Assembly (NCBI GenBank): GCA_035280845.1
Contig: DATEFB010000002.1
Location: 125,183-189,182, forward strand
Direction: 5' to 3'
Source: Candidatus Saccharimonadales bacterium
Lineage (GTDB): Bacteria > Patescibacteriota > Saccharimonadia > Saccharimonadales > EFPC-124
Length of the DNA: 64,000 nt
Part shown: positions 1 to 64,000 of the stretch, piece by piece
Layout of the letters: every line of letters starts with the position of its first letter
How positions within the stretch are numbered: the stretch's first letter is position 1
Notes under the pieces: model-generated
Seen by the model: the letters and a program-made list of their open reading frames with translations, nothing else
Told to the model about the DNA's origin: nothing
The model's database searches: none
Program-made: the position numbers and the translations under genes

Positions 1-15
1 AATAGCGTTGTTGGT

Positions 16-48
16 GCGGGGCACCCTGGTCAGACCAGAGTGCCCCGC
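16..48. other. GC-rich extended stem-loop at left edge of window
   Basis: GCGGGGCAC (16-24) pairs with GTGCCCCGC (40-48), with inner CTGGT/ACCAG. The first ~120 nt are GC-rich, then composition drops abruptly. Same style as the hairpins that end the GC-rich cassettes. Confidence 0.4.
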
Positions 49-195
49 GTCGTCACGCCGCGATGGGTTCGCTGAACAGTGCTGTCAGCGCTTCGCCATC
101 GAGCGATTCGACTTCCCTTGTAACCAGGAGTCTGCGGACTATATTATTTTTACATAATTATTTGAAAAAGAAAGCGTATCTGTAAATGGCGACAT

Positions 196-225
196 TTGAC
201 GTAACAAAAGCGACAGTCGTACAAT
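196..225 (+). promoter_or_regulatory. candidate promoter upstream of rny
   Basis: TTGACG (196-201), 18 nt, TACAAT (220-225), in an AT-rich spacer. Confidence 0.3.
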
Positions 226-382
226 AAAAGAAGGTTTTCCTGAGTGTTAACCAACTGACCGCTTTCAAATTTCAATAACTTATTTATTTTAGGATTCAGA
301 TATCGCCCGGTGAGCCCCGCCGGAGCATAGTAACTTTAGCCCCATGCGGCTGCGGGCGGATCTGCTTTAGGAAAGGAACAAT

Positions 383-1900
383 ATGGAGCTAGGAGTCATC
401 TTAGCAGCACTTGTAGGCGCAGGCGCCGGTGCTGGTGGTGTCTTCGTGGTAAACCAGCGCAAGGGCGCGATGGGAGCCGCAAAGGCAGCACAACTCATTG
501 CTGAGGCAAAGAACAAGGCCAAAAGCCTCGAGATTGAAGCCAAAGACAAGGCGCTGAAGATAACCGATGAAGCCACCAAAGAAGAGGCAAAGCGTCGCAA
601 GGATATGACGGCCATTGAAAGCCGCATTGCTGAGCGCGAGAACAACCTCGACAAGAAGCTGGAAGACCTTGACCGCCGCAGCGAGAAACTGCGCAAAGAT
701 GAGACCGAAGTCGAAGGCTTGAAGCACGAGATCCGTGATATTCGTGGGCAGCAATTGGCTAAACTCGAAAAAGTCGCTGGCCTTAGCAAAAAAGAAGCCG
801 GCGAAAAATTAATGCAGATGACCGAGCGGGACATGAGCAAAGATTTGCTCGGCCTGGTAAACAAGCTGCAGGCTGATGCCGTAAAAGACGCCGAAGAACG
901 CGCCCAAATGGTGCTGGTGAGCGCGATGGAGCGCATGGCTTCTGAGGTCACCAGTGAAAAGACCGTCACTGCCGTAAAACTGACCGATGACGAAATGAAG
1001 GGCCGCATTATTGGTAAAGAAGGCCGCAACATCCAGGCAATCCAGCGCGAAACCGGCGTCGACATTTTAGTAGACGACACCCCGGGCATGGTTGTGCTGA
1101 GTAGCTTTGACCCAATCCGTCGGCAGGTCGCACGTGCTGCGCTTGAGATGCTTATGAAGGACGGACGCATCCACCCGGCCCGCATTGAAGAAGTCGTTGC
1201 AAAGGCCCAGAAGGCTATCGACAAAGAAATCGACCAGGCTGGCGAAGACGCAACCCGCGAAGTCGGCGTTGTCGGTTTGGTGCCAAAAGAAATGCAGCGC
1301 TTGCTCGGTGAGCTGAAGTTCCGCACCAGTTACGGCCAAAACGTCCTGAAGCACTCAACCGAGATGGCGCATATTGCCGGACTCATTGCCGAAGAAATTG
1401 GCGCCGACGTCCGTACGGTTAAGGTGGCAGCCCTGTTGCACGACACTGGCAAGGCACTCACGCACAAGATCGAAGGCAAGCACCACCACATTTCGGCCGA
1501 AATGGCTCGCAAGTACGGTATGCCAGACGCAGTCGTGCACGCAATCGAAGCCCACCATGACGACATCGAGGCGACAACCCCAGAAGCCTTGGTTGTACGT
1601 GTGGTTGACGCCCTGAGCGCAGCTCGCCCTGGCGCCCGCAATATCAGCGCTGAAAACTTTGTAGAGCGCATGCGAGAGCTCGAGAACGTCGCCCTAAGCT
1701 TCGAAGGAATCGACAAGGCCTACGCTATTAGTGCCGGTCGCGAAGTCCGCGTCATTGTTAAGCCGCAGGCAATCGACGACCTAAGCGCCATTAAGTTGGC
1801 CCGCGACATTGCCACCAAGATTGAATCAACCATGCAATACCCTGGTACAATCAAGGTCAACGTCATCCGCGAAACCCGCGCAACCGAATACGCTAAATAA
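383..1900 (+). CDS. rny: ribonuclease Y
   Basis: 505 aa. N-terminal TM helix, long charged coiled coil, KH motif (GRIIGKEGRNIQ) and HD domain (LLHDTGK ... HH). Confidence 0.95.
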   Translation: MELGVILAALVGAGAGAGGVFVVNQRKGAMGAAKAAQLIAEAKNKAKSLEIEAKDKALKITDEATKEEAKRRKDMTAIESRIAERENNLDKKLEDLDRRSEKLRKDETEVEGLKHEIRDIRGQQLAKLEKVAGLSKKEAGEKLMQMTERDMSKDLLGLVNKLQADAVKDAEERAQMVLVSAMERMASEVTSEKTVTAVKLTDDEMKGRIIGKEGRNIQAIQRETGVDILVDDTPGMVVLSSFDPIRRQVARAALEMLMKDGRIHPARIEEVVAKAQKAIDKEIDQAGEDATREVGVVGLVPKEMQRLLGELKFRTSYGQNVLKHSTEMAHIAGLIAEEIGADVRTVKVAALLHDTGKALTHKIEGKHHHISAEMARKYGMPDAVVHAIEAHHDDIEATTPEALVVRVVDALSAARPGARNISAENFVERMRELENVALSFEGIDKAYAISAGREVRVIVKPQAIDDLSAIKLARDIATKIESTMQYPGTIKVNVIRETRATEYAK

Positions 1901-1984
1901 TACGCACACGCGCATCTTATACGATACGCTGCATAAGATGCGTAAAAATTTGTCAAATGCAACATTGTTTGCCATATTAAGAAC

Positions 1985-2380
1985 ATGGCAGAGCTGAGTT
2001 ACGAGGACGTTCGCCGCGCTACACAAAATGTTGTGAGCAACCTTCAATCTGCCCTCGGAGACATCCGCAATAATGTCCAGAGCACACGCAACGACATTAC
2101 GCGGCTCAGCCCTCAAGATTTTCAGTACAGACTCCTTAATCTGCAGCGGGCGCTCGATAACCTGCTGCAGTACATGCAACGAATCGACGTATATCTGCAA
2201 AACAGCCAGAATATGGCTACTGGTCTGCAGCAAACACAGCAACTGGTGCTTCGGGTAGAGCAGCGCCTGGTCAACACCGAGCACATTGTGGCCGAGACCA
2301 CGCGCTACCTGGAAGTCATCCATGCGCAGATGGTACAGTTAACAGAAATGAACCAAACACTCCGAAGTCCCGAACCCTAA
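1985..2380 (+). CDS. hypothetical Q/N/L-rich coiled-coil protein
   Basis: 131-aa ORF filling the rny-ymdB gap. Heptad-like Q/L/N-rich sequence; no family recognised. Confidence 0.55.
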   Translation: MAELSYEDVRRATQNVVSNLQSALGDIRNNVQSTRNDITRLSPQDFQYRLLNLQRALDNLLQYMQRIDVYLQNSQNMATGLQQTQQLVLRVEQRLVNTEHIVAETTRYLEVIHAQMVQLTEMNQTLRSPEP

Positions 2381-2385
2381 AAACC

Positions 2386-3183
2386 ATGAATATCCTTTAT
2401 TTAGGCGATATCATGGGCAGCCCTGGCCGTGCCGTTGTGGCGCGATTATTGCCCGATATACGCAAAAAATACAATGTAGACCTTGTTATTGCGCAGGCCG
2501 AAAACGTCAGCCATGGCAAAGGCATGAGCCCTGGGCATTTTCGTGAGCTGCAACTTGCGGGCGTGGATTTTTTTAGCGGGGGTAATCACACTATTGAGCG
2601 TCCAGCCATTACGCCATTGCTCGCAGACGCCGACAAGCCGGTGATTGCACCGGTCAACCAGGATGGTGTTGATCCCGCCTGGGGCGCAAAACGTGTAGCT
2701 ACCAAGAAAGGCGATGTCCTGGTGGTGAGCCTGCTGGGTGATGTCTTTCCCAAGCCCGTGGCTTCTCGGAACCCGTTGACAGTGATCGACGATATTCTGG
2801 CCGGGCCGCTCGCCCAGAGCACGGCCGCTATTGTTGTGAATTTTCACGGTGACTTGTCGAGCGAAAAACGGGTAATTGGCTACTATCTTGATGGCCGCGT
2901 AAGCATGGTCGTGGGCGACCATTGGCATGTCCCATCGGCTGACGCCATGGTATTGCCCGGCGGCACTGCCCATATGACCGACGTCGGCATGTGCGGAACA
3001 CTGCACTCTAGTCTGGGTGTCAGTAAAGAAATTATTATTGCGCGGTGGCGGGACGGGGCAAAAATCCGTAACGATATTGCCGTCGGTCCGCCCTACCAGC
3101 TGAATGGCCTGCTTTCGACCATTGGCGTTAATGGGTTGGCGACCAGTGTTACGCCCCTACATGTCAGGGTAGACTCTTTGTAG
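2386..3183 (+). CDS. ymdB: YmdB-like metallophosphoesterase (2',3'-cyclic-nucleotide phosphodiesterase family)
   Basis: MNILYLGDIMGSPGR, AQAENVSHGKG, GGNH and NFHGD motifs. Lies downstream of rny, as in Firmicutes. Confidence 0.85.
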   Translation: MNILYLGDIMGSPGRAVVARLLPDIRKKYNVDLVIAQAENVSHGKGMSPGHFRELQLAGVDFFSGGNHTIERPAITPLLADADKPVIAPVNQDGVDPAWGAKRVATKKGDVLVVSLLGDVFPKPVASRNPLTVIDDILAGPLAQSTAAIVVNFHGDLSSEKRVIGYYLDGRVSMVVGDHWHVPSADAMVLPGGTAHMTDVGMCGTLHSSLGVSKEIIIARWRDGAKIRNDIAVGPPYQLNGLLSTIGVNGLATSVTPLHVRVDSL

Positions 3184-3225
3184 CATTTTTGACTATAATG
3201 ATAGTCCGACCACGAGGAGGTCATT

Positions 3226-3843
3226 GTGGCAGCAAAAAGGCTGCCGACTTGGGAGCAGCTGGGCGCTGTTATTCCCCAGTCGGTGCTTGAGGCGCAGGCT
3301 CGCATTGTTCATCTGATGAACGAGATCGGCGGAATCGATGAGCAACTCAAAGATCCGCTTCCGCCCGAAAAGCGGAGCGGCGCCTACAAGCAATGGCTGG
3401 TCGCCGCACACGCGGCACGCCGGCAGAAGCAGTACGAACTTCGTCGGCTCCGGGTCTGGGAGCAGGATTACAACGCCAAAGCGGGTGCTGCCCGCAAGCT
3501 CAACAGAATGGAGGAGCAGGTCGGCCACGCAATCAGTGCGGCTGGACCGGACGGTCTGGCCGAGGCAGCTCGACAGGCCCACCACGAAGCGCTGCGCCAG
3601 CAGGTCAACGACCGCTTGGGTGGTGACCTGATTGCTATGGGCATGGCGCTCAAGAGCAGCGTAAAGGCGTGGGGCGTGCTGATCCGCATTGCCACGGCTG
3701 CCAAGGAATATGTCGACGCAGAAAGCCGGGATGACTCCGACGAGGAGGTGCTCGACGCTGCGTTCGAGGCTTTGGTGGCCTCCTTGGAGGAGGCTGTGGC
3801 GAAGGGCTACTTGCCCAGCTTGGTGGGGGCGGCCGCAGAGTAG
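3226..3843 (+). CDS. hypothetical helical cytoplasmic protein (GC-rich cassette A)
   Basis: GTG start 6 nt after GAGGAGG. G/C at most third codon positions, with stacked shadow ORFs in other frames. No family recognised. Confidence 0.65.
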   Translation: MAAKRLPTWEQLGAVIPQSVLEAQARIVHLMNEIGGIDEQLKDPLPPEKRSGAYKQWLVAAHAARRQKQYELRRLRVWEQDYNAKAGAARKLNRMEEQVGHAISAAGPDGLAEAARQAHHEALRQQVNDRLGGDLIAMGMALKSSVKAWGVLIRIATAAKEYVDAESRDDSDEEVLDAAFEALVASLEEAVAKGYLPSLVGAAAE

Positions 3844-3861
3844 CCGCGAACGGGTGGAGAA

Positions 3862-3897
3862 CGGTGTGCGAGGTGGCTATGGCAGCCTCGCACACCG
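3862..3897 (+). terminator. GC-rich stem-loop after cassette A
   Basis: CGGTGTGCGAGG / CCTCGCACACCG, a perfect 12-bp stem about 20 nt after the stop, with no T-tract. Confidence 0.45.
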
Positions 3898-3913
3898 TGA
3901 AGAATGCCTTTTA

Positions 3914-3942
3914 TTGCATTCATCTGTTAACTACGATATAAT
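3914..3942 (+). promoter_or_regulatory. candidate promoter of tRNA-Pro
   Basis: TTGCAT, 17 nt, TATAAT, ending 16 nt before the tRNA 5' end. Confidence 0.45.
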
Positions 3943-3957
3943 TTGCAGCTGTAACAC

Positions 3958-4035
3958 CGGGGTGTGGCGCAGTCTGGCTAGCGCGCGCGGTTTGGGACCG
4001 CGAGGTCGAAGGTTCGAATCCTTTCACCCCGACCA
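3958..4035 (+). tRNA. tRNA-Pro (anticodon TGG), CCA encoded
   Basis: Hand-folded cloverleaf: acceptor CGGGGTG/CACCCCG, anticodon loop TTTGGGA, T-loop TTCGAAT. Confidence 0.9.
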
Positions 4036-4042
4036 AGAAGAG

Positions 4043-4069
4043 ACGATCACCGTGTGTGGTCGTTTTTTC
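4043..4069. terminator. intrinsic terminator between tRNA-Pro and the convergent RNase II gene
   Basis: ACGATCAC / GTGGTCGT stem followed by TTTTTT. Confidence 0.5.
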
Positions 4070-4077
4070 TTGAGTGA

Positions 4078-6027
4078 TTATTTGGCTTTTTTCTGCTTCA
4101 CGACAGCAGGGACGCCAGTTTGTTCCAGGAGCTGTTCGGCAGCCTGCTGCTTGGCGAGCGCATTGCTTTTTGCGTCGGCCTCAACACGGTAATGAGTGCC
4201 GTTATATGTGAGCGTGGCGATGCATCGGTTTACCTGGTCGGGAGGCAGGCTGACTTGCTCAAACGTGTATGCTGGTTGGTCGGCACGTGTGGCTTGCAGA
4301 CGGGCCTGCAGCTGCACGACAGGATTTTTTGACGGGTCGCGCTTGTATTCGGCCTCTTTTGAAAGGCTCGGCGGGTTTTTAATAAGGTCCAATTCTTCAA
4401 TAAGTTGGGCGGCGGCACGGCGCTCTGCTGTTCTGCGGCCCTTTGCCGTTGCGGTCCGGGTGTGTACAGTGCCGTCAATGACGACTACGACATCAACGCT
4501 AAAATCACCGTCGACTTCTTCGGGCGGGCGTACGTACCAGCGATGGACGAGGCGTCCTTCTTTGTGCAGTTTTTGCAGGAAATGGTTGCCATCTTCCAGA
4601 ATTCTTCCCTCGGCAGTCATGCGACGGGGAATTTCGGGCGTGACATCGACGTCGGCAATGCGGCCAATCAGTCTGGCTGCCTCCACGGCCATGGCGCGCG
4701 GATTATCGAGTGAGCGGTATGTGTATTCATTGCCCTGGGCGTCGGTTACAAGATAACTCCGCTTGTCGGCGGGCTCGAGCGTTAGCTGGTTGCGCGACAA
4801 GGCAATAGCAATGACAACCCGTGCCATGTGGATGCGCGTTGCAACGTAACGTGCGGCTTCTTGGCGTGCGGCGGTATTCTCATCCTCAGTTCCATTGAGC
4901 TGACCAAACAGAACGTGCGCAACTTCTGAGTCATTAGCGGTGCCAGTCTGCATTTTTTGCACCAGCTCAACGGTTGTTCTGCCCATTTTACGACTAGTTG
5001 TAGTGTGGCGCGCGACACGCTCGGCATAGTTAATGACTGGCCTGCGTGATTGCTCGAGACGGTTAAGCCGGGCTCCTGTGTATTCGAGCTGGGCAGTGGT
5101 AATGGGCGGCGTCCTGCCTTCAAGATGGGCTATAAGGTTCAGGTGGTTGGCCAGGTCTACATACCTGCGGAGCGGCGATGTGACGTGGGTATAGGCCTGT
5201 AGCCGCAAGCCACGATGCGGTTCGGCATAGGTGTTATAACGGGCGAAGAGCTGGTCGGCCAGGAGTTCGTATGGTATTTCTGTGTCTTCTGGTGGGCAGT
5301 GCACGCGAAATAACGTAGGAATGCGGTTATCATCCATAAAATGGGCGATTGCCGCACCGCTGGCGATCATGAATTCCTGCACAATGAGCTGGCTGGAGCT
5401 GTGTCGTGGGTCGATTGCCAGCATAATGCCTTCCTCATCCTCGAGCACGGCATCTTGCGCACCTTGGTGGCGAGCCGCAAACAGCAGCCGGGCGACACGT
5501 TCAAATTGTCGCATCTCCTGCGCAGTCTCATCTGCTCCAGGCTTGGCCAATGTTTTATTTATTTCGTCGTAACTTAGCGCTTTGGCAATCAGGATGTCAC
5601 GACTCAGGCGCACACCTGCTCTGGTTCCATCGGGGTTAACACTAATGTGAGTGGTAAGCACGGGGCGTTCCTGCCCTTCAAGCAGGCTCAGTGCATCCTG
5701 GCTGATGGCAGGGGGTATAAGTGCTCGGTCAACCAAGTCACCTCGGTATTTTGTCCAGCCCTGCCGCTGTGCGTGTGCCAGAATTGCTTGTTTGTCTTCG
5801 AGGAATGAACCGACATCGGCGATGCTGACATGTAGTTCATAGCCGCCATCCGCGTTTACAGTCAGGGCAATAGCGTCGTCGCGATCTAGGGAGTGTGGCG
5901 AATCAATAGTGAGGCCAGAGATAACTTCGCGCCCATCGCGCCAATCTTCGGGGAGCTTAAAATGAGCGGCTTCAAATTTTGCCGCCTCTTCAAGCTCGGG
6001 TGACGACAGATATTTGACTTCACTCAC
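4078..6027 (-). CDS. RNase II/R-family 3'-5' exoribonuclease with two C-terminal dsRBD-like modules
   Basis: RNB motifs (SLDRDDAIAL, HVTSPLRRYVDL). The C-terminal ~150 aa hold two alpha-beta-beta-beta-alpha-like repeats ending in A/K-rich helices (AERRAAAQLIEEL; ALAKQQAAEQLLEQ). Confidence 0.85.
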   Translation of the reverse strand: MSEVKYLSSPELEEAAKFEAAHFKLPEDWRDGREVISGLTIDSPHSLDRDDAIALTVNADGGYELHVSIADVGSFLEDKQAILAHAQRQGWTKYRGDLVDRALIPPAISQDALSLLEGQERPVLTTHISVNPDGTRAGVRLSRDILIAKALSYDEINKTLAKPGADETAQEMRQFERVARLLFAARHQGAQDAVLEDEEGIMLAIDPRHSSSQLIVQEFMIASGAAIAHFMDDNRIPTLFRVHCPPEDTEIPYELLADQLFARYNTYAEPHRGLRLQAYTHVTSPLRRYVDLANHLNLIAHLEGRTPPITTAQLEYTGARLNRLEQSRRPVINYAERVARHTTTSRKMGRTTVELVQKMQTGTANDSEVAHVLFGQLNGTEDENTAARQEAARYVATRIHMARVVIAIALSRNQLTLEPADKRSYLVTDAQGNEYTYRSLDNPRAMAVEAARLIGRIADVDVTPEIPRRMTAEGRILEDGNHFLQKLHKEGRLVHRWYVRPPEEVDGDFSVDVVVVIDGTVHTRTATAKGRRTAERRAAAQLIEELDLIKNPPSLSKEAEYKRDPSKNPVVQLQARLQATRADQPAYTFEQVSLPPDQVNRCIATLTYNGTHYRVEADAKSNALAKQQAAEQLLEQTGVPAVVKQKKAK

Positions 6028-6108
6028 AGAAAAGTATCATATCAAGCAAACTGACGATAGCCAAATGTGTGAGTGTTTTTTTGGCACAGCTCGCGGTATG
6101 CTGACAGC

Positions 6109-6537
6109 ATGACATTACGCGATCTTACTCGGCTAGTGGCCGGCAAAGCGATTATTAAACGGAATGGTAAAATTTTGGTATTACAGCAGTCGCAGGAAGA
6201 GGCTGTAAGTAACGCTGGGTGGTATCATATGCCCGGCGGCATTGCCGAACCGGGCGAGACAATAGAACAAGCAGTCCTTCGCGAAATAAAAGAAGAAACC
6301 GGGCTAGACGCCCAGGTCGTACGACTGCTCGAAGCAGGGGAGTGGGAAGCCGACATCCGCGGCGAGCATTTTCAATTTGTGGGACTTTTTTATGAGTGCA
6401 CCGCGAACCGGGGCGACGTAATGATTGATCCTGCCGAGAGTGCCGGATATACGTGGGTTGGGCTGGAGGACCTGGAGGGCATCCAGATTGTCGAACCAGC
6501 GAAAAGCGTGATCCGCCGGGCGCTTGGTGGCGCCTAG
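6109..6537 (+). CDS. NUDIX hydrolase
   Basis: Nudix box GGIAEPGETIEQAVLREIKEETGL. The internal ATG at 6109 is preferred over the ORF-track start at 6073. Confidence 0.85.
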   Translation: MTLRDLTRLVAGKAIIKRNGKILVLQQSQEEAVSNAGWYHMPGGIAEPGETIEQAVLREIKEETGLDAQVVRLLEAGEWEADIRGEHFQFVGLFYECTANRGDVMIDPAESAGYTWVGLEDLEGIQIVEPAKSVIRRALGGA

Positions 6538-6640
6538 GCTTCGCGCTTCTTCTTCCGAATTGCTTTCTTTGGGTGGGAATCGCCTTTTGGCATATCTGTT
6601 CCTTTCTTAGTTATTTCAGTGTAGCACGAGCTGCTTATGG

Positions 6641-7729
6641 CTATGCGGCGTAAATTGCGCCTTTGTCTGCTTTTACGATAACGTGCTGGCCTTGTTCCAG
6701 GGTGGAAGTTCCGTTTTTCGTGCCTGTCACGCAGGGCTTTTTGAGCTCGCGGGCAATGATGGCCGCATGACTTAGCACGCCGCCAAGGTCCGTCACGATC
6801 GCGGCCGCTTTTTGCATGAGCGGTAGGTAATCGGGTGAGGTCATGGCGCAGACGAGGATGTCATTCTCGGTAAGTGTAGCCGTCTGCAGCTGGTCGGGTG
6901 CAACAACGACGACGGTTCCCGCAGCAGTGCCGGGGCTGCCACAACGCCCGGTTACAAGCGCGTCAGGGTCAGCGGTAGGTGCAGCGTTGGCGTACATGTC
7001 GCCCAAAAGCCGGTTGTAATCGATGAACCAAATGCCGCGGTCATCAGAGGCAGTCGTCTCAAAATAGCCAGCCAGGTAGTCGTGTTCAAATGTGCCGTCG
7101 AGTTCGTTTTTGATCTGGTCGCGTTTGGCGGGATCGGTCACCTTCAAATGGGCAATAATGTCTGCAAGGTGTTCTTTGGCGCCGGGCTCATCGCGGCTGA
7201 GCTGCCAGTCATTAAAATCAAACTGGAACGTAATGGGTTCGTGCTCTTTATACAGGCCTTGGGTCAGCTCGTTGTGTTCGCCTTTGGTAAGCTCGCCAAA
7301 AATGCCCTCGTGGCTAACAACAAAAATGGTAGCCCACACGCTGTCGCTGTGCGGCACAAAATCAACCCGGTAATGCGATGCGTCGACAGCTTGTTCGTCG
7401 AACCATTTAGTGCCATCTGTAATGCTATGGCCGCGCATGCGCAATTTTGGTAATGCTGGGTCGTCTGGAATGAGCCGTACGGCGCAGAGCTCGGCACCGT
7501 GGTCGCGCAGGAACGTTTTAAACTCGGGTGTGCGTGCCGCCACATCTTGAGCGGAAAACTGCGTTGGTTTGTCGAACGGCAGCCCAATAATTCGGCTTAG
7601 TACGTTCAGGCGCTCGCGTTTGTCGTTGTCTTCAACCTTCAGTTGCTTGGCTTGTGGGTGGCCAATCGCCTCAAACCATTCTGTGAGTGAGATTTGTTTT
7701 TCATAGAACCGGGTGAGGTCCGACTGCAT
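6641..7729 (-). CDS. PEP-utilising enzyme, central plus swivel phosphohistidine domain protein
   Basis: C-terminal mobile-domain motif DLGGVLSHAAIIARELKKPCVTG. No PEP/pyruvate TIM-barrel domain follows it. Confidence 0.7.
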   Translation of the reverse strand: MQSDLTRFYEKQISLTEWFEAIGHPQAKQLKVEDNDKRERLNVLSRIIGLPFDKPTQFSAQDVAARTPEFKTFLRDHGAELCAVRLIPDDPALPKLRMRGHSITDGTKWFDEQAVDASHYRVDFVPHSDSVWATIFVVSHEGIFGELTKGEHNELTQGLYKEHEPITFQFDFNDWQLSRDEPGAKEHLADIIAHLKVTDPAKRDQIKNELDGTFEHDYLAGYFETTASDDRGIWFIDYNRLLGDMYANAAPTADPDALVTGRCGSPGTAAGTVVVVAPDQLQTATLTENDILVCAMTSPDYLPLMQKAAAIVTDLGGVLSHAAIIARELKKPCVTGTKNGTSTLEQGQHVIVKADKGAIYAA

Positions 7730-7738
7730 GGCGACTCC

Positions 7739-8530
7739 TTATAATGTTGTTATGGGACGGGCTTGTAACAGGTATAATGTGCCAGCTTCGAAGGCCCATT
7801 CAATATCGATGGGGTAGCCATAGTATGCCTCGACCGTGCGGGCAAGTGCTGCCACAGCCTGCACTTGGTCGTGTGAAAGTGACGGCGTGTATTGTAATTC
7901 GGGCGGAACTTGTACCTCGCGCACCGCATTGTCGTGATAGGCCAGCATAATGGGTTTGTGCGCTATGTCTTCGTCAATAATGTCGCCGGTGTGTTTGCCT
8001 ACCAAGAAGTTATCTGGCGTTGCCGCACCCTGCACGAGCAGTTCGCCAAGTCCAAAGAGCGATTCGATGATTATTTCGTCGGTATTTCCGGTAATTGGAT
8101 TCACGCTAAATGCGACACCCGAGGATTCGCTCTCGACCATACGCTGCACGAGCACCGCAAGCTTTAAGCGCTCGTTTGCGTAGGCGCCTGCTCGGGCGGA
8201 TTGGGCGGAATCCCAACAGGATTGTATGGCAGATAATACCTCGTCGCGGCCGACATGCAGCTTCGTCTCGAACTGCCCGGCCCACGATTGCCCGTGCCCG
8301 TCTTCGCCGACGCCCGATGACCTCACGGCAACACGCTGCGCGCCAAGCACCTCATACTCTTTTAAGATATCCATTGAAAGGGCAGGGGAGAGCACGAGCT
8401 CGTCTGCGGTAATAACAAATGCTGGTGGCACCGGATGACCCGCAGCAAGCATTTCGCCAAGGCTGGCAGCTTTGCCGCCTACCAGATGGGCATGGCTTGA
8501 ACGAACGGTAGGAAGTCGGCGGACGCTCAT
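7739..8530 (-). CDS. PPDK_N-type ATP-grasp nucleotide-binding subunit (PEP synthase/PPDK N-terminal domain)
   Basis: GGKAASLGEM, VAVRSSGVGED, DIEWAF motifs. Stops 9 nt before the start of the next gene, with GGAG in between. Confidence 0.75.
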   Translation of the reverse strand: MSVRRLPTVRSSHAHLVGGKAASLGEMLAAGHPVPPAFVITADELVLSPALSMDILKEYEVLGAQRVAVRSSGVGEDGHGQSWAGQFETKLHVGRDEVLSAIQSCWDSAQSARAGAYANERLKLAVLVQRMVESESSGVAFSVNPITGNTDEIIIESLFGLGELLVQGAATPDNFLVGKHTGDIIDEDIAHKPIMLAYHDNAVREVQVPPELQYTPSLSHDQVQAVAALARTVEAYYGYPIDIEWAFEAGTLYLLQARPITTL

Positions 8531-8555
8531 GGTTGGATTGTAGCAGGTGCTAGCA

Positions 8556-8936
8556 TTACTCGAGCTTCCATTCTATTTTCTCGCCGCCTTGTGTAACATA
8601 TTCTGCGGCACTGGCCTGGACGCTTTGGCTGTCAACATAAAAGCGCCAGAGTTTGCCCTCTTCTTTTTTACCATTGACCGCATCTACAAATGGCCCCTGC
8701 TGAGAGTTCTTAATCTCGACAGTGGCGTGCACTTTCAGCTGGTCAAGAACATTCGTACCTTTGGTGGCAACAAAGGTGACATGGTTGTCGCTTTGCTGCT
8801 GGCTGGCCTGTGCGCCTTGTACGGCTTGCGTGCCTGGTACACGGGGCTTGTTAATAAGCGCCACGGTTACAATGCCCACTATTAATATGGCGGCCGCGAT
8901 CCCGCTTGTTAGTACGCGAGTTTTTATGTTATTCAT
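8556..8936 (-). CDS. membrane-anchored DUF4430-like protein
   Basis: N-terminal TM helix, then TNVLDQL ... FVDAVNG ... WRFYVD ... GEKIEWKL, the pattern typical of DUF4430. Confidence 0.55.
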   Translation of the reverse strand: MNNIKTRVLTSGIAAAILIVGIVTVALINKPRVPGTQAVQGAQASQQQSDNHVTFVATKGTNVLDQLKVHATVEIKNSQQGPFVDAVNGKKEEGKLWRFYVDSQSVQASAAEYVTQGGEKIEWKLE

Positions 8937-9034
8937 ACCTTTCCCTCCACTGTCATTATTGCGCCATGTGGTGTGGTCGTCAATATGCTTACGCTATATG
9001 TTGCGTATTTAACATAAATTGCACGCGTGCCGCC

Positions 9035-9259
9035 CTACTTTTTAATGAAATCGGGGAGCTTCTGCCACAGCGAGTAGATCTTGTACGCTGCGTACAAAAG
9101 CGAAAGCCCGATCAGCACAAACGTTGCGGCCACAAGTGCAAACAGGACCGCCGGGTACACAATAATCAGCACGGCAAGGGCTATGAACACAATACCTTGT
9201 AGCGTAAGCGTGTAATAAATATGACGGACTGTGTTGCGGATTGAATCGAGTTGACGCAT
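9035..9259 (-). CDS. small two-TM membrane protein
   Basis: 74 aa with two hydrophobic helices. No family recognised. Confidence 0.5.
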   Translation of the reverse strand: MRQLDSIRNTVRHIYYTLTLQGIVFIALAVLIIVYPAVLFALVAATFVLIGLSLLYAAYKIYSLWQKLPDFIKK

Positions 9260-9320
9260 AGGAGCTCCTTATTAGTTATGTTTAGTATACCTGACCATAT
9301 GTTGGTGCTACCATGGCAGT

Positions 9321-9767
9321 ATGGATGCGTTTGATTTCACGCTAAAGGACCACGCCGGCACCGACCGATCTTTGCATGATTGGCGGGGAAAATGGGTTGT
9401 GCTTTATTTTTACCCTAAAGATGACACGCCCGGCTGCACAAGCGAGGCCTGCAGTTTCCGCGACGCCAACGAGGCGCTGCTTGCGCAGGACGCCGTCGTT
9501 GTGGGCATCTCTAAGGATTCGGTAGAGAGTCATGCGGCGTTCCGGCAGCAGCATGCGTTGCCGTTCACGCTGCTCAGCGACCCCACCCACGAAACTATCG
9601 AACAATATGGTGCCTGGGGCCCGGGATTCATGGGGCACATTGGCACAAAACGGCAAACCTTCATTATTGATCCCCAGGGTAAAATCGTAAAAGAATACCT
9701 CAAGGTGACCCCTGCCCAACATGCCACGCACATTTTAAACGATTTGGCTGTGCTGCAATCTCGCTAG
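9321..9767 (+). CDS. bcp: thiol peroxidase / peroxiredoxin Bcp
   Basis: YFYPKDDTPGCTSEAC active-site motif; AhpC/TSA fold length. Confidence 0.9.
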   Translation: MDAFDFTLKDHAGTDRSLHDWRGKWVVLYFYPKDDTPGCTSEACSFRDANEALLAQDAVVVGISKDSVESHAAFRQQHALPFTLLSDPTHETIEQYGAWGPGFMGHIGTKRQTFIIDPQGKIVKEYLKVTPAQHATHILNDLAVLQSR

Positions 9768-9801
9768 CAGAACTAAGGGAAAGTGCGTTACACTAACTGA
9801 T

Positions 9802-12453
9802 ATGTGCGGTATTGCAGGTTACTACGGCTTTACTGAAGACAGTAAGGCACTACTCAGAACAATGAACAAAGCGCAGGCCCACCGCGGGCCTGACGGTGAA
9901 GGATACTACTCCGACGGACCAGTTGGTTTGGCGCATTTGCGCCTGGCCATTATTGACAGAGCCCACGGCGTGCAGCCAATTACTGATGCTACAAAAAACT
10001 TCACTATAATTTATAACGGCGAAGTCTATAACTACCTGGAGCTTAAGGCCGAACTGAAGAAAAAAGGCCATTCTTTTAAGACCGAATCTGACACGGAAGT
10101 CATTCTAGAAGGGTACGCCGAGTGGGGCGCCAAAGTGTTCGATCGCCTAAACGGCATGTTTGCGATTGCAATTTGGGACAAGGCCAAGCAGCAGTTGGTA
10201 CTTTCGCGGGACCATTTTGGCATCAAACCGCTCTATTTTGGTAACGCTGGCACGCCGCAGAAACCACAGTTGGTATTTGCCTCAGAGATTAAAACCATTC
10301 TGGCGACCAAAAAGATTACGGTCACGCCAAACGACCGCCTGATTTACCGCTACCTGCGGTTCAGGGCGCACGAGGACACTCCCGAGACATTCTTCAACGG
10401 CATCGAAAAGCTGCTGCCTGGCGAGATGATGGTCGTCGACAAAAAAGGCATCACCCGCAGCATGTTCACTGAGTTCCGCGAGCGCCTTGCTACCGCTGCC
10501 ACGCACAATCGCCACTACATGCCATCCGAAACCGATGAATACCGCAAACGCCTGGTAGAATCTGTGCGTATTCGCCTGCAGAGCGAAGTGCCGGTGGGTA
10601 CCTGTTTGTCGGGCGGTTTGGATTCGTCTACGATTGCCCTGACCGTTAATAAGCTTTTGCAGGAAAAAGACAAAACCGCCCAGTCGGTTGGCGGAAAGCA
10701 AAACACATTTAGCGCAGTCTTTCCGGGCAGTATTAACGACGAAGAAAAATACATAGACGCCGTGCTCGAAAAAGCCGGGGGCGCCATTGATTCGCACAAG
10801 ATTTACCCAACCGCCGACACGTTTGCTGCCGACCTGGAAGATTTTATACGCACCCAGGAAGAGCCCACTATTAGCACCGGTCCCTACGCCCAATACAAGG
10901 TTATGGAAGAGGCGCACAACCACGTGACCGTTTTACTGGACGGCCAGGGCGCAGACGAGATGCTGGCAGGCTACTACCCCTATTATTTTGTGTATCTGCG
11001 CCAGCTTAAGCGCGAAGGCAAATACCTGAAGCTGGTCGGAGAGATGCTTCGTTCGACCGATGTATTGCTGCGGTTCTTACGTTTCCGTATTTACGACAAG
11101 CTTAATTTTCGCCGCAAAGTCGGCATCACCGAACTTTTGAGCGGCGATTTTAAGGCGACGCACAAACAGGAATCATTCCGCCCGGTACAGGATGACCTAA
11201 AGAAGCGCTTCATCGAAGACATCTTTCTCAATAGCCTGCCGGCGCTGTTGCGCTACGAAGACAAGAACACCATGCGTTTTAGTTTGGAAGGCCGCGTACC
11301 GTTTTTAGACAAAGAGGTCGTCGAATATTTGTTTGGCCTAAGCAACGAGGCAATTATTCGCGGCAGCTGGAACAAGCGCATTTTGCGCGACGCAACAAAA
11401 GGCCTACTCCCCGAAGCTGTCCGCGCCCGCCGCAACAAAATTGGCTTTACCACACCCGAGCAGGAATGGTTTAAACGACTTAAGACCCGTTTTTATGGCA
11501 TCTTCTTAAGTGAGAGTTTTGCGAACCGCCCATACTTTAACCAGCAGGCCGTGCTGAATGCCTTCGAAGGCCACATTAAAGGCCGCAACACAACAGATAC
11601 CATGGTATTCTGGCGCATGCTCAATGTTGAGCTTTGGCTGCGCGAATTCTTCGACGAGAAACCAACCGGCGACGCTAAGCCCAAAGCCGAAAAATCAGAC
11701 CTCGAACCAAATGCCGAAAAACAGCTCGATATTCAGGCAGAGGGCAAAACCTACCGCCGCTACCCTCTGCGCACCAAAATGGTTGCCGCTACCGACGAAC
11801 TGAAGCCCTTTGTCACCGATCGCCTGAATGAGTTTTTTGACACCCTGCACAACGACAAGAAGCACCTGCATTACGCCGGCCGTCCCTGGAAGCTATTTAT
11901 CAGCGAGAAAATCGTTGCCATTACACAGGGCCGTTCGTACTTTATTTGGGATATTAAGCCGAGTTTCTGGGCGCGCACCCTCAGCCGCTTTGTTGTTAAG
12001 ACGCCATATGGTATTGGCCTCGGCAGCCCCTGGACAATGCAGCTTGCCATAGAAGAGGCAGGCCTGGGGCGCATTTTATTTGCGTCGATTGCGGCCGCGG
12101 TTGGCAAAGTTTTCGGCAAAAAAGGCCTTTTCTACGAACTGGCTGGTGCTGATGTGCGGGCAATCGACGGACCAACTGAATATTCGGTGTACCCAAGTAA
12201 CGTCTCGGCTAAGTTGCCGCCCAAAGACCCGTCTAGGGTTGCAGAACAGCTCGCCGAAGCCATTAAAATTGACCTCCCCGCAGATGTCGTTGAGCATTTT
12301 CAGGGTGTCGTAGTGATCGACGCTAACGACATTGGCCGCAATGTACTCGGCCACAATACTGACCAGAAAGAGGCTAGCCTCGAGGCGGTATTCGCTGATA
12401 ACCCGCTTGGGCAGGGGAGCGAACGCACGCCGCTCTGCGTTGTGATTGAATAG
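9802..12453 (+). CDS. glutamine-hydrolysing asparagine synthase-like amidotransferase fused to a C-terminal ~240-aa CofE/F420-ligase-like domain
   Basis: MCGIAG Ntn nucleophile and SGGLDSS PP-loop. An extra C-terminal domain carries ISEKIVAITQGRS, RAIDGPT and VVVIDANDIGRN. Confidence 0.8.
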   Translation: MCGIAGYYGFTEDSKALLRTMNKAQAHRGPDGEGYYSDGPVGLAHLRLAIIDRAHGVQPITDATKNFTIIYNGEVYNYLELKAELKKKGHSFKTESDTEVILEGYAEWGAKVFDRLNGMFAIAIWDKAKQQLVLSRDHFGIKPLYFGNAGTPQKPQLVFASEIKTILATKKITVTPNDRLIYRYLRFRAHEDTPETFFNGIEKLLPGEMMVVDKKGITRSMFTEFRERLATAATHNRHYMPSETDEYRKRLVESVRIRLQSEVPVGTCLSGGLDSSTIALTVNKLLQEKDKTAQSVGGKQNTFSAVFPGSINDEEKYIDAVLEKAGGAIDSHKIYPTADTFAADLEDFIRTQEEPTISTGPYAQYKVMEEAHNHVTVLLDGQGADEMLAGYYPYYFVYLRQLKREGKYLKLVGEMLRSTDVLLRFLRFRIYDKLNFRRKVGITELLSGDFKATHKQESFRPVQDDLKKRFIEDIFLNSLPALLRYEDKNTMRFSLEGRVPFLDKEVVEYLFGLSNEAIIRGSWNKRILRDATKGLLPEAVRARRNKIGFTTPEQEWFKRLKTRFYGIFLSESFANRPYFNQQAVLNAFEGHIKGRNTTDTMVFWRMLNVELWLREFFDEKPTGDAKPKAEKSDLEPNAEKQLDIQAEGKTYRRYPLRTKMVAATDELKPFVTDRLNEFFDTLHNDKKHLHYAGRPWKLFISEKIVAITQGRSYFIWDIKPSFWARTLSRFVVKTPYGIGLGSPWTMQLAIEEAGLGRILFASIAAAVGKVFGKKGLFYELAGADVRAIDGPTEYSVYPSNVSAKLPPKDPSRVAEQLAEAIKIDLPADVVEHFQGVVVIDANDIGRNVLGHNTDQKEASLEAVFADNPLGQGSERTPLCVVIE

Positions 12454-12477
12454 CGAGCCTCGCAATCGAGGCTAAAA

Positions 12478-12870
12478 GTGATAGGATTAAAGCATATGCT
12501 TCTCACCACATTCTTCTCTTGGTGGTATGGCGTGGGCTGGCTGAGCTTGGGCCGCAAAGTAGCCGGGCGCGTCAATGGCGTGCTTAAGTTCTTTTCTGTC
12601 GGGCAGCTTGCGACCAGTTTATTTGCGCCGTTTAGGCAAATCTCGGCAGGAAATGTGCAGGGGCCATTGGGTGTGCAATTGCGAGCTTGGGGCGATAAGC
12701 AGTTCTCGCGGGTTATTGGCGCCATTGTGCGCCTGTTGCTGATTTTTTGCGGTATCATCGGGGCGTTTTTGTACGGCGTGCTCGGGCTCATTATGTTGGT
12801 CATTTGGCCGCTCCTACCTGTTTTCCCGCTGATTGGCCTTGTGTTAACGGTGTCGGGGTTTAAGCCATGA
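12478..12870 (+). CDS. hypothetical multi-TM membrane protein
   Basis: 130 aa, GTG start. Its end overlaps the start of the next gene by 4 nt (ATGA). Confidence 0.55.
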   Translation: MIGLKHMLLTTFFSWWYGVGWLSLGRKVAGRVNGVLKFFSVGQLATSLFAPFRQISAGNVQGPLGVQLRAWGDKQFSRVIGAIVRLLLIFCGIIGAFLYGVLGLIMLVIWPLLPVFPLIGLVLTVSGFKP

Positions 12871-15263
12871 AGCCCGGTCTTAACTTAAGTAGCGCGCGGT
12901 CACAGCAGGCACGCCTGAGCGTTGCAATGCGCCCTGCCTGGATACGCGCCAGCCTCGCTGTTGCATACCTCGCCGTGCTTGGGCTTGGGATCATGCTGCT
13001 GGTAATCGACCAGTCGGTGGGCTGGCTGGTCGCAAGTATCTCGTTTTTGCCCCTGTTGCCGCTTGTCTGGTACGAGTGGTGGCTAAAGGATTTGCCGCCA
13101 TCTCGCCATCCTCAGACTATAGATGACGTGCTGGAGCCACTGGTGCTCGGCCGCGTTAAGGGTAATATGACGCCACAGCAATTATCTGAAGTTGCCATGC
13201 TTACGCCCGGCGGCACTTTTTTTGCAGTGCGTCTAGGGGTTGGTCCTAATTTTTTGCGAGACATGAGCAGCCCAAGCGCGGCCGACAGTGAGGTTGTTTG
13301 GCAAATCGCCCTGCAACTACAGCACGACCTTAAATTGCATCACTTGTCGGGAGCTGTGCTGACTGCAGCGATTGTGCGGTGCATGCCAAACCGTGACCAG
13401 TTACTTGCCCAACTGCAAATTACCTTCGAAGACGTGCTGGCTGCTGTACATTGGTTCCACCACATCCGCGAACTTGCCGAAATGCATGCCCGCCGCCGCT
13501 ATGGTGGTGGTATTGGCCGCGACCTGAGTTTTGGTTATACCAACATGCTTAGTCGTTTTGCCATGAATGTTAGTATGCAGGTGGCTGGCGGCAGCCTCAC
13601 CCGTGACCTCGAGGCGCACCAAGCCATTCTGGACCAGCTTATGCAGCAACTTTCGAGTGGTGGCCGTCGGAACGCCGTGCTTGTGGGCCCAACTGGCGTA
13701 GGTAAAACTACACTGGTATATGCTATGGCCGAGCGGTTGCTCGACGATGGCGCGCATGTTCCGGCCGACCTTAAATACCGGCAGGTCATGGCGCTCGACC
13801 CCGCCGGGCTTATTGCAAACGCCCGCGGACGTGGTGAGCTGGAAGGCTTGCTGACGCAACTGTTAAACGAAGCATATGCCGCTAAAAACGTTATTCTGTT
13901 CCTCGATAACGCCGAGCTCTTTTTTGGCGAGAGCACCGGCGCGGTGGATGTGCGCAATATTCTGTTGCCTGTGCTCGAAGGCGGTGCCCTGCGTATTGTC
14001 ATGAGCATGGACGAGCAGCAATGGCTCACCCTAAACCGCGCCACACCGTCGCTGACGCAGCAGCTCAACCGCATTACCGTGCCTAGCTTAAACGAAGCCG
14101 ACACGTTGCTTGTGTGCCAGGACCAGCTGCTGCCACTGGAATTCCGTACGCGCGTTACGTTTATGTTGCAGTCGCTTAAAACCGCCTACCGTTTGGGGCT
14201 GCGGTATGTTGCTGACCAGGCTATGCCCGGCCAGGCCATCCATATTCTTGAGGCCGCAGCCAAATATAACATCAACGGGTTCGTGACCGGCCAAAGCGTT
14301 GAAAAAGCTGTTGAGTCGCTGTATGGCGTTAAGGTTTCGAACGCCCGGAATGGCGATGAGCGCGAAACCCTGCTGCATTTGGAAGACTTGCTGCACGAAC
14401 GCATGATCAACCAGACACGGGCTGTCGGCGCTGTTTCGAACGCCCTGCGCCGTGCTCGAAGCGGTGTGCGTAACCAGCAGCGGCCTATCGGCAGCTTCCT
14501 GTTTTTGGGCCCAACTGGCGTTGGTAAAACCGAGCTCGCAAAAGCGTTGGCGGCAGTGTACTTTGGCGGCGAGAACCACCTTGTGCGGCTGGACCTAAAC
14601 GAATTTGGCCGTCCCGAAGATGTTGCCCGGCTTATTTCCGATGGCGCTACCGACCCGCATAGCCTGACCGCTCAAATCGCCAAGCAGCCATTTAGCGTGG
14701 TACTGCTCGACGAGATAGAAAAAGCTCATCCGAATGTGCTGAACACGTTGCTGCAGCTGCTCGACGAAGGTATTTTGCGGGACATTAATAACCGCGAGAT
14801 CAGCTTCAGGGACGCTGTGCTGATTGCCACAAGTAACGCCGGCGCTGACCGAATCCGCGAGTACATCGAAAAAGGCTACGAGCTGGAGCAGTTCGAAAAG
14901 CAGTTCCAAGATGAGCTTATTAACAGCGGCCACTTTAAGCCGGAATTCCTAAACCGTTTCGACGAGATCGTGACCTTCCGGCCGCTCAAGCCCGAAGAGT
15001 TGTTGCAGGTTGTCGATTTAATGCTGGGAAGCGTCAATAAAACACTCGCGCCGCAACAGATCACAATCCATGTTGACGATGATGCAAAGCGCCGTCTGGT
15101 AGATGTTGGCAACGACCCACGCCTTGGTGCCCGCCCAATGCGCCGCATTGTGCAGCGGACGGTCGAGAACATTGTCGCCAAGCGATTATTGCAAGGAGAG
15201 ATTGCGCCAGGCACCACTGTTCAGATATCATTGGAAGACGTTAATGGAGCCTTACAACAGTGA
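12867..15263 (+). CDS. membrane-anchored double-AAA+ Clp/Hsp100-family ATPase
   Basis: Two N-terminal TM helices. D1 has Walker A GPTGVGKTT and Walker B LFLDNAE. D2 has GPTGVGKTELAKALA, VVLLDEIEKAH and GARPMRR. Confidence 0.8.
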   Translation: MKPGLNLSSARSQQARLSVAMRPAWIRASLAVAYLAVLGLGIMLLVIDQSVGWLVASISFLPLLPLVWYEWWLKDLPPSRHPQTIDDVLEPLVLGRVKGNMTPQQLSEVAMLTPGGTFFAVRLGVGPNFLRDMSSPSAADSEVVWQIALQLQHDLKLHHLSGAVLTAAIVRCMPNRDQLLAQLQITFEDVLAAVHWFHHIRELAEMHARRRYGGGIGRDLSFGYTNMLSRFAMNVSMQVAGGSLTRDLEAHQAILDQLMQQLSSGGRRNAVLVGPTGVGKTTLVYAMAERLLDDGAHVPADLKYRQVMALDPAGLIANARGRGELEGLLTQLLNEAYAAKNVILFLDNAELFFGESTGAVDVRNILLPVLEGGALRIVMSMDEQQWLTLNRATPSLTQQLNRITVPSLNEADTLLVCQDQLLPLEFRTRVTFMLQSLKTAYRLGLRYVADQAMPGQAIHILEAAAKYNINGFVTGQSVEKAVESLYGVKVSNARNGDERETLLHLEDLLHERMINQTRAVGAVSNALRRARSGVRNQQRPIGSFLFLGPTGVGKTELAKALAAVYFGGENHLVRLDLNEFGRPEDVARLISDGATDPHSLTAQIAKQPFSVVLLDEIEKAHPNVLNTLLQLLDEGILRDINNREISFRDAVLIATSNAGADRIREYIEKGYELEQFEKQFQDELINSGHFKPEFLNRFDEIVTFRPLKPEELLQVVDLMLGSVNKTLAPQQITIHVDDDAKRRLVDVGNDPRLGARPMRRIVQRTVENIVAKRLLQGEIAPGTTVQISLEDVNGALQQ

Positions 15264-15799
15264 AAGCAAAATTTGAACAGTATTTAGCCCAGCTCGTATA
15301 TGGTGCGATCGACGGATCGGTCACCACATTTGCAGTTGTGGCCGGCGCAGCAGGTGCCAAGCTAAGTTCGACGGTCATTATTATTTTAGGGTTTGCGAAC
15401 CTTATTGCTGATGGATTTTCGATGGGCGCCAGCGCTTATTTGGCGGCAAAATCCGAACGTGACTTAAAAGTAAGCAAGGACGAACAGCATGCCGGCGGCG
15501 AAACACCAATTGGTGATGGTATTGCCACATTTGCGTCATTTATAGTCGTTGGTTTAGTGCCAGTAACAGTGTATGTTGTGGACGCATTCTTTAACCTGCG
15601 CATCGATGCCGGGTCATTGTTTGGCGCAAGCTGTTTCCTAACGGGTGCTGCCTTTATGGCAATTGGCATTGTAAAAGGACAGGCGACTAAGACCAGCCAG
15701 CTTAAATCTGCACTCGAAACGCTGCTTCTTGGTGGTATCGCGGCCGCCTTAGCCTACATTTTGGGTGACCTTCTTGCCCGGGCGCTGGGCGCAAGCTAG
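15260..15799 (+). CDS. VIT1/CCC1-family iron/manganese transporter
   Basis: GAIDGSVTTFAVVAGAAGA and LIADGFSMGASAYLA motifs, plus C-terminal TM helices. Confidence 0.8.
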   Translation: MKAKFEQYLAQLVYGAIDGSVTTFAVVAGAAGAKLSSTVIIILGFANLIADGFSMGASAYLAAKSERDLKVSKDEQHAGGETPIGDGIATFASFIVVGLVPVTVYVVDAFFNLRIDAGSLFGASCFLTGAAFMAIGIVKGQATKTSQLKSALETLLLGGIAAALAYILGDLLARALGAS

Positions 15800-15834
15800 C
15801 CCACCCCTGTTGGGTGTGGTATAATCTTTTGGAC

Positions 15835-15909
15835 GCGGGTGTCATATAACGGTCATTATCCCAGTTTTCCAAACTGGTGACGTGGGTTCGACTCCCTCCA
15901 CCCGCACCA
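15835..15909 (+). tRNA. tRNA-Gly (anticodon TCC), CCA encoded
   Basis: Acceptor GCGGGTG/CACCCGC, anticodon stem CCAGT/ACTGG, loop TTTCCAA, 4-nt variable loop. One T-T mismatch in each of the D and T stems. TGgTATAAT lies upstream. Confidence 0.8.
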
Positions 15910-15910
15910 T

Positions 15911-15945
15911 AAAAGAAGCTCATCGGAACTGATGAGCTTCTTTTA
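15911..15945 (+). terminator. intrinsic terminator after tRNA-Gly
   Basis: GAAGCTCATC / GATGAGCTTC stem flanked by AAAA and TTTT. Confidence 0.6.
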
Positions 15946-15958
15946 TGTATAAATTCGG

Positions 15959-15997
15959 GTAGATCACCCCGGCGACGAGGTCACCAGGGTGATCTAC
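15959..15997 (-). terminator. GC-rich stem-loop after cassette B
   Basis: GTAGATCACCC / GGGTGATCTAC, a perfect 11-bp stem just downstream of the stop at 16008. A second palindrome, CCGAGGCTAGGCCTCGG, spans the stop codon. Confidence 0.45.
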
Positions 15998-16007
15998 GTC
16001 GCCGAGG

Positions 16008-16388
16008 CTAGGCCTCGGGTGTCGGAGGAAGTGGGAAGTTGTGGCTGATGAAATCTGCCCACGCAAGGCCCACCATGACGATCATGTCGTCGCGCTGGGC
16101 ACCTGGAATGCGCCGTCGCCTGCCGCGACCGGGGTCGGGCAGGCTTTGGGTCTTCAGGCGGATTGCCTCTGCGCGTGCCTGGTCCAGACGAACCGTGCTG
16201 CGCGTGAAGAGGTATTCCAGGATGGCGTGCATGGCCAACTCTTTGTCGGTCATGTGCGATAGACCGATGTCGGAGAGCCGCTGCCGGAGAGCTTTGAGGG
16301 CGTCCAGGCGTTTGCCGGCGAAATCGATGAACCGTACAGGCTCCCAGTCTGGGCGGTTAGGCCCGTCAGAGAGCGACCAATCAGACAA
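16008..16388 (-). CDS. hypothetical protein (GC-rich cassette B)
   Basis: 126 aa. TTG start 7 nt after AGGAGG, GC-rich third positions, Arg-rich patch GRGRRRRIPG. No family recognised. Confidence 0.55.
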   Translation of the reverse strand: MSDWSLSDGPNRPDWEPVRFIDFAGKRLDALKALRQRLSDIGLSHMTDKELAMHAILEYLFTRSTVRLDQARAEAIRLKTQSLPDPGRGRRRRIPGAQRDDMIVMVGLAWADFISHNFPLPPTPEA

Positions 16389-16420
16389 TGTGCTTCCTCC
16401 TAAGTGTTCGAGGTGTATAT

Positions 16421-16449
16421 ATTGTACAATAAAAATTAAAAAAAGTCAA
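16421..16449 (-). promoter_or_regulatory. candidate promoter of cassette B
   Basis: Minus strand: TTGACT, 17 nt, TACAAT, in an AT-rich patch between two GC-rich ORFs. Confidence 0.45.
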
Positions 16450-16483
16450 TAAACTAAGCATAAGCATTATAGATAGGAACGAG

Positions 16484-16518
16484 CCCACGGTACTGAGTCC
16501 GTGGACTGTTCCCGTGGG
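16484..16518 (-). terminator. GC-rich alternative stem-loops after cassette C
   Basis: CCCACGG can pair with either CCGTGG (16499-16504) or CCGTGGG (16512-16518), directly after the stop at 16541. Confidence 0.4.
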
Positions 16519-16540
16519 CGATGTGCGCACGTGTTGTTGG

Positions 16541-17338
16541 TCAGCTCTTGCGAGTGGCGAGACCGTCGGGGCTCTCATCGCCGGGCTCGGTCTTCACGAC
16601 CTCGCCGTCGATGGTGGGCTTCCGGTGCGGACGCGTGCCCTTGCGGTCGAACCGCCACCAGGGGCGCCAGTACTTGTACTCGTCGACGCTCTCGACGTGG
16701 TAGAAGATGGCGCACAGGGCGGCGATCGGCCAGAACATCGAGACGACGGCCATGACCAGCATGCCCCAGAGGCGCCACACCTGGATGAGGTACCAGAAGA
16801 AGCGCAGCACGCTCTGGAACTTGTTCATCCACTTCAGGCGCCGCTTGAACCACGGCCGGTTGCCACCAGGGGCCTCCGGCGGGTCGAACGCCCAGGAGTA
16901 GTAGTACATGACGTCGTCCCAGTAGCTGGTCTGGGTGGCCTTGTGCTCACTGTCGCGGTACGCCTTGCGGGCGACGGCGATGCCGAGCATCTTGCGCAGC
17001 GGGGTGGTCAGGAACCACAGCACCGCGATCGCGATGTAGGTGTCCCAGTCGGCACGCAGGAGCCAGAGCCCCAGCGTGGCCGAGAAGACGAGCCAGAGCG
17101 GGAAGCCCAGCCGGGGGATGCTCAGTCGACGCCGCAGCGCCTTCTTGAGATCGATCTTCGGCCAGCTCTCGTTGCACTCCGTCTCGTCGTACTCGACGTC
17201 GTAGGCGCGGAACACCACGATGTACAGGTACAGCAGCTCCGCCAGCGCTCCGCCGGCCAGAATGCTGTAGCCCAGCACCGTGAACATGTTCTCCCAGAGG
17301 AACTCCAGGATACTCACAGGGACCTCCATCCCGAGCAT
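16541..17338 (-). CDS. hypothetical Trp-rich multi-TM membrane protein (GC-rich cassette C)
   Basis: 265 aa with G/C at nearly every third position. Several hydrophobic helices and a W/R/K-rich cytoplasmic loop. The mirror ORF on the + strand looks like a shadow. Confidence 0.65.
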   Translation of the reverse strand: MLGMEVPVSILEFLWENMFTVLGYSILAGGALAELLYLYIVVFRAYDVEYDETECNESWPKIDLKKALRRRLSIPRLGFPLWLVFSATLGLWLLRADWDTYIAIAVLWFLTTPLRKMLGIAVARKAYRDSEHKATQTSYWDDVMYYYSWAFDPPEAPGGNRPWFKRRLKWMNKFQSVLRFFWYLIQVWRLWGMLVMAVVSMFWPIAALCAIFYHVESVDEYKYWRPWWRFDRKGTRPHRKPTIDGEVVKTEPGDESPDGLATRKS

Positions 17339-17370
17339 TGAACTTTTTGCAACAACAATTGCAGATTGGA

Positions 17371-17399
17371 ACTATACTGCATTGTTGACATAAATGCAA
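17371..17399 (-). promoter_or_regulatory. candidate promoter of cassette C
   Basis: Minus strand: TTGCAT, 17 nt, TATAGT. Confidence 0.45.
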
Positions 17400-17425
17400 C
17401 TATAAGCAATTTAAAACATACGCGA

Positions 17426-17471
17426 CCCCAAGAAAAATAGCCTACCTTTCGGTACGCTACTTTTCTTGGGG
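17426..17471 (-). terminator. stem-loop after tRNA-His
   Basis: CCCCAAGAAAA / TTTTCTTGGGG stem, one arm of which includes the tRNA 3' end. Inner TACC/GGTA pairing. Confidence 0.4.
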
Positions 17472-17544
17472 CGAATGATGGGACTTGAACCCACGGCCTC
17501 CGGAGCCACAATCCAGCGCTCTAACCAACTGAGCTACATCCGCC
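17467..17544 (-). tRNA. tRNA-His (anticodon GTG) with encoded G-1 and CCA
   Basis: G-1 plus acceptor GCGGATG/CATTCGC, discriminator C, anticodon loop TTGTGGC, T-loop TTCAAGT. Confidence 0.9.
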
Positions 17545-17604
17545 ATATTACGAGGACGGAGGTAATTGTAACAGATTTCTGACAAGAATAACAGATCGTT
17601 CTTG

Positions 17605-19164
17605 CTACAGCTGGTCGTGTTTGTCGGTGACAAAGCTGACCCACTGCCGCAAAATGCGCAAACTGGTTTTTAGCGGCAGCTCAATGGCGATATCGAGGAT
17701 GAATGTAATCACATTCACCTGGCGGTAACGGTCACTGAGCCAATGCCCCAGTTGTACGAACGGCATATGGAAGAAGTTGGCGATGGCTGTAAGCAGGCTT
17801 TGCGGCCGGTCGATAATATCCATCTCGCGGGCTGCCTGGATGAGCCGCCAGCGGAAGAAGCTGACGCCCGACAGGAACATAAAGAATATGAGCCCGTGCA
17901 CCAGCCCGAAGCCCAGTGCAATGAGCCCCCACACAAGCAGTGCAAATGGGATCAGGAATGTTATGCCGTAGGCAACATTGAACCAGGTTTTTAGGTTACC
18001 GCTGATCGGGCGTTTTTGCATGCCATATTTTAGCGGCTTGTCAGTTTCGTACAGAATGCGTTCGGCGTACGACAGTATTGTGTCGGTGTTGCCAGGTCCT
18101 GGCCTGCGTATGCCAAACAACGCAGTAGCCATGTACAGCGGTGGGAACGCCAGGTTAAGCACCAGTGGCACGACCGCAATGCTTCCGTACACAAATAGGT
18201 CGTACGGAATTTCGATTGCGATGCCAATAAGCATTTTGGTCAGTGCCACAAAGACAACCATGCGCCACAGGTTGGTGAGGGTTGTGGAGTGAATGGCGTC
18301 GTATTGTTCAACTACTACGTTCTCGAGCTTGGCCAATAGGCGAGGCTTATCGTTTAGCAGGTCGGTCGAGGCATTGTGCCGCACAACCAACTCACGCAAG
18401 CTTCGCATCGGGGCGCCGTATTTGTTAATGACACGCACCAGTTTGTTGGTGAGCGGGCTCTCGAACCACATATCAATTGTTTCGCAGGCGGCAATAAAAC
18501 CTTGAGGGCGCACCGTTTGGTCGGATTGGGTCATGAGCCAGTAATACCGTGTGGTCGCAGCGTCTGATTTTATGAGCGAGCGGTGCAAAGCGCAGTACAG
18601 CGCCGCATTAAAGGCGTACGGGTCGGCCTGGCTGTAGGCGGCGCTGTCGATAGTCTCGAGGTAGTGGTGGTAGGCCGTATCGATAACGGCGTCAATGCGG
18701 GTCTGTGGCATTATAAGGCGCTCAATTGCCACCGAAAGTGTTTGGTACACCCAGCGAGAGGCTTTAGCCCTTGGCACGTTGTGCTGGCCGGTGAGGGCAG
18801 TGTAAAAACGCGCGTATTGGGCAACCAGGCTATTTATACCGCGCAGGGCGGTCTGCGGAATACTGTCGTTTTTTAGGTAACGGGCCTGAGTAAGCTCGAC
18901 AATCAAGTCGTCGGCGATTTTTGGTGCTGTTTTGTCTGGAAGATACACCGCCCGGTGCAAATAACGCTCGATAGCTGCACGCAATAACAGATGTTGTTGC
19001 GTATAGTTAGCGGCGTTCCGGAGTTGTTCGTAGGCAAAGTACACGCCACCGGCCACACCAGAGACATGGAAAGTGTCTCCGCGGGGCTGTTCGGCTAATT
19101 GTTCGGCATGCTCAATATGGTCGAGAAGCCGCTTACCGGTTGGTGATAGGGGATTGGATTCCAT
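17605..19164 (-). CDS. hypothetical protein with soluble N-terminal half and multi-TM C-terminal half
   Basis: The internal ATG at 19164 is preferred, because the ORF-track start abuts the tRNA. It vaguely recalls the membrane 'site-specific recombinase' family PF10136, but I cannot confirm that. Confidence 0.65.
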   Translation of the reverse strand: MESNPLSPTGKRLLDHIEHAEQLAEQPRGDTFHVSGVAGGVYFAYEQLRNAANYTQQHLLLRAAIERYLHRAVYLPDKTAPKIADDLIVELTQARYLKNDSIPQTALRGINSLVAQYARFYTALTGQHNVPRAKASRWVYQTLSVAIERLIMPQTRIDAVIDTAYHHYLETIDSAAYSQADPYAFNAALYCALHRSLIKSDAATTRYYWLMTQSDQTVRPQGFIAACETIDMWFESPLTNKLVRVINKYGAPMRSLRELVVRHNASTDLLNDKPRLLAKLENVVVEQYDAIHSTTLTNLWRMVVFVALTKMLIGIAIEIPYDLFVYGSIAVVPLVLNLAFPPLYMATALFGIRRPGPGNTDTILSYAERILYETDKPLKYGMQKRPISGNLKTWFNVAYGITFLIPFALLVWGLIALGFGLVHGLIFFMFLSGVSFFRWRLIQAAREMDIIDRPQSLLTAIANFFHMPFVQLGHWLSDRYRQVNVITFILDIAIELPLKTSLRILRQWVSFVTDKHDQL

Positions 19165-19201
19165 TTGGGCAGATATAAAAAGTCTTACGTTATACCACAC
19201 A

Positions 19202-19277
19202 TGGTGCCCCGGGTTGGATTCGAACCAACGGCCAGAAGCTTAGAAGTCTCCTGCTCTATCCACTGAGCTACCGGGGC
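19202..19277 (-). tRNA. tRNA-Arg (anticodon TCT), CCA encoded
   Basis: Acceptor GCCCCGG/CCGGGGC, anticodon loop CTTCTAA, T-loop TTCGAAT. Confidence 0.9.
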
Positions 19278-19320
19278 ATATGCATGTGTAATTGTATCAG
19301 ATATCACTAGGGGAGGGGCA

Positions 19321-19349
19321 GGGGTGCGGCCGAACAGCGGCCGCACCCC
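19321..19349 (-). terminator. GC-rich stem-loop after cassette D
   Basis: GGGGTGCGGCC / GGCCGCACCCC, a perfect 11-bp stem 11 nt beyond the stop, with no T-tract. Confidence 0.45.
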
Positions 19350-19359
19350 TCCTTCGAAC

Positions 19360-20091
19360 TCAGCCTTCCAGCGGGAGCTGTGCCAGCAGGAGGCCGCCAG
19401 CCAGAACGGCGTAGCGGTCGCACAGCAGCTTCACAGGGTAAGGTTCGCCCGCGAGCTGGTGTGCGAAGTGGTCGGACAGCACCTTGCCGAAGGTCGCGGA
19501 TTCACTGCTCAGCACGATCACGGCGCTGGGGGTGGTCCCCAGTTCCTTGAGCAGGTGAGGCAGCAGCTCCGTGCACGCATGCCCGGCGCGACCCAGGTTC
19601 ACCGAACCCGGAGAGGGCGTAGTAGCCGGAGTAGCGTTGCCCTTGGCGTCGACGAGTGCCAGTTCGAACGCCGTAGCCGACGCTCCTTCGGTGATCTGGA
19701 TCAGCGCGAAGGGTTCGGTCGGGACGAACTCGTGCTTGGTCAAGTCGTACGAACTGGTGCCCATGGAGCGGATCAGGGCGGCGATCGCCTGGGATGACTG
19801 AACCAGCACCACCTCGGCGTCGGCCTGAGCGCCCAGCAGGTGAGGGTCGATCAGAGCGGTGGAGCCTCGGCGCGGGGCCGCCAGGAATGACGGGTCGTTG
19901 TCGCTGTCGATCAACGAGCACCGGCCACCCAGGGGCAGGAAGCGCTTCAGGGCCGCCACGATGTGGTCGTGCGGGTTGTCTGCGGGGTCGATGTGGACGA
20001 CCTCGAGGTGTCCTTCCACCCGGTCGCGGTCGGAGGCGACCACCAGGCGGTCGGGTTGTACCAGGACGCTGCAGTGCATGCCTTGCTGCAC
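19360..20091 (-). CDS. hypothetical cytoplasmic protein (GC-rich cassette D)
   Basis: 243 aa. GTG start 6 nt after AAGGAG, GC-rich third positions. No family recognised. Confidence 0.65.
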   Translation of the reverse strand: MQQGMHCSVLVQPDRLVVASDRDRVEGHLEVVHIDPADNPHDHIVAALKRFLPLGGRCSLIDSDNDPSFLAAPRRGSTALIDPHLLGAQADAEVVLVQSSQAIAALIRSMGTSSYDLTKHEFVPTEPFALIQITEGASATAFELALVDAKGNATPATTPSPGSVNLGRAGHACTELLPHLLKELGTTPSAVIVLSSESATFGKVLSDHFAHQLAGEPYPVKLLCDRYAVLAGGLLLAQLPLEG

Positions 20092-20142
20092 GGTGTGCTC
20101 CTTGCGGTTCGAAGTTGCATTGCCAAGAGGTTTTGCATGGCT

Positions 20143-20171
20143 ATTATAAAATATTTAAGATATGTTTTCAA
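20143..20171 (-). promoter_or_regulatory. candidate promoter of cassette D
   Basis: Minus strand: TTGAAA, 17 nt, TATAAT. Confidence 0.5.
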
Positions 20172-20198
20172 TAACACGCACTCATGTATGATTAAAGT

Positions 20199-20798
20199 AT
20201 GAAGCAATCCAGCCATAAAGCGTTTGAACTGGTGTCCATTGTGCTCACCGGGGCTGCACTTGTTACGGGGCTGTATTTGCTGCTTTTGGCGGCCGCACCG
20301 TGGCTGCCAAGCACTCCTATTTTGGGCACGCAGACAATCGACGTTACGGCGAAGTTGTCTGGTACGACGCCTGGCGAGCGCGGCAATCGGCTGTACATTC
20401 CGCAGATTGGCATTGATGTAGCGATCGAAGAAGGCACAGACATAAGCGTGCTCGACAAGGGCGCGTGGCATCGCCAGCCACACAACGGCAACCCCGAAGA
20501 AGGTGGCAACTTTGTTGTAAGCGCCCATCGGTTCAGTATGGGGTGGACGCCCCAGCAGACTCGTGTCAAATCGCCCTTTTACCAGATAGACAAGCTTCGC
20601 GCAGGCGATGAGTTTTTTGTGGATTGGAATAACGCGAGGTACGCCTACCGGGTAGTCCGAACGTACGACGTGCCTAAAACGGCCATCCAAATTGAGGGCC
20701 CAAGTAAAGACGCAAAGCTGACGCTGTATTCGTGTGACCTGCGCGGCGAGTCTGCCGGACGGGTGGTAGTAGAGGCAGTACCTCTTGGCAAAGTTTAG
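20199..20798 (+). CDS. sortase-family transpeptidase
   Basis: N-terminal TM anchor, His motif VVSAHRF, Cys motif TLYSCD, downstream Arg. Confidence 0.8.
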   Translation: MKQSSHKAFELVSIVLTGAALVTGLYLLLLAAAPWLPSTPILGTQTIDVTAKLSGTTPGERGNRLYIPQIGIDVAIEEGTDISVLDKGAWHRQPHNGNPEEGGNFVVSAHRFSMGWTPQQTRVKSPFYQIDKLRAGDEFFVDWNNARYAYRVVRTYDVPKTAIQIEGPSKDAKLTLYSCDLRGESAGRVVVEAVPLGKV

Positions 20799-22324
20799 AT
20801 TTCGCGGATGACCTGGATATTGGCGCCAATGCCGTTCAGGCGTTCGGCAAGGTCTTCGTAGCCGCGGTTAATAGAGTACACATTGCGCAGGACCGATACG
20901 CCATCTGCTGCCAGCATACCGATTAAAATCAGCACGGCAGGGCGCAGTGCGGGCGGACAAATCACTTCGGCGGCGCGCCAGTGGGTTGGGCCCTGTACGT
21001 ATACGCGGTGCACATCAGCGAGTGTGATGTTGGCGTTCAGTTTAGTCAGCTCGGTGTAGTAAATGGCGCGGTTTTCGTAGGTCCAGTCATGAATGAGGGT
21101 GCGGCCAGTGGCGCTGGCGGCAATCGGTACAAAGTATGGCAGGTTGTCCATGTTCATACCTGGGTCGTCGTGGGCCTCGAGCTTGTTTTCGGGTGCAATG
21201 AGTTCGGAAGCATCGACGCACTCAATGTCTACAAGCTGTGTGTGACCGTTTTTTGCCAGGTATTGGTCGCTGGTTTTGAACTTGAAGTTCATTTTTTCGA
21301 GTTTTAGCAGTTCGAGGTCAAGGTAATCAATTGGTACACGGCGGATGGTGATTGGTGAATTGGTAGTCGCGGCAATGCTCAGGAAAGTCATTGCTTCGAT
21401 AGGATCTTCGCTTGGCCAGTATTCGATGTCTTTGTTAATGCTTGCGGCACCGGTAATAGTTAGGGTGTGGGTGCCAATACCTTCGATCTTAACGCCAAGC
21501 TTCTTCAGGAAGTGACAGAGGTCAACGACCATGTAGTTACCTGCGGCGCGGCGGATGGTAACGGTGCCTTTAATTAAGGCGGCCGCCATAATAGCGTTTT
21601 CGGTTGGCGTGTTGCCACTCTCCCACATTACTACTTTGCCGGGGTTGGTGAGTTCGCGTGTGCAGTTGTACCAGCCAGTGGTCGTGTTGACCCTTAAGCC
21701 AAAGCGCTCCAGCGCGTACAGGTGGGGGTGGATGGTGCGTTCACCCAGCTTACAGCCTCCCGCAAAAGGGATTTTAAACTCAGGCATCAGGTGCATGAGC
21801 GGCCCCATAAACATTAGGACGCTGCGGGTTTTACGGCCGGCCTCGGCGTCGATGTTGTCCATATTCAGCTTGGCTGGTGGCTTAATTTCGAGGTCACCCA
21901 TGTCATTGAGCCAGCGGACTTTAACGCCGATACTAATCATAACTTCGATCAGGCGGTGCACCTCTTCAATTTTTGGCATGCGTCGTAGGGTAGTGGTGCC
22001 GCGGTTAAGGAGCGAGGCGCACAAAAGGCCGACAGCGGCGTTTTTACTGGTGCGTACCACTATCTCACCCTTGAGTTTACGGCCGCCTTCGACGCGGAAG
22101 TTTAAGGTGCCGGGGCGGTGAAGGGATACGATCTCACTGTTAAGGGCGTCGCTAATGCGCGCCAGCATTTCCATGCTTAGGTTCTGACCCCCGTTTTCTA
22201 TGCGGTTGATCGCGCTTTGGCTTGTGCCAAGGGCGCGCGCAAATTCGGCCTGAGTAAGGCCACGGGTTGCTCTAGTTTGTTGAATTAACTTACCAATTTT
22301 TTGCTTGTAGTCAAGTTCAGTCAT
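20795..22324 (-). CDS. murA: UDP-N-acetylglucosamine 1-carboxyvinyltransferase with N-terminal XRE-type HTH domain
   Basis: The first ~65 aa form an HTH_3 domain (GLTQAEFARALGTSQSAINRIENG). The rest is MurA, including the catalytic-loop Cys (AGGCKLGERTIHPH). Confidence 0.9.
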   Translation of the reverse strand: MTELDYKQKIGKLIQQTRATRGLTQAEFARALGTSQSAINRIENGGQNLSMEMLARISDALNSEIVSLHRPGTLNFRVEGGRKLKGEIVVRTSKNAAVGLLCASLLNRGTTTLRRMPKIEEVHRLIEVMISIGVKVRWLNDMGDLEIKPPAKLNMDNIDAEAGRKTRSVLMFMGPLMHLMPEFKIPFAGGCKLGERTIHPHLYALERFGLRVNTTTGWYNCTRELTNPGKVVMWESGNTPTENAIMAAALIKGTVTIRRAAGNYMVVDLCHFLKKLGVKIEGIGTHTLTITGAASINKDIEYWPSEDPIEAMTFLSIAATTNSPITIRRVPIDYLDLELLKLEKMNFKFKTSDQYLAKNGHTQLVDIECVDASELIAPENKLEAHDDPGMNMDNLPYFVPIAASATGRTLIHDWTYENRAIYYTELTKLNANITLADVHRVYVQGPTHWRAAEVICPPALRPAVLILIGMLAADGVSVLRNVYSINRGYEDLAERLNGIGANIQVIREI

Positions 22325-22374
22325 GCACCTATTATATCACGGTTGATATAAATGCAAACATTACCGTGTTTATT

Positions 22375-25161
22375 TTATGGCTTCTTGGTGCGGTCGTTTT
22401 TAATCAGCAAGTAGACTCCGACGCCAATGACGCCTGCGCCAAGTAATGCCAGTACAAAGAATTGGAACTCACGCAGTTGGTACAATACCGATCCAACGGC
22501 GACTGCCAGTCCCCAGTTGCGTACGAGCGAATACCGCAGCCATAATCCCAGCAGCATAATGCCCGTACTCTCCAGGAGTAGCAGCAACCCGTACCCGGCG
22601 TCGCCGCTGAGCGCCTGCAGGGCCAGCGGCGACGTTTGGGTAAAGAGCGCAAGGACAGTAAATGATTGCTTGTCCTGGTCGCGGCCATTGCGGTGACTTA
22701 GCCAGGCCAATAAGGCAAAATATCCAGCCCACATATGGGTATACAGTTGGACTTCGTGGATTTCGTTTTGCTGCATAAGCCACTGCAGGCCAATAAGCGT
22801 AACGGCACCGCCCAGATACTGTGCGCCAGAATTCCGCTGGCGGTACGCCTCGTAGGTGGTGAGTGCCCCGGCGGCCATGAGCGCCAGGCCATTCGCCAGA
22901 TAGCCCGAACCGTTTGACGGCAATATAAAGGCGAGCATGGCTGTAGCATATAGACCGGCTAGGCCACTGTACGTCCAGGTTTGGGCAAATTGCTGCAGCT
23001 GGCCGCCAAGAATGGTGTGTATCTTGCCAGTGCCGTACAATGCTGCCGAAATAGTCAGCAGTACCAGCGTTGCGTTTATGAGTGTGAACGCTTGGTGGTG
23101 CGCCAGGCCCACCATTGCGCCAACGGCAGCAATACTGGCCCCCGCTGCAATGGCGTGTGGTTGTGATTCGAGGTAGGCGATACTCAGGGCATATGCCGAC
23201 CACAGATACCAGTAAACTTGCCACTCCCTGAATCCAATGTGGTAAAGGGCGATCTCTACAGCCACCAACATAACAGCTGCACCAACGTATGTACCGGGTT
23301 TGTCATACCGCTTGTGAGCTTCGTAGGCGGTTGTGGCACCAGCTAACGCCAGAACGCAAATACCTGCCCATTGTGTGCCGCCCAGTAGCAGGCTGTATAC
23401 CGAACCAATGTAGAGTACGACCACGCCGCTCAGCGCCCACGGTTCGTAATACTGTTTTAGTTGCGGTAGACGTTGCTGTAGAATGCCGGCCACGTAATAA
23501 AAGGCGCCAAGCCCGCCAACGAACAGCGCAAAATTACTGCCTTGCAACATGTGGTGCCACGATAGGAACTGGATTGCACCAACAACTCCGGCTATTGCTG
23601 CCGCATATGCAATGGCGGGGCGGCGTTCGTAGTACGTGCTCGCAATGGCGCTCACCGCAACAGCCAAAGATGTCATGGCGGGAAGGTCTCCGTGGCTGCC
23701 CGCGCCAATAGCCCAGGCCAGTAACCAGGCGGCCCAGTAGCTGGTGAGCAGCATGCCGGTGTAGTCGGCGAAGGAACGCCGGGCAAGGTGGCCCGCTCCC
23801 ATAAGCGCAAACCCAAGCAGTATGTACGCCGCAACAATAGAGGCACGCGGAGCAGCTGGCTGTAATGCCAGGAATCCAACAAGGCCAGGCAGAATAAGCG
23901 ACGAGGCAAGCAACAGGAAGGCGTGCATTTTATTATGCAGGTACAGCGCCACAAAACCGTAGGCGGCACAGTGCATACCCACCAGCCATGCCAACGCCTG
24001 CCAATCCAATGTTGCTGCGCACACCACGGCTGCACCAACAAGCCCAAAGGCACTTGCCGCAAGTCCGCCTTGAAGCCACTTAGGGTTGATTGCATTTTTG
24101 AAGCTGGCCAGCCCGGCAATCTGTGCAATAAGAACGAATGTCACCGTGTACGCCGTGACAACCCAATCGTGGTATAGGCCATGCGCCAGGTATGCGGCTC
24201 CAAGTGGCAGTAAAATGTATCCAAGAATAAAGAAGGCTGACCTTTCCTGGGGGCGGGGTTCGGTCCAGGTGGCGACGGCGTAAAAACAGGCACCCAGCAG
24301 CAAGGTTATGCCTTGGTCGGTCAGGCTGACGGCCGAGCCGCCAAAGAGTACGGTAATGAGCAACGTTGCGGGCACCATAACCGATGCACTGGTGGTGAGT
24401 GGCTCTTCTACCTCGCGCCACAAGTGCAGGTATTTTGTGGCCGCAACAGAAATCGCGCTAATAATGACCATTGCCCAGGCAAAGAAATATACTGGTGCCT
24501 CAATGACCGCAACGACCGACATCCATAACGATAGGCCCATGAAGACCGACAGGTATCCCATAAGGCTTTGGCGTATCTTCCAAAGAGCCACAATGTAGAG
24601 TGCCAGGCAGGCGACTGACGTAAGGCACCAAATGAGCGGCCCGTACTGCTGGTCAGTTAAATAGGCATATGCTGCCACACCGGTGAGCGGCAGGCTAATC
24701 AGCCCAATGGCAGTAAAGGCAATCGCGGCGGGCCGCAACCGGGTGCTTTTTGTAAAGATGTACAGGCCAGCACTATAGAACGTGAGGGCGAGCAGTAACA
24801 CCGCAACTGTTTTGACTGCGCCGCTGAATTCAGACAATCCAACAAACAGCCCGACGCTCGCAACCATAAGGAACGCGCCAAAATACAGCAGTGTGCTGAC
24901 GCTGTCGATTGGCTTAAATTCTCGGTGCGCCACAATGGGCGTTTCGATGGGGGTGAGCGACGGGCGGGGCTCGGCGACGGGTTTTTGTGCTGTATCCGCT
25001 GTCTTTGGCTGGAGTACGGGCTCAGGTTTGGTAGCGGCTTCGCTCTGGATATCCTCGACGAGGATAGCGGTTTCGGCTTTGCGCTGTTCGCGGAGTACAC
25101 TGTTGCGGCCCATTGTGTAGCCTATGAGCCAAACTATTATGATCCCGAAAAGCAGTTCCAT
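22375..25161 (-). CDS. very large polytopic membrane protein (928 aa)
   Basis: One N-terminal TM helix, a Pro/Glu-rich linker, then an almost continuous run of hydrophobic helices. No family recognised. Confidence 0.75.
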   Translation of the reverse strand: MELLFGIIIVWLIGYTMGRNSVLREQRKAETAILVEDIQSEAATKPEPVLQPKTADTAQKPVAEPRPSLTPIETPIVAHREFKPIDSVSTLLYFGAFLMVASVGLFVGLSEFSGAVKTVAVLLLALTFYSAGLYIFTKSTRLRPAAIAFTAIGLISLPLTGVAAYAYLTDQQYGPLIWCLTSVACLALYIVALWKIRQSLMGYLSVFMGLSLWMSVVAVIEAPVYFFAWAMVIISAISVAATKYLHLWREVEEPLTTSASVMVPATLLITVLFGGSAVSLTDQGITLLLGACFYAVATWTEPRPQERSAFFILGYILLPLGAAYLAHGLYHDWVVTAYTVTFVLIAQIAGLASFKNAINPKWLQGGLAASAFGLVGAAVVCAATLDWQALAWLVGMHCAAYGFVALYLHNKMHAFLLLASSLILPGLVGFLALQPAAPRASIVAAYILLGFALMGAGHLARRSFADYTGMLLTSYWAAWLLAWAIGAGSHGDLPAMTSLAVAVSAIASTYYERRPAIAYAAAIAGVVGAIQFLSWHHMLQGSNFALFVGGLGAFYYVAGILQQRLPQLKQYYEPWALSGVVVLYIGSVYSLLLGGTQWAGICVLALAGATTAYEAHKRYDKPGTYVGAAVMLVAVEIALYHIGFREWQVYWYLWSAYALSIAYLESQPHAIAAGASIAAVGAMVGLAHHQAFTLINATLVLLTISAALYGTGKIHTILGGQLQQFAQTWTYSGLAGLYATAMLAFILPSNGSGYLANGLALMAAGALTTYEAYRQRNSGAQYLGGAVTLIGLQWLMQQNEIHEVQLYTHMWAGYFALLAWLSHRNGRDQDKQSFTVLALFTQTSPLALQALSGDAGYGLLLLLESTGIMLLGLWLRYSLVRNWGLAVAVGSVLYQLREFQFFVLALLGAGVIGVGVYLLIKNDRTKKP

Positions 25162-25280
25162 GAAGTACCCCCGATTGTTATCAGTATCATAGCAACACTT
25201 TGCCCCGGAATGCTAGAATAAAGCCATGATCTAGCATCGTCGTTACACCATCTGAATAAACCTAAAGCGGAGGAATACTC

Positions 25281-26540
25281 ATGCAAGACGATGTAATCTT
25301 TAATCTGATACAAAAAGAAATAGACCGGCAGACCGAGGGCCTCGAGATGATTCCATCGGAGAACCATACCTCGGGCAATGTGCTGCGCGCACTTGGCTCG
25401 CGCCTGACCGATAAATACTCCGAAGGCTATCCTGGCAAGCGCTATTACGGTGGCTGCGAAATCGTAGACCAGGTAGAAAACATTGCCCGCGACCGCGCCA
25501 AAGAATTGTTCGGAGTGTCGCATGCCAACGTGCAGGCATATAGTGGCAGTCCGGCCAACATGGCAGTTTATTTTGCTTTGGCAGATCCCGGCGATACGGT
25601 TATGGGGATGGCGCTGTATTTTGGCGGCCACATGACGCACGGTTTAAAGGTGAACTTTTCGGGTAAATGGTTTAATTCGGTGCAGTATAACACTGGCCAG
25701 GATGGCTTTTTGGACTACGAAGCCATGGCTGCGTTGGTGCGCGAAAGCAAACCGAAGCTCATTTTTGTGGGGGCCACGGCGTACCCTCGAATCTTTGACT
25801 GGCAGAAGCTTCGCCAGATTGCTGACCAAGTTGATGCATTCCTGGTGGCTGACATTTCGCACATTGCAGGGTTGGTTGTGGCCGGTGCGCACCCTTCGCC
25901 CGCTGGCATTGCCGATGTTATAACGACCACCACGCACAAAACCCTCCGGGGGCCGCGTGGCGCTTTGATTCTATGCAATGGCAATCCATCCAACCCGCTC
26001 AAGGCTGTGCCACGCACGCGCGAGAATCTGCCAACGTTAATCGACCGCGCAATTATTCCTGGCTTGCAGGGCGGCCCTCACAACCATCAGACAGCGGCGA
26101 TTGCCGTAGCGTTGCACGAAGCTGCCCAGCCTGCATTCAAAGACTACGGCCACCAGATTGTTAAGAACGCCAAACGGCTGGCCGAGCGCCTGACTGGCAA
26201 AGGCTACCAGCTTGTGACTGGCGGCACCGACAACCACCTGCTTCTTATTGACCTGACGAATAAAGGCGTCAAGGGTGCCGACGCCGAAGCTGCGCTGGGG
26301 CTTGCCGGAATTACCGCGAACAAGAACACTGTACCTTTTGACCCACGGCCACCATTTGATCCAAGTGGCATACGGCTTGGTACGCCAGCGCTCACTACAC
26401 GCGGCTTAAAGGAGTCCGAGATGGACCTGGTAGCTGACTGGATTGACGCAGGTATAGGCGCGCATGGGAACGATGCAAAACTTGCTGCAATCAAAAAGGA
26501 AATCGCTGAATTTTCTAAGCAATTTCCGCTTCCTCTTTAA
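25281..26540 (+). CDS. glyA: serine hydroxymethyltransferase
   Basis: IPSENHTS, YPGKRYYGGC and TTTTHKTLRGPRG (PLP lysine) motifs. Confidence 0.95.
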   Translation: MQDDVIFNLIQKEIDRQTEGLEMIPSENHTSGNVLRALGSRLTDKYSEGYPGKRYYGGCEIVDQVENIARDRAKELFGVSHANVQAYSGSPANMAVYFALADPGDTVMGMALYFGGHMTHGLKVNFSGKWFNSVQYNTGQDGFLDYEAMAALVRESKPKLIFVGATAYPRIFDWQKLRQIADQVDAFLVADISHIAGLVVAGAHPSPAGIADVITTTTHKTLRGPRGALILCNGNPSNPLKAVPRTRENLPTLIDRAIIPGLQGGPHNHQTAAIAVALHEAAQPAFKDYGHQIVKNAKRLAERLTGKGYQLVTGGTDNHLLLIDLTNKGVKGADAEAALGLAGITANKNTVPFDPRPPFDPSGIRLGTPALTTRGLKESEMDLVADWIDAGIGAHGNDAKLAAIKKEIAEFSKQFPLPL

Positions 26541-26556
26541 TTTTCGCCAGATATGA

Positions 26557-26586
26557 CAGGGCCCGCGGCTATGTGCCGCGGGCCTG
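26557..26586. terminator. GC-rich stem-loop between convergent glyA and cassette E
   Basis: CAGGGCCCGCGGC / GCCGCGGGCCTG, a 12-bp stem with one extra G in the left arm. Confidence 0.5.
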
Positions 26587-26616
26587 CCCTGCGCTATGTT
26601 ATGCACTGTCCTTTGC

Positions 26617-27402
26617 TTACCGACCCTGGGGCCGGTCTTCCGTGACCTCGGGGTATTCGCCGGAACCACCGTTCCATGCCAGGGACCAGCCCTGGGTTGT
26701 CTCGGCGTCCGCGGCCCACTCCCGCTGAATTGCAGTGAGGTCCGCGTCAGGATCCTCGATGCCACTGGGCCGGGGCGTGTCATCACGGATCACCGGGATG
26801 GCAGGCTGTGTGTCCGTCGTGGGGTGGATCCCCAGGGGGTCACGTGACCGTCGGAGCGCCTGTCTGTCGGGCTGTTCGATGAACGGAGCCGCAGTGGCGA
26901 AGCCGTTGGTGCCTGCCAGTACTGGTTCGCGGCCGTTGTGGGGCGGGCCGTACTGCTCGCGCTGCTGTACCCTGGGAGGGAACTGCGGGGCTGCGGGCAT
27001 CGGCACCGCTCGGAACCCGTTCGCTGGGTGGCCGGGCGGGTACTGCTCGTGTCGCTCCACCTGGGCGGCGGGGACGATCTGGCGACGGTCGCCCGCACGG
27101 TACGAGTGATCACCGGCGGTGATCATCGGCGGATACTGCGCCGCTGCACGGATTGCGTCCAGTGCACCGGTTGTGTGAAGTACCTGCTCAACCGCTTGCT
27201 GGAGCTGCTCCGGTGTGACACCGGTGCCCCGCACGAGCAGCCGTTCCTGTTCTGCCTCATCCTTGGCGTCGCGTGCATTGCATGCGGCACGAACCGCTAC
27301 GCAAATACACGCGATGACCAGGACTGCGATAAGTACCAGCAGTCCCAGCACCGCCAGTTCGAATGCGGACACGAGTCTCCTCACGTTGACGTGCATGCTC
27401 AC
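26617..27402 (-). CDS. hypothetical single-pass, Pro/Gln-rich membrane protein (GC-rich cassette E)
   Basis: 261 aa, GTG start. One N-terminal TM helix (LAVLGLLVLIAVLVIACICVAV), then a low-complexity P/Q/A/R-rich region. GC-rich third positions. Confidence 0.6.
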   Translation of the reverse strand: MSMHVNVRRLVSAFELAVLGLLVLIAVLVIACICVAVRAACNARDAKDEAEQERLLVRGTGVTPEQLQQAVEQVLHTTGALDAIRAAAQYPPMITAGDHSYRAGDRRQIVPAAQVERHEQYPPGHPANGFRAVPMPAAPQFPPRVQQREQYGPPHNGREPVLAGTNGFATAAPFIEQPDRQALRRSRDPLGIHPTTDTQPAIPVIRDDTPRPSGIEDPDADLTAIQREWAADAETTQGWSLAWNGGSGEYPEVTEDRPQGR

Positions 27403-27466
27403 GGCACCCGCCTATGGGGTGTCGCCTGGCGCGCCATCGGGACGCGCTAGCGTAGAGCCAGCATTA

Positions 27467-27495
27467 CTTATATACAACGTGTGTATATTAGTCAA
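27467..27495 (-). promoter_or_regulatory. candidate promoter of cassette E
   Basis: Minus strand: TTGACT, 17 nt, TATAAG, directly downstream of the murB stop. Confidence 0.4.
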
Positions 27496-27504
27496 GTTAA
27501 GGAT

Positions 27505-28530
27505 TTATAGGACGACAGGTTCTTGCTCGAGGGTGATGCCAAACTGTTTTTGCACCGCATCAAGAATCTTTTGCTTAAATGCCAAGGCGTCGGCCGTGGT
27601 TTTGGCATGTTCGTTCACGAGTACAATCGCCTGTGTCGGCCAGGTGGCCATACCAGTCTCTTTGTCGTGCACGCCCTTAAAACCAGCTTCCTGCACCAGC
27701 CACGCCGCGGGAATTTTGTAGACATTTTCACCAACGGGCCAATGCATAACATTGCCGTAGGTCTCTTGGAGTTCATTTAATTTTTCCTGGGTGATCATTG
27801 GGTTGGCAAAGAACGACCCGTTATTCGCGACCTTGGCAGGGTCGGGCAGCTTTGCCGAACGCACCGCAATAACAGCCTGGCGAATGACTTCGGGAGTAAA
27901 GCTGGTTATATTGTGGTCATCGAGGTATTGCTGCAGAGATGGATAGAAGGGTGGTTCTGGATCGCGCTTTTCAAGATGGAACGTGACTGAGGTAATAAAG
28001 AATCGGCCATGATCCTTGGACTTAAACCGGCTGGTGCGGTAGGCCAGTTCGCACTCGGCTTTTGTAAGTGTCACCATGGCTTTTTTTTGCAGGTCATATG
28101 CTGTTACTTGCACAAGCGTGTCCGAGATATCCTGGTAGTACGCGCCCACATTTTGGATTGGTGTTGCGCCGACTGTCCCGGGGATCAGGCTGAGGTTCTC
28201 GATACCTGTGAGCCCCTCGGCAGTTGTGCGGGCAATAACAGCGTCCCAGTTTTCGCCGGCACCTGTTGTAACGTGGAAGCGGTTGTTCCCCTTATCTTCT
28301 ATAGTGAATCCTGGAATCCTGTTCACGAGCACCAAGCCAGGGAAGCCCTCGTCGCGCCACAGCACGTTACTGCCGCCGCCAATCATAATGACAGGGAGGC
28401 TGCGTGACTGCGCCCACTCTATAGCTTCAATCAATTCGCTCTCGCTGCTAACAAGGGTCAGATGGGCTGCATTCCCGCCCAAACGCATGGTGGAATAGTC
28501 TTTCAGTGATACATCAGTTTGAATCTGCAT
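27505..28530 (-). CDS. murB: UDP-N-acetylenolpyruvoylglucosamine reductase
   Basis: FAD-binding N-terminal region (MRLGGNAAHL, IGGGSNVL) and MurB C-terminal motifs (GSFFANP, AAWLV..AGFKG). Confidence 0.9.
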   Translation of the reverse strand: MQIQTDVSLKDYSTMRLGGNAAHLTLVSSESELIEAIEWAQSRSLPVIMIGGGSNVLWRDEGFPGLVLVNRIPGFTIEDKGNNRFHVTTGAGENWDAVIARTTAEGLTGIENLSLIPGTVGATPIQNVGAYYQDISDTLVQVTAYDLQKKAMVTLTKAECELAYRTSRFKSKDHGRFFITSVTFHLEKRDPEPPFYPSLQQYLDDHNITSFTPEVIRQAVIAVRSAKLPDPAKVANNGSFFANPMITQEKLNELQETYGNVMHWPVGENVYKIPAAWLVQEAGFKGVHDKETGMATWPTQAIVLVNEHAKTTADALAFKQKILDAVQKQFGITLEQEPVVL

Positions 28531-28570
28531 GGTAAGATCATTATACTCGTAAGTTGTACACGCTGCACAT

Positions 28571-28646
28571 GCACCCGTAGCTCAGGGGATAGAGCACTGG
28601 TTTCCGGTACCAGGTGTCGCAGGTTCGAATCCTGCCGGGTGTACCA
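28571..28646 (+). tRNA. tRNA-Arg (anticodon CCG), CCA encoded
   Basis: Acceptor GCACCCG/CGGGTGT, anticodon loop TTCCGGT, T-loop TTCGAAT. Confidence 0.9.
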
Positions 28647-28733
28647 GTGTGAAATTACAGACAGAGATTGAGGTTCCGCTAAAGCTCTGCAAATGCAAAA
28701 CCACCATTTAACTTCATCTTTGTAAGTTGGCCA

Positions 28734-29327
28734 CTATACTTCGACTGCACCCGTTCTGACTTTTCCAGCCCGCTTGTAGTTGGCCATAATCACTCCTGTT
28801 GGCGTAATCGTACTCTCTGTTAATGTAAATGCCGCTGGAATTGTACCGTCAGCAAACAGCTTTTTCCCTGTACCTAGCAGCAACGGGTAAACCTTGAGCC
28901 AGAGTTCGTCCACTAGATCATTCTTAAGCAGTGATTGGACAAGATTACCACTTCCCCAAACTTGAATATCAGAACCTTCTGAATTCTTGAGCTTCTCGAT
29001 GTCTGCCACACTCCTCAGGAAAATCGTTTTTTCCCAATCTGATTTTTTCAGACCAGTGGACATGACGTATTTGGTGCCCTCATTAATGCCTGGCCAATAG
29101 TCGGCATGGTCAGGCCAATAATTGGCAAAAATTTCAAATGTTCTTTCGCCCAAAAGATAATCTGCGGGTTCCATCTGTTTTTCCATGGCCTTATTAGTGA
29201 CTTCGTCAAGATACGGGGCAATCCAGCCGCCATATTTAAAACCGCCAGATGTATCTTCATCGGGCGCACCAGGCGATTGCACGACCCCATCTAATGTAAT
29301 ATCTGATATGACGATTATTTTCCTCAT
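28734..29327 (-). CDS. RibD C-terminal-domain / dihydrofolate-reductase-like family protein
   Basis: MRKIIVISDITLDGVV ... GGW ... VWGSGNLVQSLL ... DELWLKVYPLLLGTGKKLF. The ATG at 29327 follows GAGGTAGGA. The gene is visibly more AT-rich than its neighbours. Confidence 0.75.
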   Translation of the reverse strand: MRKIIVISDITLDGVVQSPGAPDEDTSGGFKYGGWIAPYLDEVTNKAMEKQMEPADYLLGERTFEIFANYWPDHADYWPGINEGTKYVMSTGLKKSDWEKTIFLRSVADIEKLKNSEGSDIQVWGSGNLVQSLLKNDLVDELWLKVYPLLLGTGKKLFADGTIPAAFTLTESTITPTGVIMANYKRAGKVRTGAVEV

Positions 29328-29456
29328 AGTCCTACCTCGCACTCCTTCTGGCTTAATAGGCTTATTATAATTGCTGTCCATAACATTTCCTGGGGAGAAG
29401 GTGTATTTGGATGTCTTGTCGCATCACAAACGACTTTGCTATGTTTTAGGGTGAGG

Positions 29457-29500
29457 CCGAGGCTGTCTCACCCGCTGTTGAAGCGAGTGAGACAGCTCGG
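29457..29500 (-). terminator. GC-rich stem-loop after cassette F
   Basis: CCGAGGCTGTCTCAC / GTGAGACAGCTCGG, a 14-bp stem with one extra G, about 30 nt beyond the stop. Confidence 0.45.
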
Positions 29501-29530
29501 TTGGGTCAGTCTAACTTGTAGCTGTTGAAC

Positions 29531-30091
29531 CTACGGAGCGTACGTGAGTTGCGCCTCCACCGTTGAACCATCGACGCGGAAGTTGAGGCCTTCGGCGTGG
29601 TTGCGCACCTGCACCTGTACGGTCCAGCTGCACGACGCCGTGCCCTGCGGGCAGACCAGCGTGTGCGAACGGGTGAAGCTGTTGCTCTCCCATGCGCCAA
29701 TGTCCGGGCTTGACTGCGCCCAGGCGAACGAGCCGTCGGACTCCAGCTCACGCGGGAACATCTCGACAGCACCCACGAGGACTCGGCCGAGACACCACTG
29801 CGTCTGGTCTTCCGCAGGGCCGGTGCAGGTCAGCTCGGCGTCCGTTCGGACGACTAGGCCGCCGCGCATCCCAGCCGGTACAGTGACAGTCAGCGCCCCG
29901 CAGTCCAAGTTGGTCCACGCCGTACTGGCGTAGTTCCTGGGTGAGCTGGACGTGATCGTCTTTGTCTGCAGAGACGCGTTGGTGATGTTCACCGGCCACT
30001 CGCAGGTTGCGGCCGCTGCTGCGGATGTGGCACCGAGAAGAATGGCGAAAAGAACCGCCACCATTGGGACATACCGTTTCTTGCCTTGCAC
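29531..30091 (-). CDS. hypothetical secreted Cys-containing beta-rich protein (GC-rich cassette F)
   Basis: GTG at 30091, 6 nt after TAGGAGG (the ORF track extends to 30118). Signal-peptide-like KKRYVPMVAVLFAILLGATSAAAAA. Six Cys in the mature part. GC-rich third positions. Confidence 0.6.
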   Translation of the reverse strand: MQGKKRYVPMVAVLFAILLGATSAAAAATCEWPVNITNASLQTKTITSSSPRNYASTAWTNLDCGALTVTVPAGMRGGLVVRTDAELTCTGPAEDQTQWCLGRVLVGAVEMFPRELESDGSFAWAQSSPDIGAWESNSFTRSHTLVCPQGTASCSWTVQVQVRNHAEGLNFRVDGSTVEAQLTYAP

Positions 30092-30242
30092 GTGCTGCCT
30101 CCTAGGGAGGGCCACCATACAGCCGATTGACTGCAGGAAGGCAATGTCCCAGGCAGAACATCACTTTCCTGCAGCAATCGTCAACGAAAATCGTGTTGGG
30201 GTTAATTGTTTTTTAATACTTCTTGAAGTTATAAAAAGTAGC

Positions 30243-30914
30243 TTAGTTTTTGATGAGGCGCAGGACCTCATCCGTCGGCCGGACATCGCCGTATACTCGG
30301 AAGAACGTCGCCAGCGCTGCCTCGTGCAGCCCGTGCGCATGCCCTTGCATAGCATCTGACACCATAATGACTTTATAGCCAAGCTCGGCGGCGTCGCGGG
30401 CGGACGCTTCGCAGCAAACGTTTGTCACAGTGCCCGTTATGAGCAGTGTGGTAATGCCTAGCTTCTGTAACTGTTCGTGCAGGTCGCAGTTCCCCGGAAA
30501 AAACGCGCTACTTTGTTTTTTAGTGGCGTACACATCGCCCGGTTTTGCGTCGAGCTCGTGCCAAATAGCGTGGCTTTCGCCGCCCGGCTTGCCCTCATCC
30601 TCGTACATTGCAGCGGTTGTCTCGCCAAAGATCGCCTTAAAATTATCGCTCGCTTTTTGGATTGGCGTCGTAACCCACGCCACAACGCCTTCATACGCCC
30701 GGAGCGCCGCTGCAAGATCGTTGATCGGCTGAATAATGTTTAGTATCTCGGTATCGCTCCCCATGCGCCTGGTGGTCGCTGAGTCAAGATCAACAACGAC
30801 GAGCGCCGTTTTTGTTGGATTGACTTGCTCGTAAGCGTGCAGCCTGCCTCGCCGGGCAACTACCTTATCGACGATTTCCTGCTTAATACCACTGGGGTGC
30901 CTTAAACTACCCAT
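30243..30914 (-). CDS. isochorismatase-family cysteine hydrolase
   Basis: ALVVVDLD ... K ... LITGTVTNVCCEASARDA, the catalytic D/K/C triad pattern. Confidence 0.85.
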   Translation of the reverse strand: MGSLRHPSGIKQEIVDKVVARRGRLHAYEQVNPTKTALVVVDLDSATTRRMGSDTEILNIIQPINDLAAALRAYEGVVAWVTTPIQKASDNFKAIFGETTAAMYEDEGKPGGESHAIWHELDAKPGDVYATKKQSSAFFPGNCDLHEQLQKLGITTLLITGTVTNVCCEASARDAAELGYKVIMVSDAMQGHAHGLHEAALATFFRVYGDVRPTDEVLRLIKN

Positions 30915-31019
30915 AATACCTCCGCTTTTGATTGTTTTTGTTTTAGCCTCTCACAGCTACATCCAGCATAGCACCCGGTGCGCGCGCCGCAACTGGATTT
31001 TTGTTGTACTATAAGCGTA

Positions 31020-31409
31020 ATGGATAGCACAATAGATATCATTCCAATTGATGAGAGCCACATTGCGCAGGTTGCCTCGTGGTTCGAGGCTGTGCCCTTT
31101 GCCGGCCTCCACGATAGTGCTGGTTGGGTGGCTGTACAACACAACGAACCTATTGCCGTGGCGACGCTTAGTTACGATGCTGACCACGTGGCAGTCCTGA
31201 ATTTTGTCGTGCACCCTTCTGAGCGACGGCATGGTGTTGGTGAGCAGCTGGTGCGGGCAGTGCTAGCCCAGCCCGACGTGCGGTCGGTAAGCCGGTTGCA
31301 TGCATATGTCGAGCTCGACAATATTCCTGCCCAGAAGATTTTAGACCACGCCGGTTTTATCCATATTGGCAACTCGCCAGACGGCCGGCTGGTCTACGAG
31401 AAGCATTAG
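31020..31409 (+). CDS. GNAT-family N-acetyltransferase
   Basis: Acetyl-CoA motif VHPSERRHGVGEQLV. The internal ATG at 31020 is preferred. Confidence 0.7.
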   Translation: MDSTIDIIPIDESHIAQVASWFEAVPFAGLHDSAGWVAVQHNEPIAVATLSYDADHVAVLNFVVHPSERRHGVGEQLVRAVLAQPDVRSVSRLHAYVELDNIPAQKILDHAGFIHIGNSPDGRLVYEKH

Positions 31410-31596
31410 CCATAAAAAATAACCGGCCCTGGTGGACCGGCTATTTTAGGCTTGGGATTGTCGCTAATGTCTTGAGCTTGGGGGTTAGTTCATTGGTGCT
31501 CATGACAAGCACGTTTTGACCATCCAGTTCCCTCCATATTATTGCCAGTTTAGTATATGCCCGGAAGCTTATATTTTGCTGTAATTATTTTCACAC

Positions 31597-34500
31597 TTAG
31601 CTAATTGGATGGCCCCACCCGGTAAAGCCTTCGCCCGTAAACAATACGTCGGCGAGGTAGCCGTTAGAGCCGAATGATCCGTTTGGATACGCTGGGCTGG
31701 GTGACGGATTGGCGAATTTGCCGTTCAGCGTGCCTGGAATGCTGGCAGGTGCCGTGAGGTCCCCGTTAGTAACGCCACTCGAGGCGAACTGCCCTGCGAT
31801 CGAGACGTAGCGGTCTAATGTCCAGACGGCGGCAACGTATTTTGAGCCCGAAGTGATAGTAACGGGTGTGGTAAATAGTACCTCGTACCAGCCGGATTGG
31901 GTATTGGTGAACGTTGCGCGGGCTAGTTCGGTCCCGGTTGTGTTATTGGTCCAGCTGTATAGCAAACCAATAACCGGTGCGTCTGGTAGGGTGCCCGGGA
32001 AATGCCAGCGAATACCGTGGATTTTGCCGCCCACCACAGCCGTAAACACAGTCCCCAGTGTGTAGGTAGTGCCGTCGCTGCCGTCGTAGACCGTCGGGGC
32101 AAGTGTTTTAAAGATGGTCTGGTATGCAGGGCGGTCGGGTGCCGGGAACCCGTAGGCTGCGGCCGACGCGGTTGCGCCAGGATCAACCAGGGCGGTTGTA
32201 GCGACGTTGGCTGCGGTGCTGACCAGGGTAGTGGGGGCCATCCCCATGTCTTTCAATAAGTTCAGCATAGCCTGTTGGGTGGTGATGTCTACTGCACCGC
32301 TACTGTCGAACTGGCCCCGCCTGAAGCGGCTCAACCCAATAGCGAACCGCCATGATCCGGCGTTAAACACGTAGGCGCCCGAGCTAGCCATGTACATCGT
32401 CAGGCCAAAACGGTACACCCCATGTTCGCCGTAACTGTTGCCGTTGTAGTTTGCGGCAATGCCGCGCAGCGCGAAAGGCTGCTGAGACAAATACACCAGG
32501 TTTGATGGCGTAGAAGGCTCTTCCCATTTCACATAATCCCATTCGCCGCCCACAGTCCGGAAGGGCAGTGTCGTGCCCGGCGAAATGTAGAATAGTCCAG
32601 CGAACGCCTGCGGGTTGCCGAATTGCGCCGTTGCCGAGTATTGGTGCGCGCCCTGGGTGACTGCGCCGTTAGTATCCATTATTGAGGCAGATGCCCAAGG
32701 GCCGCCCCCGGCCGCGTTGCTCGATGTTGTGCGGTGGGTTAATCCCGAGCCTGCGGTCCAGCTGGTTGTCTTTTGCGAGCCGGTGCTGTCGCAGTCACCG
32801 AATACGGCTACGGCCCACCGCGTTGTGCCAGCATTAGAGATCGAGCGGGTGGTGTGGGTTGTTGCGCCGCTAATGTCTTCTAGAATAGAGGTTTCGGTAT
32901 CCTCCCAAACGGCATTGCCGTAGGCGACCATGGTAGCCGACGCGTTGCACGAGCCTTGACCCAGCCAGCTTATGACGTGCGGGCTTGTGCCTGTCGATAC
33001 AGAATAGCCGGTCAGGAGCGCCATGGATTGGTTGCCGCCAATGCTCGTCACACGGACGCGGCGTAATGGCAGCGCGACGTTACTAAGGCCACCTGGGCTC
33101 CCCGTGAATGTAACCGCAACTACCAGAAGGTCGCCAACCTGGGTACCCGATGGCTGGTTGATAGTAATCTGAGTGCCGGGGGTGTTTAGCTCGGCGGTCG
33201 CGGCTCCCCTATAGGTAATAGTGAGTGCACTGCCAGCAGTGGTATTGCGCCAGATCGGTTTCGTACGATAGGTGTTAGGGATTGCTGTTGAGTCTTCGAA
33301 CGTACCGTTCCCAATGAACCATTGCCCGGTCATGCCGCTTTCTGGGCGGCGGAAAGTGTTATTAACGCCCCCTACGACAGCGCGACTATCGCGCCAGGTG
33401 CCAGTGTAACTGACGGGGTCGTATTTGGTTGTGTTGTCGTAGCCTGTTGTGTCGTGCGAATCTTTGTAGCAGATCATATTGCGGCGATCGGTATCGGCCG
33501 GGTCGAACCGCACGCGCCACAGTGATGTGTTGCCGCTTAGGAAAATAAGGTGCGTTCCGGCGTCGCGGGCGTTTTCGTAGGCATCGCGCAGGTTGTCGGT
33601 CCAATATTCGCTGTGGCCGTGAACGACCGCGACTTTATAGCGTGAAGGGATGACCGGGTTTTTGTCCATATCGATCGAACTGTAATAGTCGATGTCGTAG
33701 CCATTTGCTTCGAGGAAGTTCACCAGCGATGAAGGCGAATCCCAATAATACGTGATGTTGTTGGAGTATACGGTAGACATTGGCCGGTCGTAGGACACCG
33801 CAAACGCGCGTGTGTTTATGCCACCCGCAGGTGCCTGGCCGTAAATACTGCGGCCAGTGTAACCGCTAGTGCCAGTGCCAAAGTCGTTGACTGAACCCCA
33901 GAGGTTGTATGCCTGCCAGGTCAGTTCCGTGGTGGGCACCAGGATTTTATCGACGCGGGACGCAGGCACAGTGGCTGGACGGACGACAAAGATGCCTTGC
34001 GCCTTGGCTCCCGAGATGTCTGTGCGGGCCGCGTTATAAAAGTAAATACCCGGAGTCATATCTGCGGGGATCGTCCACGACGCCGTTGTTGACCAGGCGC
34101 AGACTGTTCCACCGAACGAATTGACGGTTGGTGCAGGCTGCACAGCAGGAGACCCCGTAATGGTGATTTTTTTGCGCGCACCAAAGACGGCATGGTTGTA
34201 AAAACCGGCGCGGTACACGACAACCTCGAAAGCTGCATTGAACGAATGAATTTTAAAATTAACAGTAGAGCCAGGAGCGTACGAGGTGTGGTCGGTGTAT
34301 CCCGAAATAACATCGCTAACCCCAGTGCCATACCAGGTGCCTGCAAGGTTGCCGGGCAGGGAGTTTTCGGCAGCGATTGGGTTGGCATAGGGGTTTACGA
34401 AGGTCGGCGTGCCTGGCGAGAGGTCTTCGTACGCCCACACGACAGATTGGTGTTCGGATGATGGGTCAACGCGTGTGGTTTGTGCGTTGAACGTTGCGCC

Positions 34501-35079
34501 CGATGCTTTATCGGCGACACCAATCAACGAGTGGTACTTCGTTCTAGATGTGTCCATATTGTTATATTCACTAACATAAATCTTGCCGAATGGCTCAAAG
34601 CCCCAATGGCCATCGGATGGACCTGGCGCTCCAGGCTGGCCCGAGGTAAACATAGCAAGCACTACGGCTGCTGTTGTGGTAGTAATGGTGCCTGTCATGA
34701 GGCGGCCTTCGCTGTTCACGCTCGTATTGCCGCCAGCAGCGCCTTCGTTGGCACCGGCAATAAAGTTGCCTAGCGCACCGGGTGCGAATTCAAAAATGTA
34801 GCCATCCACGTTCTCAGGGCCATTCAGCGTAATCTGAATTGTTGTTGTGCCGCCGCCAGCATCTACGATATCTTGCCCGCTCACTTCGCGGCTGTTGAGC
34901 GACGACGTGCGCTTTGTAAAGTTGGTCCCGCCGACTCCAAGCTTAGCCGTAATGATCGCGCCACCTCCACCTACGCACACTAGTTTGGCACCTGCGGTGG
35001 TGGCGGGTATGGTCACATTGAACGAAGCCGTGGAAGTCGTGGGGCTTTTCCAGCGAGTGGCGTTAAGTAACTGGGACAT
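31597..35079 (-). CDS. 1160-aa multidomain protein with N,N-dimethylformamidase-beta-like (DUF6605-type) core and C-terminal DUF4082-like domain
   Basis: LVPTTELTWQAYNLWG ... FAVSYDRPM ... HGHSEYWT ... IFLSGNTSLWRVRF. The C-terminus has YTLGTVFTA..GKIHGIRWHFPG ... GWYEVLF..PVTITSGSKYVAAVWT. Starts 3 nt after the upstream stop. Confidence 0.75.
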   Translation of the reverse strand: MSQLLNATRWKSPTTSTASFNVTIPATTAGAKLVCVGGGGAIITAKLGVGGTNFTKRTSSLNSREVSGQDIVDAGGGTTTIQITLNGPENVDGYIFEFAPGALGNFIAGANEGAAGGNTSVNSEGRLMTGTITTTTAAVVLAMFTSGQPGAPGPSDGHWGFEPFGKIYVSEYNNMDTSRTKYHSLIGVADKASGATFNAQTTRVDPSSEHQSVVWAYEDLSPGTPTFVNPYANPIAAENSLPGNLAGTWYGTGVSDVISGYTDHTSYAPGSTVNFKIHSFNAAFEVVVYRAGFYNHAVFGARKKITITGSPAVQPAPTVNSFGGTVCAWSTTASWTIPADMTPGIYFYNAARTDISGAKAQGIFVVRPATVPASRVDKILVPTTELTWQAYNLWGSVNDFGTGTSGYTGRSIYGQAPAGGINTRAFAVSYDRPMSTVYSNNITYYWDSPSSLVNFLEANGYDIDYYSSIDMDKNPVIPSRYKVAVVHGHSEYWTDNLRDAYENARDAGTHLIFLSGNTSLWRVRFDPADTDRRNMICYKDSHDTTGYDNTTKYDPVSYTGTWRDSRAVVGGVNNTFRRPESGMTGQWFIGNGTFEDSTAIPNTYRTKPIWRNTTAGSALTITYRGAATAELNTPGTQITINQPSGTQVGDLLVVAVTFTGSPGGLSNVALPLRRVRVTSIGGNQSMALLTGYSVSTGTSPHVISWLGQGSCNASATMVAYGNAVWEDTETSILEDISGATTHTTRSISNAGTTRWAVAVFGDCDSTGSQKTTSWTAGSGLTHRTTSSNAAGGGPWASASIMDTNGAVTQGAHQYSATAQFGNPQAFAGLFYISPGTTLPFRTVGGEWDYVKWEEPSTPSNLVYLSQQPFALRGIAANYNGNSYGEHGVYRFGLTMYMASSGAYVFNAGSWRFAIGLSRFRRGQFDSSGAVDITTQQAMLNLLKDMGMAPTTLVSTAANVATTALVDPGATASAAAYGFPAPDRPAYQTIFKTLAPTVYDGSDGTTYTLGTVFTAVVGGKIHGIRWHFPGTLPDAPVIGLLYSWTNNTTGTELARATFTNTQSGWYEVLFTTPVTITSGSKYVAAVWTLDRYVSIAGQFASSGVTNGDLTAPASIPGTLNGKFANPSPSPAYPNGSFGSNGYLADVLFTGEGFTGWGHPIS

Positions 35080-35082
35080 GCG

Positions 35083-35706
35083 TTAAATGGTTCTACTTAC
35101 TACTATGGCAACTGTCAGATCTGAGCCGGCTGTACTTGAGCCGATTTGGTCAATATCGACCGTCAGGTAGTCGCCAGCAACCAGAGTAGTCACATCTGGT
35201 GTCGCGCCAGGCCCGCCTGCGTTTGCGCTTGCGGCAATTGTTGGCCTGTTCGCCTGGTTGGTATAGATTGTTGTGCCATTCTTATGTACATCCAGGATCA
35301 GGCTCGCGCCGGTAGGAGCGGTGCCAACCATGAGTCGTGTGCCAACAATTGTGTAGCTGCCATCAATAGGGAATCGCATTGTGCCGGTAGTGACACTGAG
35401 TGCACCTTGTTTGGAATATGCGGGCAACGAAAGCACGGCATTATGCGTATGGCCATCGACATAGGACTTTGTGACCGCGTGCCCTGCAGCAGTCGGCGCA
35501 GGAACAACGGGGGAGGCGCTGAATGTCTTTGTACCGGTGATCGTTTCGACACCACTGTTGTGTACAACCGCCGAATCTTCAGCTTTGGTGGCGATTGTCC
35601 CGGAGGTTTTGAGGCTGCCATCGGTATTGTGCTCGACGCTCAAAAAATCATTAAGGATATCACCCCATGAATTGTTGTCGCCGCCGGGAGTAGGTAGCCG
35701 TGCCAT
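35083..35706 (-). CDS. phage-tail-fibre-like protein
   Basis: N-terminal MARLPTPGGDNNSWGDILNDFL and ETITGTKTFSASPVVPAPTAAGHAVTKSYVD motifs, which I recall from phage tail-fibre proteins. The N-terminus is paralogous to that of ORF 46416-46655. Confidence 0.65.
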   Translation of the reverse strand: MARLPTPGGDNNSWGDILNDFLSVEHNTDGSLKTSGTIATKAEDSAVVHNSGVETITGTKTFSASPVVPAPTAAGHAVTKSYVDGHTHNAVLSLPAYSKQGALSVTTGTMRFPIDGSYTIVGTRLMVGTAPTGASLILDVHKNGTTIYTNQANRPTIAASANAGGPGATPDVTTLVAGDYLTVDIDQIGSSTAGSDLTVAIVVSRTI

Positions 35707-35823
35707 GTGAACTATAGGATTTTCTTTTTATACTTATGCTTTATAATAACTCACTCGTTAAAAAATCTCTACAACAGGCAATATGGATACCCGACTCATA
35801 ACAGATGTTAGAGCGCAAAGGGG

Positions 35824-36786
35824 CTATTCGTTGTCGCTATTGTTGCCGCCAGGCGCAATGCGCTCCCACTTTCCGGCTTGGGCGTTGCGCCAGTGTTCGA
35901 TGTAAGCATGTTCACTCCCCGGTTTTGGCGGTTCGATGCGGCGCCCCGCCACCCATTGGCCAGATGTGTGATCGACGGTGTACTCAGTGACGCCGCCGTT
36001 GGCTTGGCGATTCGCAGGATTGTCGTGGGTCTTGAAATCTTTGACGCCAAGTTCCTTTAAGGCCTTAATAAGGGCAATGTTCATGGCGGTCTCCGGAATC
36101 GACCGATCTTCTAATATGTGGCGTAGCCGCTCTCGCCCTTCGCTACCTACTGTAGTGGCGATGGCGTCCATATAGCGGTTGAGCATAGCATGCGAGAATA
36201 CCAGTTCGCCCGGCCTTACGCCGTGTTTTTCGAGTGCAGAGATTCCCCGCAAGGCACCACCGAGCGGGCTTTCGCCCTGGTTCTCTCCCTCGCCGCCTAA
36301 TCGCATGACCCATGACGCGTAGTCTTCGATATCTTTTTGATCTAACTTTCCTGTAAGGCTTAACTCGCCCATAAAGCGAGCCAGCTTCTCTTTACGGAGC
36401 TGCTTTGTGCGCTCGCGGGCGTGAACGCCCTCCCAGCCCTTTTGAGATATTTCTTTAAGGCCGTCTTCTTCGTTTGGTGCTACCTCGCCAATGAGCACTG
36501 GCTTAGGCTCGATACTGGCACGCACGAAGGCATCTGCAGATTCCTTGGCTCGCGTGAGCGTTGAGCTACTGACATGTTGCACGTAAATTCCAGCCGCTAC
36601 TAAGGCCGGAGCGGCAAGTTCTACCTGGAGCACACCAGCTGGAGTTAGACCATTTGGCTCATTCGGTTTATCTTCACCGCGGCCTTGTGACAGTTCGTCA
36701 GCATTTCCAAAGGATTCACCGTGGCGGCCCAAGTAGAAGGGATGCTGATCGAGCTCAGGATGATAGGGCGAATCGGCATTCATCAA
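35824..36786 (-). CDS. histidine phosphatase (phosphoglycerate-mutase-like) family protein with C-terminal extension
   Basis: RHGES motif (FYLGRHGESFGN) and downstream SHA motif. About 90 extra C-terminal residues. Confidence 0.7.
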   Translation of the reverse strand: MMNADSPYHPELDQHPFYLGRHGESFGNADELSQGRGEDKPNEPNGLTPAGVLQVELAAPALVAAGIYVQHVSSSTLTRAKESADAFVRASIEPKPVLIGEVAPNEEDGLKEISQKGWEGVHARERTKQLRKEKLARFMGELSLTGKLDQKDIEDYASWVMRLGGEGENQGESPLGGALRGISALEKHGVRPGELVFSHAMLNRYMDAIATTVGSEGRERLRHILEDRSIPETAMNIALIKALKELGVKDFKTHDNPANRQANGGVTEYTVDHTSGQWVAGRRIEPPKPGSEHAYIEHWRNAQAGKWERIAPGGNNSDNE

Positions 36787-36813
36787 ATAAAAATCATAGA
36801 CAATTTAAAATCA

Positions 36814-36890
36814 TGGTACGCCCGGCAAGATTCGAACTTGCGACCCCTTGGTTCGAAGCCAAGTACTCTAATCCACTGAGCTACGGGCGC
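36814..36890 (-). tRNA. tRNA-Arg (anticodon TCG), CCA encoded
   Basis: Acceptor GCGCCCG/CGGGCGT, anticodon loop CTTCGAA, T-loop TTCGAAT. Confidence 0.9.
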
Positions 36891-36960
36891 GTACAGATGA
36901 CATTATAGCAGGTTATTGGGGTGGAGTGACGTAGTCTGTTTTTTGTTGCATTATATAGGA

Positions 36961-37896
36961 ATGCTATCGATTTATGAGGCAGTTGTGGCGATTCCGGCCG
37001 GGCGATACATCGTCGCAGTTTCTGGCGGGGTTGATTCGATGGTGCTACTCGATGTTTTGCGCAGGCGCACAGATATGGATCTCATTGTTGCGCATGCCAA
37101 CCACGGCATTCGGAGTGATTCGCACCTTGACGAGCAACTTGTTGCAGCGTTTTGTAGGTCGCACAATATTGAGTATATTTCTAAAGAGTTGCATCTTAAG
37201 CAAAATGTAAGCGAAGGACATGCGCGTGATGCTCGGTATGAGTTTTTGCAAAGTTGTCGCATAAGGCAGAGGGCTGGCGCAATTATCACAGCTCATCATC
37301 AGGATGACCTACTGGAAACGGTAGTCATTAATCTTATGCGTGGTACGGGCTGGCGAGGAATTGCACCTTTTTCGTCAGGTAAAACAATTTTGCGACCACT
37401 CGTAGATGTTTCAAAATCAGAACTTATTATGTATGCCGCAAAGAATGCCGTGCCGTTCCGAGAAGACAGCACGAATGCCGGCCAGAGCTACTTGCGAAAC
37501 TACGTTAGGTTGACTGTTATTCCAGCTTTAGATCAGCAAAATAATGATTGGCGGGCAGATATATTGCGATTAATTCGCAATCAAGTACAATTGCGTCGCA
37601 CAATAGAAGCCGAACTCGACATGACTCTTACTTCTTACATCTTACGCAAAGACGGCAAAGCTGTTTCGGAACGCTATATGTGGTGTATGTTGCCACGCAT
37701 CATAGGGTATGAGTTGTTACAGCAATTGTTCCGCTCAACCCTGGGCTACAGTCTGGTGCGAGAGCTTGCCGATGCGTCGTTGTTGTTTGCGAAAGTTGCA
37801 AAGCCTGGGAAGCGAATGCTGCTTGGCGATGCCTGGCAATTGCGTGTTACGCACCGCGAGCTCATTGTCGAGCCCCGCATCTCCGTGGTAAAGTAG
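36961..37896 (+). CDS. tilS: tRNA(Ile)-lysidine synthase
   Basis: PP-loop VAVSGGVDSMVLL and AHHQDDLLET motif. The ATG at 36961 is preferred. Confidence 0.85.
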   Translation: MLSIYEAVVAIPAGRYIVAVSGGVDSMVLLDVLRRRTDMDLIVAHANHGIRSDSHLDEQLVAAFCRSHNIEYISKELHLKQNVSEGHARDARYEFLQSCRIRQRAGAIITAHHQDDLLETVVINLMRGTGWRGIAPFSSGKTILRPLVDVSKSELIMYAAKNAVPFREDSTNAGQSYLRNYVRLTVIPALDQQNNDWRADILRLIRNQVQLRRTIEAELDMTLTSYILRKDGKAVSERYMWCMLPRIIGYELLQQLFRSTLGYSLVRELADASLLFAKVAKPGKRMLLGDAWQLRVTHRELIVEPRISVVK

Positions 37897-37932
37897 GCCT
37901 ACTAATAGTTTTCTCGCAAAGGACTTATATCG

Positions 37933-39780
37933 GTGAAACCAACCAAGCAACCCTCTAAATTCATGCGGCTCACTATTTTCTGGGCCCTCATTATTGTTGT
38001 GGCTCTGATTTTGTGGGCTGTCTACGCACCTCAACAAAGCCTTAAGGAGGTATCCTTCAGTGATGTGATACGCCGGGCAAACGCCGGCGAAATTGCCAAA
38101 ATAGAGATTGAAGGCAACGACCTGACAATTACATCAAAAGGGAGTGACAAGCCAAATGAGAAGTCCGTCAAAGAAGACGGCAGCAGCATTTACGAGCAAG
38201 GATTAAAGCAGGACAGCAAAACGGAAGTTGCAGTCAAGAAACCATCTGACACAAGCAATACGATCTGGAATGTTGCCAGTATTCTGTTGCCCGTACTGCT
38301 GTTCGGCGGGTTCTTCTACCTGATGTTCCGCCAAGCCCAGGGGCAAAGCAACCAGGCGCTCGGATTTGGCCGCTCAAAAGCTCGGCTGTACGGTAACGAA
38401 AAAGAGAAAGTTGTCTTTACGGACATAGCCGGCAACAACGAAGCCAAGCAAGACCTTGTAGAAGTCGTTGATTTCCTGAAGCATCCAAAGAAATTCAAGG
38501 ATGTTGGCGCTAAGATTCCAAAAGGCGTACTACTTGTAGGTCCTCCCGGTACTGGTAAAACAATGCTTGCGCGTGCTGTCGCTGGTGAAGCCGGTGTGCC
38601 ATTCTTTAGCATCTCTGGTTCTGAATTCGTAGAAATGTTTGTCGGTGTTGGTGCTAGTCGTGTACGCGATCTGTTCGCCAAGGCGCAAAAGAATGCCCCT
38701 TGCATCATTTTCATCGACGAGATCGACGCTGTTGGCCGTCGCCGCGGAAGCGGTATGGGCGGTGGGCATGACGAACGGGAACAAACGCTTAACCAGATTT
38801 TGGTAGAGATGGACGGATTCGAGCAGGACACAAACGTTATTGTGCTTGCTGCGACCAACCGTTCTGACGTGCTTGACCCTGCCCTGCTTCGCCCGGGCCG
38901 GTTTGACCGCCGCGTGCAAATTGGTCTGCCAGAGCGCCGCGACCGCGAAGCCATCCTTAAGGTTCATTTTGCCAACAAGCCTGTTGAAGAAGATGTTGAT
39001 ATCGATTCACTTGCCGCTAAAACCGCCGGTTCGTCTGGTGCAGACCTGGCTAACATGGCTAACGAGTCGGCGATTATTGCCGCTCGCCACAACCGCAAGA
39101 AGATCAACAATAAAGATGTCGTAGAGGCATTCGAGAAGGTTGCGATTGGCCCAGAGCGCAAGACTAAGGTTATGAGCGAATCTGAACGTGAGATGACCGC
39201 CTACCACGAAGCTGGCCATGCTATTGTCGGCCACGTACTGCCAGACAGCGACCCTGTGCACAAAGTGACAATCATCCCTCGTGGTGGTACGGGCGGCGTA
39301 ACCTGGTTCTTGCCTCCACAGGACCGTGTGTATACGAGCATCGTTGAATTCAAAGATGTGCTTGCCCGTTGTGTCGGTGGCCGTATTGCTGAAAAAGTGA
39401 AGTATGGCGAAGATCGCGTAACCACTGGCGCCGGCGACGACCTGCGCAAGGCAACGCAGATTGCCCGCGATATGGTTGTAGAGCAAGGCATGGGCAAAGG
39501 CCTACGAGACATGGTGTTCCACGAAGACCAGGGCGGCATGATGTTTGACCGCATGGTTCACGAGCGCCCATACTCCGAGGAGACTGCAAAACTGATTGAT
39601 AAAGAAGTTGAAGACTTGCTTCGTGAAGCCGTTGTGCGTGCCGAAGCGATCATCCGCAAGAACCCGCAGTCAATCAAACGACTTGCCGATGCACTCCTTA
39701 AAGAAGAGACTGTCGAAGGTCCCGAAGTCAAAGAGCTTCTGGCTGATGCCAAGCTGCCAAAAGAAGCTGCTCTGTACTAG
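37933..39780 (+). CDS. ftsH: ATP-dependent zinc metalloprotease FtsH
   Basis: Two TM helices, AAA motifs ([17 protein letters not shown]), SRH, and HEAGHAIV zinc site. Confidence 0.95.
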
Positions 39781-39794
39781 AGTTAAGCGTTAGT

Positions 39795-39828
39795 AAAAAA
39801 TGCCCGCACACACGTACGGGCATTTTTG
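39795..39828 (+). terminator. intrinsic terminator after ftsH
   Basis: ATGCCCG / CGGGCAT stem flanked by an A-run and TTTTT. Confidence 0.6.
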
Positions 39829-39857
39829 TTGAAAATTTCTTAATAAAATGGTATAAT
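39829..39857 (+). promoter_or_regulatory. candidate promoter of cassette G
   Basis: TTGAAA, 17 nt, TATAAT with an extended TG (tgGTATAAT). Confidence 0.5.
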
Positions 39858-39873
39858 ATGCAAGTTAGCAGCA

Positions 39874-40608
39874 ATGCAACAACGACAAACAGATTGGACA
39901 GTCATGACTGCCGCAGCTTTCGACGCCCTTGGGCGCTTCGCACTGACCGGCACGGACTACACCACGGCCATGACCTACCGCTACTTCTACGGCGACCCGG
40001 CGGAACTCGAGCTGGTGATCGCCAAGGGCCACGAGATCGTGCTGCCCGTCGAGGTGCCGGACCAGGGCACGGAGGGCACGGTTACGGGAACGTCAAAGGT
40101 GCGCGTGTTACTGCGCACTACCGACGGTGCGCTGCTCCTGCGGGCACGTGTGGAGTGGCAGACGTCTCAGGGCCACCAGCACGCCGCACAGGCTGCCTAT
40201 GCCATCGCTTCCCGTGAGATGGCGCAGAAAGTCACGGAAACGATGGCCGATGTCATGGCCTCGCCCTTGCCTGATGATAACCCGACTCCTCAGGACCGGG
40301 AACGCATCAGGCGTGCTGCGGGTGCCGACATCGCCATCACCATCGAGGTGAACGGAAGCTGGGAGCACGAGTACCCGGGTGTCCTCAACAACGAGGATGA
40401 CTTCGAGGCCTATGCTCGGCTCAACGAAGCCGCAAGGTCTGTGATCGACGCCCGCGTCGAGTACCACGAACGTGCCGTCGACGCGCTGATCACGGCTCAT
40501 CCCGAGATGCTGTGCATGCTCACTCCCACCGACATGGGCTCGGTCCACCCGGATGAGCTGGAGAAGCTCCTCTCCTGGCTGTCTCGCCAACCGGTCTACA
40601 CTGTGTGA
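39874..40608 (+). CDS. hypothetical cytoplasmic protein (GC-rich cassette G)
   Basis: 244 aa (alternative ATG at 39904, where the GC-rich stretch begins). GC-rich third positions, with a long antisense shadow ORF. No family recognised. Confidence 0.6.
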   Translation: MQQRQTDWTVMTAAAFDALGRFALTGTDYTTAMTYRYFYGDPAELELVIAKGHEIVLPVEVPDQGTEGTVTGTSKVRVLLRTTDGALLLRARVEWQTSQGHQHAAQAAYAIASREMAQKVTETMADVMASPLPDDNPTPQDRERIRRAAGADIAITIEVNGSWEHEYPGVLNNEDDFEAYARLNEAARSVIDARVEYHERAVDALITAHPEMLCMLTPTDMGSVHPDELEKLLSWLSRQPVYTV

Positions 40609-40615
40609 CATGCTT

Positions 40616-40645
40616 CTGGCGCGGCGGCCCCGGTTGCCGCGCCAG
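40616..40645 (+). terminator. GC-rich stem-loop after cassette G
   Basis: CTGGCGCGGC / GCCGCGCCAG, a perfect 10-bp stem 8 nt after the stop, with no T-tract. Confidence 0.45.
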
Positions 40646-40811
40646 GGCATGCGCCCAATCTGTTTGTTGAATGCTCCACAACTGTGCAGTTGTGCTGATG
40701 AGTCCAAAAGGACGAAAGCGCCAAACCCGTATATCCCGCCGTCTGCGGGTCGTTCGGAACTGGTTTTACTGGTATAATAAACCTCAAACCAACCGGCGTA
40801 TTTCCCTAAAC

Positions 40812-42464
40812 ATGGTTAAAAAATTCTTTGCCCGTGCCAATGGCCGCTTGAGTGTGGGATTGGCCGCCTCGCTGCTCGCTGGCTCGACCCTTATCTCGAG
40901 CCTTCTTGGGTTGTACCGCGAGAAACTGCTCCTTACAGCGTACTACCCGGGCACTGTTGACGGCGTGTACCACGCCGGCTACCCTCAGGGGCTCGATGCG
41001 TATAAGGTCGCCTTCACTATTCCGGATTTCATGTTTTTTTTGTTGGTGTCGGGCGCGCTCAGTGTTACGCTGATTCCTGTTTTTAACCAGCGGCTGGCGG
41101 CAGGCAATAAAAAGTCTGCGTGGGAGCTAAGCTCCAGCCTTATTAACCTGTTCGCGATTGCCACGTTTGTGGCGAGTATCTTAATCATTATTTTCGCGGA
41201 GCCACTCATCCAGTACATTGTTGCGCCAGGGCTCGATGAAGACACGCGTGGCCTTGCCGTTTCGTTGATGCGCGTTATTGCTATTAACCCATTCCTGTTC
41301 TCTATTTCGACGGTGCTTGCCAGTATGCAGCAAGCAGTTGGTCGGTTCTTCTTTTATGCACTGGCGCCGACCACCTATTCCATTGGTATCATCTTCGGTA
41401 TTCTGTTCCTGACAAATAAAATCACCATCTTTGGCGTGACCGTTTTTGAAGGCGGCATTATGGGCGTCGCGCTTGGTGTGGTGCTTGGTTCGATCTTGCA
41501 GTTGATCGTCAGTAGCATTGGCATGATCGGCCTGGACTTCAAGTACCAGTTTAAGATTTTTTGGAATAACCTCGGGTTTCGGCAAGTGCTGAAACTATTG
41601 CCTCCGCGGTCATTCGACCAAGGTATGGACTACTTTAATAACCTTGTCGAGATGAACTTGGCATCGCGGCTAGGGGCAGGCGCGATCACCGCATATCAGG
41701 TGGCTACAATGCTGCACATGGTGCCGATTACGTTGATTGGTGTGGCTATCTCGACAGCGGTATTCCCTAAATTAACCGAACAATTGGCGCGAGGTCGCGA
41801 TGACCTGTTTAGACGCGAGGTGCAGATTTTCCTGCGCGTTATTATTTGGCTGGCCTTGCCAGTAGCGGTTATTGCCTTCCTGGGTCGCGGCTACCTGGTG
41901 AGCTTTGTAAAGGTGGGCGGTGCGCCCGAAATTGCCGATATTTTGGGCACACTGGCGATTGCCATTTTGTTCAGGTCTATTTACCACATGGCCAGCCGCA
42001 GTTTTTACGCCCAGCAAGATACGCGCACGCCACTGTACATTTCGATTGTGGCGATCCTGCTGAACATTGGCTTGGCTGCCTGGTTTGTGCTCGAGCTGCA
42101 AATGGGTGTCTTTGGTTTGGCGGCCGCGCAGGCCATTGTGTCGTTTGTTGAGGTGATGATTCTATTTAGTGTCATGTCTATGCGTATCAAGAACTTGTTT
42201 AACGCGCAATTTATGCACGGCGTACTGCGTATGGTCTCGGCGACGGGCTTGATGTTTATCGTGACTTATGTGATGATTAAGACCTTCAACCTGACATCTG
42301 TCGGCAGTAGTATGTTTGCGTTGCTACCACCATTTATTCTGATCGTAAGCGTCAGCCTCGCATCGTACTTGCTCTTTAGCCGTGTCTTCAATATTGAAGA
42401 GGCAAAACCGGTGTTGCAAGGTATCCGCCGACTAATTTTCAGTCGAATTAAGACCGTCCAATAA
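40812..42464 (+). CDS. murJ: lipid II flippase MurJ (MviN family)
   Basis: About 14 TM helices and an MviN-like N-terminus (GLYREKLL..YYP, FTIPDFMFFLLVSGALS). The ATG at 40812 is preferred. ctgGTATAAT lies upstream. Confidence 0.85.
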   Translation: MVKKFFARANGRLSVGLAASLLAGSTLISSLLGLYREKLLLTAYYPGTVDGVYHAGYPQGLDAYKVAFTIPDFMFFLLVSGALSVTLIPVFNQRLAAGNKKSAWELSSSLINLFAIATFVASILIIIFAEPLIQYIVAPGLDEDTRGLAVSLMRVIAINPFLFSISTVLASMQQAVGRFFFYALAPTTYSIGIIFGILFLTNKITIFGVTVFEGGIMGVALGVVLGSILQLIVSSIGMIGLDFKYQFKIFWNNLGFRQVLKLLPPRSFDQGMDYFNNLVEMNLASRLGAGAITAYQVATMLHMVPITLIGVAISTAVFPKLTEQLARGRDDLFRREVQIFLRVIIWLALPVAVIAFLGRGYLVSFVKVGGAPEIADILGTLAIAILFRSIYHMASRSFYAQQDTRTPLYISIVAILLNIGLAAWFVLELQMGVFGLAAAQAIVSFVEVMILFSVMSMRIKNLFNAQFMHGVLRMVSATGLMFIVTYVMIKTFNLTSVGSSMFALLPPFILIVSVSLASYLLFSRVFNIEEAKPVLQGIRRLIFSRIKTVQ

Positions 42465-42465
42465 C

Positions 42466-44247
42466 ATGAATCAACCCAATACCCGAAACTTCTGCATTAT
42501 CGCGCATATCGACCACGGTAAGTCTACGCTGGCTGACCGACTTCTTGAGATTACGGGTACTGTCGACAAGCGCGACATGAAAGAGCAGCTTCTGGACCGC
42601 ATGGACCTTGAGCGCGAAAAAGGCATCACTATTAAGCTACAGCCAGTGCGCATGGAATATAAGGGGCATGAGCTGAATCTTATTGATACGCCTGGCCACG
42701 TCGATTTCAGCTACGAAGTGTCGCGCAGCCTTGAGGCCTGCGAGACCGCGCTGCTTGTTGTAGACGCCACCCAGGGCATCCAGGCGCAGACACTCGCGAA
42801 TGTTTACTTAGCATTGGCGGCTGACCTGACAATCATCCCAGTCCTGAATAAGATCGATTTGCCTGCCGCGGACGTTGAGCGAGTGAGCCACGAAATTATA
42901 ACCTTGCTTGGCTGTAAGCGCGAGGAGATTCTGGAAGTGTCCGCCAAAACTGGCCTGAACGTCGAACAAGTCCTGGACCGGATTGTAGAAGTGGGCAACC
43001 CACCCCTGGGCGACACTAATGCGCCTTTGCGGGCCCTTATTTTTGACTCAATGTACGATGATTACCGCGGCGTCGTGCTGTATGTGCGCATCGTCGACGG
43101 TGAGCTTAAAAAGAATGACGGCATCAGGATGATGGCCGCCGAATCATCGGGCCTGGCGCTCGAAATTGGCCACCTTTCCCCTGTTATGAAACCTGACCCG
43201 ACGCTTAAAACCGGGCAGATCGGCTATATTGTCACCAACTTCAAAACAGTGGCGCAGGCACGAGTGGGCGACACAGTAACAATTACTGCCAAGCCGGCTG
43301 CCTCGGCGCTACCTGGCTACAAGGAGGCTAAGCCCTTTGTGTATGCTGGCATATTCCCTGTTTCAAACGAGGAGTACCCGGCGCTAAAAGACGGCCTCGA
43401 AAAGCTAACCCTTAACGATGCCGCCCTGCAGTATGAGCTCGAAAACAGCCAGGTGCTTGGCCACGGGTTCCGCGTTGGGTTCCTGGGCCTGCTGCATATG
43501 GACATTGTGCGTGAGCGGCTGGAGCGCGAGAACAATCTTGAGCTTATTATTACCAATCCTTCTACCGACTATCAGGTAGAGATGCTCGACGGCTCGATGG
43601 TAGAGATCCAGAATGCTGCTGACCTGCCAGATGTCATGAAGATCAAGGAAATCCGCGAACCGTGGATTAAGGGCGAGGTCGCCTGTCCCAACAGCTATGT
43701 CGGTTCAGTGTTGCAGCTGATTGTGCAGCAGCGTGGCAACCACAAGAAGATTGATTTTATTGATGACCAGTTGGCGCTCATCAATTTTGAGGCACCACTC
43801 GCCAACATGTTGACCGACTTTTACGACCAGCTAAAAAGCCTGACGAGCGGATATGGGTCATTTAACTACGAACTCGCAAGCTACCGGGCCGAAGACTTGG
43901 TACGCTTGGACTTTTTGGTCGCGAGTGAGCGGGTGGACAGCCTGAGCCTAATGGTGCACCGCAGTGAATCTATACGAGTTGGCCGGGAGATTGTGAGTAG
44001 GTTGAAAGACATTATTCCAAAGCAGTTGTTTACTGTCGCCGTGCAAGCGGCAATCGGCGGCAAAATTATTGCCCGCGAAGATATTCAGGCGAGTAAAAAA
44101 GATGTCACCGGCCATTTGTACGGTGGTGACGTCAGCCGCAAAAAGAAGCTGTGGGCCAAGCAAAAAGCAGGGAAGGCACGCCTCAAGAAATTCGGCCGGG
44201 TAGAGATACCCAGCGAAGCCTTTACCGTACTGCTGAAGCGCGACTAG
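42466..44247 (+). CDS. lepA: translation elongation factor 4 (LepA)
   Basis: IRNFCIIAHIDHGKSTLADR, DTPGHVDF, NKIDL, and the conserved LepA C-terminal domain. Confidence 0.95.
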   Translation: MNQPNTRNFCIIAHIDHGKSTLADRLLEITGTVDKRDMKEQLLDRMDLEREKGITIKLQPVRMEYKGHELNLIDTPGHVDFSYEVSRSLEACETALLVVDATQGIQAQTLANVYLALAADLTIIPVLNKIDLPAADVERVSHEIITLLGCKREEILEVSAKTGLNVEQVLDRIVEVGNPPLGDTNAPLRALIFDSMYDDYRGVVLYVRIVDGELKKNDGIRMMAAESSGLALEIGHLSPVMKPDPTLKTGQIGYIVTNFKTVAQARVGDTVTITAKPAASALPGYKEAKPFVYAGIFPVSNEEYPALKDGLEKLTLNDAALQYELENSQVLGHGFRVGFLGLLHMDIVRERLERENNLELIITNPSTDYQVEMLDGSMVEIQNAADLPDVMKIKEIREPWIKGEVACPNSYVGSVLQLIVQQRGNHKKIDFIDDQLALINFEAPLANMLTDFYDQLKSLTSGYGSFNYELASYRAEDLVRLDFLVASERVDSLSLMVHRSESIRVGREIVSRLKDIIPKQLFTVAVQAAIGGKIIAREDIQASKKDVTGHLYGGDVSRKKKLWAKQKAGKARLKKFGRVEIPSEAFTVLLKRD

Positions 44248-44495
44248 CTAGCCGTGCTTGCAGCTGCGTTCTGGCGGCGCTTGCGCAACCAACGCTTGGT
44301 AAGCAAAATAGCGCTCGCGACAACTAGTGAGATGCCCAGGAACACGGGCAACAGTATGTCGTAGCCGGTGTCTGCAAGGCCGCCACCCGATGGGCTTTCG
44401 GCGCCACAAGTGCTGTTCTGGTACGTACCTGCGCCGTACACGCCACAGTTGTAGTCCGCTGCAAAATTGAATGTGTGTTTGATAATACTCATCAC
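44244..44495 (-). CDS. small protein with C-terminal LAxTG-type cell-wall sorting signal
   Basis: 83 aa ending in LADTG, a hydrophobic helix (YDILLPVFLGISLVVASAILL) and a basic tail (TKRWLRKRRQ). No clear N-terminal signal peptide. Confidence 0.5.
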   Translation of the reverse strand: MMSIIKHTFNFAADYNCGVYGAGTYQNSTCGAESPSGGGLADTGYDILLPVFLGISLVVASAILLTKRWLRKRRQNAAASTAS

Positions 44496-44578
44496 GCTTA
44501 TACCTTATTGCCATTCTAGCATAAACGGTATAAGCTAAGGATACATAATTATGGGTAAAAAATACCCGGGAGTGTAAG

Positions 44579-44782
44579 GTGAATCAATTTGGAGACATCC
44601 TCGGCATAGGTGCGCCAGAACTGTTGATCGTCCTGGCTATCGTCTTGCTGTTGTTCGGAGGCAAAAAGTTGCCAGAACTATTCAAGAGCGCAGGTACATC
44701 TGTACGTGAATTACGCAAAGGTTTGAGCGGCGATGAAGATGGGAAACGCAAAGTTTCAAGCACCAGCGCCGACAACCAATAG
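44579..44782 (+). CDS. tatA: twin-arginine translocase subunit TatA/E
   Basis: GAPELLIVLAIVLLLFGGKKLPEL motif. GTG start after GGGAG. Confidence 0.85.
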   Translation: MNQFGDILGIGAPELLIVLAIVLLLFGGKKLPELFKSAGTSVRELRKGLSGDEDGKRKVSSTSADNQ

Positions 44783-45953
44783 TACAGCCACGCAAGCCCA
44801 GAGCGACCAATCGTTACCGACTTTCCTTGACCATGTGCATGAACTCCGGCGGCGATTGTTTTGGGTGGTAGGTATTGTTCTTGTGGCATCGAGTGTAGCG
44901 TACAGCTTCCTCGGCACCATTTTGGACGTTCTTACCGCTCCGCTCGGTGAGCAAGGCCTGTTCTATCTGACGCCCGGTGGGGGGCTCAGTTTTTCATTTA
45001 AACTGTGCGCCTACGTGGGTGTGTTAGTTGCGGTTCCGCTGATTATGTACCATTTGTACCGCTTTATGGAGCCGCTCATGGGGAACTGGCGGCGCTCAAC
45101 TATTTTCTATGTGGGCCTGTCGACTATTTTGGCGGTGTCCGGGGTGCTTTTTGCATATTTCGTTAGCTTGCCAGCTGCCATAAAGTTTTTGACTGGGTTT
45201 AACGTCAATCACGTCCAGGCAATGTTGACCGCTGACTCGTACTTATCTTTCGTTGCTACCTATTTGCTAGGGGCAGCGCTTTTGTTCCAGATTCCCCTCC
45301 TCCTGTTGATCATTAACACTATGACGCCCCTGAAGCCAAGCAAGCTTATGAAACTGCAAAAGTTTGTGATTGTCGGGGCGTTTATCCTGGCTGCAATGAT
45401 CTCGCCAACGCCAGACATTATGAACCAGGCCTTTCTTGCGATTCCAATCATCGCCATGTACCAACTCGGCATTCTTATGGTGTGGGCGCAAAACAGTATG
45501 CGGCGGCGCAAAGAGGAGAAGCTGGCTGCTCGGGCAGGGGTGGACCAGCAGAAGGTTGAGGATCAGGAAGTGCAGCCTGTTCCGGCGCCGATTCTGGCCC
45601 AATTCGCCGAGCATCATATGCGACCAGCAGCCGTCCAGAAGCCTGCGGTAGTACCTGTTATGGCGCAGCGTCCTGCGCAGAGCGCGTTGCAGCCTGTCGT
45701 GCAGCAACGCATGCAACCTGCTCAAGTTCGATACACTCTGCGTCCTCAGGCGGCACGGCGCGTATTTACTGATATCGCCCCACGACGTGTTCAGCCAGGG
45801 TTGCGGCCTGCTCCCGTCCAGGCGCAGCCAATGCCTGTCCGACGACCTGCTACCATACAGTCCGCCCGCACCGCCCCACGATTGTCTGTGCCCGCCAGGA
45901 GTATCGATGGATTTTCGTCATATCGGCCTGCAAATGCTGCAGGAACCTCTTGA
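44733..45953 (+). CDS. tatC: twin-arginine translocase subunit TatC with ~150-aa low-complexity C-terminal extension
   Basis: FLDHVHELRRRLF N-terminus and six TM helices, then a P/Q/A/R-rich tail. The start overlaps the tatA 3' end and is uncertain. Confidence 0.8.
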   Translation: MKMGNAKFQAPAPTTNSTATQAQSDQSLPTFLDHVHELRRRLFWVVGIVLVASSVAYSFLGTILDVLTAPLGEQGLFYLTPGGGLSFSFKLCAYVGVLVAVPLIMYHLYRFMEPLMGNWRRSTIFYVGLSTILAVSGVLFAYFVSLPAAIKFLTGFNVNHVQAMLTADSYLSFVATYLLGAALLFQIPLLLLIINTMTPLKPSKLMKLQKFVIVGAFILAAMISPTPDIMNQAFLAIPIIAMYQLGILMVWAQNSMRRRKEEKLAARAGVDQQKVEDQEVQPVPAPILAQFAEHHMRPAAVQKPAVVPVMAQRPAQSALQPVVQQRMQPAQVRYTLRPQAARRVFTDIAPRRVQPGLRPAPVQAQPMPVRRPATIQSARTAPRLSVPARSIDGFSSYRPANAAGTS

Positions 45954-46017
45954 CTTCCGAGCGCTTATGCTTAATCATAGAAACAACACCTAAAACAAAA
46001 AAACAAGTGAGAATATT

Positions 46018-46215
46018 ATGGCAACACCCACACCTATAAACGAGCTTTTGCAAAAACGAATGGACCGCAAGGACTTCTTAAAGCACGTCGCAATGGGCGT
46101 GGCAGTCCTTACTGGCACGGCCGCAGTCGTTAAGATGTTTCGCCCACAACAGCAGGCAAGCATGGGTTACGGCGCTTCGGCATACGGCGGCAACCCCGCA
46201 CTACGCCAGAAGTAA
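46018..46215 (+). CDS. 65-aa protein with Tat-like (RK-variant) signal or anchor
   Basis: MDRKDFLKHVAMGVAVLTGTAAVV resembles S/T-R-R-x-F-L-K plus an h-region. Lies immediately downstream of tatC. Confidence 0.5.
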   Translation: MATPTPINELLQKRMDRKDFLKHVAMGVAVLTGTAAVVKMFRPQQQASMGYGASAYGGNPALRQK

Positions 46216-46232
46216 TACGTTTTATTGATTCC

Positions 46233-46262
46233 AAACGGACAGTCATTCGACTGTCCGTTTTT
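46233..46262 (+). terminator. intrinsic terminator
   Basis: AAACGGACAGTC / GACTGTCCGTTT stem, then a T-run. Confidence 0.65.
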
Positions 46263-46415
46263 ATATAAATTACAACACTCACCTCAAGGGCCTGCTCATT
46301 GTATAGCGAGGGAACCTAGGCTAGCATAATGGCGTCAACCAGTTACATATACGATAAACGGCGCAACCGCGCCGGTCTGTTAGCTGCTGGCTTGCATAAC
46401 ACAAAGGATGGGTAT

Positions 46416-46655
46416 ATGGTACGACTTCCGCAGCCGGGCGGCGATGTAAACACATGGGGTGATATCCTTAATGAATATCTACTCAGGCAGCACAAGCCGG
46501 ATGGGACGCATGTTCTCACCAAGGCCGATGTGGGCTTGGGCAATGCAGACGACACAAGCGATGCGGCAAAGCCAATAAGTACTGCACAGCAGACTGCCCT
46601 CGATGCAAAAGCATCTGTTGGGCAAGCTATTGCAATAGCGGTGGCATTGTCATGA
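46416..46655 (+). CDS. small phage-tail-fibre-like protein
   Basis: ATG at 46416 after AAGGATGGG. MVRLPQPGGDVNTWGDILNEYL is paralogous to the 35706 ORF. VGLGNADDTSDAAKPISTAQQTALDAK is a motif I recall from tail fibres. Confidence 0.6.
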   Translation: MVRLPQPGGDVNTWGDILNEYLLRQHKPDGTHVLTKADVGLGNADDTSDAAKPISTAQQTALDAKASVGQAIAIAVALS

Positions 46656-47563
46656 AACAAATTATCCGCAATTACAGCTTTAATAAGAACGCGGGCACAA
46701 TTACCTTCTCTGATTTTGCAACAATTAGCTTAGACCGGGTATTGCTCGTAACAAATGTCACAGCAAACACCATACTGTACCAATTTAATGAACCGACACT
46801 TGGTGGAACGGCCGCTGGCAATGTACTGACTCTGGTCCGCGCGACAACTGGCATGAACAATGGTGACCGTCTGCAAATCATATATGACAGCGCCGCGGGC
46901 GACCCAACATATGATACACCCACCGTAGCGATGCAGGGGTTGCACCAGACAACACCGCCAAGCCTTACTAACGGGCAGCATGGAGAAGTGCAAGTAGATG
47001 CGCAGGGTAGGCTACTGGTTTCGACCGCGCCGCTCGCTTCGGTTGTCGACTCGGTTACAGCCCAACCCGGTACGGTCACTCGTGTTACTTATTCTGCGGC
47101 CGCCAGTTTTGTGCCTGCGGCAGGTGCTACAGATATATTTGTGCTTGTCGGTAGTACAGCAAAAACTGCCTACGTAACGCGCGTCCTTGTTAGCGGCACA
47201 CAGACCACGGCCGGCAACATAGAGTGTGCACTCATTAAGCGGTCAACCGCCAATACTGGTGGTAGTTTTGTCGCGGCGAATATGATCCCGCACGATTCTG
47301 CCAACCCGTCGGCTGCCATATCTGTTGGCCACTACACGGCGAATCCAACAGTGGGTAGTTCGCTCGGCGCACTTAGGAGGGAGCGTTTGCTTGTTCCGGC
47401 ACTCAGCACTGTCGCGCCGCATGACCACATTCTTTGGGAACTCGAGACAGCAGGACAGGGCATCGCGCTCAAGAATGCCAGCCAGGTTTTGGCGGTCAAT
47501 ATTTTAGGGGCGACGCTGGCTGGTGGCCTCATGTCCGTAAGTGCCGAATGGTACGAGGTGTAG
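46652..47563 (+). CDS. hypothetical beta-rich protein, possible fibre or receptor-binding component
   Basis: Overlaps the upstream gene by 4 nt. The N-terminal IRNYSFNKNAGTITFSDF...LDRVLLVTNVTANTILYQF pattern resembles phage structural proteins, from memory and unverified. Confidence 0.55.
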   Translation: MKQIIRNYSFNKNAGTITFSDFATISLDRVLLVTNVTANTILYQFNEPTLGGTAAGNVLTLVRATTGMNNGDRLQIIYDSAAGDPTYDTPTVAMQGLHQTTPPSLTNGQHGEVQVDAQGRLLVSTAPLASVVDSVTAQPGTVTRVTYSAAASFVPAAGATDIFVLVGSTAKTAYVTRVLVSGTQTTAGNIECALIKRSTANTGGSFVAANMIPHDSANPSAAISVGHYTANPTVGSSLGALRRERLLVPALSTVAPHDHILWELETAGQGIALKNASQVLAVNILGATLAGGLMSVSAEWYEV

Positions 47564-47564
47564 T

Positions 47565-48500
47565 ATGGCGGCGTGGTCAGGCTTAGGGATGAACTATGGG
47601 CATCAGTATCCTAATAATCCATACGACATGCAGCAGGTTGCTGCCGACCTGGATTTTTTAAAGAGTGCCGGCGTGACTCGTTTGCGGCTTGCGTACCCGT
47701 TATGGAACGACAGCGGCACGGCAATCGCGTCATGCCAGGCGCTGGTGCACTATGCGCTCGCCCAAGGGTTTTATGTTATTTGGGGTGTTGTGGCGCAGTC
47801 GCCGGCCAACGCTACGCAGTGGGCGGCGTTCAAGGATTACATAATGGACACTCTGGCACCTTGGGCCCAAGGCTTGCAGAACAGTAATTTTGAATTAAGT
47901 ATTGGCAACGAGGAAGAGTTCCACTGCGATGGTACGACACTTACCATTCCAACGGTTGTGTCGGATCTTGCGGCGTTGGCCACCGCAGTGCAGGGTGTTT
48001 ATACGCATGGGCCGATCTCGTACCAGGCCTCTATTGCTCATCTTGCTCAGTGGCAGTCCAATGGCCGAGGCGGATTGGACCGGATCGGATTCAATTGTTA
48101 TTCGCGCACCCCCGCCGGGGCTGCATTCCAGGCCGCTCTAATACTCGCCGCATTCCCGGGCAGTGGGTATGTGGCTGAGTGGGGGACGGGAAACGGGCGC
48201 TCAGACTTTTCGCAGGAATCGCTATGGACCGATACTATTTATGGCCAGCACAAGGCCTGGCAGGCAAGTGGTCTGCCAGAAGCCTACTATTTTGCTTACC
48301 GTGATGGCAGCTTCGGTCTTCCCGCAGACGCATGGGCAGTAAAGATGACGAATGGGAGCTTTCGGTCGGTTGCACCCTGGTTGCTTGGACTGCGACCTTG
48401 GTTCCTGGGTGTCCCAAATACGCCATTGGTCCGCACGGCGAATGTGGCCCGTGCTGGGCAGTCTGTGCGTGCAGCTAGCGGGCAAAGGCTAATTTTTTAA
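47565..48500 (+). CDS. putative clan GH-A (TIM-barrel) glycoside hydrolase
   Basis: The ATG at 47565 follows the previous stop by 1 nt. Candidate acid/base Glu in SIGNEEEF and nucleophile Glu in GYVAEWGTG. Confidence 0.5.
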   Translation: MAAWSGLGMNYGHQYPNNPYDMQQVAADLDFLKSAGVTRLRLAYPLWNDSGTAIASCQALVHYALAQGFYVIWGVVAQSPANATQWAAFKDYIMDTLAPWAQGLQNSNFELSIGNEEEFHCDGTTLTIPTVVSDLAALATAVQGVYTHGPISYQASIAHLAQWQSNGRGGLDRIGFNCYSRTPAGAAFQAALILAAFPGSGYVAEWGTGNGRSDFSQESLWTDTIYGQHKAWQASGLPEAYYFAYRDGSFGLPADAWAVKMTNGSFRSVAPWLLGLRPWFLGVPNTPLVRTANVARAGQSVRAASGQRLIF

Positions 48501-48533
48501 TATTTTTTACTAAACTTCAATCTTGTCAGAAGC

Positions 48534-49295
48534 ATGTCTTACGCCTATAGTACGTATATGGAGCTAGATGAAAGGCTGCGGCAGAAAGTTGCCGCTTATA
48601 AACCGACCCCAGACGCCTTAAAGCCTATTCGTCGCGCACCACTCCTTTTACTCGTTGGAATCACAGGCGCGGGCAAAGATGCCATCTTGCAACAGCTTCT
48701 TGCCACCTATCCTAATGACTACCGCTATATCTTGTCGCATATCACCAGACCCCCGCGCGAAAACAATGGGGTGCCCGAGCGCGAGGGGGTGGAGTATCAC
48801 TTTATTGATTTTGCGGAATCGAGCCGTATGATTGATGCCGGAGAATACATTGAGGCAAATATTGTCCACCATGAGCATATTTACGGTACGAGCATCAAAG
48901 AAGTAAAAAGTATTTATGACGACGGCAAGATTGCGCTCACCGATGTAACCAGCGATGGTGCCGACGATTATGTCCGACTTGGCCTGAGCGCCAAGCCGGT
49001 TTTTTTATTACCACCAAGCTATGATGTCTGGCAGCAGCGTCTGTTGCAGCGCGAGGGCCAAATGGACCCCGTTTACTACAAGCACCGCCTGCAGAGTGCC
49101 CTGCGGGAAATTACCCACGCGCTTAAGGCGCCTTATTTTTACATTGTCATCAATGACCACTTGAGTACGACTGCCGAGCTGGTAAACAGTATTGGCCATG
49201 GCGAACCAGTTGAGCCGCACTACCACAAGGCAATGGACATTGCCCGGCATATGTTAGAGCAAATTCAACAAGAACTTAGCACTCTTGACGCTTGA
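48534..49295 (+). CDS. guanylate-kinase-like NMP kinase with N-terminal extension
   Basis: P-loop GITGAGKDA (Asp where Ser/Thr is usual), and HITRPPRENNGVPEREGVEYHFI resembling Gmk TTRPPR..GE.DG.DYHFV. Confidence 0.65.
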   Translation: MSYAYSTYMELDERLRQKVAAYKPTPDALKPIRRAPLLLLVGITGAGKDAILQQLLATYPNDYRYILSHITRPPRENNGVPEREGVEYHFIDFAESSRMIDAGEYIEANIVHHEHIYGTSIKEVKSIYDDGKIALTDVTSDGADDYVRLGLSAKPVFLLPPSYDVWQQRLLQREGQMDPVYYKHRLQSALREITHALKAPYFYIVINDHLSTTAELVNSIGHGEPVEPHYHKAMDIARHMLEQIQQELSTLDA

Positions 49296-49302
49296 GTGCC
49301 AG
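49276..49302 (+). promoter_or_regulatory. CIRCE-like operator upstream of hrcA
   Basis: TTAGCACTC-N9-GAGTGCcAg, against the consensus TTAGCACTC-N9-GAGTGCTAA. Lies inside the 3' end of the kinase-like ORF. Confidence 0.7.
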
Positions 49303-49314
49303 TGCTACTATAGT
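49285..49314 (+). promoter_or_regulatory. candidate hrcA promoter overlapping CIRCE
   Basis: TTGACG (inside the CIRCE spacer), 18 nt, TATAGT. Confidence 0.45.
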
Positions 49315-49324
49315 AATAAGTAGT

Positions 49325-50023
49325 ATGACAGAGCGCCAACAGCATATCCTGGCTGCCATTATTGAGCAGTACGCAGAGGTGGCCGCCCCGGTGGGCTCGG
49401 TCACTCTTGCCAAGCTTTTTGGTGTCAGTTCGGCAACCGTCCGTGCCGAGATGAGCCGTCTGGAAGAAATGGGCTACATTGCACAGCCGCATACCAGCGC
49501 TGGCCGCATCCCTACTGACAAAGGCTACCGTTTTTACGTCAATCTGCTGCATGGCGACACTATGCTGCCATTGACTGACCGCCCAAATAAGGCGATCAGC
49601 TCGCGCGTAGCCCAGGCTGACCGCGCCGATGTTGCAATCCGCTCTGTGGTAGACACGCTTGTTGAGCTCACTAACAATGTCGGCTTGGCGACCATCGGCG
49701 ACCAATTGTATTTAAGCGGGTTCGGGCGTTTGTTCACGCAGCCCGAATTCTTAAACGGTGGCCCGATTCACGAAGTTGCCCGCCTCCTCGATAACCTCGA
49801 GCCATGGCTGCGCGAGGCTACTCCCAACGAACCTCTTAACGTGTATATTGGCAGCGAAAACCCCATTGGCAAAAGCAGCGGTTGCAGCCTGATTATCAGC
49901 CGGTTCCGCTCACCTTTTTCTGACTTCAGCTATATTGGCGTGCTGGGGCCGACTCGTCAGAGCTACCGCGAAGTCATGGGGCTTGTGGGCCATGCCGGGC
50001 GCACGCTCGAGGCGAGCCTGTAG
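49325..50023 (+). CDS. hrcA: heat-inducible transcription repressor HrcA (short form)
   Basis: ERQQHILAAIIEQY..PVGS..LAKLFGVSSATVRAEMSRLEEMGYI.QPHTSAGRIPTDKGYRFYV. About 233 aa from the ATG at 49325. Confidence 0.85.
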   Translation: MTERQQHILAAIIEQYAEVAAPVGSVTLAKLFGVSSATVRAEMSRLEEMGYIAQPHTSAGRIPTDKGYRFYVNLLHGDTMLPLTDRPNKAISSRVAQADRADVAIRSVVDTLVELTNNVGLATIGDQLYLSGFGRLFTQPEFLNGGPIHEVARLLDNLEPWLREATPNEPLNVYIGSENPIGKSSGCSLIISRFRSPFSDFSYIGVLGPTRQSYREVMGLVGHAGRTLEASL

Positions 50024-50076
50024 GTCGCACGAGCAACAAACAAGATTGATTAGAATCCAAACAAAGGGAAGAAAAA

Positions 50077-50544
50077 ATGAGCAAGCCAACCAAGAAAGAA
50101 CAGGAACTACAGGCTGTAAATGAAGAGCTGACCGCTGATTTGCAGCGCCTCCGCGCCGACTTCGAGAACTACCGCAAGCGTATCGACGTCGAAAAAGCCC
50201 AAATGAGCGACCTTGCCAAAACGGCTACGGTCATGAAGCTGCTGCCAGTCATCGATACTATAGAGCGGGCAATTGCCCACGCCCCTGCCGACCTAGCCGA
50301 AAACACCTGGGTTCAAGGTATCACCAGCTTAGCGAAAAACCTTGAGAAGTCGCTGAGCGAATTGGGCCTTGCCCGTATTGATGCCTCGCCAGGCGCCGTA
50401 TTTGACCCCAACCTGCACGAAGCCGTCATGATGGACGAGAACGCCGAGGGCGACCAGGAAGTGGTGGCAGAAGAGCTGCGCGCCGGATACAAAATTGGCG
50501 ACCAGGTCATTCGGCCTAGCATGGTTAAAGTAACAAAGCAGTAG
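50077..50544 (+). CDS. grpE: nucleotide exchange factor GrpE
   Basis: LRADFENYRKR motif and GrpE C-terminal beta domain (FDPNLHEAV, GY..GD.VIRPSMVKV). Confidence 0.9.
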   Translation: MSKPTKKEQELQAVNEELTADLQRLRADFENYRKRIDVEKAQMSDLAKTATVMKLLPVIDTIERAIAHAPADLAENTWVQGITSLAKNLEKSLSELGLARIDASPGAVFDPNLHEAVMMDENAEGDQEVVAEELRAGYKIGDQVIRPSMVKVTKQ

Positions 50545-50547
50545 GCC

Positions 50548-50847
50548 GTGAGTTACCGCACCAAATATATTATTTCGGTCGTGGTTCTGGTGGTAGGGTG
50601 TTTGTTTGCTCTTGATGGCTCAAACCAGTTGCGTAGTTCGTTTGGGGCACAGGAAGCTATAACGCAGGGGTTGTGGAAGCTTGGTGTGGGCGTTGTTTTG
50701 GTCGCCTTTGGCGCACCGCTCTTCCATTATTACCGCGAGCGCAAAAGGCAACAGGTCAGGCCAGAGGACGCCGAAGTAATAATGCTTGCGAAACTTGGCG
50801 AACAGCGCCTAAAGGCCCAGGAAAAAGACGAACGTGAGCGCAAATAA
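50548..50847 (+). CDS. hypothetical two-TM membrane protein
   Basis: 99 aa, GTG start, two hydrophobic helices and a charged C-terminal tail. Confidence 0.5.
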   Translation: MSYRTKYIISVVVLVVGCLFALDGSNQLRSSFGAQEAITQGLWKLGVGVVLVAFGAPLFHYYRERKRQQVRPEDAEVIMLAKLGEQRLKAQEKDERERK

Positions 50848-51148
50848 CCCCGGCACATTGAGTGAAGGCATGCGGCCGTGTTTTGGTTGCGTGCTGTATG
50901 AAGCCGGCGGCCAACCTTTCGATGCTGACACTGCTGCGGCAGTTAACGCTGAAGTAACACGCCAGATAAGCGGCGATTCGCTACGCGACCAAGATGACCC
51001 GACGCCAGAAAAAATCATTCGATGTGCCGCATTTGTAGCGATTCAAATGTGCGGCAACTTTCCACAATCCAGCAATTATACTCCGCTCGTACGCACCGGG
51101 CGCAGGCTCGACAGATTGGACCCTCAAGAAGTTGCCAGATATTTGTGA
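50834..51148 (+). CDS. hypothetical protein
   Basis: 104-aa ORF (GTG start) within the hrcA-dnaK operon context. No family recognised. Confidence 0.4.
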   Translation: MSANNPGTLSEGMRPCFGCVLYEAGGQPFDADTAAAVNAEVTRQISGDSLRDQDDPTPEKIIRCAAFVAIQMCGNFPQSSNYTPLVRTGRRLDRLDPQEVARYL

Positions 51149-51175
51149 TTAGCACTCTTGACTGACGAGTGCTAA
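51149..51175 (+). promoter_or_regulatory. perfect CIRCE operator upstream of dnaK
   Basis: TTAGCACTC-TTGACTGAC-GAGTGCTAA. A second, degenerate copy (TTAGCACcC-N9-GAcTGCTAA) lies at 51197-51223. Confidence 0.85.
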
Positions 51176-51186
51176 TTTTTTATGCT
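51158..51186 (+). promoter_or_regulatory. candidate dnaK promoter overlapping CIRCE
   Basis: TTGACT (inside the CIRCE spacer), 17 nt, TATGCT. Confidence 0.5.
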
Positions 51187-51271
51187 GTAAGTACAGTTAG
51201 CACCCACTGCGAGGGACTGCTAAAATAGATACAAGAATACACCTTATTGTTAAAAAGGAGAGGAAACCATT

Positions 51272-53149
51272 ATGGGTAAAATCATTGGAATCGACCTTGG
51301 TACAACCAACAGCGCTGTAGCGTATATGATTGCTGGCAAACCAGAGGTTATTGCAAATGCAGAAGGTAACCGCACAACACCGAGTGTGGTTGCGATTAAC
51401 AAAGGCGGCGAGCGTCTGGTAGGGCAAGTTGCCCAGCGCCAGCGCGTTACAAACGCTAAAAACACCATTTATGGCGTAAAGCGTCTGATTGGCCGCAAGT
51501 TTACTGACGACGAAGTCCAAAAAGACCTCGACCTTATGCCGTACCAGATTGTTAAGAGCGGCGACGGCGTAAAAGTAAAAATGGGCGACAAAGAATACAG
51601 CTCAGAAGAAGTCTCGGCAATGATCCTGAGCAAGCTTAAGGCCGACGCCGAAGCCTTCCTGGGCGAGCCCGTGACTGAAGCTGTTATTACCGTGCCTGCC
51701 TACTTTGACGACAGCCAGCGCCAGGCCACTAAAGACGCGGGCAAGATCGCTGGCCTCGAAGTGAAGCGCATTATCAACGAGCCAACTGCTGCCGCGCTTG
51801 CCTATGGCCTCGAAAAGAAAAAAGAAGAGAAGATTGCTGTATTCGACCTTGGTGGTGGTACGTTTGACGTCTCTATCCTTGAACTAGGCGACGGCGTGTT
51901 TGAAGTAAAAAGCACCAACGGCGACACTCACCTTGGTGGCGAAGACTTCGACAACCGCATCATGAACTACTTCATGGAAGAGTTTAAAAAAGAGCACGGC
52001 GTTGACCTTAAGGGCGACAATGCAGCCATGCAGCGCCTAAAAGACGAAGCCGAAAAAGCCAAGAAGGAGCTTTCGAGCACTACCGAGACCGAAATTAACT
52101 TGCCTTTCTTAACGGCCGATGCTGATGGGCCAAAGCACTTCGAGACCAAGCTGACACGCGCCAAGCTCGAAGAATTAGTTGGTGATTTGATTGAGAAAAC
52201 CGCTGATCCTTGCGAAAAAGCCTTGAAAGACGCTGGTCTGAGCGCCAGCGACATCGACGAAATTGTTTTGGTGGGTGGTATGACCCGCATGCCAGCCGTT
52301 GTGGAAAAAGTGAAGAAAATCTTCGGCAAAGAACCGCTGAAGGGCGTGAACCCGGATGAAGTTGTAGCCGTGGGCGCTGCTATTCAAGGTGGCGTGCTGG
52401 CTGGCGACGTAAAGGACGTACTTCTGCTAGATGTGACTCCGTTGAGTCTTGGCATCGAAACCATGGGTGGTGTTATGACTCCGCTTATCGAGCGCAACAC
52501 AACTATTCCTACCAGCAAATCAGAGACGTTCAGCACTGCCGCCGACAACCAGCCGCAGGTAGAGATCCGCGTGTTGCAGGGCGAGCGCCAAATGGCCAAC
52601 GATAACAAAGAACTTGGTATTTTCCAGCTGACTGGCATTGCGCCAGCTCCTCGCGGCGTGCCACAAGTCGAAGTTACCTTTAACCTGGATGCAAACGGCA
52701 TTCTGCACGTGAACGCCAAAGACAAAGGCACTGGCAAAGAACAAAGCATCACCATTAGTAACAGCGGTAACCTGAGCAAAGACGACATCGAAAAAGCTCA
52801 AAAAGAAGCCGAACTACATGCCGACGAAGACAAGAAAAAGCGCGAGCTGATTGACGCTAAAAACGCTTTCTCGCAGGCAATTTACACCGGCGAAAAAATG
52901 ATCCGCGACAACAAAGACAAGATTTCTGACGAAGACAAGAAAGTTGTCGAAGATGCAATCGAAGAGGCCAAAAAGCACGAAAAGTCAGACGACAAAGACG
53001 AGATCGAAAAAGCTGGCAACGAGCTAATGGAGAAACTGCAAGCCGTGGGTAGCAAGCTATACCAGGCAGGCGATGAAGCCAAGGGCGACGACAAAAAAGC
53101 CGACGAGCCAATTGAGGGCGAAGTAGTAGACGAAAAGAAAGAAAAATAA
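51272..53149 (+). CDS. dnaK: molecular chaperone DnaK (Hsp70)
   Basis: [19 protein letters not shown], and full-length Hsp70 architecture with an acidic/K-rich tail. Confidence 0.97.
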
Positions 53150-53298
53150 TGGGTCTGCTTGATGACTTGCTGGGACCAATCCGCGACCTCGCAAGTGTGA
53201 AAGACGATGTCATGAACGAAGTAGGCCAGCTTGGCGATGTTGTGCAAGAGGTCAAAAGTCCCGTCGACGAACAATCTGGTGAAGATACGCTAAAATAA
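53149..53298 (+). CDS. possible 49-aa acidic protein between dnaK and dnaJ
   Basis: The ATG overlaps the dnaK stop (TAATG), and the ORF ends 6 nt before dnaJ: [49 protein letters not shown]. Too short for the ORF track. Confidence 0.3.
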   Translation: MGLLDDLLGPIRDLASVKDDVMNEVGQLGDVVQEVKSPVDEQSGEDTLK

Positions 53299-53304
53299 GA
53301 ACCT

Positions 53305-54399
53305 ATGGCAAAACGCGATTATTACGAAATATTGGGAATCTCTAAATCCGCAAGCGCGGACGAGATTAAAAAAGCTTTTCGTAAGCTTGCCGTAAAGCAC
53401 CACCCCGACAAAGAGGGCGGTGACGAGACCAAGTTTAAAGAGGCGAACGAGGCCTACGAAGTCTTAAAAGATCAGCAAAAGCGCCAACGCTACGACCAGT
53501 TTGGTCATGCCGGCGTGGGCGGCGCGGCTGGTGGTGCTGGCGGTAGTCCGTTTGAAGGATTCCAGGGATTCGGTGGCCAAGGCCAGAACGTTAATTTTGA
53601 CCTCGGTGATATTTTTGGCAGCTTTTTCGGTGGGAACGGCGGCCAACAGCAATCGCGCCGTGGCCAAGACATTGCCGTAGAAGTCGCGCTTGATTTTGAT
53701 GAAGCCGTTTTTGGTATTGAAAAAGAAATCGCGCTCAACCTGGAAGACTCCTGCAAACACTGTAAAGGTGATGGCGCCGAGCCTGGCCACAGCCTAAAGA
53801 CCTGCCCAACCTGCAAAGGCAGCGGCCAGGTGAACCGTGGCATCAATACGATCTTCGGGCAGATCAACCAGGCTATGACCTGCGAGGCCTGTCACGGCCG
53901 TGGCAAAGTGCCCGAGAAGCCATGTAGCGTCTGCCATGGCCGCGGTGTAGAGCGTCAGCGCCAAACCATGAAGCTTAAGATTCCAGCCGGCATAGATGAC
54001 GGTGCGACGCTGCGTGTTGCTGGTCGCGGTGAAGCCGTGCAGGGTGGCAGCAAGGGCGACCTATATGTGAACATTCGCGTAAAACCACACAAAAAGTTCA
54101 CCCGCGAAGGCACGCTCATCCTTTCTACCGAGGATGTAGATATGGTAACGGCTGCGCTTGGCGGCGAGATTGAAGTCGATACCGTCGATGGTACGCTCAC
54201 TATGAAGGTCCCAGCCGGTACTCAGAGTGGCACTGACTTTAAGCTGGGTGCACATGGTGTGCCAAACCTTCGCACAGGCAGCCGCGGCGCTCATATTGTA
54301 ACCATTCATGTGGCTACGCCTACAAAACTCACAAAGAAACAAAAGGAACTGCTCGAGCAGTTCCGTAGCGGTAGCAAAAAAGGCCTATTCGGCCTGTAA
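53305..54399 (+). CDS. dnaJ: molecular chaperone DnaJ
   Basis: J domain with HPD (KHHPDK), G/F-rich region, four CxxCxGxG zinc-finger repeats. Confidence 0.95.
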
Positions 54400-55848
54400 T
54401 TAGGCGGCGCTTGGCACGGCAAACCTGCCGGCAATCTTGGTCTCGTACAGTCGGCGGCCATATGTGGTTTGCTGGGCGTCGCTGTAAGCGAACTTACCAC
54501 TCATCACAAAGTCGAGTGCTTCTGGGTTATGCCGGTTGGCCTCCAGCCAGGCAACAGCGTGCTTTTGTCCGTGGGCGTATTTTAGACCATCTGTGTTAAT
54601 TGCCTGGTGTAACGTGCCGTCAATAACGACCGAAGGCATGCCCCGCACCAAGCGGCTTGTGTTGGAGAGTCCAATCTGTTTTCCTCGCACCTCGGTGTTA
54701 TTGGGGTTCATAAGTGCCAAATCGGTAATGACGTCCTGTAGCTTATCTGGAGGCATTTTTTGCCCGGTCTTAAGCGAGTCCAACCCCAGGCCTACACCCA
54801 TGTAGTACGCAATCCCGGTATCGTAAAACTTCTGGCTAACGCTCAGCGTCGATTCCAGGGCGGTTAGCAGGGATTCTTCATCGGCACTCCGCCCTGGGAG
54901 CGATGTGGCATAGAAGACGTCGCCCGTTTTATCGCCAAGCAGGTTACGGAGTAAGTGGCCGCCAAGCTCATGCACAAGCAGTTGTTCGGCTTTTAGACGC
55001 GGGATGTCGGCATATGCTTCCGGGATCCAGATGACTTTTGCTTCCATATCAACGTTTACGTTCGTCCGGCCAAACTGTACTGTCCATTCGTTGGCATTAT
55101 CGAGCCCCCACTTGTCGGCCATTATGCCCTTCGCCGACTCGAACAGATCTTTTAATTCGGAGCGGTTGTAGGTTAGCTTGTCTTCTGGTACAAGCGCCAG
55201 GAAGTCGGCGTATTTTTTGCGGACGTAGGGCGCGTAGGCCTCGAGTAGTTCGGCTGATGGGTCGTAGATGTGTTCGCCCGCCCATGTGTCGTCAACATCT
55301 GGTAGGCTTTCAAGCAAACGAGTGGCGGCATCTTTGCGGAAGTCTGGAGTGCCATCCTCGGCAAGGGTGGCGTGTGCTTTACGGCGCACGCGGGCGATCA
55401 TGGCACGCAGATGGTCAGGGTCTATCTTGCCATCGAACCGTTCGTGCAGGGCGTTCAGCTGGTCAATATCTTCGATTATCGCCCCTTTTAGTTCTGGGGA
55501 TTGCTCGTTTATATCGATATCCAATGATTCCATTTTGGCCATAAGTCCCGATAGTTCGTGCGCGCGGTGCAGGCTGTCTACGGTTGCAAAACGCGCGCCC
55601 ATTGCGCCAATATACACAAGGCGCTGGAGGTTGTCGCGGCCCATTTCTTGGCCCGAAAGCTGCACGGTATCAATGATGCTCTCGAACCGCTCCTTGGCAG
55701 CCGCATCATCAAGATGAGGTGGTACATTATGCGATGCTATGCGCGGCTCGTTATTCGGCCCCGGTGTTGTTAGGACGCCGGGTAAATATTTAGAAGCAGT
55801 CAGTCGGCTTGCCGGCGATGCGTCCCATTGTGCGAGAGTTTCTTTCAT
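54400..55848 (-). CDS. DUF1704/MATCAP-like putative metallocarboxypeptidase (HExxxH)
   Basis: VHELGGHLLRN (H-E-x-x-x-H) followed by GRSADEESLLTALES, which resembles the QEGLA-motif region of that family. The ATG at 55848 is preferred. Confidence 0.55.
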   Translation of the reverse strand: MKETLAQWDASPASRLTASKYLPGVLTTPGPNNEPRIASHNVPPHLDDAAAKERFESIIDTVQLSGQEMGRDNLQRLVYIGAMGARFATVDSLHRAHELSGLMAKMESLDIDINEQSPELKGAIIEDIDQLNALHERFDGKIDPDHLRAMIARVRRKAHATLAEDGTPDFRKDAATRLLESLPDVDDTWAGEHIYDPSAELLEAYAPYVRKKYADFLALVPEDKLTYNRSELKDLFESAKGIMADKWGLDNANEWTVQFGRTNVNVDMEAKVIWIPEAYADIPRLKAEQLLVHELGGHLLRNLLGDKTGDVFYATSLPGRSADEESLLTALESTLSVSQKFYDTGIAYYMGVGLGLDSLKTGQKMPPDKLQDVITDLALMNPNNTEVRGKQIGLSNTSRLVRGMPSVVIDGTLHQAINTDGLKYAHGQKHAVAWLEANRHNPEALDFVMSGKFAYSDAQQTTYGRRLYETKIAGRFAVPSAA

Positions 55849-55878
55849 GAGTGACTTTATTCTACTATAGTATCTCTT

Positions 55879-56817
55879 ATGAGATATATAGGCAGCACCA
55901 CCCGTTCGATGCCGGCTGAGGTTGATTTGGCAACACTTTCTGCCGACGAGGTGCAATTCCGCACCGCCCGTTTTGAGCTAATGGCCAGAATAAACGACAT
56001 GGGCCACTATGGCTGCATTGTATTTGCCGATTCGTACAAAGGTGGCGGCGTGTTTGCTGAGCACTTGTATCCCGCAGATGCCAAAACCCTGCGCCTGGAG
56101 CAGCGTGGCGAAATAACCCTGGATGCGCTATACGATAAGACAAAACTGTACCCAGCCGACCTGCCGCACATTACCGACAAAGATGTTGGCGCTATTTGTA
56201 ATGATAAGGCCCGTACTCACGAGGTCGCTGGCGATTTGCAGCCGCAGACTCGCATTATTGCTTCGCGCGATGAACTTGCCACGCTGCATGAGCTGGACAA
56301 TGGCTCAGGCATGGTCGCCCTAAAATCATTCAGCGGTTTTGGGGGTGAAGAGGTGTGGATTGGCAAGATCTCTGAGCTGGGCCAACACGTCACCCTGCCG
56401 GAGTTTCCGTTACTTGCGCAAGAATTCATTGAATCCGACAAGGGTGTGCCAGGCCTAACCGATGGCCGGCACGATGTACGGATCTTAATGCTTAACGGCA
56501 CCGCGCTCGGCGGTTCTATTCGTACACCCCAGCCTGGCGGTTTGCTTAGCAATACGCACCAGGGTGGCACTATGCGGATGCTGGCGCTGGCTGAGCTGCC
56601 AAAAGAGCTATTGGTGTTCGCGGCCCAAGTCGACAGCCGCCTGCCACAGAAGCCCCGGCTCTACGCTGCCGATTTTATGTACTCCGCGCCACTTGGAAGG
56701 TGGTTTCTAATTGAGCTGAACGGAAGCCCGGGTGCGCTCCCCAGTACGTTTACACCGGTTGGCCCAGTCTTCCAGCAGGAACTTGCCAAGAGCCTGCTTA
56801 CGCTTGCGGGCGAGTAA
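55879..56817 (+). CDS. ATP-grasp ligase (RimK / glutathione-synthetase-like)
   Basis: MVALKSFSGFGGEEVWIG, LAQEFIES, DVRILMLNG, NTHQGG, FLIELNGSPG. Confidence 0.7.
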   Translation: MRYIGSTTRSMPAEVDLATLSADEVQFRTARFELMARINDMGHYGCIVFADSYKGGGVFAEHLYPADAKTLRLEQRGEITLDALYDKTKLYPADLPHITDKDVGAICNDKARTHEVAGDLQPQTRIIASRDELATLHELDNGSGMVALKSFSGFGGEEVWIGKISELGQHVTLPEFPLLAQEFIESDKGVPGLTDGRHDVRILMLNGTALGGSIRTPQPGGLLSNTHQGGTMRMLALAELPKELLVFAAQVDSRLPQKPRLYAADFMYSAPLGRWFLIELNGSPGALPSTFTPVGPVFQQELAKSLLTLAGE

Positions 56818-58075
56818 TAACTTTTACTGTAGATTCAATTGTCGCGACTGTTTCATCGAAGTTTTTTTGGTCGTCGGCTACCACATAAAATTCAACGATA
56901 AGCTTGCCGCCATGCTTTGCATGCAATGCAATATCGCCCGGCTTAGCGCGAAAATGCAGGTGCTTTATATACGGGCTTTGCTGTAGGAATTCCAGCCCGG
57001 CCAGTTCTACAAATTCGCCCTCTGATTCCGGATACAAACTGTATGCTGCGCAGTATTTTTGGAGCACAGCAGGTATTGTGGGTGCTAGGCCAAAGTGAAT
57101 CAACAGGTCGTTTGCGTAGTGGTGAATACCGTATGCCATCTGGTACATGCGGTGTCGGTAGCGACCAATTCGCGGCCCGAGCTCTATGACCTTCCAGCCC
57201 TGTGTAGTAAGCACTAGTTCAATATGGGCCGAAGAATGGGTGAGTCCCACGGCATCCACGGCTTTGGTGGCCGCCGACTGCATAGCGTCGTGTTGCGCGG
57301 CGGTAAGGCTGGTCGGAACAAAGCGTTTGTACAACGAGAAGTCATCGACGCCACGTTGTTTTACAGGTATGTACCCCACGGGCGGGCATAAAAAGACCTG
57401 GCCGCGCTCCATCACATAAGCATCGGTCGAGTAGAAGTCGCCCTCTAAATATTCTTCTACAAGCACCCGTGGAGAAATTGCCCGCTTTTGGTCACGGTAA
57501 ACATCGTGAATATGCGCGAAGATTTTTGTGAGCGCTGCGGCAAGTTCGGCGCGCGAGGTGCATGACTGGATCAGCAGGCTCGAGGCCAGTCCGGCCGGTT
57601 TAATAATGACGGGGTAGGGTATGGTTTGCTCGATGTGTAGCTGCGTTGCCTCTGACGCGTTGGTGACCTCCAGGAAAGCCGGGGTTATTTCGGGCCATAC
57701 GGCACGGAAGGCTTCACGCATGGCCTGCTTGTCTGTGCTTGTGGCTAAAGCCTCAGGGGTGGCTGTGCGAATGTGCGGCGGTAAAAAGGGGATGATCCGA
57801 CGCAGGTATTGTACGTTTGTTTCGCCGGTAGAGAAGACGGCGACAATATTCTGAGTGTATGGCGCCAGGGTTTGCTGAATCTCGGCGTCAGAGCCAAAGG
57901 TGCAAGGCAGGATGGTGATAGGTCGCCCAAGCGCGCGTACGGCAGTGGGGTTAGACGTTATGATGAGCGGTTCGGCATGCTCGTACCCAGGGACGCGCTG
58001 GAAGGTTTCCCAAGTATTTAATAGTGCAAGGAGTGCACGCTCAATAAACAGGACATATTTTTTTGGTTGTGACAC
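56798..58075 (-). CDS. ATP-grasp carboxylate-amine ligase (L-amino-acid-ligase-like), paralogue 1
   Basis: YPVIIKPAGLASSLL, VLVEEYLEGDFYSTDAYV, HIELVLTTQGWKVIELGPRIGRYR. Confidence 0.75.
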   Translation of the reverse strand: MSQPKKYVLFIERALLALLNTWETFQRVPGYEHAEPLIITSNPTAVRALGRPITILPCTFGSDAEIQQTLAPYTQNIVAVFSTGETNVQYLRRIIPFLPPHIRTATPEALATSTDKQAMREAFRAVWPEITPAFLEVTNASEATQLHIEQTIPYPVIIKPAGLASSLLIQSCTSRAELAAALTKIFAHIHDVYRDQKRAISPRVLVEEYLEGDFYSTDAYVMERGQVFLCPPVGYIPVKQRGVDDFSLYKRFVPTSLTAAQHDAMQSAATKAVDAVGLTHSSAHIELVLTTQGWKVIELGPRIGRYRHRMYQMAYGIHHYANDLLIHFGLAPTIPAVLQKYCAAYSLYPESEGEFVELAGLEFLQQSPYIKHLHFRAKPGDIALHAKHGGKLIVEFYVVADDQKNFDETVATIESTVKVITRPQA

Positions 58076-58099
58076 GGGGTAATGGTAGCAGAGCGGATG

Positions 58100-59332
58100 T
58101 TAGTCGGCAACAGTAGCCGCGTAGACGTTGTCGTTCACCCATTGCAGGTCGCGGTCGAACTGCGCTTTGTCGGCGTTATGGAGAATGATAATCGCACACA
58201 TTTTGTAGCCGTCTGCTGCTTTGCCGACATACTGGCCGGGCATCGCTTTGACGCTGTAATAGTTAAGCGACGGCAGGTCTTTTAGTGCGTCCTCGTTAGT
58301 GATCCCTGTAAATGTGCCGGGTGTTTTGGGCAGCAACTCAAGCGTGGCGCACGAGTCGTTCCGGGTAGCACGAAGCTCTACAGGTTTGCCTAGGGTGAGG
58401 TTGAGAGCGTTGCCAGTGATATCGATGCCGTTTGCGATGCCGTGCATACGTTCGCGGTAACCGCCATTCCGTGCGCCAATTTCGATGATTCGGGGCCCTT
58501 TTTTGGTCATGATAATTTCAACATGAGATGGTGCACTTGTGATACCGAGCGCTTTAATGCCCACGGCTGCCACATGGCGCAGTGCAGCTTGATCATCCTT
58601 GCTAAGCTTGCTTGGCAGCAGGCGGCTATAGGTAAAGTTATCATCAAACCCAATGTCAAACCCGGTTTCGTAGTCAATTACCTGTTTGAGCACATGTGGC
58701 TCGCCGTCTTGTCCCGTAAAAGCGTCAACTGAATGAGTGCTGCCATCTAAGAATTCTTCTACGAGCAGGCTTGGGCTGCGCGATGGTGAGTATTTTTGGT
58801 ATACGCTTACAATCTGATCCATTGTACGGCGGTAGTTGGCTAGTAATTCATCAAGATTGTGGTTCTTGGTTACAAGCAAGCTTTTTGCCAGGTTGGCTGG
58901 TTTGAGCATAAGGGGGAACTCGTGGGACGCGGCAAACGTGCGCAGCGTCTCTTCGTTTTTAACGATGGCGAAATCCGGGCTGACGGGTTCGGGCGCTTCT
59001 GCAAATAGGCTGCGCATCAGGAATTTGTCGGTGCAGGCTTCGGCGCTGGCGGGACTTATCCCGGGCAGGCCAAGGTCACTGGCAATCCAGCTGGCTGGCA
59101 GGATGTAGTTTTCGTAGGTAGCTATAACAGCGTCAATCGGCTCAGTAATACCGTGCACCACCTTAAGGATTGACTCGCGGCTACTAAAGTCACAGACAAC
59201 CCGGCGCTTGAGTTTTTTATCTGGGAATTTGGTTCGATTAATATCTTTAAGTACTATATAGTCATAGCCCTTCTCCGATAGGTAATCGGTGAGGGTAGAG
59301 AAGTTTTGTCCGACAATAAGAATACGTTTCAT
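58100..59332 (-). CDS. ATP-grasp carboxylate-amine ligase (L-amino-acid-ligase-like), paralogue 2
   Basis: FPLMLKPANLAKSLL, LLVEEFLDGSTHSVDAF, HVEIIMTKKGPRIIEIGARNGGYR. Collinear with the adjacent 425-aa protein. Confidence 0.75.
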   Translation of the reverse strand: MKRILIVGQNFSTLTDYLSEKGYDYIVLKDINRTKFPDKKLKRRVVCDFSSRESILKVVHGITEPIDAVIATYENYILPASWIASDLGLPGISPASAEACTDKFLMRSLFAEAPEPVSPDFAIVKNEETLRTFAASHEFPLMLKPANLAKSLLVTKNHNLDELLANYRRTMDQIVSVYQKYSPSRSPSLLVEEFLDGSTHSVDAFTGQDGEPHVLKQVIDYETGFDIGFDDNFTYSRLLPSKLSKDDQAALRHVAAVGIKALGITSAPSHVEIIMTKKGPRIIEIGARNGGYRERMHGIANGIDITGNALNLTLGKPVELRATRNDSCATLELLPKTPGTFTGITNEDALKDLPSLNYYSVKAMPGQYVGKAADGYKMCAIIILHNADKAQFDRDLQWVNDNVYAATVAD

Positions 59333-59367
59333 TAGTTAACCCTAGATATGCTAGTATAGGTCAGATT

Positions 59368-59877
59368 ATGGCACGAAGAGTAGATTTTCACAAAGTTGTT
59401 ATTGGCCGCTCAGAGACAGTCACTTTTGTTGACAGCGATATTGCGAATGTCCCAGCCAAAACCGACACTGGGGCGTACCGCTCGGCTATTCATGCGTCGA
59501 ACATCGAAATAAAAGACGGTGTGCTTCATTTTGAGCTGCTTGGCGGCCATCCCGTATGTGGCGCCATGAGCAAACACATGCAGGTGAGTGATTTTTCTGA
59601 AGCCTGGGTGGCCAACTCTTTTGGTCACCGTGAACAGCGCTACGAAGTGAAGCTTAAGGTAAAGCTCGGGCCAAAGATTTTTATTGCACGATTTACCCTT
59701 GCGGACCGATCGAAAAAGATTTACCCTATCCTACTCGGACGCAAGCTACTGAATAACCGTTTTCTGGTAGACAGCGCCGAGACAAGCCTTGACCGTGTCA
59801 CGCTTAAAAAGCAGTACGGCATAGAATTTCCTAATGACGAAGAGGAGGGGCGTGATGAAAATAGCGATTCTGTCTAA
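59368..59877 (+). CDS. RimB-like retropepsin-type protease (PF05618 'ATP-dependent zinc protease' family)
   Basis: PAKTDTGAYRSAIHA matches the family AK-DTGA-SxxHA core. Lies immediately upstream of rimK and overlaps it. Confidence 0.7.
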   Translation: MARRVDFHKVVIGRSETVTFVDSDIANVPAKTDTGAYRSAIHASNIEIKDGVLHFELLGGHPVCGAMSKHMQVSDFSEAWVANSFGHREQRYEVKLKVKLGPKIFIARFTLADRSKKIYPILLGRKLLNNRFLVDSAETSLDRVTLKKQYGIEFPNDEEEGRDENSDSV

Positions 59878-60760
59878 GGGTCCCGGCAACTACACAACCA
59901 AGCGTTTGAAAGAAGAAGCCAAAAAACGCGGGCATGATGTCCGCGTTGTTAGCTACACAAAATGTTATGTAACAGTAGAGGCGAGCAGGCCTGTGGTGCG
60001 GTACGAGGGTGTTGACCTCGAGTCATTCGATGCGATTATTCCGCGCATTGCACAGTCGTACACCCGGTACGGCTCGGCTATTGTGCGTCAGTTCGAGATG
60101 CAGGGCGTCTATACGACTGCCAGTTCGATTGCGATTACACGGTCGCGCGACAAATTGCGCTCATACCAGCTGTTGGCGCGTGCCGGGGTAGGTATTCCAA
60201 AGACGCTGTTCGCCATGGAGACCGCCAGTTTCGATGACTTAATCGAGCAGGCTGGTGGCGCACCACTTATTATTAAGGTCGCTCGTGGTACGCATGGCAA
60301 TGGTGTTGTGCTTGCCGAAACAGGCAAAGCCGCCAAAGCGGTAATGCAGGCCTTTTATGTAGAGAACGTGAGCTTTTTGGTACAGGAATTCGTAAAAGAA
60401 TCGGCGGGCACCGATATTCGTGCACTCGTTGTAGGCAGTAAAGTTGTTGCCAGCATTCAGCGCCAAAGCCTCGATGAAGACTTTCGCTCCAATACCCACC
60501 AAGGTGGCGTTGGCAAGGCGGTTAAGCTAACTGATGAAGAGCGCCACACCGCAATTAAAGCGGCCAAAGCTATGGGCCTGCCCGTGTGCGCCGTAGACAT
60601 GATGCGTTCGGACAAGGGGCCTTTGGTGCTCGAGGTAAACTCATCTGGCAGCATTAAGACGCCAGAAATGGTTACGGGCCGCAATGTTGCCGAAAAGATT
60701 ATCGAATACATTGAGCTCAACGCCAAACGGACGCCAAAAAAAGACCGCGTCGGCGCTTAG
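59855..60760 (+). CDS. rimK: ribosomal protein S6--L-glutamate ligase RimK
   Basis: MKIAILSKGPGNYTTKRLKEEAKKRGH closely resembles E. coli RimK. ATP-grasp motifs are present. The ATG at 59855 follows GAGGAGGGG. Confidence 0.9.
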   Translation: MKIAILSKGPGNYTTKRLKEEAKKRGHDVRVVSYTKCYVTVEASRPVVRYEGVDLESFDAIIPRIAQSYTRYGSAIVRQFEMQGVYTTASSIAITRSRDKLRSYQLLARAGVGIPKTLFAMETASFDDLIEQAGGAPLIIKVARGTHGNGVVLAETGKAAKAVMQAFYVENVSFLVQEFVKESAGTDIRALVVGSKVVASIQRQSLDEDFRSNTHQGGVGKAVKLTDEERHTAIKAAKAMGLPVCAVDMMRSDKGPLVLEVNSSGSIKTPEMVTGRNVAEKIIEYIELNAKRTPKKDRVGA

Positions 60761-60775
60761 TGCTAGAATAAAAGC

Positions 60776-61267
60776 ATGGGCTCTTTCATTGCGACGGTTA
60801 TACTGTTTGCGGCATTATTTTTTGTCAGTTTCATAACCAAACGCCGCTTTGGAATGCTTGGGCTTGCGCTCTCTGCAGGTGCCTTGCTGAGCATTCACTG
60901 GGCGGGTACGCTGACGCCGTGGCTTGAGGGCCAGGGGATACGCTTGGTTACGCCACCACTGTCGGCGATGGTCCAGATTATTTTAGTGCTAACGCCCGCC
61001 ACGCTTTTGCTTTTTAACGGTCCAACGCATAATAAAATGATTCCTCGCGTTGCCGGGTCGCTTGCCTTCGCTGTGCTTGCCATGGTGTACATGACCGACA
61101 TTCTGGCGAATATTCTGGTGCTCAATGGGCCCAGCGCCTCTCTATTTCAGTTTTTGCACGACAATAAGAGCCTGTTTGTAGTCGGTGGAATTGTTGCATC
61201 AGTGACCGATATTCTTATGACGCGCAAGCCCAAACCCTCGAAAGAGGGCAAAAAAGGCTCGCATTGA
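60776..61267 (+). CDS. hypothetical multi-TM membrane protein
   Basis: 163 aa with about five hydrophobic helices and a K-rich tail. Follows rimK by 15 nt. Confidence 0.55.
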   Translation: MGSFIATVILFAALFFVSFITKRRFGMLGLALSAGALLSIHWAGTLTPWLEGQGIRLVTPPLSAMVQIILVLTPATLLLFNGPTHNKMIPRVAGSLAFAVLAMVYMTDILANILVLNGPSASLFQFLHDNKSLFVVGGIVASVTDILMTRKPKPSKEGKKGSH

Positions 61268-61340
61268 CAATAACAGATTAAATCGCTACTATATTGTTGC
61301 CGCTGGTGCATTTTTTGTTTACAAAAGTGCCCCAGGTTAT

Positions 61341-61417
61341 GGGCCCATAGCTCAGCCGGTTAGAGCACCTGCCTTTTAAGCAGGGTGTCCTGGGTTCGAG
61401 TCCCAGTGGGCCCTCCA
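61341..61417 (+). tRNA. tRNA-Lys (anticodon TTT), CCA encoded
   Basis: Acceptor GGGCCCA/TGGGCCC, anticodon loop CTTTTAA, T-loop TTCGAGT. All stems pair perfectly. Confidence 0.92.
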
Positions 61418-61431
61418 AGATTATTCTCCAG

Positions 61432-61454
61432 AAAGCACCTTCGGGTGCTTTTTT
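61432..61454 (+). terminator. intrinsic terminator after tRNA-Lys
   Basis: AAAGCACC-TTCG-GGTGCTTT stem-loop, then a T-run. Confidence 0.65.
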
Positions 61455-61482
61455 GGTGGTGGCATATGGGTCGGCCTGGGAT

Positions 61483-62094
61483 CTAACGGACCGTGGCTTC
61501 CTGTATATCCCAGCCGCCAAAGATGCGAGGGCGAAGCAGGACCAGGCGGGCAAAGACGGTATGGGTGTGCAGGGCAACCCCTTGAAATGCCAGTGCACAC
61601 AAAAGAAGGAGCGCGGTGGCGGGCCAGTCCCGGGGTATGTTTTCCAGAGCCAGGCGGACCAGGAGGGTCGTAAATGGTACCAGCAAACTCACAAAGAACG
61701 TGATATATATGCCCCACCCCGCAAGGGCAAGGAGGCGCACCAACAGCTTGGCGAGCGTTTCCCGCAGGGAGGGCGCGTCTAGGTGGTGCGGCCGGCTGAA
61801 CCATTGCAACAGCTCAAATATAATGAACCCGATACCAGCGCCTGTGGTTAATAGCATCAGGTAATACATGACAGGGCTTGACGAGATTGAGCGCAGTAGT
61901 ATAAATGCGTCCGGCGCCGAAACGAGCGCCGTCGCTATGCCACGGTGGCCAAAAAGCACATCGTAAAAGAGTTGTGCGTTTGTTATATATGACCACGCGG
62001 CGCCGCCAACCATCACCGTTGCTACGGCAATAACCAGCGCTCCACTGAGACTGGACGGCATTAATAGCAGGCGCATTACAGAGGACCGCGACAT
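61483..62094 (-). CDS. hypothetical multi-TM membrane protein
   Basis: 203 aa with about five hydrophobic helices. No family recognised. Confidence 0.55.
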   Translation of the reverse strand: MSRSSVMRLLLMPSSLSGALVIAVATVMVGGAAWSYITNAQLFYDVLFGHRGIATALVSAPDAFILLRSISSSPVMYYLMLLTTGAGIGFIIFELLQWFSRPHHLDAPSLRETLAKLLVRLLALAGWGIYITFFVSLLVPFTTLLVRLALENIPRDWPATALLLLCALAFQGVALHTHTVFARLVLLRPRIFGGWDIQEATVR

Positions 62095-62169
62095 CGTTTA
62101 TTTCATAGTAGATTACACAGCAAATATAGTCTATAGTTCAATTTGAAGCATAAACAATTTTAAAAGGCT

Positions 62170-63750
62170 ATGAATAAACACACATTTATGAAGAAAAAAG
62201 TACTGCGCTCGTTGGGACTTGTGGTGGCGGCTGTCGCAACTACACTTGCCCTGGTTCCCCAGGCTGCCTTCGCTGCCAGCTGCCCAGCACCGGCTGCAGA
62301 TTATGGCAGCCTAACGACCAACCTTAGTATTCCGGCAAATGGGACGTACCGTTTGTGGAGCCGAATTAAGGTGCCCGATACTACTAACACGACATACCAG
62401 CTCGAGGTAGACGGCCAGAACTGCTACACCGTGGGCGGCGGCGGTGTCGCTGCCAACGCATGGGTCTGGGTAGACTACCAAAGCGGCACAGCCAGTAACA
62501 AAGTGCAGCTTGCCCTAAACCAGGGTAACCACACGCTTAAAATGACCGGCCTGCAACCAGGTGTGCGGCTGGACACTATTATTGCGGTTACTGATCTGAA
62601 CTGTATTCCCACCGACGCAGGCAATAACTGCAACACGCCAAGCGATACGACTCCGCCCAGTGTTATTGTGACTGCACCGACAGACGGCAGTACTGTGACG
62701 GGCACTGTCAAAATTGCCGCCAACGCCACAGATGGCACGGGTATCCAGAAGGTAGAATTTTACGCCAATGGCTCATTGGTAGCCACTGATACGTCCGCGC
62801 CATACGAGGCCAACTGGGACACGGCGCTGACGCCAAACAACCTCTATACTCTCACTGCCAAGGCGTTTGACACTGCCGGTAACTTTGCCACTGATACATC
62901 GGGCGCGACGGTCAGAAACGGCGACACCCAGCCGCCAACTGCCCCGGGTAGCCTGAGGGCCACAGCACCCGCCCACAACAAAGTCGCACTTACCTGGACC
63001 GCCAGTACCGACAACGTTGGTACTACAAGCTACTTTGTAAGCCGTAATAACGTGCCTCTGGCACAAGTTACGGGCACAACGTACACCGACGGCACGGTAA
63101 CGGCCAACACCGCCTACGCATATCAGGTGGTTGCGGCAGACGCCGCAGGCAACAAGTCGGCGGCATCGAACGCCAGCATAACGACGCCTGGCATTGCCGA
63201 CACTCAGGCACCTACCAGGCCAACGAACCTTGCTGCCCAGACCGTCAGTTCAAGTCAGATCAACCTTACCTGGCTCGCCAGCACCGACAATGCCGGTGTT
63301 ACTGGTTACGAAGTCTTCCGTGCCCAGCAGGACGGCCAGTATGCCAAGGTGGCCACTGTTTCTGGTACTACCTTTGGTGATGCCGGCCTGAGGCCCTTGA
63401 CCAAATATACCTACTACGTTCGTGCCAAAGACGCAGCGGGCAATACCAGCCAGAATTCCAACACCACACCTGCTACCCAGACCCACGGCAAGAACAAGCG
63501 AAGCGAACTCCTAGGCACGGTACGCAACAGCGACGGTACCGGAATCAAGGGCGCCCGCATTATATTCACCGCCGACAACAAGAGGCACATCTATGTAACT
63601 GACGCTGCCGGAAAATATGATATCAATGGACTCGCCGGCGGGACTTACCTGGTGACTTACGAGGCAACAGGCTATAACTCGGCAACTATAATCCGCCCCA
63701 TCACCGACAACGCCCGGGTTGCCCAAAACGTAACACTCACTAAAAAGTAG
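62170..63750 (+). CDS. secreted multidomain protein: Ig-like domain, two fibronectin type III domains, carboxypeptidase-regulatory-like C-terminal domain
   Basis: Signal peptide (VAAVATTLALVPQAAFA). Ig-like VKIAANATDGTGIQKVEFYANG. Two FN3 repeats (ALTWTASTDNVGTTSY; INLTWLASTDNAGVTGY). C-terminal GTVRNSDGTGIKGARI...AGKYDINGLAGGTY. Confidence 0.75.
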   Translation: MNKHTFMKKKVLRSLGLVVAAVATTLALVPQAAFAASCPAPAADYGSLTTNLSIPANGTYRLWSRIKVPDTTNTTYQLEVDGQNCYTVGGGGVAANAWVWVDYQSGTASNKVQLALNQGNHTLKMTGLQPGVRLDTIIAVTDLNCIPTDAGNNCNTPSDTTPPSVIVTAPTDGSTVTGTVKIAANATDGTGIQKVEFYANGSLVATDTSAPYEANWDTALTPNNLYTLTAKAFDTAGNFATDTSGATVRNGDTQPPTAPGSLRATAPAHNKVALTWTASTDNVGTTSYFVSRNNVPLAQVTGTTYTDGTVTANTAYAYQVVAADAAGNKSAASNASITTPGIADTQAPTRPTNLAAQTVSSSQINLTWLASTDNAGVTGYEVFRAQQDGQYAKVATVSGTTFGDAGLRPLTKYTYYVRAKDAAGNTSQNSNTTPATQTHGKNKRSELLGTVRNSDGTGIKGARIIFTADNKRHIYVTDAAGKYDINGLAGGTYLVTYEATGYNSATIIRPITDNARVAQNVTLTKK

Positions 63751-63758
63751 GAGCTACT

Positions 63759-64000
63759 ATGCAGCCATCTACGCCCATACAACCAGCACCAGTGCTGCCG
63801 CCCTCAGGCCCTGTTGCAGCACCAAAAAAGAACCCAGCCATAATTGTAACCGTCATTCTTGTGGCACTGCTTGCCATAGGCGCCGGCGCATACCTGGTAT
63901 GGAACACGATCCAGAATAATATCCCTGTGTCCGACGCACCAGACCCTGCCATCGTGACTATTACTGCCGATGGGTTTACGCCCGAAACGGTCAAAGTAAG
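63759..64000 (+). CDS. partial CDS: N-terminally anchored protein, possibly cupredoxin-like (runs off the window)
   Basis: ATG after TAGGAG. Pro-rich N-terminus, a TM helix (AIIVTVILVALLAIGAGAYLV), then VTITADGFTPETVKV. No stop before the window end. Confidence 0.45.
   Translation, partial: MQPSTPIQPAPVLPPSGPVAAPKKNPAIIVTVILVALLAIGAGAYLVWNTIQNNIPVSDAPDPAIVTITADGFTPETVKV

Follow-up and report, generated by a model that had tools for sequence, protein, structure and literature searches.

Positions 46416-48500 of the window (the whole 64 kb stretch of Saccharimonadales DNA that was analysed) hold an operon of three tightly packed genes, g1, g2 and g3 (Table 1). As an earlier note on this DNA had described, g1 and g2 overlap by 4 nt, in the sequence ATGA, and g2 and g3 are separated by 1 nt; the strings quoted in that note (MVRLPQPGGDVNTWGDILNEYL, VGLGNADDTSDAAKPISTAQQTALDAK, TITFSDF...LDRVLLVTNVTANTILYQF, GNEEE and AEWG) are every one found in the sequence. 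The length of 319 aa given there for g3 does not stand, as it belongs to a longer ORF starting at GTG 47541 and contradicts the 1-nt gap. The gap itself holds for the ATG at 47565, which has a Shine-Dalgarno-like GAGGTG 5 nt upstream and yields a 311-aa product 100% identical to a database protein. The 5' boundary of the operon is likely the terminator-like hairpin upstream of g1; a scan for promoter and terminator consensus sequences, in which sites were no more frequent than in shuffled sequence, did not list it.

Table 1. Features of the operon and of the second N-motif locus in the window.
Feature	Position	Strand	Description
Terminator-like hairpin	46235..46263	+	ACGGACAGTC-ATTC-GACTGTCCGT then T-run; between the Tat miniprotein gene and g1; read from the sequence
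g1	46416..46655	+	79 aa, putative short fibre stub or adaptor; ORF with AAGGA site upstream
g1 N-terminal motif (N-motif)	46416..46508	+	residues 1-31, M-x-RLPxPGGDxNxWGDILNxxLxxxHxxDG
g1 phage tail-fibre repeat	46521..46610	+	residues 36-65, KADVGLGNADDTSDAAKPISTAQQTALDAK
g1 hydrophobic C-terminal tail	46626..46652	+	AIAIAVALS; core [IVL]A[MILFY]A[IV]AL
g2	46652..47563	+	303 aa, two-domain beta protein; putative fibre tip or glycan-binding subunit
g2 N-domain	46652..46906	+	residues 1-85
g2 linker	46907..47083	+	residues 86-144, low model confidence
g2 C-terminal jelly-roll-like domain	47084..47560	+	residues 145-303, exchangeable module
g3	47565..48500	+	311 aa, predicted clan GH-A-type (beta/alpha)8 glycosidase, no assignable family
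g3 N115-E116	47907..47912	+	putative acid/base (E116), GNEEE motif
g3 E205	48177..48179	+	putative nucleophile, AEWG motif
g3 C-terminal basic tail	48399..48497	+	residues 279-311, Arg about every 6 residues
Second N-motif protein (35706 ORF)	35083..35706	-	207 aa, N-motif at residues 1-31

The operon lies among housekeeping genes. TatA, TatC and a 65-aa miniprotein are encoded upstream, and a guanylate-kinase-family protein (Gmk), HrcA and GrpE downstream, in agreement with the earlier placement between tatC with its miniprotein and the kinase/hrcA genes. The roughly 10 kb to each side are free of phage genes, whose absence had also been claimed. The same chromosomal site (tatC ... gmk-hrcA) is used in five other Saccharimonadales loci, and the order TilS-FtsH-MurJ-LepA-TatA-TatC-miniprotein-[operon]-Gmk-HrcA-GrpE is found in L001/L002, L004, L005 and L011. 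Intergenic distances within the operon stay at or below 10 nt in L001, L004, L005, L007 and L011, and the ORFs are intact in six loci. The third gene varies: it encodes a member of the g3 family, a PF00150 GH5 enzyme (L007) or a protein with LamG and GH5_mannosidase domains (L039).

The operon is under purifying selection (pN 0.11-0.42 vs pS about 0.7-0.85, similar to the neighbouring gmk and tatC), and its GC content is normal (0.547 vs 0.538 for the window). The earlier suggestion that the operon is kept as a cellular tool is supported by its conserved synteny, by this selection and by the normal GC content. A prophage or cryptic prophage was rejected on the same grounds, namely the housekeeping neighbours, the shared site in the five other loci, the purifying selection and the unexceptional GC content. 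In L003 most of the operon has been lost by one deletion that truncates g3; since this single event accounts for the loss of both the tat genes and the operon, their joint absence was discarded as evidence of linkage.

Phage-type parts of g1 and g2

The N-motif of g1 aligns position by position with residues 1-31 of the 35706 ORF, as the earlier note had pointed out, without gaps and with 19/31 residues identical (pairwise E 6e-14). A six-frame regex scan of the window finds these two copies only. The 35706 ORF precedes a 1160-aa DMFA2_C/DUF4082 protein (31597-35079), carries a BppL_N fibre motif at residues 46-64 and matches phrog_27064 in its C-terminal half; it has nothing in common with g1 beyond the N-motif. 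A profile of the two N-motifs recovers 6038 protein clusters (E<=1e-3), nearly all of them with the match at residues 1-33. The "small paralogous family" proposed earlier for the two loci thus gives way to more than 6000 clusters with only about 33 N-terminal residues in common. Proteins of this family also carry DUF5907, BppL_N, pectate-lyase beta-helix, collagen, HylP, CBM5/12 and GHL15 domains, so that its members combine a motif at the very start of the protein with differing fibre or enzyme domains behind it. No Pfam model covers the N-motif, and a word-index search with the 40-aa N-terminus gave no candidate. Some of the clusters lie on contigs of CPR-genome size and are therefore likely to be cell-encoded. 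The motif occurs on the phage side too, as the earlier comparison with phage fibres implied: on viral contig L038 an N-motif protein is encoded directly after the tape-measure gene. Among deposited phage genomes it is present in 6 of 50,697 records, all from Streptomyces phages, where it heads a collagen-like protein encoded among tRNA genes, outside the tail module. Being rare in known phages and abundant in metagenomic and cellular proteins, the N-motif was rejected as a typical phage fibre N-terminus.

In the middle of g1, residues 30-70 match 20 PHROG families, most of which are tail fibre or minor tail proteins (best E 1.1e-13), and tblastn locates the fibre motif in 695 phage records, mostly from actinophages, which confirms the earlier description of this motif as common in phage tail fibres. 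A near-identical repeat is present in a 793-aa fibre of the phage-like contig L040. Comparisons of g1 with the Pfam models BppL_N and DUF5907 stay below significance. A seemingly full-length match to gp22 of Arthrobacter phage Altadena was set aside, as it covers only the internal fibre repeat and lacks the N-motif. Orthologs of g1, of 78-194 aa, occupy the same site in L001, L004, L005, L007 and L011, with pN of 0.11-0.23 against saturated pS. The g1 of L039 looks degenerate.

The hydrophobic tail that closes g1 is tied to the gene that follows. Only one of the 859 stop-to-stop frames in the window ends in a tail of this type, and it is g1 itself, directly 5' of g2. The tail occurs once per locus in L001, L004, L005, L007, L011, Arthrobacter phage Sonali and L040, and each time it belongs to the gene immediately preceding a g2-type gene; Sonali gp25, for instance, ends in the g1-like DALAFAIAL and lies directly upstream of gp26. 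Among viral loci from IMG/VR, it precedes the g2-type gene in 22 of 23 and is found nowhere else in those loci (22 of 1171 frames overall). The cyanophage S-PM2 has no such tail upstream, so the junction is not universal. As judged from sequence, a hydrophobic C-terminal tail followed by a phrog_5838 N-domain is a conserved, uncharacterised fibre junction common to many phages; the literature searched gave no description of its function.

The g2 protein is rich in Ala (13.2%), Thr (11.9%) and Val (9.6%), the composition earlier ascribed to it. Its AF2 model (pLDDT 84.8) contains two well-defined beta domains, and the fold gives 63 matches to phage proteins in BFVD at E<=1e-3 (best 1.9e-20). 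Residues 2-81 match phrog_5838, "virion structural protein" (E 3.2e-7); the N-domain is 49% identical to the N-terminus of Sonali gp26 (E 6e-18), also matches cyanophage virion structural proteins and is of the type found in the 23 IMG/VR loci. Residues 81-140 are modelled with a pLDDT of 47-60, yet conservation with L001 extends to residue 138. The C-terminal domain occurs alone or C-terminally in about 55 other proteins and in 9 IMG/VR loci. Two of its relatives, P0033 and P0066, lie within podophage structural modules, and P0039, from a phage-like contig, carries both g2 domains. Across lineages the N-terminal part of g2 is kept and the C-terminal part is swapped, an unrelated region of about 300 aa taking its place in L001, L004, L011 and L007. 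Foldseek matches of g2 in the PDB are weak and point to viral jelly-roll coat proteins; with weak jelly-roll capsid matches only, no lectin or CBM assignment was made.

A predicted clan GH-A glycosidase encoded by g3

The AF2 model of g3 (pLDDT 82.9, pTM 0.82) is a (beta/alpha)8 barrel of eight alternating strand/helix units. Foldseek gives 231 matches to PDB structures (E<=1e-3), of which the 50 listed belong without exception to clan GH-A (GH5, GH158, GH164, GH53, GH113, GH10, GH26, GH157 and GH2), with TM of about 0.5-0.6 and 11-16% identity; the earlier expectation of a glycosidase fold accordingly stands. These fold neighbours span beta-glucanases, mannanases, galactanases and xylanases. 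The two glutamates earlier picked out as candidate GH-A catalytic residues, in GNEEE and AEWG, are invariant in 20 homologs and sit at the canonical strand 4 and strand 7 positions: N115-E116 just after strand 4 (residues 109-112) and E205 inside strand 7 (residues 201-207). A further 23 columns are invariant in the same alignment. The basic tail is modelled with a pLDDT below 50, and its pattern GNPN..R.....R.....R is kept in 17 of the 20 homologs.

No Pfam or NCBIfam model (E<=1), PHROG family or PDB sequence or profile matches g3. Profile searches with g1 and g2 in Pfam, NCBIfam and the PDB were likewise negative, and the homologies described here come from PHROGs, tblastn and fold comparison. 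Membership of GH5 is not claimed, since hhalign against the GH5 enzyme of the syntenic L007 gives a probability of 7% and the PF00150 profile is unmatched. Beyond its own family, the closest relative of g3 is a domain found in fusion with a podophage tail tubular protein: g3 shares 36% identity, across 280 aa, with the central part of a 745-aa phage ORF, in which N115-E116 and E205 are both conserved. The C-terminus of this ORF resembles tail tubular protein A, the tail tubular domain beginning where the basic tail of g3 would lie, and tubular B-like and internal virion proteins are encoded next. With 20 homologs in 5.8 billion sequences and one among 185,579 GTDB species representatives, g3 may represent an unclassified clan GH-A family of about 20 known members, with one phage tail fusion. 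The rarity of the family and its loss in L003 indicate that the operon is dispensable for Saccharimonadales in general.

Proposed function and competing explanations

We propose, with slightly better than even confidence, that the operon is of phage-virion ancestry, is inherited vertically in a small soil clade of Saccharimonadales and serves the cell as a receptor-binding and depolymerase set. Most likely it binds and cuts a surface polysaccharide. The N-motif of g1 would be a docking "address" common to thousands of fibre- and depolymerase-like proteins, followed by one phage fibre repeat and by a hydrophobic tail that partners the N-domain of g2, as in phages. The distal subunit would be g2, attached to g1 through its N-domain and presenting, on a flexible linker, an exchangeable jelly-roll that binds glycan. 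The third protein would act as a retaining clan GH-A glycosidase, with E116 as acid/base and E205 as nucleophile, and would cut the polysaccharide recognised by the fibre. Jointly, the three would do for the cell what a receptor-binding protein and a depolymerase do for a phage, and their target would most likely be an envelope or capsule polysaccharide of the epibiont's bacterial host. The division into adaptor, receptor-binding protein and glycosidase, first suggested in the earlier note, is in keeping with the phage-conserved junction, the swapping of the C-terminal part of g2 and the fusion of a g3 relative to a tail tubular protein.

It is from gene order and the conserved junction that we infer a physical assembly of g1, g2 and g3; surface export and the nature of the substrate are likewise matters of interpretation. 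No signal peptide, twin-arginine motif or transmembrane segment was found on any of the three (maximum 19-residue hydropathy below 1.8), which counts against surface deployment. A Tat signal in particular was rejected, because their first 30 residues are hydrophilic and devoid of RR; the only Tat-like signal is on the neighbouring 65-aa miniprotein. A bolder version of the proposal, which we regard as improbable, makes the operon a Tat-exported fibre organelle of a large undescribed class of N-motif-docked fibres and depolymerases. In this version a trimeric fibre of phage type, equipped with an exchangeable tip and a glycosidase of its own, would complete its folding in the cytoplasm. Lacking an export signal, it would leave through the Tat system encoded next to it, perhaps as a passenger of the conserved miniprotein that bears a Tat signal. 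Its task would be to let the epibiont recognise the surface polysaccharide of its host and open it locally. The literature searched, on Saccharibacteria and on fibre and glycosidase topics, contains no account of such a module.

The alternative that survives best, though we think it unlikely, is that the operon handles glycan for the cell itself, whether to renew or remodel the cell's own wall or exopolysaccharide or to digest an environmental polysaccharide as food. On that account g1 and g2 are carbohydrate-binding accessory proteins whose resemblance to phage proteins reflects shared domains only. In its favour, fermentation in Patescibacteria is described as being fed by numerous glycoside hydrolases (PMC11665869), MurJ, encoded nearby, and a GH68 gene of L001 have envelope or sugar functions, and where GH5 or LamG domains stand in the third gene, they are carbohydrate-active domains of an ordinary kind. 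However, shared domains alone sit badly with a tail/N-domain junction confined to one position in nearly all of the viral loci, and the closest outgroup of g3 belongs to a phage tail protein. The swapping of distal domain and enzyme is what would be expected for recognition of a variable foreign surface, and the operon has no linked gene for a transporter or for sugar catabolism.

Somewhat less probable still is that the operon serves a virus-like particle encoded elsewhere in the genome, supplying fibres in trans to a prophage, tailocin or gene-transfer-agent-like particle, or that it acts as a decoy or in exclusion against phages that use the same fibre junction. Every part of the operon has virion homologs, virion proteins, being released by lysis, normally lack export signals, and the position of the L038 N-motif protein after the tape-measure gene fits as well. 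Against this, the flanks examined in the 64 kb window, the part of the genome inspected for phage clusters, contain no capsid, portal, terminase, tube, sheath, baseplate, integrase or lysis gene, and the same genes are absent from the 20-kb syntenic loci. The lepA/tat/gmk/hrcA position is moreover stable at about 50-70% protein identity, which is unusual for phage-linked cargo, and the GC content shows no anomaly. Decay of a former prophage tail-fibre region, now without function, would explain the phage origin of the parts, the deletion in L003 and the degenerate-looking g1 of L039, but is hardly credible given the intact ORFs in six loci, non-synonymous divergence far below the saturated synonymous one and comparable with that of gmk and tatC, the invariant catalytic residues and further columns of g3, and the tight translational coupling that has been kept.

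The way in which ultrasmall epibiotic CPR bacteria recognise their hosts and breach them has so far been linked to type IV pili and a few predicted adhesins (PMC11623550, PMC11665869). If the proposed receptor-binding and depolymerase function is correct, a cassette built from phage parts, vertically inherited and with lineage-specific swapping of tip and enzyme, becomes a concrete and testable candidate determinant of host specificity. Independently of the host reading, the locus offers a candidate new clan GH-A family, a conserved phage fibre junction and an unannotated N-motif that heads thousands of fibre- and depolymerase-like proteins.

Comparison with known systems

The closest counterparts of g1 are the fibre and minor tail proteins of phages, among them actinophages, with the repeat GLGNVDNTSDxxKPVSxAxQxAL (PHROG 35419, 8780, 13892 and others), which g1 shares; the phage-like fibre of L040 has nearly the same repeat and the same C-terminal tail. 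Unlike these repeat fibres, g1 is only 79 aa long, with a single repeat and a phage-rare N-motif, and has housekeeping surroundings, lying outside any phage tail module here and in the five syntenic loci. Sonali gp25/gp26 resemble g1/g2 in the tail, in adjacency and in the 49%-identical N-domain. However, gp26 (857 aa) and the phrog_5838 protein p175 of cyanophage S-PM2 (1095 aa) are much larger than g2 and have other C-terminal domains.

As an enzyme, g3 resembles clan GH-A members (PbGH5A of GH5_4, 5D9P; BuGH158, 6PAL; GH164, GH53 and GH113) in its predicted barrel, its Asn-Glu after strand 4 and its Glu in strand 7, but differs from the named families in giving no sequence-profile match and only 11-16% identity. 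Phage tail depolymerases provide a second parallel, through the 36%-identical g3 homolog within the tail tubular A-like podophage ORF and through N-motif proteins with a pectate-lyase beta-helix or HylP hyaluronidase. In contrast to these, g3 is a separate small protein encoded by the cell beside fibre genes, and is not a beta-helix tailspike. R- and F-type tailocins and extracellular contractile injection systems are phage structural genes fixed in the chromosome and selected for the benefit of the cell. The operon is like them in consisting of phage structural genes that are chromosomally fixed and under selection, and unlike them in comprising, in the window and the syntenic loci, a distal fibre and an enzyme only, with no tube, sheath, baseplate or lysis genes.

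Operon layout and chromosomal fixation

The operon comprises three genes, g1, g2 and g3, lying between two sets of housekeeping neighbours: His_Phos, TilS, FtsH, MurJ, LepA, TatA and TatC upstream, and a guanylate-kinase-family protein, HrcA and GrpE downstream. The 4-nt overlap and 1-nt gap described in an earlier note on this DNA are as stated (g1 and g2 share ATGA, and one base separates g2 from g3), and every string that it cited was found in the sequence. The note gave the third product 319 aa, the length of a longer ORF with a GTG start. This reading is disfavoured, since a GAGGTG site lies 5 nt upstream of the ATG at 47565 and the 311-aa protein starting there is 100% identical to a database hypothetical protein of a Candidatus Saccharimonadales bacterium MAG.

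Features of the operon, its surroundings and a second module with the same N-terminal motif
Feature	Position	Strand	Description
second module	31597-35706	-	207-aa N-motif protein and 1160-aa protein
83-aa ORF	44244-44495	-	after lepA
tatC	44733-45953	+	406 aa
miniprotein gene	46018-46215	+	65 aa, directly after tatC; conserved in six Saccharimonadales loci
hairpin with T-run	46235-46263	+	between miniprotein gene and operon
g1	46416-46655	+	79 aa
g2	46652-47563	+	303 aa
g3	47565-48500	+	311 aa
g3 C-terminal tail	48399-48497	+	last 33 residues; predicted disordered, Arg about every six residues

The same placement, between TatC plus the miniprotein and Gmk-HrcA-GrpE, recurs in the related Saccharimonadales loci L001/L002, L004, L005 and L011, with intergenic distances of 10 nt or less in the syntenic loci. 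Synonymous sites are saturated among the compared genomes (pS ~0.7-0.85); non-synonymous divergence is 0.11-0.23 for g1, 0.12-0.42 for g2 and 0.17-0.35 for g3, against 0.07-0.27 for gmk and tatC, and the GC content of the operon is 0.547 versus 0.538 for the window. Non-synonymous divergence thus stays far below the saturated synonymous level and the GC content is ordinary, which makes both a recent prophage and a decaying remnant improbable. Cellular fixation of the operon is thus well supported. On the 500-kb Saccharimonadales contig L003 (8001-8711), one deletion runs from tatA through tatC, the miniprotein gene and g1 to g2 and on into g3, of which it removes the first ~75 codons, leaving a 236-aa g3 remnant directly behind lepA; some lineages can therefore do without the operon.

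The proposed fibre stub g1, its motif family and the junction with g2

Over residues 1-31, g1 and the 207-aa ORF at 35706 can be aligned from their starts with no gap (19/31 identical, E 6e-14), which bears out the common N-terminus reported earlier; the window has no further copy of this N-motif, RLPxPGGD...WGDILN. The following repeat, described in the earlier note as common in phage tail fibres, is indeed so: residues 30-70 match 20 PHROG families (best E 1e-13), most of them tail fibre or minor tail families, and tblastn places the repeat in 695 phage records, mainly of Mycobacterium, Gordonia and Arthrobacter phages.

A "small paralogous family", as the two modules had been described, is not what the searches returned. 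A profile built from the two window copies matched 6038 clusters formed at 50% identity (E<=1e-3), of which 1818 also pass E<=1e-10. The proteins range from 37 to 1144 aa, and in nearly every case the match falls at residues 1-33; this is a very large unannotated family whose members have no more than the N-terminal address in common. The 207-aa protein carries a BppL_N fibre motif and a phrog_27064 C-domain, and its gene lies 3 nt upstream of that for the 1160-aa protein, which has DMFA2_C and DUF4082 domains; this pair is absent from the corresponding site in L003. Across the 109 top matches no Pfam model covers the N-motif itself; the domains found in these proteins are DUF5907 repeats (23), BppL_N (11), pectate-lyase-like beta-helix (9), collagen (3), CBM5/12 (2), phage tail repeat (2), and HylP hyaluronidase, GHL15 and GDSL lipase (1 each). 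Some carriers lie on contigs of 0.77 and 1.18 Mb, and the database proteins P0105 and P0131 are extended forms of the 207-aa protein. Another, P0092 (523 aa), has three N-motifs in tandem ahead of a putative glycosyl hydrolase domain of GHL15-like type; the N-motif can therefore be repeated as a unit of ~35 residues and does not act solely as an N-terminal tag.

Among deposited phages the N-motif is rare, being found in six Streptomyces phages, outside their tail modules. One IMG/VR contig (L038, 15 kb; region 3471-6797), which encodes a major head protein, a tape-measure protein and an integrase, has a 207-aa N-motif protein immediately behind the tape-measure gene, with residues 1-33 73% identical to the 207-aa ORF of the window; this contig may represent a small temperate phage that infects a related host. 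In Streptomyces phage BRock, the annotated collagen-repeat CDS gp186 (L009 4791-5738) and a tRNA-Lys gene overlap. Its N-motif starts at an internal Met (L009 5001), suggesting that the deposited start is too far upstream.

The g1 orthologs of related genomes measure 78, 107 or 194 aa and have one or two repeats; they share with g1 both the N-terminus and the C-terminal tail (residues 71-79 of g1), whose core is [IVL]A[MILFY]A[IV]AL. This tail recurs in viruses: in 22 of 23 viral loci a fibre protein, often collagen-like, lies directly upstream of a g2-type gene and ends in ...FVIAMAIAL or a close variant, and the 22 tail-bearing frames among 1171 stop-to-stop frames of these loci are all upstream of g2-type genes. 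A slightly relaxed core pattern detected one frame in the window (of 859) and one each in L001, L004, L005, L007, L011, Arthrobacter phage Sonali (gp25) and the phage-like contig L040, always immediately preceding the g2-type gene. The N-termini of the viral fibres are unlike that of g1, and the architecture is therefore a platform-specific N-anchor, shaft repeats and a common C-tail, followed by a protein that begins with the g2 N-domain. The conserved junction supports g1 as adaptor or shaft and g2 as distal subunit, and gene order leads us to infer that the two are in contact; the junction is not universal, since S-PM2 p176 lacks the C-tail.

BLAST mapping of 69 homologs divides g2 into two independent modules, residues 1 to ~140 and 145-303, which appear in the AF2 model (pLDDT 84.8) as two clearly formed beta domains with a linker of low confidence between them. 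The N-domain (residues 1-85) matches phrog_5838 ("virion structural protein"), the N-terminus of Sonali gp26 (49% identity, E 6e-18), phage Atuin gp181 and virion structural proteins of cyanophages S-PM2, Syn1 and S-RIM44, and occurs in the 23 viral loci mentioned above, all IMG/VR contigs. For the C-domain, PDB matches are weak and to viral jelly-roll coat proteins; its sequence relatives lie in podophage structural modules and in nine IMG/VR contigs. The whole model matches 63 predicted phage proteins (best E 1.9e-20), and P0039, from a phage-like contig, combines both domains in one protein. At locus L006 (6796-9503), the g2 C-domain forms the end of a 500-aa protein, and the N-terminus of the neighbouring 321-aa protein is type IV pilin-like (GFTIVELLIVIVVIAILAAI).

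The predicted glycosidase at the third position

The family of g3 is small: 20 members among 5.8 billion sequences, none with a Pfam domain, and an occurrence in one of 185,579 GTDB species representatives. G114-N115-E116 and E205 are invariant in the alignment, and further aromatic and glycine positions are conserved. The AF2 model (pLDDT 82.9, pTM 0.82) is a (beta/alpha)8 barrel with E116 just past strand 4 and E205 within strand 7, in agreement with the earlier proposal of candidate GH-A catalytic glutamates. The glycosidase fold is likewise upheld by Foldseek, which returned 231 PDB matches at E<=1e-3, the best 50 of which are all clan GH-A enzymes (GH5_4, GH158, GH164, GH53, GH113, GH10, GH26, GH157 and GH2 among the matches listed, with TM-scores of ~0.5-0.6 and identities of 11-16%). 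Sequence-profile searches found no known family, and the hhalign match to a syntenic GH5 enzyme is weak; g3 is therefore, on its model, a GH-A-type enzyme that the searches used could not place in a named family.

Its sole IMG/VR relative (36% identity over 280 aa, E 4e-43, both catalytic motifs retained) forms residues 226-495 of a 745-aa ORF with a tail tubular protein A-like C-terminus; the genes 3' of this ORF encode a tubular protein B-like product and internal virion proteins carrying an SLT domain. Outside its own family, g3 is thus closest to a phage enzyme mounted on the tail. At the position of the Arg-rich g3 tail, this relative continues into a tail tubular domain. The pattern GNPN..R.....R.....R is kept in 17 of 20 homologs, and the tail may serve for attachment as a peptide.

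Between the window and L001, g2 residues 1-138 are retained (54% identity), and in L001, L004, L011 and L007 an unrelated region of ~300 aa replaces the C-terminal part. In L007, where the operon lies just upstream of tatA, a PF00150 GH5 enzyme comes after the g1-g2 pair; L039 has a g2-type gene, with a degenerate g1 start upstream, ahead of a LamG protein and a GH5_mannosidase. The third position is thereby held by three different GH-A-type enzymes across loci, which argues that g1 and g2 need a glycosidase as partner, with specificity swapped as one unit.

The Tat neighbourhood and a putative surface role

No signal peptide, twin-arginine motif or membrane segment was found in g1-g3, and the operon always adjoins tatA and tatC. 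The miniprotein family (62-81 aa) consists of little beyond a Tat-like signal or anchor, the mature part being nearly nil: an invariant QKRMDRKDF.KH with RK where a twin arginine is expected, a hydrophobic GVA.L.G.AA stretch and a short GYG..YGG tail, with a weak Pfam match to the Rieske TAT signal (E 0.04). Adjacency to Tat and the miniprotein is no more than suggestive, and would fit a fibre that folds in the cytoplasm. The joint loss of tat and operon in L003 was set aside as evidence of linkage, because a single deletion accounts for both.

Two further features of this neighbourhood were observed. TatC has its Pfam domain at residues 33-238 and a low-complexity C-terminal extension of ~165 aa rich in Pro, Gln, Ala and Arg. 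The 83-aa ORF ends in ...GGLADTG, a hydrophobic segment and KRWLRKRRQ, resembling an LAxTG sortase sorting signal, with no obvious N-terminal signal peptide; ORFs of 75-79 aa occupy its position in L001, L004, L005 and L011.

The anatomy of the operon and its phage ancestry are well supported. The literature searched contains no account of such a module, and the best inference, to which we give slightly better than even chances, is that this phage-derived set constitutes a putative surface device that binds and cuts a glycan, probably directed at the host.
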